From the NCBI GenBank assembly GCA_051294375.1, contig CM119266.1, positions 62,001 to 126,000 of the forward strand: a stretch of 64,000 bases of DNA, read 5' to 3'. The notes under the pieces were generated by a model. That model worked only from the letters and a program-made list of their open reading frames with translations. It had not been told where the DNA came from and ran no database searches. This DNA is from Paraspadella gotoi. Its lineage: Eukaryota; Animalia; Chaetognatha. This document shows positions 1-64,000 of this stretch, piece after piece (position 1 is the first letter of the stretch; the number at the start of each line of letters is the position of its first letter). The position numbers were made by a program, and so were the translations under genes.

Positions 1-1097
1 TAATGAATTTTAAAACTAATGACACCCCATAAGAATAAATGAAAATTAAATTCTTTTTAAGACGCAGAGACAGATCACGCTTAATTTCATGTGCACGAAA
101 AAAAAATATCGTCATGGAATTTACTTTGTCTGACCATTTGTATTTCCTGACAGTTATGCTGGAAAATACATGCAAATTAAGCAAATTAAGCGTGATCTGT
201 CTCTGAAAGAAAGAAAAAGGCTAAATTGTACTCTAGTAAAAATTTAAAGTTTTTTGGATAAAGAAAATGTAAATTTTTTGTCATTTAAATATTTGCTTGT
301 CTGATTTTACAAGCATGCTTACAAAATTCTACAAATATTATTCACAGCCTAAGTATTTATCCTTCTTTTCCACCAGCAAAAAGTAAACATTATCTTATTT
401 TAGAGAACAGGGATGTTTACTGAAAGGAGCTGGAAGACATTCAACTTCTTCACTTTGATGTTATTTTTCAATAATAAAATAGGGCAAATTTTTTAATTAT
501 TTAACTCTAGATATTACACTTTCATAATATCCCAATGTTAATGTAATTTATTATAGTTTTTTATCCAGAAATCATAAAATAACAGAAGGTTGTGGATTCC
601 CTTCGCTCGTTTAAAAAAAAAATTAACTTGCGAATTAAAGTTTGTAAGAGGAAGTCAGAATCGGCGAAAATCTTAAAAGGCGAGAATGTTGAAAAAAGGG
701 AGAGGAATTTTGGTTGTTTTTGGTCGATTTCTTCTAAACCCACAGGTCAATTTAGACGTAACTTAAGATTTACATTATTCCAGTCATTCTCTATCCAAAA
801 ATATAAAATTATTATGAAAAAAGGTTTGAGATCGACAATCGGCATTTAGTTCTAACAATTCAGATTGAACTTAAATTTTAAAAAGGTTTGTTTCATCGTT
901 GGTTCCATCGCCGTTCTTGGCTAATGGCCAAATGGTTTGTCTGATCATTTTCCCAATTCATTCCCAGATCTTTGCTCGATTTTTGATTGGTAATAATCCT
1001 TTATTTTGTTGAGTAGGGTGATTAGTAAAAACAGATTTGAGATTCAACACCAATTTATTTGATTAACGGACGATTCTTTATAATATTTATATTTATA

Positions 1098-2011
1098 ATT
1101 GAGGCAAAATGGTTTTTGTTTTACAACGAATTTTTTTTTTAATTTTTCTTAGAAAAAAAACAAAAAACGGAGATTTTAGTTGTGAATAGGAAATGAAATG
1201 GTCAGAGTGAGAGAGATTGAGAGAGAGGGAGACAGGGAGAGAGAAAATAATACATTTCAAATGTACAACAAATAAAGTTTTAAACTAAATAAACAGTTAT
1301 TAACAATTAAATAAATAAATAAGTTTGAGTGGAGGTGAAAATGAAATGTGAAAGTGAGAAAATACTTTTAGTGTTAATAAAGTTAGAAATTAAGAGTTAA
1401 GATAGAGCTCAAAGTGAGCTGGCCCCTTTGGACAAATGAGAGGCTCGGGCGATGGGGCTGGGTCATTGGCGTGTTATTGGTTGAGAGGACAATTGAACCG
1501 AACATGTTATTGTTGGCTAGGGAGGCTTCCTTGCGGAAAGATTCCAAGCGCTACTCGAATGTCTCTTTGGCCTGATACGCCTGCCAGCTGCCCTCTTCTC
1601 GCCTGCTGACGAGGTGGCGGTTGTCAGTCTTGCCGTTTTTGCACAGGAGTGCTGGACTCCTCCCCCTCCTCCTGGAGCTCACTTTGAGCTCTATCTTAAC
1701 TCTTAATTTCTAACTTTATAACACTAAATGTATTTTCTCACTTTCACATTTCATTCTCACCTCCACTCAAACTTATTTATTTATTTAATTGTTAATAACT
1801 GATTATTTAGTTTAAAACTTTATTTGTTGTACATTTGAAATGTATTATTTTTCTCTCTCCCTGTTCCCTCTCTCTCTCTCTCTCAATCTCTCTCACTCTG
1901 ACCATTTCATTTCCTATTCACTAACTAAAATCTCTATTTGTCCTCATTCTTAACGCTGTCCTCACCACTTGACCACTATTCTTTTCTCACTCTGTGTTGG
2001 AAAACTTTGCC

Positions 2012-2042
<31 letters not shown>

Positions 2043-2220
2043 CTCTCTCCCTTCTTTCAGACAAAAACTGTCCAAATTCACAAATTGTTTGACGCTGAAG
2101 AAGGCTTGCAACTAAAGCCGAAACATGTCCGTTTTTTTTTCTATGAAAAAAAAAATTCGTTGTAAAACAAAAACCATTTTGCCTCAATACATATGAACAA
2201 CGAAAAGAAAGGTTATTACC
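1098..2220 (+). mobile_element. Penelope-like 3' end (pLTR) with inverted 5' segments, forming a large palindrome
   Basis: Inner inverted arms 1170-1420/1676-1934 and outer arms 1098-1140/2146-2188. Hammerhead at 2095-2129, family tail CAACGAAAAGAAAGG near 2200, and conserved peptide AGVSGQRDIRVALGIFPQGSLP on the minus strand of the loop. Confidence 0.8.
2091..2133 (+). ncRNA. Minimal type I hammerhead ribozyme (PLE-type)
   Basis: gacg-CTGAAGA-A-GGCTT(gcaacta)AAGCC-GAAA-CATGTC-cgtt. Core, stem II, palindromic ACATGT stem III and stem I (gacg/cgtt) are all present. Confidence 0.85.
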
Positions 2221-2829
2221 AATATGTCCAATAAATAAAAAAAAAATAAATAAATAAATAAAAAAAAATAATTGAATATTACTTTCAGTCCTTGCTGTGA
2301 GAGAGAATTTAGTTTGACCAATCAGTTGAAAAATTTTCCTTAAAAACAATATTTACTTCATAAATAGATCTTATCGAATTTGTGTAAAAAAAATATTTCC
2401 TAAAATCATTTTAACATTTACTCATCAAGCGGAAGGTTGCGGAAGATCTCCCGAATAAATCAAGTGCGTTGTAATCTCAATTATCAAATTTATAAGAATG
2501 GTCATGTTTCCGCATGTTTCCATATGGATTCTTAGTTAATTTTTAAATACTCAGATACAGTAAAACATTTTTAGGACAAATTTTAATTTAATCCACGCTA
2601 GATATTCAGTTGATGACTAATATTACAAAAAATAAGGAAATGTATCATAAAGTACCTGGTTTATAGTGCGTCCGAAAAAAAGGAAAACCTTTAGATGTCC
2701 TAAAGAACTAATTTTTGAAAACTGATATTTCATGAGAAGTTTCTTACTCCTTGATAGATATAAAGCATAAATATTATTGTATATGCACTGCCCTTTTCCG
2801 TCTTTAAACTCCAAATCGATGATAGTGAA

Positions 2830-3229
2830 TTGGTTAAAATGGAAAAACAAAAAAAATCTATTTCACTATTTGAACGCCAATCGCTCATGATGGACAGGGC
2901 AATTGACTTGAAATTTTGTATGATGGTAGGATAGTATTTGATTGAGCTGGATATAAAGTTTCGATGGAATCTTTCGAGTGGAAATGAGTTAAAATGGAAA
3001 AAACAAAAGTCATATTTTTTTATTTAAATTTAACTCATAATTATTATGTTTATTAAAAATTGGATAAATAAATTAAAATGGAATTTTGTGTGTGGGTAGG
3101 AAAGTATGTGATAAAGCTGGATATAATTTTTTGATGGAATCGTAGGAGTGGAAAAGAGTTTAATTAGAAAACCAAAAGACACATTTATTTGAATTTTGAA
3201 AGTTTCTCCTCTCTATCTCTGATTGATTG

Positions 3230-3278
<49 letters not shown>

Positions 3279-3684
3279 GATGATTGATGGACCAAATTAT
3301 GCCAATTGACAAAAATATGCCAGTTGACCAAATTCTGAAAGTTGACTAAATTATGCCAGTTGATCAAATTATGCCAGTTGACAAAATTCAGCAAGTTGAC
3401 AAAATATGCCTGTTGACAAATTATGCCGTTGACCAAATTATGCCAGTTGACCAAATTATGCCAGTTGATAAGAATTATGCCAGTTGACCAAATTATGCCA
3501 GTTGACCAAATTTATGCCGGTTGACCAAAATTATGTTAATTTACCAAATTATGTCAGTTGACCAAATTATGTCAGTTGACCAAATTATGCCAGTTGACCA
3601 AATAATGCAAGATGATTAAATTATGCAAGTTGACAAGTTAGCTTATTACCACTTAATTATGGTAGGCAGATCCGACATTGTTTG
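2830..3684 (+). mobile_element. 5'-truncated HINE (Helentron-associated element) with (GATT)n and 18-bp tandem repeat
   Basis: Internal family modules, (GATT)n at 3220-3290, gttgaccaaattatgcca array at 3290-3635, and 3' subTIR GGCAGATCCGACATTGTTTG near 3665. Confidence 0.75.
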
Positions 3685-6529
3685 GGTTTCGCATACAATC
3701 AGTGTCTTTTAGACAACGAAATCTGAACTTCAATAATTACCACATTTCTTGATCTCATTGGTTAGTACGAAGCTTTCTTCATTTAAAAAAACGGTCGTCT
3801 CAAGTTATCTCCTTCTTATCAGTGAGAACTTCCCATGTAAATTTCTATGAGTTAAAAATACGGTAAGACATGATTTCTTCAATGCTTGTGCAATCTAATC
3901 TCATAACTGCTTAATTTTAGAAATAAGTATGTTTGAATTTTTATGGAACAGATAATTTTTAAAGATCGAATTCCTCTATAAGAATCCTCATGTCTTTTAC
4001 TTACACAAAAGATTTTAGGTAAGACGCCACATTATCTGATACAATTTTTTTTCCTTCATACGCTTTTCCTGATTATTTTTCTTCACCTCTTTTCTTCTCT
4101 TACTTTATATTTTCCTCTTCCTCTTTCCTCCCTACTTCTCACGCGGTCACTTACCATTTTTTTGGCCTCCTACCTTTTTCTGCCACTCATGCACTTTCCT
4201 CACCTTTTTTTTCTCAATTTCATTCTTTCCCTTTCTTTTCCCTCTTTTTCTTTCCATTTTTTCTCTTTTTTCTTACCTTACAATTAATTACTATTTTTCC
4301 CCATTGCCTTGGTTTCTTTGCCTTTCACCCCTCTTCTTTCATTCTCTCCACTTCTCCTTTTTCTTGTTTTCCCTTTCCTATTTCCTCTCACTACGTTTAC
4401 ATTGAGTCAAATCAAAGAAAATATTTAAAATGCATTATAAGAAAGAAAATGAACGGTAGCGCATGATTTTTCTTTTAATTTTCGTTGCCAAGCAAATTTA
4501 GTAAATCGACAGATTTTCGCGGAAAGATATTTCTCCGCAAAATTTCCGCAAAACTCTGTCGATTCTGCAGAAAAACAAGTCCTGATGCTTTCCATTGGGT
4601 TAAAAGGATGCGGTTTTTTTTAATTAATCAGGTGAGTATGTACCTCATCTTTTAAAACTAAATAAATGAGTTGAAAATATTCTCTTAATCAAAATAAATG
4701 CAAGTCACAAAAAGTCAACAAATTAAGAGACGTCTTTAAAAATTATTTGTGGCTAAACCAAAAAGTTTTTTTGATAATTTTTATAGGTGTTAAAGCTTAT
4801 TCAATAGGCTATATTTTCCTGTTAATTTCAACCAATTTGATTTATTTTTGTTTAACAAATTATGATAAAGACTGAACTCCAAACTTTTTGACTTGTTAAC
4901 TTTAGAATTAATCATAGGCAAACTATAAATGAATTTAAGCTAATAAATTTACCCAGAGGTAAAGAAGATAAGAAAGAACGGATTTTCCAAAGTAAAAAAT
5001 TTTTCTCAACTTCTTGGCATTCACAATCATAAGTCGTAGTAAAAATGGACAAAAATGGACATAATTTTTTTAGCTAAAAGTTGCCAAATGGTACTATTTT
5101 ATTATTAGAAACGGGAGGAGATGTTTCTAACCAATCCTTCGTTCGGCCTAATTTGTGTTGTGGTACAAAGTTAATCAACAATTGTATGTAACAACTGAAC
5201 AATAGTGGAAAGAGTCGTTTTTTTCTAAATGCAACGTTTGTACGCGGAACCTTTGCTCAAACTTGTTTTCTTGATAATTTAAAGTTCCTAACCTTATTTT
5301 GCCTTCCCACTTGCATATTGGCAACCAATTCTTAAAAAATATTGTCATCAGGAGAAAGCGCTTAGCATTATAAAGAAAGCGTACTTCATACTAGAGTAGC
5401 TAATTTATAGCTTTACTTACCGTGAAATTGTGTATCACCGCTACAAATTTCGAAAATAGTAGTTTCAAACTTTAAAATCAAAGGCTGAGGGACTAAGCAA
5501 ATATCAAAATATTTTTACAGTGACTCTTAATATAAGAAGGAATGTGTTCCATTTCCTTCCCCCCAATCTATGTGATGTTACCGTGACTCATTTATTTATA
5601 GATTTATTGATTTTCTTTCCTTTTCAAACTGCAGGGCGCGGCGTGGAGCGGCGCGGCGCTGCAGCCTGAAAAATCATGAAAAGGGAGAAAACGAGCGAGA
5701 GAAATATGCCTAACGACGCCTCGAGTCTGTTAAAGACTGTGATTTCAGACTAATCATTTGACAATAAACAAATCATTGTTTATTTAACGTAGAATCAATA
5801 CTAATAATCTTAAACTGGGATTTACTTACTAAGATTTGGTTAGATTAAAAAAGATAAATTCTCGACGTCACATCGACATTTTTTTTCCTCTCCAAAGACG
5901 AGTGAATTTTTCAGATTTCTCGAAAATTAGTTTATGAATTTTGGGCTCATAAAGGCGCCCTCTATGCGTGCTCTCTCTCTCTCTTCTCTCTCCTCTCTCT
6001 CTCGTCCTCTCTCTCTCTCGTCTCTCTCTCTTCTCTCTTCTCTTCTCTTCTCGTTATAATCTTAGCCTCTCTATACTCACCCATTTTGATAACCTTTTTT
6101 ATTCTTATTTCAATAATCTTCTAATATCTATTTTCTATTTCTCCTTTCAAGATCCATAATCCTCGTCCCCAGCCCCGTGTCCCGCTTATCTCGATTCATT
6201 TTTCTCCTTTCCAGCCCAGCGATGGAGAAGATTCCCTTTCCTTACATTTCAAGTTTCGGATTTAATTAAACTAGCTTTTATGCCGTTGAAAATAACCGAT
6301 TGAGAGAGGTTGAAGTATGGAGAGAAGAGACGAGAGAGAGAGAGAGAGAAGAGAGAGAGAAGAAAGAGAAGAGAGAGAGAGAGCCAGGTAGGGGGGGGAG
6401 ACGGCACAAAGAGACAGAAAAAAGATAGGCAGAGAGAGAAGACGTCCCTGAAAAATAAACCAAGAGGAAGATAGATAAAGATAAATAATAAAGAGATCGT
6501 AATAAAATGAATAGGATCGAGCCTACCTT

Positions 6530-6675
6530 CAATGATAACCATAATATTGATGCGATGATAACCAAAAGGATTGATGCGATGATAGTCATTCATTGATGTG
6601 ATAATAATCATTTATGATACTATGATAGTCATTCATTGATGCGACGATAGTCATTCATTGACGCAATGAATCAAT
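6530..6675. repeat. Short degenerate tandem repeat (gatgcgatgatagtcattcatt-like)
   Basis: Repeated 22-24 bp units. Also at 23450-23595. Confidence 0.6.
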
Positions 6676-7865
6676 CATCATAAATAAAACAAAACAAATG
6701 CGTGTATGAGTGAAAGAGTGAAGAGAGAGAGAAAGAAGAGAGAGAGAGAGAGAAAGAAAGAGAGAGAGAAAGAAAGAGAATAAATGCACGAAATCTCGGA
6801 TGTGAAATTTGGGATTTTGCATTGAGAAAAAAAGCGCAGAATAAATGGCGATAATAAAAGTTTTTAAAAGGAAAAAAAATAATCAAAATTTTTGATAAAA
6901 CGATCACGCAAGAGAACGTACAGAGAGAGGAGAGAGACAGAGAGAGAGAGAGAGACAGAGAGAGACATACAGAGATAGAGAGAGAAAGAGAAAGAGAGGC
7001 AGCGGTACAGTCACTGCAGAGCCTAAACTCGTTATTAAGGGTTCAGAAGAGGCAGCAACTGACAAAAATAGGAAAAAATAAGTATATATAATTTAAAGAA
7101 ATAAAAGAAAGGAAAAAATTACAATTGTTTACAATTGGAAATTGTTACAATTTTTTTCCAATCATAGCTTGTAAAAGATTTTATTTTTATTTTTATTAAA
7201 ATTAAGATTTAGCTTCTCATTTAAAGGTCTTTTGATTTCACATGTTTTTAATGATTTTTTTATGAATTTCATCAACAATAATATTTACTGCAATATGTAA
7301 ATTAGATTAATGCATTTCTATATAATAATTTGGATATTAATTTGAGTACTACAATCTCATTTGCATATGCAGTAAATCATAATGAAGTGGAATTCAAACA
7401 AAAAATACTTAATCAAAATGTAAAATGAAAATTTTCAAAGCTATTTCAAGATGAGAAGCCATATCTAAATTTTTAACTTACTATGGGGATGAGCATCGTT
7501 TCTAAACTACTCATTGTTTTATATCAAATTTGGTAGCGCACAATGTTAATGTAATTAATTATATATTTTTACCCAAAAATTAAATAATAATAAAGTTATG
7601 GATTCCTTTCGTTCGTTTAAATAAAAAAAATTAACTTGCGGAATTATAAGTTTGAAAAAGGAAGTCAGAATCGGCGAGAATCTTAAAAAGCGAGAATGTT
7701 GAAAAAATGGAGAGGAATTTTGGTTGTTTTTGGTCTATTTCTTCTAAACCCATTGGCCAATTTAGACGTGACTTAAGATTTACATTGTTCCAGTCATTCT
7801 CTATCTAAAAATATAAAAATATTATGAAAAAAGTTTTGGGATCGACTTTCGGAATTTGGTTCTAA

Positions 7866-8345
7866 GTAAAGAACAGTGGTCAGATGTTAGGACAGGAGAA
7901 AGTGAGGGAAAGGAAGGAGAGTGAGTGAATTTGAGATTGGTGAAAAAGAAAGAGAGAGAGAGACATCAATACATTTGGCAATGTACAACAGAGAATAAAA
8001 GTGAAAAACTAAAGTAACATAAGTTAATAAATAAATAAATGTTTGTGAGAATTTGGTTTAATAGAAAGAATGAAATATGAAATGGAAGAATAAGTTGTGA
8101 GGGATAGCTAAGGTATGTTTTAAGAGAAAAATAAGATGAGAAAGAGCTCAAAATGAGCTGGCCCCCCCCCCTGGCCGGGCAAATGAGGGTCATTACCGAT
8201 GTGCTAGGTTCATTGGCCTGTAATGGGCTGAAAGGATATTGTGGTGGAGTGGGATTGGTTCGGGTTTGGCAAAGATCCGGCTGGAAAAATGCCAAATGCC
8301 ACTCGTATATCTCTCTGGCCTGATACGCCTGCCGAGAGCCTATCT
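7866..8345 (-). mobile_element. Truncated copy of the PLE pLTR at 15520-16250
   Basis: Near-identical to 15729-16250. Minus-strand peptide AGVSGQRDIRVAFGIFPAGSLP...QPITGQ*. The hammerhead end is missing at the 7866 junction. Confidence 0.75.
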
Positions 8346-10234
8346 ATCTATTCCTCTAAACATTTTTCTAACAGAGATTTCCGTTCGAATCTGACTGCCC
8401 AACTTCACAAACGAGCCTGCAAGAAATTTTGGTAGAAAACAGTTGTAAAAACACACGATTCCGACAGCTTTGCATCTCAAGAGCTCGTTCCTTTTTTCTT
8501 GTGGCATTTGATAAAGATTTTACTATCAGACAAGCCAGGGGAAATGGACTACTCGTCTCCGGAGGATTTTCAAACCTCGTTTTTACTATAGAAATGAAAG
8601 GAAAATTTCACTTTTTTAAAATTATTAACGGGATTAGGGTATATTGGCATTATTAATGACACTTCAATGAGATTCCGAAAGCCTTTTGTCCCAAGAGCTC
8701 GTTCTATTTTTATTTTTATTATTGACGAATTTTTTCATATTAAACCAACATGGTAAAGTGAATTGGTCCAGTTTTCATCTCGAAATTTTTATTTAAAAAG
8801 AAATTAAAAGGAAGGTTGAGAGAAAAAACTGATTTTACCTAATATCTTTTGAAGGAACAAAGATAAAGGGATGGCAATAGTACCAAAATGAAGCTATAAT
8901 TATCGGGCACATACAAGATATAATTTGAGAATTACTTTTGCTGAAACCTTACAGGGTGAGTGTCAAACTAAGTCAAAATTATAATGAATTTTAAAACTAA
9001 TGACACCCCATAAGAATAAATGAAAATTAAATTCTTTTTAAGACGCAGAGACAGATCACGCTTAATTTCATGTGCACGAAAAAAAAAATATCGGTCATGG
9101 AATTTACTTTGTCTGACCATTTGTATTTCCTGACAGTTATGCTGGAAAAATACATGCAAATTAAGCAAATTAAGCGTGATCTGTCTCTGAAAGAAAGAAA
9201 AAGGCTAAATTGTACTCTAGTAAAAATTTAAAGTTTTTTGGATAAAGAAAATGTAAATTTTTTGTCATTTAAATATTTGCTTGTCTGATTTTACAAGCAT
9301 GCTTACAAAATTCTACAAAATATTATTCACAGCCTAAGTATTTATCCTTCTTTTCCACCAGCAAAAAGTAAACATTATCTTATTTTAGAGAACAGGGATG
9401 TTTACTGAAAGGAGCTGGAAGACATTCAACTTCTTCACTTTGATGTTATTTTTCAATAATAAAATAGGCAAATTTTTTAATTATTTAACTCTAGATATTA
9501 CACTTTCATAATATCCCAATGTTAATGTAATTTATTATAGTTTTTATCCAGAAATCATAAAATAACAGAAGGTTGTGGATTCCCTTCGCTCGTTTAAAAA
9601 AAAATTAACTTGCGGAATTAAAGTTTGTAAGAGGAAGTCAGAATCGGCGAAAATCTTAAAAGGCGAGAATGTTGAAAAAAGGGAGAGGAATTTTGGTTGT
9701 TTTTGGTCGATTTCTTCTAAACCCACAGGTCAATTTAGACGTAACTTAAGATTTACATTATTCCAGTCATTCTCTATCCAAAAATATAAAATTATTATGA
9801 AAAAAGGTTTGAGATCGACAATCGGCATTTAGTTCTAACAATTCAGATTGAACTTAAATTTTAAAAGGTTTGTTTCATCGTTGGTTCCATCGCCGTTCTT
9901 GGCTAATGGCCAAATGGTTTGTCTGATCATTTTCCCAATTCATTCCCAGATCTTTGCTCGATTTTTTGATTGGTAATAATCCTTTATTTTTGTTGAGTAG
10001 GGTGATTAGTAAAAACAGATTTGAGATTCAACACCAATTTATTTGATTAACGGACGATTCTTTATAATATTTTATATTTATAATTGAGGCAAAATGGTTT
10101 TTGTTTTACAACGAATTTTTTTTAATTTTTCTTAGAAAAAAAACAAAAAACGGAGATTTTAGTTGTGANNNNNNNNNNCTCTCCCTCTCTCCCTTCTTTC
10201 AGACAAAAAACTGTCCAAAATTCACAAATTGTTT

Positions 10235-10277
10235 GACGCTGAAGAAGGCTTGCAACTAAAGCCGAAACATGTCCGTT
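10235..10277 (+). ncRNA. Minimal hammerhead ribozyme (duplicate of 2091-2133)
   Basis: gacgCTGAAGAAGGCTTGCAACTAAAGCCGAAACATGTCcgtt. Confidence 0.85.
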
Positions 10278-11370
10278 TTTTTTTCTATGAAAAAAAAAAT
10301 TCGTTGTAAAACAAAAACCATTTTGCCTCAATACATAGAACAACGAAAAGAAAGGTTATTACCAATATGTCCAATAAATAAAAAATAAATAAATAAATAA
10401 ATAAAAAAAAATAATTGAATATTACTTTCAGTCCTTGCTGTGAGAGAGAATTTAGTTTGACCAATCAGTTGAAAATTTTCCTTAAAAACAATATTTACTT
10501 CATAAATAGATCTTATCGAATTTGTGTAAAAAAAAATATTTCCTAAAATCATTTTAACATTTACTCATCAAGCGGAAGGTTGCGGAAGATCTCCCGAATA
10601 AATCAAGTGCGTTGTAATCTCAATTATCAAATTTAATAAGAATGGTCATGTTTCCGCATGTTTCCATATGGATTCTTAGTTAATTTTTAAATACTCAGAT
10701 ACAGTAAAACATTTTTAGGACAAATTTTAATTTAATCCACGCTAGATATTCAGTTGATGACTAATATTACAAAAAAATAAGGAAATGTATCATAAAGTAC
10801 CTGGTTTATAGTGCGTCCGAAAAAAAGGAAAACCTTTAGATGTCCTAAAGAACTAATTTTTGAAAACTGATATTTCATGAGAAGTTTCTTACTCCTTGAT
10901 AGATTAAAAGCATAAATATTATTGTATGATGCACTGCCCTTTTTCCGTCTTTAAACTCCAAATCGATGATAGTGAATTGGTTAAAATGGAAAAAACAAAA
11001 AAAATCTATTTCACTATTTGAACGCCAATCGCTCATGAGTGGACAGGGCAATTGACTTGAAATTTTGTATGATGGTAGGATAGTATTTGATTGAGCTGGA
11101 TATAAAGTTTCGATGGAATCTTTCGAGTGGAAATGAGTTAAAATGGAAAAAACAAAAGTCATATTTTTTTATTTAAATTTACTTCATATTATTATGTTTT
11201 TATAAAATGGATAAATAAATTAAATGTGAATTTTGTGTGTGGGTAGGAAAGTATGTGATAAAGCTGGATATAAATTTTTTGATGGAATCGTAGGAGTGGA
11301 AAAGAGTTTAAATTAGAAAACCAAAAGACACATTTATTTGAATTTTTGAAAGTTTCTCTCTCTCTATCTC

Positions 11371-11426
<56 letters not shown>

Positions 11427-11750
11427 GGGACCAAATTATGCAATGACAAAAATATGCCAGTTGACCAAATTCTGAAAGTTGACTAAATTATGCCAGTTGA
11501 TCAAATTATGCCAGTTGACAAAATTCAGCAAGTTGACAAAATATGCCTNNNNNNNNNNNNNNNNNNNNNNNNNCTTGTAATAAATTTAATCATATTGTTG
11601 GTAATATTCTAGCAATATTGCAAAAAGGGTTTTTTTTGCTGAATTCCTCGATAGAAATCACTGCCTAGGATAAGCGCTCGATGAAGTAATCAGTTCATCT
11701 CTCGCGAAGCTCAATCACGTTCCATCGATTTCCTCTGTTCAAGAGAAGAT

Positions 11751-11824
<74 letters not shown>

Positions 11825-11926
11825 ATGTTGAAAATCTTCGCCTAAGAAATTTGTAGAATAAATAAGGATTCGGAGATTTTCAAATTTTCAAAAGAGTCTG
11901 TTTGTTTGTCCTGTCAAAATTTTTTT

Positions 11927-11964
<38 letters not shown>

Positions 11965-12667
11965 TTTCCTTTTTCACTCATTTTCTCTCCCTTCCCAGAT
12001 TTTCAAACTCTCAGTTTCGATATCAACGCTTCTCGCCCCTCTCTTTCATCATTTTTATAAATTATTTTTTTCTTTATATTTTTTTTTATGAATCGAGAAT
12101 TTGGTTAAAAATTTGTGATTTACAAATGTGAAGAAACTAAGAACGAAGTAATTCTTCCAAGGTAAAAAAAAAAATCAACGATTAAACGATGACTCCATCA
12201 ATGACGTCAACAACGTCGACCAACTCGTTGGTCGTCTTGCAACGGCGACTCCGGTCGACGTCCGCCAAATTAATTAACGAGAATAGATGATGGATTCCGA
12301 TCGGCCGCGGCAGGAGCAGCTGGACCCGGCGACCGTAGCAGCGGCTGCCGGCAGCAGCGTTGGTTGTTATTGTTATTTTCGATTCCAAATTTTTTTCGTC
12401 GAATCGAATGAATTTCTTGAGATTGAAAAAATGGATTTATTGGGATTTGGAGATTGTGAGGAAGAGACACAGACGGCTTTCACTAGAATTTCTCTCTTTT
12501 CTTTTTTTTCTTCTTTTTTTATCCTTGCCTTTCTTCTCTTTTACTATCTCTCAGTCTTTGTTCTTTTTTTTTTTTCCTTCTGGTTTTTTCTTCATTTTTC
12601 TTGAACTTTCTTACTCACTTTCCTCGTTCTTTCTGATAATTACTTTTTATTCTTTCTTCATTTTTCT

Positions 12668-12701
12668 TTTCTCTCTCTCTCTCTCTCTCTCTTACTTTCC
12701 T

Positions 12702-12769
<68 letters not shown>

Positions 12770-12812
12770 GGTGAGCAAACTCAATTAAACGTCATCCAAG
12801 CGGGAGTCTCCC

Positions 12813-12866
<54 letters not shown>

Positions 12867-12935
12867 CTGTGTCTCTCTGTGTCTCTCTCTGTCTCTCTCT
12901 GTCTCTCTCTCCTCCTCCCTCCCTCCCTTTCTCTC
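12668..12935. repeat. (CT)n microsatellite cluster
   Basis: Direct observation. Similar GA/CT tracts at 11750-11820, 22874-22960, 23191-23318, 27898-28144, 35048-35116 and 58550-58675. Confidence 0.95.
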
Positions 12936-13339
12936 TTTCCCCACCTTCTGGTTTCAAGTCACGTGACCGTGGGCGCCTCTAATATTTAAAAAGGTTTCCC
13001 TCCGGCGCCCCGGGGTAAAACTAAAAGGAGGAGGAGGAGAGAGAAAAAGAAGGAGAGAGAAGAAGAGGAAAGTCGAAGAAGAAGGAGAAGGAGAAAAAGA
13101 AAGAGGAATAAGGGAATTTCAAAAACTCAAAAAAACGTTTTAAACATTTATAATTGGGTAAATATAGTTTGGTAGAAGCATAAAGGACATCGTTGAGCGA
13201 TAGAATATAAATGAATTGACATTGAAACGAACGAACAACATAAATAATTTCAATTCCCCGACTGAAGAAAAAACATACCTAAGTGCCATGTCCGCCATGT
13301 CGCCATGTCATGTTCAATCCTGTCTGAGTCGTCGTCCAC

Positions 13340-14043
13340 AAAGAATGTTTTGCTTTAATGTCACAACTAATTAAGAACAATGTTTTTAATTTTAAACTCA
13401 AAATTCTTTGACTTTAATAAAGAATGTTTTGCCTTAAAGTCACAACTAATTAAGAACAATGTTTTTAATTTTAAACTGAAAATTCTTTGACTTTAATAAA
13501 GAATGTTTTGCTTTAATGTCACAACTAATTAAGAACAATGTTTTAATTTTAACTCAAATTCTTTGACTTTAATAAAGAATGTTTTGCCTTAATGTCACAA
13601 CTAATTAAAGAACAATGTTTTAATTTTAAACTCAAATTCTTTGACTTTAATAAAGAATGTTTTGCCTTAATGTCACATTTAATTAAGAACAATGTTTTTA
13701 ATTTTAAACTCAAAATTCTTTGACTTTGATAAAGAATGTTTTGCCTTAATGTCACAACTAATTAAGAACAATGTTTTTAATTTTAAACTCAAATTCTTTG
13801 ACTTTAATAAAGAATGTTTTGCCTTAATGTCACAACTAATTAAGAACAATGTTTTAATTTTAACCCAAAATTCTTTGACTTTAATAAGAATGTTTTGCCT
13901 TAATGTCACAAACTAATTAAGAACAATGTTTTTAATTTAAACTCAAAATTCTTTGACTTTAATAAAGAATGTTTTGCCTTAATGTCACAACTAATTAAGA
14001 ACAATGTTTTTAATTTAAACTCAAAATTCTTTGACTTTAATAA
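13340..14043. repeat. 79-bp AT-rich tandem repeat, about 9 copies
   Basis: Unit aagaatgttttgccttaatgtcacaactaattaagaacaatgtttttaattttaaactcaaaattctttgactttaata starts at 13341, 13420, 13499 and onward. Confidence 0.95.
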
Positions 14044-14764
14044 AAAATTATACAAAAAGCGAGAAAGTCCATGATTAGAATTCGTCGCTAGATTCGTTTT
14101 CCCTTTCGGTCGATTAGCCTTCGGTCCCATTTTAATAACAGCTCATAAAGTTTATCTGTTTCGTCGCCGCTTTTTATTTTCTCCTCTTTTTTTTTGCCAC
14201 ATTTTCCGAAATCGCCCCATTCTCACTGTCATCGAAATAACCGTAAATCGAAAAAATTATAATAATTACATTTTCAGATAGCTTAACGCGTGTTATTCTT
14301 GGAAATTGTAATGGTTCTGTTTGTAATTTTTTAATACTTCCAAAAAGTACAAATATGTTTCATCTTATTTTTTACGGTTCCTATTTACGTTATCCAATTT
14401 TTTTGCCTCTCAAATTCGGTAACACGAAAGTTTAAAGAGAAAATTTGATTTAATCAGTTAAGTGAGGAATTTTAAATACTAACATACGTTTAATTACTAA
14501 ATTTTATTAAATAATTAACTATCAACCGAAAAAGGTTTAGATTTCTTATAAATTTATGAGTAAAGGCTAAAGAGGTAACAGAAAAGAAATTCAATAAAAA
14601 GTTTTTAAATTTTTTTTTACCCAAAATGTATTAATTTTTTTTTCTATAACAATTCTAGGCGAGAATCTCGCTTAAAATAAATTCAACATTTTTCTATTTG
14701 TGATAATCCTTTTTGTTTGAATAGATAGAGAAAAAACGAAATTTTTTTCGCGATTAACATTTAT

Positions 14765-15519
14765 TTTTTAGTCGGATCTGCTTTCAGCAGATCCGACTCT
14801 ATAATTCACTTTGTCGGTCCGTCGGTCCGCCCCCTCAATCTTGTCGGGCATTCACTTATATCATGTCAGAATATCGAATTATGATAAATTATGCAAAAAA
14901 AAACGATGTCCGTCCGTCCGTCCGTCGTCCGTCCGTCCGTCCGTCCACCTTAGCAAAAAACACCAATTACTCGTGATTGGATGGATGGATTGAATGAAAT
15001 TTTATGTGTGGGTAGGGAAGTGTATGATTGAGCTAGGATATGAAGTTTGATGGAATCGTCCGAGTGGAAATGAGTTTAAATGGAAAAAACAAAAAATATT
15101 TCACTATTTGAACACCAATTACTCATGAGTGGATGGGCGATTGACTTGAAATTTTGTATTTGGGTAGAAAGTGTGTGATTAAACTGGGAATAAAGTTTCG
15201 TTTGAGTGGAAATGAGTTTAAATGGAAAAAACAAAGAACCTGTTTCACTAATTAATTATGCTTCTTTTTCTTTTTATTTTAAATGTAAATGCAAGATGTA
15301 TTAATTAATCAAATAATTAATAATCACTTAATTAATCAATCAAAACAAACATTTTGGATCAAATTAATTGCATAATTACATAATTAATTAAATACTTAAC
15401 TTGAATAAATTAATTATTAATAAATTAAATAATTAATTATTATTATTAATTAATTAATTAATTAATTAATTACCGATAATGATTGTGGGCAGATCCGACA
15501 TTGTTTGCTCAAACTTGTT
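14765..15519 (+). mobile_element. Complete short HINE/DINE-1-like non-autonomous Helentron
   Basis: 5' TTTTTA-GTCGGATCTGC-tttca-GCAGATCCGAC-TCTATAATT (subTIR plus its inverted copy), (GTCC)n microsatellite, 3' GCAGATCCGAC-attgtttgctcaaacttg-TT. T-rich site with no TSD. Confidence 0.85.
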
Positions 15520-15635
15520 TATGTAATGGACAAGTTTCGACTCCTAGTTTTTGAGTCTTCATCAGCATTGAAAAAGACACTTTCACAAACTTTTTTTATA
15601 TTGGTTTAAGGAGAGAGAGAGAAGAGGGAGATATT

Positions 15636-15698
<63 letters not shown>

Positions 15699-15816
15699 AA
15701 GTGAGAGAGTTTCCAACAAAGAAATTGAGTAAAGAAAAGTGGTCAGATGTTAGGACAGATGAAAGTGAGGGAGGAAGGAGAGTGAGTGAATTTGAGATTG
15801 GTGAAAAGAAAGAGAG

Positions 15817-15866
<50 letters not shown>

Positions 15867-16250
15867 ACAATACATTTGGCAATGTACAACAGTGAATAAA
15901 AGTGAAAAACTAAAGTAACATAAGTTAATAAATAAATAAATGTTTGTGAGAATTTGGTTTAATAGTAAGAATGAAATATGAAATATGAATGAAAGAATAA
16001 GTTGTGAGGGATAGCTAAGGTAAGTTTTAAGAGAAAAATAAGATGAGAAAGAGCTCAAAATGAGCTGGCCCCCCCCCCTGGCCGGGCAAATGAGGGTCAT
16101 TACCGATGTGCTAGGTTCATTGGCCTGTAATGGGCTGAAAGGATATTGTGGTGGAGTGGGATTGGTTCGGGTTTGGCAAAGATCCGGCTGGAAAAATGCC
16201 AAATGCCACTCGTATATCTCTCTGGCCTGATACGCCTGCCGAGAGCCTAT
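15520..16250 (-). mobile_element. Penelope-like 3' end (pLTR) with hammerhead; its tail probably lies at 14702-14764, split off by the HINE
   Basis: Minus-strand order is conserved peptide, G-run/GAGCTC, CTGTCCT(A)ACATCTGACCACT motif, (CT)n, hammerhead. Tail-like AAACAAAAAGGATTATC lies left of the HINE. Confidence 0.8.
15525..15569 (-). ncRNA. Minimal type I hammerhead ribozyme
   Basis: Reverse complement aatg-CTGATGA-A-GACTC(aaaaactag)GAGTC-GAAA-CTTGTC-catt. Stems I and II covary relative to the 2095 copy. Confidence 0.85.
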
Positions 16251-18889
16251 CTATCTATTCCTCTAAACATTTTTCTAACAGAGATTTCCGTTCGAATCTG
16301 ACTGCCCAACTTCACAAACGAGCTGCAAGAAATTTTGGTAGAAAACAGTTGTAAAAACACACGATTCCGACAGCTTTGCATCTCAAGAGCTCGTTCCTTT
16401 TTTCTTGTGGCATTTGATAAAGATTTTACTATCAGACAAGCCAGGGGAAATGGACTACTCGTCTCCGGAGGATTTTCAACCTCGTTTTACTATAGAAATG
16501 AAGGAAAATTTCACTTTTTTAAAATTATTAACGGGATTAGGGTATATTGGCATTATTAATGACACTTCAATGAGATTCCGAAAGCCTTTTGTCCCAAGAG
16601 CTCGTTCTATTTTTATTTTTATTATTGACGAATTTTTTCATATTAAACCAACATGTAAAGTGAATTGGTCCAGTTTTCATCTCGAAATTTTATTTAAAAA
16701 GAAATTAAAAGGAAGGTTGAGAGAAAAAACTGATTTTACCTAATATCTTTTGAAGGAACAAAGATAAAGGGATGGCAATAGTACCAAAATGAAGCTATAA
16801 TTATCGGGCACATACAAGATATAATTTGAGAATTACTTTTGCTGAACCTTACAGGGGGAGTGTCAAACTAAGTCAAAATTATAATGAATTTTAAAACTAA
16901 TGACACCCCATAAGAATAAATGAAAATTAAATTCTTTTTAAGACGCAGAGACAGATCACGCTTAATTTCATGTGCACGAAAAAAAAATATCGTCATGGAA
17001 TTTACTTTGTCTGACCATTTGTATTTCCTGGACAGTTATGCTGGAAAATACATGCAAATTAAGCAAATTAAGCGTGATCTGTCTCTGAAAGAAAGAAAAA
17101 GGCTAAATTGTACTCTAGTAAAAATTTAAAGTTTTTTGGATAAAGAAAATGTAAATTTTTTGTCATTTAAATATTTGCTTGTCTGATTTTACAAGCATGC
17201 TTACAAAATTCTACAAATATTATTCACAGCCTAAGTATTTATCCTTCTTTTCCACCAGCAAAAAGTAAACATTATCTTATTTTAGAGAACAGGGATGTTT
17301 ACTGAAAGGAGCTGGAAGACATTCAACTTCTTCACTTTGATGTTATTTTTCAATAATAAAATAGGCAAATTTTTTAATTATTTAACTCTAGATATTACAC
17401 TTTCATAATATCCCAATGTTAATGTAATTTATTATAGTTTTTTATCCAGAAATCATAAAATAACAGAAGGTTGTGGATTCCCTTCGCTCGTTTAAAAAAA
17501 AATTAACTTGCGGAATTAAAGTTTGTAAGAGGAAGTCAGAATCGGCGAAAATCTTAAAAGGCGAGAATGTTGAAAAAAGGGAGAGGAATTTTGGTTGTTT
17601 TTGGTCGATTTCTTCTAAACCCACAGGTCAATTTAGACGTAACTTAAGATTTACATTATTCCAGTCATTCTCTATCCAAAAATATAAAATTATTATGAAA
17701 AAAGGTTTGAGATCGACAATCGGCATTTAGTTCTAACAATTCAGATTGAACTTAAATTTTAAAAAGGTTTGTTTCATCGTTGGTTCCATCGCCGTTCTTG
17801 GCTAATGGCCAAATGGTTTGTCTGATCATTTTCCCAATTCATTCCCAGATCTTTGCTCGATTTTTGATTGTAATAATCCTTTATTTTGATTGAGTAGGGT
17901 GATTAGTAAAACAGATTTGAGATTCAACACCCAATTTATTTGATTAACGGACGATTCTTTATAATATTTATATTTATAATTGAGGCAAAATGGTTTTTGT
18001 TTTACAACGAATTTTTTTTTTAATTTTTCTTAGAAAAAAAACAAAAAACGGAGATTTTAGTTGTGAATAGGAAATGAAATGGTCAGAGTGAGAGAGATTG
18101 AGAGAGAGGGAGACAGGGAGAGAGAAAATAATACATTTCAAATGTACAACAAATAAAGTTTTAAACTAAATAAACAGTTATTAACAATTAAATAAATAAA
18201 TAAGTTAGTGGAGGTGAAAATGAAATGTGAAAGTGAGAAAATACATTTAGTGTTAATAAAGTTAGAAATTAAGAGTTAGATAGAGCTCAAAGTGAGCTGG
18301 CCCCCCTTTGGACAAATGAGAGGCTCGGGCGATGGGGCTGGGTCATTGGCGTGTTAGTTGGTTGAGAGGACAATTGAACCGAACATGTTATTGTTGGGCT
18401 AGGGAGCTTCCTTGCGGAAAGATTCCAAGCGCTACTCGAATGTCTCTTTGGCCTGATACGCCTGCCAGCTGCCCTCTTCTCGCCTGCTGACGAGGTGGGC
18501 GGTTGTCAGTTCTTGCCGTTTTGCACAGGAGTGCTGGACTCCTCCCCCTCCTCCTGGAGCTCACTTTGAGCTCTATCTTAACTCTTAATTTCTAACTTTA
18601 TTAACACTAAATGTATTTTCTCACTTTCACATTTCATTTCACCTCCACTCAAACTTATTTATTTATTTAATTGTTAATAACTGATTATTTAGTTTAAAAC
18701 TTATTTGTTGTACATTTGAAATGTATTATTTTCTCTCTCCCTGTCTCCCTCTCTCTCTCTCTCTCAATCTCTCTCACTCTGACCATTTCATTTCCTATTC
18801 ACAACTAAAATCTCTATTTGTCCTCATTCTTAACCTGTCCTCACCACTTGACCACTATTCTTTTCTCACTCTGTGTTGGAAACTTTGCC

Positions 18890-18920
<31 letters not shown>

Positions 18921-18970
18921 CCTCTCTCCCTTCTTTCAGACAAAAACTGTCCAAAATTCACAAATTGTTT

Positions 18971-19013
18971 GACGCTGAAGAAGGCTTGCAACTAAAGCCG
19001 AAACATGTCCGTT
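18971..19013 (+). ncRNA. Minimal hammerhead ribozyme (duplicate of 2091-2133)
   Basis: Same CTGAAGA...GAAACATGTC motif. Confidence 0.85.
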
Positions 19014-20104
19014 TTTTTTTCTATGAAAAAAAAAATTCGTTGTAAAACAAAAACCATTTTGCCTCAATACATAGAACAACGAAAAGAAAGTTATTACCAA
19101 TATGTCCAATAAATAAAAAAATAAATAAATAAATAAATAAAAAAAAATAATTGAATATTACTTTCAGTCCTTGCTGTGAGAGAGAATTTAGTTGACCAAT
19201 CAGTTGAAAATTTTCCTTAAAAACAATATTTACTTCATAAATAGATCTTATCGAATTTGTGTAAAAAAAATATTTCCTAAAATCATTTTAACATTTACTC
19301 ATCAAGCGGAAGGTTGCGGAAGATCTCCCGAATAAATCAAGTGCGTTGTAATCTCAATTATCAAATTTAATAAGAATGGTCATGTTTCCGCATGTTTCCA
19401 TATGGATTCTTAGTTAATTTTTAAATACTCAGATACAGTAAAACATTTTTTAGGACAAATTTTAATTTAATCCACGCTAGATATTCAGTTGATGACTAAT
19501 ATTACAAAAAAATAAGGAAATGTATCATAAAGTACCTGGTTTATAGTGCGTCCGAAAAAAAGGAAAAACCTTTAGATGTCCTAAAGAACTAATTTTTGAA
19601 AACTGATATTTCATGAGAAGTTTCTTACTCCTTGATAGATTAAAGCATAAATATTATTGTATGATGCACTGCCCTTTTTCCGTCTTTAAACTCCAAATCG
19701 ATGATAGTGAATTGGTTAAAATGGAAAAAACAAAAAAATCTATTTCACTATTTGAACGCCAATCGCTCATGAGTGGACAGGGCAATTGACTTGAAATTTT
19801 GTATGATGGTAGGATAGTATTTGATTGAGCTGGATATAAAGTTTCGATGGAATCTTTCGAGTGGAAATGAGTTAAAATGGAAAAAACAAAAGTCATATTT
19901 TTTTATTTAAATTTACTCATAATTATTATGTTTATTAAAAATTGGATAAATAAATTAAAATGGAATTTTGTGTGTGGGTAGGAAAGTATGTGATAAAGCT
20001 GGATATAAATTTTTTGATGGAATCGTAGGAGTGGAAAAGAGTTTAAATTAGAAAACCAAAAGACACATTTATTTGAATTTTGAAAGTTTCTCTCTCTCTA
20101 TCTC

Positions 20105-20164
<60 letters not shown>

Positions 20165-21399
20165 GATGATTGATTGATGGACCAAATTATGCCAATTGAC
20201 AAAAATATGCCAGTTGACCAAATTCTGAAAGTTGACTAAATTATGCCAGTTGATCAAATTATGCCAGTTGACAAAATTCAGCAAGTTGACCAAAATATGC
20301 CTGTTGACAAATTATGCAGTTGACCAAATTATGCCAGTTGACCAAATTATGCCAGTTGATAAAATTATGCCAGTTGACCAAATTATGCCAGTTGACCAAA
20401 TTATGCCGGTTGACCAAATTATGTTAATTTACCAAATTATGTCAGTTGACCAAATTATGTCAGTTGACCAAATTATGCCAGTTGACCAAATAATGCAAGA
20501 TGATTAAATTATGCAAGTTGACCAACGTTAGCTTATTACCACTTTAATTATGGTAGGCAGATCCGACATTGTTTGGGTTTCGCATACAATCAGTGTCTTT
20601 TAGACAACGAAATCTGAACTTCAATAATTACCACATTTCTTGATCTCATTGGTTAGTACGAAGCTTTCTTCATTTAAAAAAACGGTCGTCTCAAGTTATC
20701 TCCTTCTTATCAGTGAGAACTTCCCATGTAAATTTCTATGAGTTAAAAATACGGTAAGACATGATTTCTTCAATGCTTGTCAATCTAATCTCATTAACTG
20801 CTTAATTTTAGAAATAAGTATGTTTGAATTTTTATGGAACAGATAATTTTTAAAGATCGAATTCCTATATAAGAATCCTCATGTCTTTTACTTACACAAA
20901 AGATTTTAGGTAAGACGCCACATTATCTGATACAATTTTTTTTCCTTCATACGCTTTTCGCTGATATTTTTCTTCACCTCTTTTCTTCTCTTACTTTATA
21001 TTTTTCCTCTTCCTCTTTCCTCACCTTACTTCTACGCGGTCAGCCTTACCATTTTCTTTGGCCCCTACCTTTTTCTGCCACTCATGCACTTTCCTCACCT
21101 TTTTTTTCTCAATTTCATTCTTTCCCTTTCTTTTCCCCTCTTTTTCTTTCCATTTTTTCTCTTTTTTCTTACCTTACAATTAATTTACTATTTTTTCCCC
21201 ATTTGCCTTGGTTTCTTTGCCTTTCACCCTCTCTTTCATTCTCTCCACTTCTCCTTTTCTTGTTTTCCCTTTCCTATTTCCTCTCACTACGTTTACATTG
21301 AGTCAAATCAAAGAAAATATTTAAAATGCATTATAAGAAAGAAAATGAACGGTAGCGCATGATTTTTCTTTTAATTTTCGTTGCCAAGCAAATTTAGTA

Positions 21400-21458
21400 A
21401 ATCGACAGATTTTGCGGAAAGATATTTTCCGCAAAATTTTCCGCAAAATCTGTCGATT
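21400..21458. repeat. Short palindrome with about 21-bp arms (also 4504-4564)
   Basis: AATCGACAGATTTTGCGGAAA ... TTTCCGCAAAATCTGTCGATT. Confidence 0.85.
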
Positions 21459-22873
21459 CTGAGAAAAAACAAGTCCTGATGCTTTCCATTGGGTTAAAAG
21501 GATGCGGTTTTTTTTAATTAATCAAGGTGAGTATGTACCTCATCTTTTAAAACTAATAAATGAGTTGAAAATATTCTCTTAATCAAAAATAAATGCAAGT
21601 CACAAAAAGTCACAAATTAAGAGACGTCTTTAAAAATTATTTGTGGCTAAACCAAAAAAGTTTTTTTGATAATTTTATAGGTGTTAAAAGCTTATTCAAT
21701 AGGCTATATTTTCTGTTAATTTCAACCAATTTGATTTATTTTTGTTTAACAAATTATGATAAAGACTGAAACTCCAACTTTTTGACTTGTTAACTTTAGA
21801 ATTAATTCATAGGCAAACTATAAATGATTTAAGCTAATAAATTTACCCAGAGGTAAAGAAGATAAGAAAGAACGGATTTCCAAAGTAAAAAATTTTTCTC
21901 AACTTTCCTTGGCATTCAAATCATAAGTCGTAAGTAAAAATGGACAAAAATGGACATAATTTTTTTAGCTAAAAGTTGCCAAAATGGTACTATTTTATTA
22001 TTAGAAACGGGAGGAGATGTTTCTAACCAATCCTTCGTTCGGCCTAATTTGTGTTGTGGTACAAAGTTAATCAACATTGTATGTAACAACTGAACAATAG
22101 TGGAAAGAGTCGTTTTTTTCCTAAATGCAACGTTTGTACGCGGAACCTTTGCTCAAACTTGTTTTCTTGATAATTTAAAGTTCCTAACCTTATTTTGCCT
22201 TTCCCACTTGCATATTGGCAACCAATTCTTAAAAAATATTGTCATCAGGAGAAAGCGCTTAGCATTATAAAGAAAGCGTACTTCATACTAGAGTAGCTAA
22301 TTTATAGCTTTACTTACCGTGAAATTGTGTATCACCGCTACAAATTTCGAAAATAGTAGTTTCAAACTTTTAAAATCAAAGGCTGAGGACTAAAGTCAAA
22401 TATCAAAATATTTTTACAGTGACTCTTAATATAAGAAGGAATGTGTTCCATCTTCCTTCCCCCCCAATCTATGTGATGTTACCGTGACTCATTTATTTAT
22501 AGATTTATTGATTTTCTTTCTTTTCAAACTGCAGGGCGCGGCGTGGAGCGGCGCGGCGCTGCAGCCTGAAAAATCATGAAAAGGGAGAAAACGAGCGAGA
22601 GAAATATGCCTAACGACGCCTCGAGTCTGTTAAAGACTGTGATTTCAGACTAATCATTTGACAATAAACAAATCATTGTTTATTTAACGTAGAATCAATA
22701 CTAATAATCTTAAAACTGGGATTTACTTACTAAGATTTGGTTAGATTAAAAAAGATAAATTCTCGACGTCACATCGACATTTTTTTTCCTCTCCAAAGGA
22801 CGAGTGAAATTTTTCAATTTCTCGAGAAATTAGTTTATGAATTTTGGGCTCGATAAAGGGCGCCCCTCTATGC

Positions 22874-22963
<90 letters not shown>

Positions 22964-23188
22964 TTAGTAATCTTAACCTCTCTATCTCACCCATTGATAA
23001 CCTTTTTTCATTCTTATTTCAATTAATCTTCTAATATTATTTTCTATTCTCCTTTAAGATCCCATAATCCTCGTCCCCAGCCTCCTTCCCCTTATCCATC
23101 ATTTTCTCCTTCCAGCCAGCGATGGAGAAATTCCCTTCCTTACATTTCAAGTTTCGGAATTTAATTAAAACTGCGTGAAAAATAACCG

Positions 23189-23298
<110 letters not shown>

Positions 23299-23634
23299 AG
23301 AGAGAGAGAGAGAGAGAGGGGGGGGAGACGGACAAAGAGACAGAAAAAAAGATAGGCAGAGAGAGAAGGACGTCCTGAAAAATAAACACAAAGAGGAAGA
23401 TAGATAAAAAAAAAAAATCTTAAAAGAATAGGATCGAGCCTACCTTCAATGATAACCAAATATTGATGCGATGATAACCAAAGGATTGATGCGATGATAG
23501 TCATTCATTGATGTGATAATAATCATTTATTGATACTATGATAGTCATTCATTGATGCGACGATAGTCATTCATTGACGCAATGAATCAATCATCATAAA
23601 TAAAACAAACAAATGCGTGTATGAGTGAAAGAGT

Positions 23635-23666
<32 letters not shown>

Positions 23667-24839
23667 AAGAAAGAGAGAGAGAAAGAAAGAGAATAAATCC
23701 ACGAAAATCTCGGATGTAAATTTGGGATTTTGCATTGAGAAAAAAGCGCAGAATAAATGGCGATAATAAAAGTTTTTAAAAGGAAAAAAATAATCAAAAT
23801 TTTTGATAAAACGATCACGCAAGAGAACGTACAGAGAGAGGGAGAGAGACAGAGAGAGAGAGAGAGACAGAGAGAGACATACAGAGATAGAGAGAGAAAG
23901 AGAAAGAGAGGCAGCGGTACAGTCACTGCAGAGCCTAAACTCGTTATTAAAGGGTTCAGAAGAGGCAGCAACTGACAAAAATAGGAAAAAATAAGTATAT
24001 ATAATTTAAAGAAATAAAAGAAAGGAAAAAATTACAATTGTTTACAATTGGAAATTGTTACAATTTTTTCCAATCATAGCTTGTAAAAGATTTTATTTTT
24101 ATTTTTATTAAAATTAAGATTTAGCTTCTCATTTAAAAGGTCTTTTGATTTCACATGTTTTTAATGATTTTTTTATGAATTTCATCAACAATAATATTTA
24201 CTGCAATATGTAAATTAGATTAAAGCATTTCTATATAATAATTTGGATATTAATTTGAGTACTACAATCTCATTTGCATATTGCAGTAAATCATAATGAA
24301 GTGGAAATTCAAACAAAAAATACTTTAATCAAAATGTAAAATGAAAATTTCAAAGCTATTTCAAGATGAGAAGCCATATCTAAATTTTTAACTTACTATG
24401 GGGATGAGCATCGTTTCTAAACTACTCATTGTTTTATATCAAATTTGGTAGCGTTCGATAGACAATTACAAACATTATCTGCATGCATAATTTCATCATA
24501 ATCCGACAATCTGTTCAAAAGTAATCGCCAAAAAGCAATCGCAAAAATCGCTCTTCAAACCGATCAACTTTCGCTTAAAATCGAGCTCGTTTTGATCCAA
24601 CAAAGATTAGTACTATGCGTAGTACTAAGCTTTAGAACCGGCGCACAGTGAGATCCTGGGCCTGAAGTTTTCAGAAAAATCCCGCTCAATTAAAAATATT
24701 TTTTTATTATATATTAATTATAAGAATAATTTTTTAAAATTTTATTTGAATATTAAAATAATTAAAAAGTAATTTTGTATAATTTTAAATAAATAAAATA
24801 AAATTATTTTATAATAAAATATATATTATTATTAGATTA

Positions 24840-24853
24840 TATAATAATAATAA

Positions 24854-24924
<71 letters not shown>

Positions 24925-24986
24925 TAATTATAATTAAAAAAATAAAATTAAAAAATAAAATATTTATATTTTATTTATTATTATTG

Positions 24987-25047
<61 letters not shown>
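24840..25047. repeat. Inverted (AAT)n/(TTA)n microsatellite pair
   Basis: (AAT)n at about 24840-24920 faces (TTA)n at about 24975-25047. Confidence 0.9.
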
Positions 25048-25049
<2 letters not shown>

Positions 25050-25320
25050 AATAAAAATATTAAATTTTTTTATTTATTATATTTAATATAATTATTATAT
25101 TTTATTACAATTAAAATTTTATTTTAATCTTATATTTTTTAATTATACCATAATAGGAAAAAAACTGTTGTAGTTTGAAAAAATTAACTAATTTAATTGT
25201 AAAATATAATTTTTAATGCATATATACTTTTTAATATATCGTATTACCTTTCTTGGATTGAATAAAAAAGTTCATTTTTAAGATTATCATTATATTCATA
25301 TAAATATTTTTATATATTAT

Positions 25321-25892
25321 ATAGAAAACGTTTTTAGATTGATCAAACAACGATTTTTATTAATATGAGATGGACATGTTTCGGCTTTAGTTTCTACAAG
25401 CCTTCATCGGCGTCAGAGATAATTATGAACTTTTAAAAAGATTTGTGCAAAGGAAATGAAAGAGAGAGAGAGAGAGTAGTTAGTAGTTAATTGTTAAAAT
25501 ATTTATCTCACCTTTAATCTAAAATTTATCTTTGTTGTACATTGCAAAAATGTATTATTTTCAAATGTTCTCTCTCTCTTTTTCTCTCTTTCAAATTTTC
25601 ACCATTTAGTTTCTTTTCACAATCTGGCTCATTCTGTCCTTATCTTAACCTGTCCTCACATCTGACCACTATTCTTCTCTCAACTCTGTGTTGGAAACTT
25701 TGCCCTCTCTCTCTCTCTCTCTCTCATTTCCTTTGCACAAATCTTTTTGAAAGTTCATAATTATCTCTGACACCGATGAAGGCTTGTAGAAACTAAAGCC
25801 GAAACATGTCCGTCTCATATTAATAAAAATTGTTGTTTGATCAATCTAAAAACGTTTTCTATCATCCAAACACAACGAAACAAAAGGAAATA
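25321..25892 (+). mobile_element. PLE inverted pLTR pair nested in the Transib-like element
   Basis: Arms 25321-25475 and about 25712-25862 each carry a hammerhead with a CCGATGA core (25373-25410 minus, 25773-25810 plus). Family 24-mer at 25646-25670 and tail CAACGAAACAAAAGG. Confidence 0.8.
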
Positions 25893-26319
25893 ACGATATA
25901 TATTATATAATAATATAAAAAATTTTTAAAAATATTTTTCTAGCATTTGGGACTCACAAGCAACACTGTGCGATGATTTTTGTTTTTAATAAATTTTTAT
26001 TGGACTTTTTTTAAATTTTGCATTATATTGAGAAAACGCTTTTGAATTAAGCCCGCGCTCTACCTGATTTGAATAGTAAAATCAATACAGTTTCTGTCAA
26101 TTGTGTTCAAAATTTAAAAAAATGAAGCAGTTTTCACCTAAAAAACCAGTTCATTTGATTGCTTTATCAAGCATTAAAGATTGCAAGAATTTAAACTTTT
26201 CTTTTTTTTATTGTGTAGAGAAGACAAAAGGCTATCCGAAACCGTACTGATATGTATGATTTGTTCTATTTTAAAAAAGATCTAGCAGGCTTTTTGGAAA
26301 ATGGAAAAAATGGCCTGAC

Positions 26320-26623
26320 CAGTCAATTTAAATATCATTTTTGGGCATGATAAAATGGAAATTTCGATCGCGCTCTACCTCCGTTGGCTTCCTAAGACGC
26401 CAAGCTTTCAGAATCTGCCCATATTGATATAATTTTTTTGGGCCGTGACTATGCAGTTTTGAATAGAAGTGAAATATAAAGGAATCTTGATCGGAGCTTC
26501 GATTCGAACGATGATCGCACACTTTTATAAAACTTCATCGTAATTCATAATAATTTTTATTTAAAAAAAACGGTAAGTCCCAGCCAAAACTATAAAAGCG
26601 TAGTAGTTTTTATACAAAAATGC

Positions 26624-26659
<36 letters not shown>

Positions 26660-26710
26660 TCACAAAAAAGCTGACCCGAATCAATATCGAGCCTGTAGGC
26701 TCAATAATTA
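26320..26710 (-). mobile_element. 5' end of a second HINE-like family (left boundary uncertain)
   Basis: Reverse complement TTATTGAGCC-tacag-GCTCGATATTGATT followed by (GTC)n. A matching 3' subTIR plus hairpin (GGCTCGATA-aagGGCGCccctctatGCGTC) occurs at 22847-22876 and 5944-5970. Confidence 0.5.
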
Positions 26711-27896
26711 TAAGACAAAAATACTAAGAGAGAGAGAGAGAGAGAGCGAAAGAGAGAAAGAAAGAAAGAGGAATGAAATTGAGACTCTCTCCTTCTTTTG
26801 GTCGGACGCAAACTGAGAAACGTGCGGGTTTCGGTCTCAAAACGGACGGGCCCATTGAAGAGAAGAGAGAAAAAAAAAGGCATTGGCTTTTTGCCGTCAG
26901 GATTTGCTGAGATTCATCGAGATTCGCTCTCTGGATTTGTTAAGATTTATATAGATTTATAATCAAGAATTGGGAATTTTTATCAAGATATGACCACTGG
27001 ACCTTGGAAGCAAGGTTCATCGAAATTTGCTGTCGGGATTTGTTGATATTCATTTAGATTTACTCTCTGGATTTGCTATGGTTCGTCAAGATTTGTTTCA
27101 ATGCAATCTAAATGATCGTTATTGATCTCTGGTTGGGGTTAGAATTGTCTTCTCATGCTCAGATTACATAATATTTTAACGGTCGGCTGGTCGTTAACAT
27201 TTTTCTTTTTTTTACTTTTTTATTCAGACGACGCTTTACTTTAGATTCTCGCTTTAGGTTCACGAGTCCCAAGGGATCACCAATCTCCAGTCACACTAGA
27301 GATCACTTGTGGGTCTCAGCTTAAGATTAGCGGTCGCGAAGAGATTTTCTTTCGCTTTGACGCGTCAGCCTTTTTTCGTGACTAGAGATTCCAATGTCGA
27401 ACGGACGACGCCGTCGGGAAAAACCGGCGGCGTCGACGGCCACGACGGCGTTACTTCTTTGCCCCTCGAATCTGTGGACTAAATCCTAAGTCGTTAATTC
27501 TTGAATTAATAATAAAATTGCGTGATAATATTTTAATTATAAAAGTATTACTCACATAATTAATACACAACATGATTCCGTTTCCGAAAAGTTCAAGCTA
27601 AGCATGCTAAGCATTCTAAGCATGCTATCGATCACGCTCCCAATTATTTCATCGCATGCGCCACCGAGCACCAAGAACCATACATCAAGCGAGCCTTCTC
27701 TCCCGGTACCAAGCGTGCCATCTATCGTCGGTTATTACGCCATTTAAACGCGAGCGTTACGATAGAAAGTCGACCGTTCAACCGTAAACCGCCGCTGTTT
27801 CTCGCGTCATTGACTGCGTCAAACCTTGCGCCAAGAACGCGCCATTTTATGACGCGGTTAATGAGACGCCGCGGAGAAAAAAGAGATTGATGCAGA

Positions 27897-27941
<45 letters not shown>

Positions 27942-27942
27942 T

Positions 27943-28001
<59 letters not shown>

Positions 28002-28024
28002 AGAGAGAGAAGAGAGAGGAGGAA

Positions 28025-28131
<107 letters not shown>

Positions 28132-29091
28132 TGAGAGAAGAGAGGGTATTCCCAGATCGACCTCTCTTCACGGGAAGCGAGGTTTTAATCTTTAATTCTT
28201 TGAAATGCTGACGAAATGTTTTTTATGTCGACTATACATTAATCTATACTAGTAAAAGAGATAAATTAAGACTTTTATTCACCGTTCAAATTATGTTCTT
28301 CCTGCCGAGCTGGGCACAGGTCCCACTACCATCTGTCCAAACACCCCCCTAACCTTTTACCCCACTTCCTACACCATCTGTCGTCATCCTGTTCCTCTGC
28401 CCGTCTGTAGACCCAAACTCATTTCCTGCTCTACTTTTTTACATTAAAAAGGAATAACAATTACATTGAAGGCGGAAGAGATTATGAACGAAGAAGGAAG
28501 AATCTGCTCGCCTTTATTTCGACCTTTCTTTTCTAAATTTTTTCTTTTTCTTTTTTTTTTCTTTTCTTTTCTTTTCTTTTCTTTNNNNNNNNNNNNNNNN
28601 NNNNNNNNNTCTTTCTTTTCTTTTCTTTTTCTTGTCTTCTTTTCTTTTCCTTTTCTTTTCTTATTCTTTTTCTTCTTTTCTTTTCTTTCTTTATTGCTTT
28701 GCTCAATTTTTTCGATCTCTCCTCTCGTTTTTTTCGCCCACTTTGCTCTTCGCCTCTTCTCATCCTTTTTTTTCTCTCCCTCTTTTCCTTCCCTTCCCTA
28801 CCCTCCCTTCCTACCCTGCCCTTCCCTTCCTTCCCTTTCCTATTCCTTCCCTTCCCTCCCATCCCTTCCCTCCCTGTCCCTTCCTTTTTCTTTCCTTCTT
28901 CTCCCCTTTTCTCTCCCACTTACGTTCTCCAGACTTCTATCTCCTAATGATCCTCTTCTCTTCCCTTTTCCCTCCACTATGCATTTTTATATTAAACGTT
29001 AAATTAGTTTCTATAATTGTTTCGTCACAATTTAGTATTTTTATAATCTTTTAAAGTTTTTATAAATCTATAAACTTCTATTTTTTTAACC

Positions 29092-30819
29092 TTTTTAGTC
29101 GATCTGCTTACCAGCAATACCCGATCTATAATTCACTTTGGTCATCCGCGGTCCGCCACCGTCAAATATTGTCGGGACACTAAACTATATCAATGTCAGA
29201 ACATCAGAATTTGATACAATTATAGCAAACAAAAATGATGTCCCGTCCGTACCGTCCGTCCGTCCGTCCGTCCCACCTTTACAAAAAAACACATTACTCG
29301 TGATTGATTGATGGATTGAAGAAATTTTTGCGTGTGATAGGTAAGTGTGTGATCTGAGACTCCGGATCACTGCAAGTTCGATGGAATCGTCGAGCTGGAA
29401 ATAGTTTCACAGGGGACCCAGTGATAAAAATGATTAATCTTAGCTTAAGGTCTATCATCAAAGGAATTGAATGGGTGATAGTCATTAATTTTTCCTTGCA
29501 CTAGGAAAGTGGCAAAAAAATTGCTATCTTGAATTAGCCGGAAACAAAAAATTTAATAATTATGAAAAAAACATTTAGTGACCCTACCTAAATATTTATA
29601 TTAATCCGTTATTTTATTTTTGCATTAGAAAGTATTTTTTACTAAATTCCAAATTTTTATTTTTTACGGTACAAAGCTACAATTTTAGGTTTAAGCCTCA
29701 TTGAACAAAGGCTTTACAAGACTAATATTTTTTTATTTTTATATTTACTTAAAAGCAGAAAATCAAACCTAAATTCTATTCTTACAGAAACAAAAACTAT
29801 AATAATTATTAATTAATATTCATATTCATCCTTTAAATCTATTATTAAACTATATTGATTCCTAATTATAACAATTAAAAATTTAGCAAAAGTACAAAAT
29901 CTTCTCTTCTTTATTATTTTATATTACTTCAAAGAGTTTTATTTTCATTCAATTAACAAATCATTTAAAAGAAAGTTTAAATAAAATCAGTCGTACCTTA
30001 AATTTTGATTCATTCCTAGTTTTTTTTCTTATAAATTTTTGTGATAAAAGCTGAAAACCTTTTAAAATTAGATCTTACCCTTTTTTAGAAAAAAAAATTT
30101 TAAACTTGAAAAAGATTTTCTTCTTACCGATTTTTTAAAGAAAATTAAGCTCGCTGATTTTATCGAATTTTTTAACTACTTTCCCATGATATAGAAGAAA
30201 AAATATTTGGTCAGAACCAGCTTAAGTTAAAGGGTCAAACGTATGTTTTTTCAGCTTTTTACCCCCCCTGTTCTTTGGTCCCTTAAATGGAAAAAACAAA
30301 AAAAATATATTCACTATTTGAACACCAATTGCTCATGAGTGGATGGGCTGATGACCTGGAATTTTGTATGTGGGTAGGAAGATTGTGTGATTAAACAGGA
30401 AATCAAGTTTCGATGGAATAGTTTGAGTGAAATGAGTTTAAACGGAAAAAAACAAAAAACCTGTTTACTAATGATTATGCTTCTTTTCTTTAATATAAAT
30501 GTATATGCCAGGATGTATTAATAAATCAAATAATTAATTAATAATTAGTGGAAATGAGTTTTAAAACTTTAATGAAAAAAATATGAGTCACATTTACTTG
30601 AATCTTTTTATTTATTTTAACCCATGATAGATTGAGATGAAATTTTGTGAGCCAGTAGGAAAGTGAGTGAAGAAGCTAGATATAAAGTTTTGACGGAATG
30701 CAAGCTTGAAAAAATTATGCAAATTGAAAAAATGATGCAAGATAAAAAAATCTTAAATAATAAGGATCGTCGGAATTGCATAAAAAGAGAGAGAGAGAGA
30801 GAGAAAAAAGAGAGAGGAG

Positions 30820-30875
<56 letters not shown>

Positions 30876-31168
30876 GAGAGAGAGAGAAAGAGTGAGAGAG
30901 AGAAGAAACGAGTGAGAGAGAGAGAGAGAAAAGGAGACATAAAATAAAATAGAGGATATTTGTTTGTTTGATAAAATGTAAACAAAACATTTAATAACTG
31001 TCCGACTCAATTTTAAGGACATCAATGATGACCAGCTCAATATAAATTATAATTAATTATTAAAATTAATTAATTACTTAATTAATCTATTAATATTAAT
31101 TAATTATTTAATCAATTAATTAATAATTAATTATCGTAGCAGATCCGACATTGTTTGCTCAAACTGTT
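29092..31168 (+). mobile_element. HINE copy with nested Kolobok-like MITE (about 29412-30282)
   Basis: Same termini and (GTCC)n as 14765-15519. Confidence 0.8.
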
Positions 31169-32641
31169 TGTAATCAATTGTCTCTCCCGGATTTCTTTCG
31201 GACCTTTTCGTACTCTCCACTGACCTCATTATCCTCTCGGTCGTTTTCTTCACCTCTCTGCCTCCTTGCTTCCTCCTCTCTTTCTCCTATCTTCTCCTCT
31301 CTTCCTCCTCTCTTCTCCTCTCTTTCTTCTCTCTTTCTTCTCTCTTCCTCCTCTCTTTGCCCTCTCCACGCCATCTTAATTTCCTCTCCAAAGTTCTCTC
31401 GCCCTCCAGGTCTTTCCGACCTTTTTCCTCTTCATTTCTAAACAGTTCACGTTTGTCTGGATCATTTCGCAACTTTCCTCTCTCTCTCTCTATCTCATCT
31501 CTCTCTCTCTCTCTCTCTCTCTCATCTTCTCCCTACCTTCTAAACAACAAAACAATTAAATAACTAAGATCTCACATTAACTCACCAACACAACATCAGC
31601 TAAAGCGATAATCTCCAAATTTCACCGCAGGCTCCGACTCTTCCCCGCGAATTAAAACCCCATCTCCGCCTCCAATCAGTTTTTCTCTTTTCCTTTCGCA
31701 CAGTCCAAATCTCTGCCCAACATCCCCGCCTTAACCTACAGAATTTTCTCCCCTCCCTCCGGCGACGACACCTCAAGCCTTTCCTTCCGAATGGAAAGTC
31801 TCTTTTCCTTCTCCTTCTCTTTTATCTTCTTCTTTTTCCTCTGTAGAGATATTTCCCCCTTTCCCCCATTTTATTGTTTGCCTTTTGTTATTTACCGTCT
31901 TTTTTCCTCTCTTTAGGAGATACACTCCTCCTTTTCTTTTCTTACCAGAGATATTACCCATATGAGACTTAGGACAAGTCACAACACTACAAGAAAACAA
32001 ACTTTTACGAGGTACGAGGACCCTCATGTCCCCATCCGTTTCTCTTGATACCGTTCACAGACAGTGATTGCACGGCCATAGAGCCCACGATGAGACCACA
32101 CTCCAAGAGACTTGTGGACGCGACTTGTGGTCAGACTTTAGGCTCCGTCACATACTCGTGGAACGGATCGTGGCCCACTACATTCGGGCCCATCACGTGA
32201 GTGACGATGCCTCGCCGATTACTCCCTCATCACGGCGAGCCGACGTTTCGGCGCCCCAACGGCGCTGACGCCACGCCCACTTCCGGAGACTGTCAGCCAG
32301 GGACGTGTGAGGACGGCGGTCCTCCGTAACAGCACGACGGCGGCGAAGCGAGGCGGCTAACGAGCACACGGCAAGTGTTCGTACACTTCTTTCCTTCTCT
32401 TTATCTTCTCTTTCCCCCTTCTTCCCTTCCCTTCCCTTCCCTTCCCTTTTCTTTCCTTCTTTCCCTTTTTCCTCTCCCCTCTACGTCTCTCTTTCTAATG
32501 TTCTTCTTCTCTCTCCCTTTTCCTCCACTTGCATTTTTATATTTACGTTAAAATTAGTTTTCTATAATTTGTTTTCGTCAATTTAGTATTTTTATAATCT
32601 TTTTAAAGTTTTTATAATTTATAAATTCTATTTTTTTAACC

Positions 32642-34365
32642 TTTTTAGTCGGATCTGCTTACCAGCAATACCCGATACTATAATTCACTTTGGTCATTCC
32701 GCTGGTACCGCCACCGTCAAATATTGTCGGGCACTAACTATATCAATGTCAGAATACATGAATTATGATAAATTATGCAAAAAAAAATGAATGTCCCCGT
32801 CCGTCCGTCCGTCCGTCCGTCCGTCCCACCTTAGCAAAAAAAAATCAATTACTCGTGATTGGATTGATGGATTGAAGAAATTTTGCGTGTGGATAGGTAA
32901 GTGTGTGATTGAGCTGGATATGAAGTTTCGATGGAATCGTCCGATGGAAATGAGTTTAAGGGGACCCAGCTGATAAAAATGATTAATCTTAAGCTTAAGG
33001 GTCTATCATCAAAGGAATTTGAATGGTGATAGTCATTAATTTTTCCTTCCACAGGAAAGTGGCAAAAAAATTGCTATCTCTATGAATTAGCGGAAACAAA
33101 AATATTAATAATTATGAAAAAAACATTTAGTTGACCCTACCTAAATATTTATATTAATCCGTTATTTTATTTTTGCATTAGAAAGTATTTTTTACTAAAT
33201 TCCAAATTTTATTTTTTACGGTACAAAGCTACAATTTAGGTTTAGCCTCATTGAACAAGAGGCTAAATCTACAATGACAATATTATATATACTTAAAAGC
33301 AGAAAATCAAACCTAAATTCTATTCTTACAGAAACAAAACTATAATAATTATTAATTAATATCATATTCATCCTTTAAATCTATTATTAAACTATATTGA
33401 TCCTAATTATAACAATTAAAAATTTAGCAAAAGTACAACTCTCTCTTCTTTTATATTATATATTACTTCAAAGAGTTATTTTCATTCAATTAACAGAATC
33501 ATTTAAAAAGAAAGTTAAATAAAATCAGTCGATCCTTAAATTTTGATTCATTCCTAGTTTTTTTCTTAAATAAATTTTTGTGATAAAAGCTGAAAACCTT
33601 TTAAAAATTAGATTCTTACCCTTTTTTAGAAAAAAAAATTTTAAACTTGAAAAAGATTTTCTTCTTACCGATTTTTTAAAGAAAATTAAGCTCGCTGATT
33701 TTATCGAATTTTTTAACTACTTTCCCAAATGATAATAGAAGAAAAAATATATTGGTCAGAACCAGCTTAAGTTAAAGGGTCAAACGTTATGTTTTCAGCT
33801 TTTTACCCCCCCTGTTCACTTGGTCCCCTTAAATGGAAAAAACAAAAAAAATATATTCACATATTGAACACCAATTGCTCAGGAGTGGATGGGCTGATTG
33901 ACCTGGAATTTTGTATGTGGGTAGGAAAGTGTGTGATTAAACAGGAAAATCAAGTTTCGATGGAATAGTTTGAGTGGAAATGAGTTTAAACGGAAAAAAA
34001 CAAAAAACCTGTTTAACTAATTGATTATGCTTCTTTTTCTTTTTATATTAAATGTATATGCCAGGATATAATAATAAATCAAATAATTAATTAATTAATT
34101 AGTGGAAATGAGTTTAAAACTTTAAATGAAAAAAATATGAGTCACATTTACTTGAATCTTTTTATTTATTTTAACCCATGATAGATTGAGATGAAATTTT
34201 GTGAGCCAGTAGGAAAGTGAGTGAAGAAGCTAGATATAAAGTTTTGACGGAATGCAAGTTGAAAAAATTATGCAAATTGAAAAAATGATGCAAGTTAAAA
34301 AAATCTTAAATAATAAGGATCGTCGGAATTGCATAAAAAGAGAGAGAGAGAGAGAGAAAAAGAGA

Positions 34366-34446
<81 letters not shown>

Positions 34447-34741
34447 TGAGAGAGAGAGAAAGAGTGAGAGAGAGAGAAAGAGTGAGAGAGAGAGAGAGAA
34501 AAGGAGACATAAAATAAAATAGAGGATATTTGTTTGTTTTGATAAAATGTAAACAAAACATTTAATAACTGTCCTGACTCAATTTTAAGGACATCAATGA
34601 TGACCAGCTCAATATAAATTATAATTAATTATTAAAATTAATTAATTACTTAATTAATCTATTAATTAATTAATTATTTAATCAATTAATTAATTAATTA
34701 ATTATCGTAGGCAGATCCGACATTGTTTGCTCAAACTTGTT
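32642..34741 (+). mobile_element. HINE copy
   Basis: TTTTTAGTCGGATCTGC...(GTCC)n...GGCAGATCCGACATTGTTTGCTCAAACTTGTT. Confidence 0.85.
32960..33828. mobile_element. TTAA-specific MITE (Kolobok-like) nested in the HINE
   Basis: TTAA|GGGGACCCAG ... CTTGGTCCCC|TTAA. The empty site gagtTTAAatggaaaaaac is seen in the HINE near 15070. Confidence 0.75.
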
Positions 34742-35045
34742 GTAATCTAATTGTCTCTCCGGATTTCTTTCGGACCTTTTCGTACTCTCCACTGACCTCA
34801 TTACCCTCTCGTCGTTTTCTTCACCCTCTCTGCCTCCTTGCTTCCTCCTCTCTTTCTCCTATCTTTCTCCTCTCTTCCTCCTCTCTTCCTCCTCTCTTTC
34901 TTCTCTCTTTCTTCTCTCTTCCTCCTCTCTTTGCCCTCTCCAGCGCCATCTTAATTCCTCTCCAAAGTTCTCTCGCCCTCCAGGTTCTTTCCGACCTTTT
35001 TCCTCTTCATTTCTAAACAGTTCACGTTTGTTCTGATCATCGCAA

Positions 35046-35120
<75 letters not shown>

Positions 35121-35970
35121 CCTAAAACAACAAAAACAATTAAATAACTAAAGATCTCACCATTAACTCACCAACACAACATCAGCTAAAGCGATAATCT
35201 CCAAATTCACCGCAGGCTCCGTCTTCTCCCCAGCGAATTAAAACCCCAATCTCGCCTCCAATCAGTTCTTTCTCTTTTCCTTCGCACATCCCAAATCTCT
35301 CCAACATCCCCGCCTTAACCTACAGAATTTTCTCCCCTCCCTCCGGCGACGCACCTCAAGCCTTTCCTTCCGAATCGGAAGTCTTCTTTTCCTTCTCCTT
35401 CTCTTTTATCTTCTTCTTTTCCTTCTGTAGAGATATTTCCCCCTTTCCCCCCATTTATTTTGTTTGCCTTTTGTTATTTACCGTCTTTTTTCCTCTTCTT
35501 TAGGAGATTACACTCCTCCTTTCTTTTCTTACCAGATATACTAGGCCCCATGTAGATTCTTAGGACGTCATCAAACTACCTTTTACGAGGTACGAGGACG
35601 CCCTCATGTCACCATCCGTTTCCTTTGATACCGTTCACAGACAGTGATGCCACGGCCATAGAGCCCACGATGAGACCACACTCCAAGAGACTTGTGGACG
35701 CACTTGTGGTCAGACTTTAGGCTCCGTCACATACTCGTGGACGGACTCGTGGCCCACTACATTCGGCCACACGTGAGTGACGATAGCCTCGCCGATTACT
35801 CCCTCATCACGGCGAGCCGACGTTTTCGGCGCACGCGCAACGGCGCTGGACGCGGCCACGCCCACTTCCGGAGACGTCAGCCAGGGACGTGGAGGACGGC
35901 GGTCCTCCGTAACAGCACGACGGCGGCGAAGCGGAGGCGGCTACACGAGCACACGGCAAGTGTTCGTACA

Positions 35971-36420
35971 CCTTCTCCTTCTCTTTTATCTTCTTCTTTT
36001 CCTTCTCCTTCTCTTTTATCTTATTCTTTTCCTTCTCCTTCTCTTTTATCTTCTTCTTTTCCTTCTCCTTCTCTTTTATCTTCTTCTTTTCCTTCTCCTT
36101 CTCTTTTATCTTCTTCTTTTCCTTCTCCTTCTCTTTTATCTTCTTCTTTTCCTTCTCATTTTCTTTTATCTTCTTCTTTTCCTTCTCCTTCTCTTTTATC
36201 TTATTCTTTTCCTTTTCTTTCTCTTTTATCTTATTCTTTTCCTTCTTCTTCTCTTTTATCTTCTTTTTTTCCTTCTCCTTCTCTTTTATCTTATTCTTTT
36301 CCTTCTCCTTCTCTTTTATCTTTTTATTTTCCTTCTCCTTCTCTTTTATCTTCTTCTTTTCCTTCTCCTTCTCTTTTATCTTATTCTTTTCCTTCTCCTT
36401 CTATTTTATCTCTGCTTTTT
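35971..36420. repeat. 30-bp polypyrimidine tandem repeat, about 15 copies
   Basis: Unit ccttctccttctcttttatcttcttctttt. Confidence 0.95.
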
Positions 36421-36540
36421 CTTCTTCTTCTTCCTCCTACGCTTCCCTCTTCGCCTTTACTTTTTTTCTCTCCTTCTTTCCCTCCTACGTTTTCTCTTCT
36501 TCTCGCTATTCTGTCTCCAAAACTTACTTCCTGACCTTCA

Positions 36541-36750
36541 TTTTTACTCGCGGAGCAACTCTATAAGTCACTTCTCTGTCCGTCCCACTTACTTAAAAAT
36601 GCTCATAACTTGCTCAATGCTTATTGGTTAAGACAGGAAAAGGCCTCAAATCTAAGGGACTGCAAGCGCCGCCTTCAGGAAATAAAAGATAAAAGACAAA
36701 AGACAAAATTCCGATGCAGTGCGTGTCATAAATACACGGACTAAGAAAGT
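36541..36750 (+). mobile_element. Possible small degenerate HINE of a third family
   Basis: TTTTTACTCGCGGAGCAACTCTATAAGTCACTT...GTCCGTCC resembles the HINE 5' architecture (ACTCTATAA block plus GTCC repeat). Confidence 0.35.
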
Positions 36751-38331
36751 TATGGTAGTCAACTAGTCATGTAGTCATGCCATGTCATGAAGTGGAGATC
36801 CTGATTATTATTATTAGTAAGAAAGTAAATAAAATCGCCGGCCGAATTCTTTAAAAATTCCAATGCCCGCTAAGAAATATTTTGCTCCCTCTGTTCAAAC
36901 GCCGGTCGCAAAACGTTACCTTATTTGGAAGTATTTTTAGAATTGTTTACTTTACAAATGTAAACCAAATTTTCTCTCTCTCGCCGTATAAAAATGAATG
37001 CCACTTTGTACAATTAGCCAATTCGATTCCATTCGCTTTTCTGATTTCAATAAATCGATTCATCTCATTTTGTTCGCCATTTTTATCTCGACCACCTCCA
37101 CTATGTCGTCATGTCATGTTATGCCAAGTCACAAGAAACTCACGTTATAAGGCAGTCACTGCGGCGCAACACATTTGTATTACCGTTCTTGTTATTTTTC
37201 AAGTCTCATTCTTCCTTTCTCTCCCTCTTTCCTCCCTTTCTTCATTTGCTTCTTCCTCGTTCTATCCCTTCATATCATAGATTTTTCTTTGCTTCCTCCT
37301 TCTCTCTTCTCTTTTTTTTCCTTTTCTTTCTCAAATTCCTCCCTTTCTTTCTCCCTCATCTTCGTCTCTGCCATCTTCTTTTCCCTCCTTCTCTCGTTCC
37401 CTTTCTACAACTAGCTCACCTCAGCTCTCTTTTCTTCCCACATTCTCTCCTTTCCTTCATTCCTCTCCTTTTTCTCCTTTCTTCTCCAATTTCTTCCTCC
37501 TTCTCTTCCTCCCACGCTTCCTTCTTCTTTTCTCTGATTATTCCTCCTCCCTCCCTTCCTCTTCCTCCCCCTTCCTCTTCCTCTTCCTCGCTTTGATTAT
37601 TCTCCCGCCCACGAGATGGACTTTTCTCTCCTCGCTGAAGGAGGAGTCGGTTGGCCACGAGGGGTTTGGGTGTCGTGTCTGCAATAGGGAGGAGTGATGA
37701 AAACATTGAGTGATTGTACATCATTTTTTTGCTGCATATGGGCATGTAATTAATAAATTTTAAATCCTTATAATTTTTTTTTAGCATAACAGTATACATG
37801 GTGACAATTTTACAAGCGCCGGTAAAAAAACGCTGTCATTTGCAAACCAGTGGTTATTTCATTGATTTTAAAAATTAGTTGAGTAGAACATATTAAAGTC
37901 ATTTATGTGTTCAAATTTTATATTGATCAGTTAAGATATGCCTTGGCAATGAGTGAAGAAAGTTGGCTTGTAAAATCGGGTTTTATTTTCCAACTTACTG
38001 TTTTTAAATTTTTTTTTCAACTTTTAACACTTTTTTAAACAAAGTATTAATTAAGATATTAACAATATTAAATAATCCCAGAAAGCCCTTAAAAAAATGA
38101 AGAGAATGATTGTACTTACGAAAGAGCTTTAACATAAAATTAAGCTGCCCAGCCTTGGTTCAATTAAGAGAGTCAAAAGTGAATTATCTAAAATTTTAAA
38201 ATCTTTTTTAAAATATATTGACCTGTTTAAATTATTATATCATAAAATATTATTATTTATATAAGTATCATGAAAGAGCCGAAAAAAATAGATTAAGATA
38301 GCCATCACAATTTGATAAAAATCTTGATGCG

Positions 38332-39209
38332 ATAATCCTTTTCTTTTTTCGTTGTTTATTGGTATTAGAGAAAAGCAAAGAATTTTGAAATTTTAACAAC
38401 GATTTTTAATTAATAGTTGGACATGTTTCGGCTTGTTTTACTCCAAGCCTTCATAGCAGATAAGAGGGCAGCCGGCAGGCGTATCAGGCCAAAGAGACAT
38501 AAGAGAGGCCCTGGGATCTTTCCGCAAGGATCGCTTCCCAATGCGCATTCACCAGTTCGGTCGTACTCCCTCTCAGCCACTGACACGCCAATGACCCCGT
38601 CTTCATCGTCCTTGTCCTTCATTTGCACAAAAAAAGGGGGGCCAGCTCATTTTGAGCTCTTTCTTTCCCTTGATTTCACTTTCTTAGTCTCCTAATTATC
38701 ACATAAACTATAAAACTACTTTCTTTCATATTTCAATTTCACTTAACTATCCCTTAGCTAATTACTTATTTATTCACTAGTTAATGTTAAATTTCACCAA
38801 TGTTAGTTTTTCAAACTTCTTTATCTTTGTTGTACATTGCAAAAAATGTATCTTTATTATTTATTTATCCCTGTTGTTTTGTTTTCTCTCTCTCTCACCT
38901 CTCTCTCTCTCTCTCTCTTTAACAACAAGTTTCACTTCTTTTTTCACAACTCACTCAATCTGCCCTCACCTTCAACCTGTCCTCACATCTGACCACCTAT
39001 TCTGTCTCACCACTTTGTTGGAAAAAACTTTTATCCCTCTCTCTCTCTCTTCTCCTCCTCTCTCTCTCTCTCTCTCTCACTCCTTCTTTTACACAAAATT
39101 TATTATTGAATGTCATATGCTGATGAAAGGCTTGAAGTAAACAAGCCGAAACATGTCCAACTATTAATTAAAAATCGTTGTTAAAATTTCAAAATTCTTT
39201 GCTTTCTCT
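38332..39209 (+). mobile_element. PLE 3' end with inverted hammerhead-bearing arm
   Basis: Arms 38367-38458 and 39118-39209. Peptide AGVSGQRDIREALG(fs)IFPQGSLP at 38475-38539, 24-mer at 38974-38997, and tail on the left arm at 38332-38366. Confidence 0.8.
39118..39160 (+). ncRNA. Minimal hammerhead ribozyme (inverted partner at 38420-38456, minus)
   Basis: CTGATGA-AA-GGCTTG(aagtaaa)CAAGCC-GAAA-CATGTC. Stem I is weak. Confidence 0.75.
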
Positions 39210-40875
39210 TGATAAAAATCTATAATTTACCCTCCAAGCTATTGATGATTTTTGGAAAGATGTCTTTTGTTTTTGAAGTTATCCTAATAAATTAAAGCTG
39301 GTGCACGGTTAAAATTTTATATACAGTATTTGTTAAGTATGAGTCATTACTCTTTAGATTTGAAAGGGCTTTCAGAATATAATATTATTAATATTATTTT
39401 ATTTCAAATTTTTTTCAAAAAACTTACTGAAAGTCAAAGAAAAAATTGAATCTAAAAAAAGTGAGTTTGAAAATGAAACCCGATTTTACAAGCCAACTTT
39501 CTCCACTCATTGTCAAGGCATATCTTAACTGATCAATATAAAATTTGAACTCATAAATGACTTTAATATGTTCTACTCAACTAATTTTTAAAATCAATGA
39601 ACTAACCACTGGTTTGCAAATGACAGCGTTTTTTTACCGGCGCTTGTAAAATTGTCACCATTTAGTCAATTCAATTATTTATGTAGTAATATCCTTATAA
39701 AATCGTTAAATTTTAAAATAATTTTTTTTATTTTTAGGAACAGAAATAGATTTGCCTTAAAAAATAAGAAACTTTTATAAAATATGTTATACGATATCTT
39801 AATGTTTGGATCACAAAAAATGATTAAAACGTTTTAACATAACGTTTCTACTACAGAAAATATAAAAGTCATAAATTTTTACCTTTTTCCCCGTTTTAAA
39901 AGTTGAAGATAACATAATTTTTGATAAGATGTTTTATATTTTTTATTCAAATTTTATGAAGAATCTGAATCTTTATTAAAAGTTAAAAAAAATATTTTAA
40001 AAAATTTATTTTTAATAAGAATATTACTACAAATATATTATATTTTACTATTCTTTTCCCGAGACAATATGAACAAAATATTTTTTGTACCAGTTAATCA
40101 TACTATCTCACATCTCAATATCCTTGTTCGATCATTCAAATAATTTTTTTGTTCTTGAGTGCTCCACTCTAGTCTGCAATGCCGACGCATAAATGGAGGG
40201 GGGGGCGGCGAAGCAGTTGGCCAGCATTTTGTGAGAATTTCGGTGGGTTGATTGAGGGTAGTATATAGAGAGTACAGGTAACTATAAGTACAGTCCTGTG
40301 CAAAAAAAGAGCACACCATAAAACATTATGAAAATAAATTAAGTTAGATTCCTTTAAAATGAAAGATATTATAAATGAATAATATTTATTAAAAAAGAAA
40401 ACTATTAGTGTAAATTTGATTAATCTATGGCTATCCGTTACTAAGCAGTGATTTTTTAAAAGTAATTACTCAGTTACAACTACTACGTACTCAAACAGAA
40501 TGTCAGAGCAGAAAAAAATTTAATTATTTTTAACCTTTTATGTTTAAGGTGCGGTAGCTCTGGAATGACTGGACCGATTTTTTTTAAGTTACACATATGG
40601 ATTCCTCTTTCAAAAGTCCTTATTTGTCATTTACAATTTAACAAGTTTGAGCAAACAATGTCGGATCTGCCTACGATAATTAATTAATTAATCGAATAAT
40701 TAATTAATTAATAAATTTTAATATGTAATAATTAATTTTAAATTTATATTCAACTTATCATCATCGATGTCCTTAAAATTGGGTTAGGACAGTTATTAAA
40801 TATGTTTTGTTTACATTTTATCAAAACAAACAAATATCCTCTATTTTATTTTATGTCTCCTTCTCTCTCTCTCTC

Positions 40876-40928
<53 letters not shown>

Positions 40929-43261
40929 ATGCAATTGCGACGATTTTTATGCTTTTAAGATTTTTTTAACTAGCATCATTTTTTCACATTAATTAATTAA
41001 TTAATTAATTAAAACATTTATTAGTAATCATTAATATTAAAGATTCAAGTAAATGTGACTTATGTTTTTTCCATCTAAACTCATCTCCACTGGCACAATT
41101 CCGTCAAAACTTTATATAATTATTATATATTAATAAATATTTAAAAGCTTCAGTGCAACAACCCTATGAACTAATTCAAAAAGTTACATTCAAAATCGAT
41201 TTAGTAGTAAAAGGAAAAAAAAATTTAAAGAAAACTAGAAGTTATAAAAAATGTTCAATTTTGGCCCGCCTTACTAGATATTAGGCAGGAACAGGTTGAA
41301 AACTAGAAGTTCTCTCAAATAAATAATGGTTAAGCGACTATTAAATAATATGAAAATGAAAATAAATTTTAAAATTTTGCTTATCAATTTTTTTTATAGA
41401 TTCTGATAGAGCTTTAAAAGTTAGATAAAGGTTATTAATACAACTTTTTAAAATTTTTTTGTTTTATTAATGAAAAATTAAAAAAAATAAAATTCAGCCA
41501 ATAATGATGATGATGATGATTTTTTAAGGTTTTTCTATTTTTAACCAATTTATTGTTAAAATTTGAAAAAATTATAGTACTAACTTTCATTTAACTTTTT
41601 AAGCTCTACAAGAACCCCGTTCTTAAAATAATCAAATTTTTTAAAACTTTTTTTGTCATTTGTTATATATTAATAAATATTTAAAAGCTTCAGTGCAACT
41701 ACCCAATGAACTAATTCAAAAAATTACATTGAAAATCGATTTAGTAGTAGAAGGAAAAAAGAAATTTTTTTGAAAGAATTAGAAGTTATAAAAAGTGTTC
41801 AATTTTGGCCCGCCTTACTAGATATATTGCATGTGATTAAACAATGTTATCAGAATAATAATTTTATCAATTTTATGTATTTTGTAAGTATTTTAAGTAT
41901 TTTTATTCAGTGAGTGAAATAACAACTTTTTTATTCGCTAATTTTTATCTCGGACTCTCTCTCTCTCTCTCTCTCTCTTTGCAATTGCAACGATCCTTAT
42001 TCTCATTTTTTTGCTCTCTCTCTCTCTCTCTCTCTCTCTTTGCAATTTCGACGATCCTTATGTTTATTTTTCTGCTCTCTTTCTCTCTTTCTCTCTCTCT
42101 CTCTCTCTCCTCTCTCTTTGCAATTGCGACGATCCTTATGCTTTTAGGATTTTTTAACTTGCATCATTTTTCTGCTTGCATCATTTTTTCAACTTGCATA
42201 ATTTTTTAAATTGCATCATTTTTTCACATTAATTAATTAATTAATTAATTAAAACATTTATTAGTAATATAATTAGTAATCATAAATAATAAAGATTCAA
42301 GTAAATGTGACTTATGTTTTTCCATTTTAAACTCATTCTCACTGGCACAATTCGTCAAAACTTTATATCTAGCTTCTTCACACACTTTCCTACCCGCTCA
42401 CAAAATTTCATCTCAATCTATTATGGGTTAAAATATAAAAAAGAATCAAGTAAATGTGACTCATATTTTTTCATTTAAACTCATTTCCACTCGTACGTTT
42501 CCACCGAAACTTTTATATTAAGCATTCGTACACATTTTCTACCCACACAAAAAATTTGAACTCAAAACTATCACTCCAATTATATTAATTAGAGTACTTA
42601 TTGGTTAAAATAAGTAAAAAATTTTAGTAAATGCGACTTATGTTTTTTCCACTTAAACTCATTTCCACTCACACGATTCCGTCGAAACTTTATATCCAGC
42701 TTTATCACACACTTTCCTACCCACAACAAAATTTCATTCAATCCAACCAGCCACATCACGAGTTATTGGATCTTTTTGCTAAGGTGGGACGGACGGCGGA
42801 TTGATTGACTGAATAATTATTGATTAATTAACTGATTAATTATTTGATTTATTAATACATCCTGCATATACATTTAATATAAAAGGAAAAAGAATCATAA
42901 TCAATTAGTGAAACAGGTTTTTTGTTTTTTTCCATTTAAACTCATTTCCACTTAAAAGATTCCATCGAAACTTGGTTTCCTGTTCAATCTCACACTTTTC
43001 TACTCACATACAAAATTCCAGGTCAATCGTTAATTAAGTGGTAATAAGTTAACTTGGTCATCTTGCATAATTTAATCAACTTGCATAATTTGGTCAACTG
43101 ACATAATTTGGTCTACTGACATAATTTGGTCAACTGACATAATTTGATCAATTAAGATAATTTGGTCAACCGGCATAATTTGGTCAACTTGCAAAACTTG
43201 ATCAACTTGCAGAATTTGGTCAACTGGCATAATTTGGTCAACTTTAAGAATTTGGTCAACT

Positions 43262-43546
43262 TGTGGATAAGGCGCTAATTGGGCAGAAGATGACTATCCG
43301 TAACTTCTATAACCCCCTCTGGCAGACATGGAACGGGTCCTGGGCTTGGAACCAGGCTTGAGGGTTTGCCACGCCCCCAAGCCGGCTTACGGCCGTCCTC
43401 ACTTTTCCCGCAGGGTAGGTACCGGGTTGGGATTGAACCCGGTACCTAGTGGTCATGAGCTGATGGCTTTACTCAATGAGCCACCGGGTCACAACTGAAA
43501 GAGTCATGCTTATAGACGGGGTGAACCTAGGCAATGCCCGACTACA
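43262..43546. mobile_element. Solo-LTR-like insertion (TG...CA, 4-bp TSD AACT) with internal tRNA-like module
   Basis: AACT|TGTGG...CTACA|AACT. Removing it restores the host 18-bp repeat, and the paralog at about 48860-48880 lacks it. Confidence 0.75.
43417..43490 (-). other. Degenerate tRNA-like (Pol III A/B box) sequence, not a functional tRNA
   Basis: Reverse complement GACCCGG-TGGCTCATTGAGTAAAGC-CATCAG-CTCATGA-CCACT-AGGTA-CCGGGTTCAATCCC. The anticodon stem does not pair. Confidence 0.55.
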
Positions 43547-45040
43547 AACTGACATATTTTTGTCAATTGGCATAATTTGGTCAATCAATCAATCAATCAA
43601 TCAGAGAGAGATAGAGAAACTTTAAAAAATTCAAATAAAAGTGTCTTTTGGTTTTCTAATTTGAAAACCAAAAGACTCCTACAATTCCATCAAAAAATTT
43701 ATATCCAGCTTTATNNNNNNNNNNNNNNNNNNNNNNNNNNNNNNNNNNNNNNNNNNNNNNNNNNNNNNNNNNNNNNNNNNNNNNNNNNNNNNNNNNNNNN
43801 NNNNNNNNNNNNNNNNNNNNNNNNNNNNNNNNNNNNNNNNNNNNNNNNNNNNNNNNNNNNNNNNNNNNNNNNNNNNNNNNNNNNNNNNNNNNNNNNNGTA
43901 CTTTCCTTACCGCACATTACCAAAATTTCAATTTCGATTTATCTATCCATTTTATAAACATCATACATTTATGAGTAAATTTAAAGTAAAAATCTTCAAG
44001 TAAATATGACTTTTTGTTTTTTTCCATTAACTCATTTCCACTGTCGCACGATTCCATCGAAACACTTTATATCCAGCTCAATCACACACTTACCTACCCA
44101 TCCATTTCACAACATTTCAAGTCAATTGCCCTAGCTCCACTCGATGGCATTGGCGTTCAAATAGGTGAAAATTATTTTCCATTTTAAAATCCAATTTCCA
44201 CTCCGCACGATTCTCTCGAAAACTTCATATCGCATCTCAATCATACAGTTTTCCTACCCACACACAAAAATTTTCATACCCAATTCCATCCATCCATCAC
44301 GAGTAATTGGAGTTTTTTGCCAAGGTGACGAGACGGACGGACAGGACAAGCACAGACGGATGGACGAACATAATTTATTTTGTTGTTAAATTTTCATATT
44401 TTCGATGTTCTGACATGATATAAGTGTGTGCCCGACAAATATTGAGGGGGGACCGACGGCCGACAAAGTTGATTATAGAGTCGGGAACGTGACTCAAATG
44501 GACGAATTTTTCTTATTAACTTATACATGTGGCGAGGTTCCTGGTTGCACCACAGTGTCGACTGAAAGGCCTTGACAACTGAGTGAGATAGTTCTAAGAT
44601 TGATTATCTCACATCGCAGGGAAGGTGGATCACGTGACTTCGAAAGATTAATGTTTTTAGTCGATTTATTAATTTGTAGAAACAGAATTAATTATTCGAA
44701 GATTGATTGTGAAAATAATTGTTTAGTTTTTGGATCATTTATTTGTAGATGAAGTAAAAACGTTTTTCTCAGTTTCAATGTATTTCTTTACATTTGTCAG
44801 AGAGAGAGAATAAAACAATTTATAATGTTTAATGAGGAACATTTTATTTCGAAGATAAAATCAGAAAGTGAATCATTAACGAATTTGAATTTCAGAGGTA
44901 AACAATCACTAACTGCTTTTTGATTGGCGGTAAAACCTCTGCAGGTGATTAGGACAATCAATCAGAAACAAAAGGCTTCGAATCAGATTTAGGAAAAAAT
45001 CTAAAGCTTTAAATTAGGATTTTAGAAACGTATCTTTGTA

Positions 45041-45115
45041 GCCGCCTGGATGGCAAAGGTTTGGAATTCCCAGCGTCCCAGCAATCGAATTCGGGTTCGA
45101 ATCCTGTAATGGGTG
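45041..45115 (+). mobile_element. Possible tRNA-derived SINE head
   Basis: B box GGTTCGAATCC near 45094 preceded by a weak A-box-like TGGCAAAGG. No cloverleaf. Confidence 0.35.
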
Positions 45116-45399
45116 GATTTATTTCCTGAATGAATTATATCTGACGATTGGCCGCATACATTTATTATTCATAAATTTTTGTAATATCTGCGTAAAAACG
45201 AGCGCAACTTAATGTTTGAATAGTGTCCTCTTTTTTTTTTTGTATAGTATACAGTCCTGTGCAAAAAAAAGTTGTGATCGTTTTACGAAGATATTACAAA
45301 AATTTATAAATGATAAATATAGATTTTGAAATAGGAAATCCATATGTATAAATTAAAAGAAAATCGTTCCAAGCATGTGTACATACAGTGTATAGGTAG

Positions 45400-45735
45400 T
45401 ATAGGCGGAGCATTAAGTTGGTTGGTCAACCAGGCTCGGAAGCAAAGATTGGGTTAGACGGAATTATGGGTTATGGGTGAAAGGATACATAAGACACCGT
45501 GGAAATTTGGGGGTGACTCAAGTTCACTATAGAAAGTCATAAATGTGCATGAAGGATGGTTGTGTATAGACTTTCAATTTTGTTGCGTTTCGAATTGAGG
45601 GAGAGGAGTCTGTATCTCCTGCACCAAAGCAGGCAGGCCTTTCAGGCCAGAAAGTTATTCGAGTGGCACTAGGCATTTTTCCTGGAGAATCTTTATCCTT
45701 ATCCTTATCAGCAAGTGATGAAGACTCGTACCATG
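45400..45735 (+). pseudogene. Degenerate C-terminal coding fragment of the hammerhead PLE family
   Basis: Reads ARKQRLG*TELWVM...KVINVHEGW (resembles the GIY-YIG C-terminal RL..E...N..EG block), then IEGEESVSPAPKQAGLSGQKVIRVALGIFPGESLS after one frameshift. Confidence 0.55.
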
Positions 45736-45742
45736 TACATTA

Positions 45743-48015
45743 CACTGTTTTTTTTTAACCATGCAGTCGAAGAATTTTCACAATCTGTACAGTTTCTAGT
45801 ATAATTTAAGCGGCTTAAAACGATTAACAAGGTGTCCTCAATCAGATTTTGCGCTTAGACCTGCGCACAATTGCGACCGGAAAGTTGACGTTGACTACAA
45901 CATGGAATTTTTCTCTTTCTTTAATTGCAAGATAAGAAAATAGTTTTATAAAAGTAATAATTGCCTAAATTTTATGTTTACTCTCATTATTTATTAGGTT
46001 TTACTTTAAATTTTTTTTAAAAAAGGTTCTTACCCATAGTGGGCGGTCCAAAACTCGGAAATGATGCTCAAAAAACTGATAAAATACGCAATATTAATAA
46101 TTTTGAAACTACTATAAATATAATGGTTTTTTATTATCATATGATAGTTGTATCACAAAGAATTTATCATATCTATATCATAAAACTATCTTAGCTCTAA
46201 ATAGACAAAATAAATATCAGTTACAAAAGATTCGGTTTCTTAATAACTTAAAATTCAGAATTAATATTATTTCTTAATTCGTTGTTGAAGAGACATCATA
46301 TGCACAGGAGATAATGATTTAGTATTAAGCATATAAACTTTTTTTGACAACGGAATAAAAAAAATATTTAGTATTATGCAATTCGTGGTAGGATTTATAA
46401 GTATAATTTTCTTACTTTTTTGCCAACATTTTGATTCTTTGAACTAATCATTTTTAAGGCAGTCCAGAGTAAAAGTAAATTGTTCTAGAAAAAGTCAGGT
46501 AGAGAGAGAAAAATGATTTGTTCATAAGAATCAAAATATTAGCATGAAAGTAATAAAAATGAACTTGTACAATTCTGACTATGAATTGCTTAACTAAATA
46601 TTTGTTATTCCTTGTCAAAACGATAAAATATTTAATAATTTTATTATTGCTGTATTATTTATTATAATTAAACTTTATATGATATACTCAGGTTTAAATG
46701 AGAGTCGTTTACTTCTAAAACCCTTGGGACTAAAGTTAAATGAAACTAAATAGAAAAAAAAACTAATTAATAAAGTTTATACAGCTTATTAAAACTGGAT
46801 CTTATATTCGTACCAGATTTTAAACAGTGAACATGTTTCAACTTTTAATTCAAGTCATCATCCACATTTATGAATGTCGACAGTTTTTTACTTCACGAAG
46901 AAATATTTGGGAAGAGAGAGGAGAGAAATGAAAGAGTAGTGAGAATAGGTAAGTAAGGGAAGAGAGAGAGAGAAAGACGAGGAGAGAAAAATTTCAACAA
47001 AGATTGAAAAGGATAGAGGTCGAGATGAAGACAGGTTGGTTTAGGCCAGAGAGAGAAGATAGATATTGAAAAAAAAAATTCACAGTTTAAAGAAAAATCA
47101 TTGCTTGAACTACTTCAAAACTCTTTCTAATTCAAAAACGCGACAAAAGAATAGGATTTCACATAATGGTATAAAATAATAATTTTTTTATTGCTGGATT
47201 AAAGGTTTTTTTTAAGGAAAAGAAAAGAAAATTAACAATCTGATTAACTTTTTGATGCATGGATATTGTTTCTCTTCTCCTTCACCTGGAAAACTTAAAA
47301 ATAGGTATTCCCTCTAAAGATTTACATAAAACTTTATGAAAAAAGGGTCTAACTTCCGGCTATAGTTTTTGAGCAAAAAAATGGTATGCCAGTAAAAAAT
47401 TACTGATGAAAAAAATTAAATTAGTAAAAGGTATAAAATTAAAACCAGGAATTGTTAAAATTAGAAAAGTCTCATTAATTGAATGAAATTGAAATGAAAT
47501 TTTGAATATTTATAGTTAAAGTTTAGTCCTTTGGCTATTAAAAAACGAATCTTTTTAAGATGTAATAATTGATAAATATGATTGGATTTTTTTATGATAT
47601 GGGATAATAATCTTTGTGATAAAGCTGTCATATAACGAGAAAAAACCATTAGCAGTCAGAACAGATCAAAAACATTATAATACATACTCAATTGATTATA
47701 GAGCACTATTTCCGGTTTGGGAACGCGCCCACTATTGATGAAAAGCCTTTATTGAACATTTTTGTCTAAGTACTACTTATTAAATAATTATACTTAATTG
47801 CAGGATAAGTAAATAACAACTGCCTAACTTTTCATTTGTAGTAAAAAGAAAAATTCCATAATGTAGTCCACGCCAACTTCCGGTAAATTGTGCGCAGGTC
47901 AAATGCAAAATCTGATTTGACGACACCTTGTTAATCGTTTAAGCACTTAAAATTATACTAGAAACTGTACAGGATTGTGAAAAATTTTCGACTGCATGGT
48001 TAAAAAAAAACAGTG
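45743..48015. mobile_element. Non-autonomous TIR element with about 170-bp TIRs and TA flanks (Tc1/mariner- or EnSpm-like)
   Basis: TA|CACTGTTTTTTTTTAACCATGCAGTCG... and ...CGACTGCATGGTTAAAAAAAAACAGTG|TA. An inner inverted block lies at 46036-46062/47707-47735. Confidence 0.85.
46825..47070 (-). mobile_element. Old degenerate pLTR relic of the hammerhead PLE family
   Basis: Reverse complement GATGATGACTTgaattaaAAGTTGAAACATGTT (decayed hammerhead) and the GAGGTCGAGATGAAGACAGGTT motif. Related piece at 62588-62646. Confidence 0.5.
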
Positions 48016-48033
48016 TAGAGGACAGGTTTAAGT

Positions 48034-48076
<43 letters not shown>

Positions 48077-50025
48077 AGAATGTGAGGGAAAAGAAATTAA
48101 ATTTGTGAAGTGAGGGAGGAGAACAGAGAAGCAGAGGTTAATTTATTATGCCAACAAAAATGATGTCGCGTCCGTCCGTCCGTCTGTTCGTCCGTCCGTC
48201 CCGTCCGTCCGTCCGTCCCACCTTAGCAAAAAACTCCAATTACTCGTGATTGGATGGATGGATTGGTATGAAATTTTGTGTGGTGGGTAGAAAACTGTGT
48301 GATTGAGATGCGATATGAATGTTTCGAGAGAATCGTGCGAATGAAATTGAGTTTAAATGGAAAAACAAAAAAAATATATTTCACTATTTGAACGCCAATT
48401 GCTCATCGAGTGGATAGGGCAAATTGACTTGAAATTTTGTAATGATGGTAGGAAAGTGTGTGATTGAGCTGGATATAAAGTTTCGATGGAATCGTGCGAG
48501 TGGAAATGAGTTAAAATGTGAAAAAAAAAAAGTCATATTTACTTGAAGTATTTTTTACTTAAATTTACTCATAATTATTATGTTTATTAAAAATTGGATA
48601 GATAAATCGAAATTAAATTTTGTTGTGTGGGTAGGAAAGTATGTGATCAAAGCTGGATAATAAATTTTTTGATGGAATCGTAGGAGTGGAAAAGAGTTCA
48701 AATTAGAAAACCAAAAGACACATTTATTTGAATTTTTTAAAGTTTTCTCTCTCTCTATCTCTCTCTGATTGATTGAATTGATTGATTGATTGATATGATT
48801 GCATTGATGAATGATTGATTGACCGACCAAATTAAGCCAATTGTGACAAAAATATGCCAGTTGACCAAATTCTTAAAGTTGACCAAATTATGCCAGTTGA
48901 CCAAATTCTGCAAGTTGATCAAGTTCTTGCAAGTTGACCAAATTATGCCTGTTGACCAATTATGCAGTTGCCAAATTAGGCCAGTTGATAAAATTATGCC
49001 AGTGACTAATTATGCCGGTTGACCAAATTAATCTTAATTGATCAAATATGTCAGTTGACTAAATTATGTCAGTTGACCAAATTATGCAAGTTGATTAAAT
49101 TAGTAAGTTGACCAAGTTAGCTTATTACCACTTAATTATCGATTGACCTGGAATTTTGTATGTTGAGTAGAAAAGTGTGTGATTGAACAGGAAACCAAGT
49201 TTCGCATGGAATCTTTTGAAGTGGATATAGTTTCAATGGAAAAAAACAAAAAACCTGTTTTCACTAATTGATTATGATTTTTTTCCTTTTATATTAAATG
49301 TATATGCAGGATGGATTAATAATCAAATAATTAATCACGCTAATTAATCAATTAGTCAATTAATTAATCAAAATTAATTATTCAGTCATCATCCGTCCAT
49401 CCGTGCCACCTTAGAAAAAGCTCCATTAACTCGTGATTGGCTGGTTGGATTGGAATGAAATTTTGTGTGTTGGTAGGAAAGTGTGTGATAAAGCTGGATA
49501 TAAAGTTTCGACGGAATCGTGTGAGTGAAATGAGTTTAAGTGGAAAAAACATAAGTCGAATTTAATAAAGTATTTTTTACTTATTTTAAGCAATAAGTAC
49601 TTTAATTTAATCATAATTGGAATAAGGGACCGAAGCAAATTAAAAATATTACTATGGCCGCATACATACGGAAGTCGGTACAGTTATTACTAAGTAGTAA
49701 TCAATTTTTAAACGGTTTTAAAGCTATAAGCGGCAAAAAAGTACCTAACATAACTAGGCGCACTACAGTTGAACATTATTACATTATGCAAATGAGATTC
49801 ACGAAATCATAAAAATTTTTTTTAAACGATTTTCAAAAATTTGAATGAAATTTCTTTATTTGTATAGTTTAAGCAGAATTTCGTTATCTGGAATACCTAA
49901 ACTATCATTTAAATCATAAAATCGAAAAATTACATTATATTTCAAAAATTGTCAATTGACAGACAAACAATCTAACACGAAAATAGCTGCCAAATCAAAA
50001 TAAACTATATTAGATACAAATTCAA

Positions 50026-53000
50026 TTACATAGCGTCTAGTGCCTTGACAAAGTCCTCCATATCAACACTTTTTCTATAAGTTACCTTATCTAGGTAAAT
50101 AATAAGATTTTCGCAATAAGTCTTGGCATTTAACTTTTTGTAGTGTTGCTTTAGCCTAAAAATTTGTGAATTCTTTGGAAAAGATACACACGAATCCCGA
50201 GCAAAACGAACTTCCAAATAAAGCCTATCTACTTTTTCTTCTTCTGAAATTGCTTTAGCTAAAAATTCTTTGACTTCTTTGGATGATATAAAAGGTCCAC
50301 CTCTGCTTTTTAATTTTTGAAGATCCGAATTTCGACGTTGGTCTAAACTAAGTTGTTGAATTTCTTTCTGACTAAAACCATCTTCCCGTAACTTTGCTTG
50401 TTTTTGTTCCCAAGCTTGCACTATAGCTGGTAAGATTTTCTGACTTTCCATCTGTCGAAAAGAATTAGAAATGTTTTTACCGCGAGTGAGATGTAATGAT
50501 TTTCCTAAAACATGGGAGGTACTGGCAGTAGCAAGATTTTTAGCCCCACGAATTTTAAGTTCATAATTTATAGAACCAACTGAACGTTCCGCATCTAAAT
50601 TGTTAATTGGGGCAGTTTTTAATTTGTTTTCATTCATATTTTCCAATGAAAGGTCAGTTGACTTATATTCACCAAATGAAAAAATATCTCCCCGCTGTTT
50701 TTGCCATCCTTCTGCTAATCTTTGAGTGATAATTCGCAACATTTTGAGGACTTCAGTCTTGTAATAAATTTTTAATTTTTAATGTTTAAAATTTCTTTTT
50801 TATATTTTACTTCTTGAAAAATGCTCATGTTGTAAGAATTTTTCAACGGGAGCGTTTAACAAGTTTGCATAAAGACGTGGAAATGATTCTTTTAATTCTT
50901 CATAGGTTGTGAGTGAAGAAGACGTAAGTTTTACAAAAGGTTCAACAAGGTGAATTCCGAGTAGAGCTCCAACAACACAAAATACACGTAAAAATTCCAC
51001 ATCTTCAAAACAACGAACAATGCAGGCCAGATTGTTCGTAACAGAATCAAATTTTTGTAAGAATGACGTGATATCTTTATCATGATACAAGATTACAGCA
51101 CAAAGAAAAGGGAATCTGGTAAATCGTTCTGAAGCTAAGCGAATTGAAACATTTTGTTTGGGAGAGATATGAATATCAAATTCACTTGCTTTGTTCCAAC
51201 TCTTATGGTCAAAATCATGAGATATCAGACGTGATGAACAATCTAAAAACTGAGTAATTATCGATTCATGGGAATTAGGGGTTAAATTAAAGGAGGCAAA
51301 AATTTTTTCCTGTCCGATTGATTGCTCAATTTCTTTAAAAGTTGAGTCGATTTTCCGATTGAACATTAAAACTGGATGAACGTGACATAAAAGATGTTTT
51401 GGGATATGATCAACATTGAGTTCATCAGCAAGCAGTTTTTCGACTTCCAGATTGTGAGCAGTGGAGTCTGTCATGACGAAGTCTAATTTGTTGTAAATAC
51501 TTTCCACCGAGATGCCACCAACAGTTGACAAAATCGTGAGTATTGTTTTCTGAAATAAAAAGGAAACGCCTCTAAATATCTTTTGTATTTTTAACGTGAA
51601 TGAATCAAATTTAATAATCTGGATATCTATAACCCCATAAAAAAAATGTCTAGTTAATTAATGTATTATTTAAAATAAAGACAATGTTAGCGATAATTTT
51701 TTTTGGAAGGAAAAAATTACATTTTAAAATGTTTACTTTCTTCAAGGTTCAATAGATTTTGTTTTATATAAAAATGTAAAAACGGAAAACAAGAAAGAAA
51801 GAAAGAAAGAAAGAAAAAAAAGAAAGAAAGAAAAAGAAAGAAAGAAAGAAGAAGAAGAAAGAAAGAAAGAAAGAAAAAAAGAAAGAAAGAAAGAAAAGAA
51901 AGAAGAGAAAGAAGAAACAATCGATGTAAAAAATAATGATATATTTTTAACTAGTATGCCAAAAAAATTAATCGTTTCTAAGCTCAAGGCCAAAACAAAA
52001 CTTAAGATATTTAGATATTTTAATATTAAAATTATTAAATCTAAGTTAAACAATATATGCTCAAATTTCGATTCTCACCTTCAAATCTTTAAGATTAGCT
52101 CGAGTTTCACTTGAAATAGACAAAGTCGGAAGTGGATGATAAGATCCATCAATATTGATTCCTTGTACAGAAAACGATCCTGTTCCTTGTTTCTTCGAAC
52201 CATCATCGTGATAAGTTATGGAAGATTTATCATTTGAATGGACAATTTTTTCCACGATTTGATTCAAGGCAAATAATTCTCTTACACGACTTTCCCGTCG
52301 ATTGTTTGCTGAGGCAGGGGCAGTGTCAAGATCAATTTTAGTTTTGTCTTCATCAAAAAACTTCCAAGGGAGACCAAATAAATTGTTTGCTGTAAGAATA
52401 ACGGCTGCCACAGCTTGATTATCTGAACAATGATATTTAGATTTTAATATTGTAATAGTTTCATAATATTCAGGTTTAACTCGATTTATTGACTTTCACA
52501 AATGACGATAAGTTTCAGGGATTTCTCCAGCGTACGCGGAATCTTGACACAATTTTCTTCGTTTTGCACCCAAATCATTCAAGTCCTCTTCATTGGGAAT
52601 AAAATTTGGGTCAGATGGGTCATCAAACTTATCAAAAAACTTTTCTATATCAGCGTCCATCAATTTTTCTTTTTCATTAATCAGAGCATACTCTTTTGCT
52701 TTTTTTTCCCTTTCTTCAAATGACTTGGTTTCTCTTTCTTTACGCTCGGCACTTTTTTTCCATTGCCGATCGACAAAATTATCGCAAAACATTTTTCGTT
52801 CGCTTCTTTGGTCATCCAAAAACTTTTTTTCAATCTCAGTCATGCTCACTCCATAAAAAAGTTCTTGGCGTTTGTTCCGTTGTTCGTCTGCGCAAGCGAT
52901 GTCAAAGAGATGAGTTGAGATTCGATCAAAAAAGATCTTGACGGAGGATTTCCAATCTGTATCTCGACGAGCAACAGGGGCTTTTTGAAAACCACGAAAT

Positions 53001-53437
53001 TCGTCAAAGAGTTTCATTACCTAAAGTTAGGTCAACAACATGTTTATTGTATTCCCATAAATATAAATTTTAAAAAAAGTTTTAAAACATGTGCAAACCT
53101 GTTCTTTTATTCTTCTATATGTCTTTGTATACACGTTGCAGTGAATCCAAATGTCAATCAGATTATACGTTATCAATTTTAATGACTCGTCAAGTGTAAC
53201 GCGTTGCGATTTAAAATGAATAAACCTGATTTATTATTATATATTATATATATATATTATTAGTTTTAATTATATTATTGAAGTAAACAATAAAAAATAA
53301 AGTATTGACATTATACAACGAAATACCTGGAGAACATGAAGTTCTAATGGTAAGACACCGGTTGGGAAATCTAGAGTTGCAGACAATGTAACATCCCCCA
53401 AAGGTACAAGGCAGGAAGAACGTAAAAGCGTAGGCAT
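50026..53437 (-). pseudogene. Multi-exon hATm-like DDE transposase, disrupted in this assembly
   Basis: Predicted exons 53437-53327, 53225-53099, 53020-52079, 51549-about 50810 and about 50760-50026 with GT-AG boundaries (the last break may be a deletion instead of an intron). Motifs ITYHDDG, FVMTDSTAHN, LLCHVH (CxxH) and NNLDAERSVG. In-frame TGA at 52496-52498. Confidence 0.8.
51785..51916. repeat. (AAAG)n microsatellite inside a transposase intron
   Basis: Lies within the predicted intron 52078-51550. Confidence 0.85.
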
Positions 53438-53890
53438 CTTTTAAAAAGTATTAACTCGCTCTTTCTGATCTAGCTCGGCAGATTTCTAGAAAAAAAAATC
53501 TTGTTGTGTCTTTTGTTTTTAGCGAGATACCGACTCGATCCGATAGGAAAAATGAAAGAAAATCGAAGCAATTACACTACGAATAAAATAATTTTTGCGC
53601 CAGCTTGTCTTAAAATACTTAGGCAATATTACTTCTTAATTCTCTAAAAAAATCATACTACCAATAGAAAATTTGGTATAGGGCATGATTCAAATTTGCT
53701 TCGGTCCCTAATTTGGATGGATAGATTGAGTTGAAATTTTTTGTGTGGGTAGAAAAATGTGTAACGATGCTTGATATAAAGTTTAAGTGGAAACGTACGA
53801 GTGGAAATGAGTTTAAATGAAAAAAAATATGAGTCACATTTACTTGAATCTTTTTACTTATTTTAACCCATAATAGATTGAGATGAAATT

Positions 53891-55530
53891 ATTTGTTTCA
53901 GAGTCATGATTTGGCAGAAGATTTAGTAGTTAATAGTTTGATTTGGTCTTTTCATGCCAATAATATAAGAAAAGGACAATACAAATTATTTCTGGAAGAA
54001 ACATAATATTTATATTTAAAGAAGCACTGATCTTCAGAGAACTTCTGTCTCCCTCAAAGGTGCATAACAAATTAACACAAAAATTTACAAATACAGTTTT
54101 AGGTAAGGTTTCTACTCTTCCATTTGGCTGAAATCCATTCCCTTTTAACTGTTGTTCTGAATGTTTTTTTACAAAATCTTGAAAATAGGCATTAAGCCCT
54201 AGGAATTTATCATTAGCTAATTTTAATATTGATAATTTTACCTTTTTGGCGTCATTATGTGGATGATATTTTAAATATATTCCACCAAGTTTTGATATTG
54301 AAGCTTTTATGACATACATTAATTCTTTTGAACCAAGAATTCAGTTTACTTTTGAATCACAAACTACAAATGAATTTTCTTTCCTGGATATAAGATTTTA
54401 AATGAAAATGGATGCATTGAAACTAGTGTATTTAGAAAGAAAAACGCACACAAATTTATATACCTATTTCTCTTCCTTTTGTGATTTCAAATCTAAAAAA
54501 TCTATTATTGAAACCAGTACTAGAAGAGCCTTAAAATATTGTTCTAACTGAACAGTTGTTAAAGGATGAATTGACTTTAATAGAATCTGTTTCTGTTGCA
54601 AATGGATGGGACAGAGAAAAGGCAAAAGAAGTAATATTAAAAACTGAAAGCAAAGGTTCAAGAAGAGGAATTACAAAAACTAAAGAAATCCTATTATATT
54701 TGATGAAATCAAAAAACAAAATAAAGTAGAACAATTAACTAAACAAAGAATGACAGTTCCTTTTCCTGGACCTGTAATAGCTTCTACTTTAAATAGGATA
54801 TGTAAACGTTTTAATAATTTTACCTGCTTACAAAAGTTGTAATACAATTAACAAAACCTAATTAAACTTAAAGATCCGGTCCCTGATGAACAAAAATCTG
54901 GTATTGTTTATCAAATCCCTTTAAAATGTGGTAAAATGTAACATTGGGGAAACTGACAGGTTGTGGGAAAAAAGAAAATCGGAACATAAGAATTATGTAA
55001 AAGATAATAAAATAAAAGATTCTGCTATTTTAGACATCTTTTTGATTGCACTAATACCTGTCAATTTCCTAACCCAGGGTTATTTGGGATGAATGTAAAA
55101 AATTAGAAACAGAAAATAATAAATTAAAAAGATTGTCCTTAGAAAGTATTCATATTAAAAAGAATAAACTTAAAACAGTAAATAGAAATGAAGGAAATGT
55201 AGCACTGAATGGGACAAGGCTCTTAAGGTCACCTTTGAAAATAAAAGACAAAAAACAATTTGGTTTAAGGTCATCTCAAGCCTATAGAATTCAAAGGCAG
55301 AGAAGAGAAAGAAATGGCCAGAGTGAGGAGAATGGATTTTCAGCCAAAGGGAAGAGTAGAAACCTTACCTAAAACTGTTTTGTAAATTTTGTGTTAATTT
55401 GTTATGCACCTTTGAGGGAGACAGAAGTCTCTGAAGATAGTGCTTATTTAAATATAAATATTATGTTACTTCCAAGATAATTGTTTCCTTTTATATTATT
55501 GGCATGAAAAGACCAAATCAAACTATTAAC
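53891..55530 (+). mobile_element. 5'-truncated Penelope-like retroelement with inverted pLTR and 17-bp TSD
   Basis: TSD TAGATTGAGATGAAATT at 53874-53890 and 55531-55547. Inverted arms about 53928-54140 and 55330-55530. Empty site at about 42405-42422. Confidence 0.9.
54170..55320 (+). pseudogene. Penelope RT C-terminal half plus GIY-YIG endonuclease, frameshifted
   Basis: Joined frames give FWRHYVDDIL, INSFEPRIQFTFE...FSFLDI, TSVFRKKTHTNLY, KSGIVYQIPLKCG..IGETDR..EKRKSEH and RLSLESIHIKK...VNRNEG. Confidence 0.9.
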
Positions 55531-58500
55531 TAGATTGAGATGAAATTTTATGAGCGGGTAGGAAAGTGTGTGAAGAAGCAAGATATAAAGTTTTGACGGA
55601 ATTTTGCCAGTGGAAATTAGTTTAAATGGAAAAAACATAAGTCACATTTACTTGAATCTTTATTATTTATGATTACTATATTTATGATTACTAATAAATG
55701 TTTTAATTATTTAATTAATGAATTAATTAATGTGAAAAAATGATGCAATTTAAAAAAATTATGCAAGTTGAAAAAATGATGCAAGCAGAAAATGATGCAA
55801 GTCAAAAAAATCCTAAAAGCATAAGGATCGTCGCAATTGCAAAGAGAGAGATAGAGAGAGAGAGAGAAGAAGAGCAGAAAATGAGCATAAGGATCGTCGC
55901 AATTGCAAGAGAGAGAGAGAGAGAGAGCAGAAAAATGAGCATAAGGATCGTTTGCTGCAAAGAGGAGGAGAGAGAGAGAGGAGAAGAGAGAGAGATCCGA
56001 GAAAAAAATTAGCAAATAAAAAGGTTGTTATTTTACTCACTGAATAAAAATACTTAAAATACTTACAAAATACATAAAATTGATAAAATTATTATTCCGA
56101 TAACATTGTTTAATCACAGCATAATTCTCTCGATTATACTGCTGCAGTCACAGCGCGGCAGCTCTCAAAATATGTGACACTCTGTCTTATAATCTTACTT
56201 CAATACCCACGTCTCTCCCACATGGAGGGACACAGACCGCCACACTCTCAGACTCTACCGCTTCATTTACCTACGTACCAAGTTGGTCCCCCCTAATATC
56301 TAATCTGAACCGGCGTCCCCACCTCGCCTACATCTGGTCACCGCCCACTACGGCGTCCTCGTCAATCCGTACCTACTGTCACACTGCCATCTGCTAGCCA
56401 GGCTGTCTCATCCAATAACAGAATGTTGTCCTTTTTTCCCTCTCTCTAGAATGAACTAAATTCGCATCTTTCAGATATCTAGTAACTTTAGTATATAGAG
56501 GTTCATGTATAACCAATTTTTATACTAATCGTCCATATGCAACCAAGATGACAAAAAAAGTAACTTTCCACTTTAAATCTACACTGGTGATATTTTTTAT
56601 TTCCTGACAGGACACTCTGCGGTGTTCTTGATTGTCAGACGCCTTAAACAAGTTAAACCACGAAAGTCATCGCTCCTGAGCGTCACCTGTATATAATACT
56701 TTTTCAAACTTTTGAGCCCCAATAAACTTGCGCGTTTTAAAAATACGCAAAACAAGCCTTAAAAATCATTGATCATCATCTATTATTCGGCACCTGAATT
56801 TTTATTTTTTTAAATTGTCAGTCTATCTTAATTATTTCTAAATAAATCATTTTAAAAAGTTGTCCGCATATAATAAACCTGTTATCAAGCTTTGTGAAGG
56901 CTCTCATCGCTCAGATATCATATAAAAAAATTGATAAGCAAAAATTTTTAAAAATTTATCTTTCATTTCATATTATTTAATAGTCCGCCTTAACGCATGA
57001 TATTATTTGAGTGCCGGTAGAAGTTCTAGTTTTCTAACTCGTTCCGGCCTTTACGATATCATAGTAAGGTCACAAGCCAACAATCTTTGAAGCACTACTT
57101 TTGACCCTGAACTCGTCTATGAGTTTCCTGCTTATAATACCACATTATAATATTTCCTGATTCCTCGCTTTTACAGTACTTAAATCCAGATGTTATTTTC
57201 AATGTACTCTACAATTTCTTTAATTCAGTCTGTTCGACTTGGCGCTTGTGTTGGCACTCTGAAGTATTCTTAATAGTTTGAGCATGAACGGTACTTATAT
57301 AGCATGAGATATTATTCACTGAAAATCTTCATGTGGTACCGTGCCACATTATGCCACAGAAGTGGGACAATGGAGATGTGGAGATAACACACAAGATAAA
57401 TAAGTCCACATTTACCACTGTCTGAATCTTGTATATATGTTATATGATTATTACTACATAACATGGCTGTTGTGCTGAAATTACGAACTAGTAAATTAAT
57501 AAACACATTGATCTCTTTCTAACATTCTCAAATGCAAGTCATTAAGTAATTCACTATCACATAATTCTAAATTTAATAGATTAATAATTAAATGGTACGA
57601 AACACGAATCTGATTCGTCCAATCGTTTAAAAAAATCTTAAAATTCAATAAAGATCGTCCAGCAATGTCACAAATATCAGCCAGATAATGAATAGACGAG
57701 AGATTGATATGAGACGAGCTGAGAGGAGAGTAAAGACGAGAGAGAGAGAAGTGAAGACGATAAGAAATAAAAGCTATGAGGATATTTCGGTTTGTTTTGA
57801 GTAAGAAATGTAAACACAACACATATGTTTAAATAATGTCTTAATCCAAATTTAAGTGACATCGATTGACATGATTAGAAGTTGAAATATAAATTTAAAA
57901 TTAATTATTACATATAATTTTTAGATTGGTTGTACCAATTTCATATTAAAATAAATTAATTAATTAATTAATCGATTAATTAATTAATTAATTAATTATC
58001 GTAGGCAGATCCGACATTGTTTGCTCAAACTTGTTATACATAAGATATTTATACAAATATACATATTGACTCACATATGTATATTTTGAACAGTTTGCCT
58101 TGAATGATCAAAAAGTAAATCGATGTTTAACGCAGTGGGATGTCGACAAGAAAGAGAAAATAATGTTTATGCAACCCCCAGTGAGTAATGGATCCAACTA
58201 ATAAAAAAAATAAGACATCAATACGGCCTTTGGGAAAGTTCAATGGGAAGGGTCAATGTTATTGGCGAGTCGGCCGCTTTCCTCTCCTTTGCCTCCCCCC
58301 CCACCCCCTTCTCTCAATTCATCCCACAGGATTTCTATTCGACCCGAGGGGGAAAAAGTTTTTTCTCCGGTCAAATGGCTAACGTCTCATTGATCACTTG
58401 TTCACTTGGTCGATGAGCAATGGACATTCGGTTGGTGCCCCATCGTCTAGATGGCTCGTCGCAAAAAGAATAAATATCTCTTTCCTTTGCTTGAACAAAC

Positions 58501-58549
58501 TTTAGCACGTGACTTATTTAAAGGTTCCTTTCTGCTTTTCGTTTCCTAA

Positions 58550-58677
<128 letters not shown>

Positions 58678-59119
58678 CCATATTTTTTTGGGTCGCAATG
58701 AGGCTATGAGGCAGGCGACATGGTCTTTTTTTTTAAAAGAATCTTTCCGCCGTCACACTTACATACTTTCATGGTATTCGCTTACATTACATTCACTTAC
58801 ATACTTTCATGGAATTCGCTATCAAAGTCTCATCGTCGTCATTATCGTCGCCTTCGTCATCGCCGCAATCCCTTCGACCTCATTTTTCCGCTCCTCTATA
58901 CATGCAGGACGCAAATAATGTCGACTAATAAAAACGCCCATGACGCCATCTACGACGATAACGACGCTGATGACGACGACCACGCCATCGCCAACGCCAC
59001 CTATGACGATCATAAAGACCCACCGCTAGTCGGCGCGGATATTACGGACGTCGTCGCCCACGTCGCTTCTCGAGAATCGCCAACGCCAGCAGAAATTGCC
59101 GCAACGACGTCGACAATAT

Positions 59120-59340
59120 CGTCGTCGTGGTTGTTGTCGTGGTTGTTGTCATCGTTGTTGTCGTCGTCGTTGTCGTCGTAGTTGCCCAGGACGCCTCGCT
59201 AGTAGTCGTCGTCGTCGTTGTCGTCGTTGTCGTCGTCGTAGATGCCCAGGACGCCTCGCTCGTAGTCGTCGTTGTCGTCGTGGTCGTCGTTGTTGTCGTT
59301 GTTGTCGTCGTAGATGCCCAGGACGCCTCGCTAGTAGTCC
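59120..59340. repeat. (GTC/GTT)n tracts punctuated by three copies of g(a/t)tgcccaggacgcctcgct
   Basis: Direct observation. The minus strand reads poly-Thr with SEASWA spacers. Confidence 0.85.
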
Positions 59341-60200
59341 AAGCTCGAGCGGCGAACTTTTGCCATACGGTGACTTCCGCTAAATGACGAACCGCCAAGC
59401 CGCTCACTGAAAATATACTAAATTGACGTGAATTTTTACTTGTCGCCTTCAACCCTGTTTCTCTATTTCTCATTTTGTTCACTCCAAATGTCTAACGACG
59501 CTATCACAGCTCTCTGTCCCTTAAGATCACATCTTTTTCGTCAGATCTCCATTTCTCTATTTCGATCTTACCTCGGGCGAATTTGTTCTCATTCTCTCTC
59601 CGCTTTTTTTTCAATCCAAACATCACTCCTTTCGTCTTGTTCTTTCTCATCTCATTCGTCCCATCACATTCTGTATTTAAGTCTCATAAATCCCTCAGTC
59701 AACCCTTCTATCTTTGACCCAACGAGACCGAATCCTCCGAAATCTCATCACGATATCCGTAACTTAACTTGCCCCGTGCCGACCGTGACATCAAGTTCGA
59801 TCCCCATCCCCTTTTCCCCTCCTATCGAATTCTTCATCCCCTTATCCCCTTCATCCCCTCCTATCTAATTCTTCATCCCCTTATCCCCTTCATCCCCGAA
59901 TGGTCCCATCGCGTGTTGGAAGTCATTCACTACGTGGCTCCGCCTTCACGCAACGCGTGCCAGGTACTCGAAAATCAGGCGCGGATCAGGCGCGGTCTCA
60001 TCACCGGTGGCCGTCGCCTCGGCCCCCATCTGTTTGGTGCTTATAATCTCTAATCGTCGTTCATCTTGAATATTTGGCACTATTTTCCGAAAAACCCCTA
60101 TTCCGGTTCCTTTATTGATTGCTAACATAATTTTAACACAATAGTATTATTTAAACCCCTTTTGTCCTTTCTTCATGGTTACCCCGTCCCATCTCCAGAC

Positions 60201-61439
60201 TAGAGTTCCGATAACCGTTAACAGTTAACGGTTATTAACGGTTAAAAATAATTTTAACTTAACCGTTAATATATTTATTTTAACGGTTAAATTCGGTTAA
60301 TTTTCAAATATGATTTTTGTTATGAAAACTTTGATTTTTTAAGAAAAAATTTTTTTCCTTATTCTCCTCTCCCTTTCTCACTATATTTTTCCCTCTCTCT
60401 GTCTACATTTCCCCTTCTTTTTTCTTTGTTATTTTCAGCCCTTTTAACTCTTTTCTATCCTAATCTATTTTCATTTTTTTCTGCGGTTTCGGTTTTTTTT
60501 ACTTACTTTCTCCCAATTGTGTTCGTGTTTTACCTTTCAGCTCAATTTTATGCATTTACATACAAGAATATATTTAAATATAAATTGCATTTCTGCATAT
60601 ATTTTTTTGCAAATCAAATTTTACATGCAATAAATTTCTATTTTGCTAATACAAAAAATAAATAATCTTTCTTATTTTACTTTTTTTAGCTTTTTCTTTC
60701 AATTTTTCGATCATTCAACCATTCAATTAATAAATTGATATTCGTAATTAAGAGAAACAAAGTTTATTTGTTTACAAACAACGGGTTTTATTCCAAAAAC
60801 GGACATGCTATTTCGACTCTAGTTTTTCCGAGTCTACATCAGCGCGTGAGAGTCGAAACATGTCCTTTTTTTTAAATAAAAAACCGTTGTTTGTAAACAA
60901 ATAGACTTTACTTTCACTTACATATAAACGCAACGAAAAGAAAGTCTTAACACAATATTCATAATTATAATTTATATTTATGGTCATTGTTTATGAAAGA
61001 CTAACAACTAACAACTATAAAAATAATGAGGAAGAGAAATAAAAAAAGAAAAAGCGAAAACGAAAGAAAAAGAGAGAAAGAGAAAACAAATATACAGAAT
61101 TAAAATTACATTGTGCTTTTCTTTCATTGTCTTTTTCATTATTTTATTATGCTATGAGGGCAAAAGAAAAATTTATTTAATGCTGTTTTTTCAACCAATT
61201 TTTCATTTATCAACTATAATGTGTACCTCATCTATCTAAAATAAAAGATAGACGATTCAGTAAGCCGGAGTTAAGGAGAAAATACCATTAAAATGCTTTA
61301 GTTATATTTCGAATATTAATATTTTAAATTTAAAATTAAATTTATAAAATAACCGATTTTTAACGGGTTAACCGTTAAAAACGTTAGTTTTTAACGGGTT
61401 AAGGCAAGTCCTCAAAAATTAACGGTTAACGGAACCCTA
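60201..61439. mobile_element. hAT-like MITE inserted in the first unit of a 72-bp tandem repeat
   Basis: TIRs TAGAGTTCCGATAACCGTTAA and TTAACGGTTAACGGAACCCTA. Clustered subterminal AACCGTTAA/TTAACGGTT motifs and duplicated (c)tccagac flanks. Confidence 0.8.
60759..60944 (+). mobile_element. Minimal PLE inverted-pLTR remnant with decayed hammerhead
   Basis: Arms 60759-60820 and 60849-60909. Reverse complement CTGATGTA-GACTC...GAGTC-GAAA, plus-strand GAGTCGAAACATGTC, and tail CAACGAAAAGAAAG. Confidence 0.7.
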
Positions 61440-61442
61440 CAG

Positions 61443-61750
61443 TCCAGACCTCATTTCATTCCCTCCTACCTCTAAACTCCTTAGTGTCCCGTCTTCATTA
61501 TCGCACCGTCCCATCTCCAGACCTCATTTCATTCCCTCCTTCCTCTAAACACCTTTTGTCTCGTCTTCATTATCGCACCGTCCCATCTCCAGACTTCATT
61601 TCATTCCCTCCTATCTCTAAACTCCTTTTGTCCTGTCTTCATTATCGCACCATCCCATCTCCAGACCTCATTTCATTCCCTCCTATCTCTAAACTCCTTT
61701 TGTCCCGTCTTCATTATCGCACCGTTCCATCTCCAGACCTCATTTCCATC
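61443..61750. repeat. 72-bp tandem repeat, about 4 copies
   Basis: tccagac(c/t)tcatttc starts at 61443, 61516, 61588, 61660 and 61732. Confidence 0.9.
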
Positions 61751-62645
61751 CTTAAAAATCCTGAATCGAATCCTCCCATCCTTAATCTCTCATTCCTTTC
61801 GTGCGGGACCCGCGGGTCTGGCTTATCTGAAACGTCACTCTTTTTTCAATCCGTCCTTTAGCTTCCCTTTTTCTTCACTTTTCCTTACCTTCTTTTTTAT
61901 TTTTATCCTTTATTCCTCCCTTTCTTTTTTCAGTATATTTTTCAGTAGTAGTAAGTGAAAAAAAGTTGAAATTTTGTCATCAAAATGGTCTTCAAACAAA
62001 TTAATCTGTAGTACACACTTCACATAATTACCGCAGTATGCCTCATTTCACGAAAGAAGAACTGCATAACAAGGAGGCTCTTTTGCCTCCTTTCCTCCAC
62101 TGTACCACAATTAGATAGGGTGTGCCATCGAGTCTAAACACTTGTGACATCTTAATTTGTCATTTTTATTTCTTTTACAATAATTTCACCACTTCATTAC
62201 GAAACTACCCAATAATTCCACAGACATAATACATGTACATTAGGGTGAAGTGAAAGTTTGGAATCAAAATTTAGCAGTAATATCTTAAAAACTATCATAT
62301 TAGTGAATATTAATCTGTAATTTTTTTTTACAAATATAGTAGCCCAGTCAGCTTATTTTGTATATAGTACTACCCTTATATAATGTCAAAATTTCAAAAT
62401 ATTTTTTTTTTAATTCTGAGAACAGATTCAGATTCCTTGTTAAAAGTTTATAAAAGAAAATATAAATCTTTTTTAAAAGTTATGTCAATAAGTAGGATAA
62501 AACTATAAAAAAATATATTTTTAAGTTTGAAATTGAAAATCAACGTCTTAAATATAGTTTTTTACATTTTTAACCAACTTAATGAAAGAGGTCGAGGTGA
62601 AGACAGGTTAGGTTTAGGCCAGAGAGAGAGAGAGATAGATATTGA

Positions 62646-62882
62646 AACAAGTTTGAGCAAACAATGTCGGATCTGCCTACGATAATTAATTAATTAATTA
62701 ATTAATCGATTAATTAATTAATTAATTTTAATATGTAATAATTAATTTTAAATTTATATTCAACTTATCATCATCGATGTCCTTAAATTGGGTTAGGAGA
62801 GTTATTAAATATGTTATGTTTACATTTTATCAAAACAAACAAATATCCTCTATTTTATTTTATGTCTCCTTCTCTCTCTCTC

Positions 62883-62923
<41 letters not shown>

Positions 62924-63050
62924 ATGGAATTGCGACGATCTTTATGCTTTTAAGATTCTTTTAACTTGCATCATTTTTTCACATTAATTAATTAATTAAT
63001 TAAAACATTTATTAGTAATCATTAATATTAAAGATTCAAGTAAATGTTTT
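62646..63050 (-). mobile_element. 3' part of a HINE copy
   Basis: Near-identical to 40640-41055. Inserted in an A-run relative to the paralog at 47060-47078. Confidence 0.8.
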
Positions 63051-63444
63051 TTTCTATCATTTTTTAACTTTAGCCCAATTTTTACTCATAATTATTAATA
63101 AATATAGTTAACTAACTTTTTATAAAACATAAAATTTAAAAATAAACTTACCAAAATATTTTAATAAGTCTTTATTTTTATATTTCAAAAGCTCATATAA
63201 ATTTTTTAAAATTTTAATAATTTGATTTATCATAACTTATAATGGTTTTGCTATTATATATATTATATATATTTTAATGTTAAAAACCGCCATTTCCGAC
63301 AAGAAAGATAAAATTATACAAGAAAATGGTCATCACCATCGAATTCTACAGACTACATTACACTAAAATATCTATGTACCTCACTTGATTTGTTATATTT
63401 TGTTATTTTTCAACGTTCTATTATATATTAATAAATATTTAGAC

Positions 63445-64000
63445 ATCGCGGACAAGGGAAGAGCTGCGGTAGTCATGGACGCCCATGACTACAAAGAAAA
63501 AAGTTCGCCAAAATAGATGGCGAGGATTAGAAAAACATACCATCTTCTATCTCAAGGATCCGACTCTAGCTTACAGAACCTCGGATTCAGACCTGTGACA
63601 AAAAGAATACGTGTGAATACTGTCCCCCGCTCAGTATTTCACAGAGTCAACCTGACTCAACGCAGCCTCTTTGTTCTTCGGTCAACGGAAGGGTACATAA
63701 GCCCGGTCTACCGTTACGCCCAATCGTATCGGCTCCGCAATTCCATTTTTAATTATGTACGAAGGAGTTGGGGCGGCATCCTAACTCCACTCGTTGGTAA
63801 TCAACACCACCTCCGGAACTCTGTTTGATCTGACGGAAAAGTTGCAACACATAAAAGTGCCGTAGTCATTGCTTGGTCTCGTGTGATTCTAACAAGCATG
63901 TTTATACAACATCCCCAGGAATTGGCGTTAAAATCAGCAGAACGCCGCCTGAGGAAGACCGGACTTACAGCGTACGCCAATCTCAATTGAATTGACATCA
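63445..64000 (+). pseudogene. Penelope-like RT N-terminal region, frameshifted, continuing past the window end
   Basis: ADKGRAAVVMDAHDYKEK, KDPT, LTPLVGNQHHLRNS, LTEKLQHIKV and NIPQELALKSAERRL match PLE RT motifs (ADKG, DPT, NS, LFT.IP). Confidence 0.8.

Follow-up and report, generated by a model that had tools for sequence, protein, structure and literature searches.

A 22-residue segment conserved at the protein level in diverged hammerhead-bearing Penelope-like elements of Paraspadella gotoi, likely the C-terminus of their RT-endonuclease

We analysed a window of 64,000 nucleotides of Paraspadella gotoi DNA (contig CM119266.1, positions 62,001 to 126,000), in which a 22-residue peptide is conserved at the protein level in several diverged Penelope-like families. 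We assign a probability of about 0.55 to the reading that this peptide is a lineage-restricted, protein-conserved C-terminal docking segment, likely the tail of the RT-endonuclease of hammerhead-bearing Penelope-like elements (PLEs). The elements are ordinary Penelope-like relics, and the selected tail is an undescribed variant feature of them.

Loci of the peptide and conservation of its reading frame

The peptide was found at six places. Locus A has its core of 22 codons (AGVSGQRDIRVALGIFPQGSLP) at 1519..1584 of the minus strand, within the inverted 5′ copy of element A, and its duplicate A2, which was absent from the list of the first-pass annotation, lies at 18400..18465 of the same strand. 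The core of locus B (8267..8332, minus strand, stop at 8212-8210) is a duplicate of that of B2 (16174..16239, minus strand, stop at 16119-16117), in an element that is 5′-truncated at about 16247. On the plus strand, the core of locus C is at 38475..38539, with one base missing near codons 12-13 and the stop at 38592-38594, and that of locus D (AGLSGQKVIRVALGIFPGESLS, with EGEESVSP before it) is at 45633..45698. Locus D is split by an element with long terminal inverted repeats that start with CACTG and are flanked by TA (45741-48017), an arrangement like that of Tc1/mariner-type insertions, and which cuts the peptide-bearing frame at 45741.

The first-pass annotation had placed the same peptide at 1584-1519, 8332-8267 and about 16239 on the minus strand and at 38475 and 45633 on the plus strand, and had spoken of four divergent loci. 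Peptides and codons were found at all these positions, and the count of four was confirmed. Precisely, a self-comparison aligned 1-7538 with 16882-24453 at 96% identity and 7865-10168 with 15728-18066 at 97%; because A/A2 and B/B2 lie inside these duplicated blocks, the six places correspond to four independent loci. The proposed tBLASTn search, run within the window, gave 31.6-43.5 bits between loci, whereas the best score in 30 shuffled windows was 21.9 bits. A 19-base pattern at the start of the block, built from these same loci, matched at six places against 0.01 expected. The families carrying the peptide are only about 65-75% alike in their DNA. Together with the pair 28827-32476/32391-36073, the near-identical blocks of the window (90-99%) differ mostly by single-base indels in runs and have N gaps nearby; they represent either tandem duplication or haplotypes left uncollapsed in an error-prone assembly.

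The core is followed in locus A by a variable tail of about 18 codons (1463..1518, minus strand) that ends in a TGA common to A, B and C. The claim that three loci stop about 18 codons later was borne out: counted from the first core codon, the stop that follows QP(I/L)T(R/G)Q comes at 120 bases in A2, B and B2, at 119 in A and at 117 in C. The assembled sequences of A and A2 contain a TAA in frame three codons past the core, and single-base differences between the two shift the frame there.

The annotation had described the differences between loci as mostly synonymous and had taken a dN/dS near 1 as evidence against the peptide. Over six mutually dependent pairs of loci, themselves chosen for protein likeness, pN/pS in the reported frame was 0.30, the lowest of the six frames, which supports selection acting on the protein; for the antisense frame sharing its wobble position the value was 0.51, and for the remaining four frames 1.03-1.93. 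The reported frame also had the best identity of the six (78% over the 66-base block), and among the 129 codon pairs of this block 46 differing pairs were synonymous and 28 non-synonymous.

A further comparison came from contigs of four public runs, which against B2 gave 22 listed variants, all within 16156-16213 and hence covering no part of core codons 1-8. In core codons 9-21, 7 of the 10 listed variants were silent, where a share of 0.28 was expected (p = 0.007). One of the three non-silent variants is the minority F in place of L, another is a third-position change in the same codon, and the last, at 16178, would, standing alone, turn codon 21 into a stop. This last variant accounted for about half of the depth of public run X1 at that position, was seen in 4 contigs, and possibly marks a subfamily without the tail. 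As for F and L, the annotation had read the box as ending in VAF; this holds for the B copies and not overall, L being the majority letter at 16203 (150,208 of 163,336 in X1).

Read in the antisense frame that has its wobble at the same base, 6 of the 10 variants are silent as well, and that frame is free of stops across 63-70 codons at A, B and D, so the contig-variant test alone leaves the strand unfixed. What told the two frames apart is that the swaps of Arg (CGA/AGA), Ser (AGY/TCN, here AGC/TCT/TCG) and Leu (CTN/TTR, here CTC/TTG/CTT/TTA) are silent in the sense frame only.

Divergent loose ends of contigs 3′ of the core were translated by hand, and 6 of 7 were in frame and kept G-[ST]-[LIV]-P at positions 19-22. 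Past F-P they read PGTIP, PGTLP, PGTVP, QGSLP, SGSVP and PGSLP; the seventh row (agreement 0.63) gave no fit. The motif, in the wider form G-[ST]-[LIV]-P, is thus carried by more families than those seen in the window.

Anatomy of the elements and signals in their DNA

The whole insertion A spans 1098..2188 of the plus strand and consists of an inverted, 5′-truncated copy joined at about 1676 to a pseudo-LTR on the plus strand; GAGCTC is common to both arms at the junction, and the same tail stands at both outer ends. Inverted arms with the same tail were also seen in insertion C, where an inverted hammerhead with its tail (38367-38461) caps the 5′ end of the element, and in 25321-25862. The latter is a fifth, shorter element, without the hairpin described below and without the peptide, and its hammerhead core reads CCGATGA, not CTGATGA. 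Copies were either single or in inverted pairs.

Elements A, B2 and C carry predicted Penelope-type minimal type I hammerheads in their pseudo-LTRs. These are at 2095..2130 (plus strand) in A, at 15528..15565 (minus strand) in B2, whose element ends at about 15520, and at 39120..39158 (plus strand) in C; copies of the hammerhead of A are at 10239 and 18975 of the plus strand, and a variant is at 25773. All three have the core CUGANGA...GAAA and the end C(A/U)UGUC, and stem II covaries between families (GGCTT/AAGCC vs GACTC/GAGTC); a search of Rfam at the gathering threshold returned no match. The peptide of C and that of B2 are on the strand of the ribozyme, with the first core codon 645 and 674 bases, respectively, upstream of the hammerhead.

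The order 3′ of the core is about 18 variable codons, TGA, a hairpin block, AT- and TC-rich islands, hammerhead and tail. The hairpin block is a conserved non-coding stretch with a 6-bp hairpin, about 40 bases past the stop, at 1405..1425 on the minus strand and also at 8144-8164, 16051-16071, 18283-18303 and 38639-38659; its pattern had 5 matches in the window and 0 in 100 shuffles. Contigs join hairpin to peptide through differing intervening sequence (joints at 16074 to 16190-16208), so that these are the two blocks that the families have in common. The intact-looking copies have peptide and hammerhead on one strand, the peptide standing 18 codons ahead of the common stop and about 650 bases upstream of the hammerhead, a layout that supports its position as the one where the end of the Penelope ORF belongs, at the boundary of ORF and pseudo-LTR.

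Upstream of the core the copies are cut after a short distance (about 3 codons in B, 7 in C and 30 in A). Depth of the contigs of the public runs was near 0 at 16254-16261, which places the cut in B about three codons ahead of the core, with a different repeat beyond it; we accordingly rejected the DNA upstream of B as the ORF of the element, the depth showing an unrelated flank. This flank (16262-16900 and 8355-8990) is a high-copy repeat with a stop-free frame of 133 aa on the plus strand (16342-16743), broken in the other copy, and for the frame beside B2 neither a Pfam match nor a usable ESM Atlas match was found. The best reading of the copies in the window is that they are truncated, non-coding relics of the end of a Penelope-like element.

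Other repeats were noted in the window. Four consecutive long frames (250, 285, 144 and 174 aa) at 50026-53020 of the minus strand look like one broken transposase-like gene and had no Pfam match below E 0.01. At 45040-45110 a stretch resembling a tRNA, with a GGTTCGAATCC box, was recognised by eye and may be the head of a SINE. Tandem arrays are at 3290-3660, 13340-14048 and 61443-61746, with units of about 18, 78 and 72 bases, respectively, and the 18-base array recurs at 11430, 20180, 43050 and 48830.

Part of the conservation appears in the DNA itself. Codons 1, 2, 4 and 5 show no third-position difference among the four loci, and 6 of 7 later comparable sites are variable (Fisher p = 0.015, for sites chosen by hand). 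The pseudo-LTR holds several conserved non-coding islands, and the DNA at the common stop is CCAATGA, which we take to be a look-alike of the CCAAT box. Among the copies counted, all of them peptide-bearing, three begin just upstream of the peptide, which would fit a promoter role. The start site and promoter of Penelope have been placed in the pseudo-LTR. In the mechanism that we propose, the DNA of the peptide would be the 5′ edge of the pseudo-LTR and carry promoter signals as well; this would account both for the lack of third-position change in the first five codons and for the CCAAT at the stop, promoter function perhaps being what conserves the ends of the motif.

These same features, with the antisense pN/pS, could be taken to mean that all of the conservation is at the level of DNA or RNA, or of the antisense frame GK[IM]P[SN]ATR[MI][ST][LF]WP, the peptide being a by-product. 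We consider this improbable. It would fit the first five and the last two codons and not the middle of the block, where two-base Ser swaps and first-position Leu and Arg swaps are silent in sense only. A shared RNA structure over the peptide was not supported, as the folding z-scores of the four peptide regions were 0.67, -1.11, -0.08 and 1.15 and no compensated pair occurred among 36 predicted. For codons 9-22 the DNA-level or antisense reading is largely refuted.

The protein that would carry the segment and its possible partner

Canonical PLEs have one ORF with the endonuclease at its end (PMC8557442). On this plan, and from the position of the peptide, we hold it probable that the peptide is fused to the Penelope enzyme ORF. 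The frame of RT and GIY-YIG would continue through an acidic, Pro/Gln/Arg-rich linker of roughly 40-60 residues. In locus A the linker (1585..1676, minus strand) has an acidic part (EEGEESS) and then a Pro/Gln/Arg-rich part, ends at the inversion junction and has no in-frame ATG; the acidic patch is shared with D (EGEESVSP). Upstream loose ends of contigs at 16240-16247 (5 of 8 rows translated) have no stop and no Met, resemble A for up to 10 codons and read PP(R/H)(Q/H/R)Q(A/V)R(R/G)G.

The first-pass annotation had seen, before D, a block like the C-terminus of a GIY-YIG domain followed by an acidic linker. The acidic patch was found, and a decayed block (AEH...DWVRR...LWVK...N) is in frame with D at 45417..45539 of the plus strand, its likeness to the end of a Poseidon-type GIY-YIG domain being by eye. 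This block had no Pfam match, a protein word search with it gave no candidate homologue, and it is without the conserved E of the Poseidon KEA. Two in-frame stops separate it from the peptide, and D has no linked hammerhead or hairpin. A loose endonuclease-end pattern, written after inspection of D and loosened to fit it, matched the window once, at a site in frame with D and 61 codons ahead of it, and 40 shuffles gave 1 match. No Pfam match to an RT or GIY-YIG family was obtained among 111 ORFs of the window (104 of 119 filtered ORFs plus an earlier set, the remainder being duplicates, already covered or omitted, with the duplicated block 16882-24453 left out) or among 12 read-through frames. 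Thus the claim of a selected extension beyond the endonuclease stood as regards selection at the protein level and the place at the ORF/pseudo-LTR boundary, and found no copy among the loci of the window in which the peptide is joined to RT or GIY-YIG.

The segment could instead end a separate small ORF, accessory or belonging to the pseudo-LTR and unfused to the RT-endonuclease, which we regard as unlikely. In its favour, all three hammerhead-linked loci begin within about 90 bases upstream of the peptide, as if it were part of a short amplified unit, the endonuclease upstream is unproven, and searches found no annotated PLE protein with the peptide. Against such an ORF, neither the 30 codons available at A nor the translated loose ends contain an in-frame ATG, canonical PLEs have a single ORF (PMC8557442), and the endonuclease-end-like block is in frame at D, by the post hoc pattern above.

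Returning to the C-terminal tail of the RT-endonuclease as the preferred reading, the 22-residue segment common to several diverged hammerhead-bearing families would be the extended C-terminus of that protein and likely acts as a docking motif on a flexible linker. A docking function is likely from the disordered linker, the short helix, the Gly and the hydrophobic I-F-P: the core would form a short helix (QRDIRVAL) with a Gly cap, and I-F-P a hydrophobic plug packing on the surface of a partner. This partner would more probably be the own protein of the element or a host factor other than PCNA. In the Anolis Poseidon protein a C-terminal helix is a predicted dimer contact (PMC11167929), which makes a contact with the own protein of the element a fair candidate.

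The annotation had proposed a link to PCNA from the resemblance of the peptide to a PIP box. The canonical box is Q-x-x-aliphatic-x-x-aromatic-aromatic, and 43% of the confirmed binders are without one aromatic and 10% without both (PMC6881253). A non-canonical box (QRDIRVAL) that would tether the retroelement protein to PCNA, as in LINE-1 ORF2p, which needs its PIP box (PMC10830420), can be proposed from the sequence, as 4 of 4 loci keep Q1 and I4 unchanged, the motif lies in a disordered tail, and Q-x-x-aliphatic-x-x-A-[FL] is rare in the six frames of the window (8 matches, 6 of which are this peptide). Positions 7-8 are nevertheless A-L in the majority, F at position 8 occurring only in the B copies and as a minority of the depth. 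Positive flanks drive the affinity of PIP boxes and may compensate for weak cores (PMC6881253), whereas the seven-residue flanks here have net charges of 0/0, 0/0 and +1/-1; family A has an RR pair further upstream. Eleven other positions are conserved equally with the box, with invariant residues both before it (A-G-x-S-G) and after it (G-I-F-P-x-G-[ST]-[LIV]-P) that a PIP box would leave unaccounted for, and chance alone yields a loose PIP pattern in about 6 of every 100 stretches 40 residues long. Moreover, LINE-1 has its box internally, between EN and RT, and R2 lacks such a box (PMC10830420). The likeness to a PIP box is therefore limited to Q1 and I4 and is weak, and we rate a PCNA tether as quite unlikely. 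It is a little less probable still that a PLE lineage evolved a PCNA-binding, PIP-like tail independently of LINE-1, with its DNA doubling as the pseudo-LTR promoter.

Searches for relatives of the peptide outside the window gave no homologue. With a profile of three peptides, 0 of 1862 candidates at E <= 10 were retained in the word search of longer proteins and 0 of 13 in that of proteins of similar length. HMMER against 1.84 billion representatives returned 3 matches, all repeat proteins that score through internal repeats, and the peptide profile against PDB sequences gave 3 matches at E 0.48-3, none a homologue. The B peptide matched in the ESM Atlas only short unnamed clusters without Pfam, and no relative was found in viral contigs. 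Among 177 candidates in metagenome contigs, 2 loci were rejected as chance, in prokaryote-like DNA and one of them in a shifted frame of another gene. Words of the peptide were absent from the supplement of Craig et al., with entries to about 400 characters that probably leave ORF ends outside and with the Naiad, Chlamys and Hydra consensuses. The annotation knew of no described PLE extension of this kind; in the open-access literature searched, neither such a tail nor a link between PLEs and PCNA was found described.

Relation to known systems

In the literature searched, the endonuclease is given as the end of PLE proteins, and we found no host partner reported for these. A short segment that is constant across families only about 65-75% alike would mark a contact needed by the element, and it offers a small bait for the partner. 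Were PCNA the partner, target-primed retroelements would have acquired replication-coupled insertion on two occasions; with another partner, the segment keeps its use as a family marker and as an example of DNA that carries coding and promoter signals at once.

With the canonical PLEs that carry an endonuclease (Penelope/Poseidon), the elements of the window share the minimal type I hammerhead in the pseudo-LTR, the tail after it, the strong 5′ truncation and the inverted 5′ copy (PMC8557442, PMC11167929), and their inverted 5′ copies, tails and hammerhead cores match the PLE layout as described (PMC8557442, PMC4209133). The block at D resembles, by eye only, the Poseidon endonuclease end in the supplement of PMC8557442. 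They differ in the conserved segment about 40-60 residues past the expected endonuclease end, of which the portions of PMC8557442 and PMC11167929 at hand make no mention, and in that RT and endonuclease are absent from the window, so that the clade was left unassigned.

Compared with PIP boxes, that of LINE-1 ORF2p included, the segment agrees in its Q at position 1 and in the aliphatic position 4, and differs in having no aromatic pair, uncharged flanks, a conserved context of 22 residues and a C-terminal rather than internal position (PMC10830420, PMC6881253). With the minimal PLE hammerheads and non-LTR retrozymes, as these are presented in PMC4209133 and bioRxiv 10.64898/2026.07.22.740005, the elements have in common short dispersed copies, a minimal hammerhead, a palindromic helix III and diverged families within a genome. 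Non-LTR retrozymes are, however, described there as non-coding, whereas the copies of the window, which form no tandem arrays, keep a codon-conserved ORF end.
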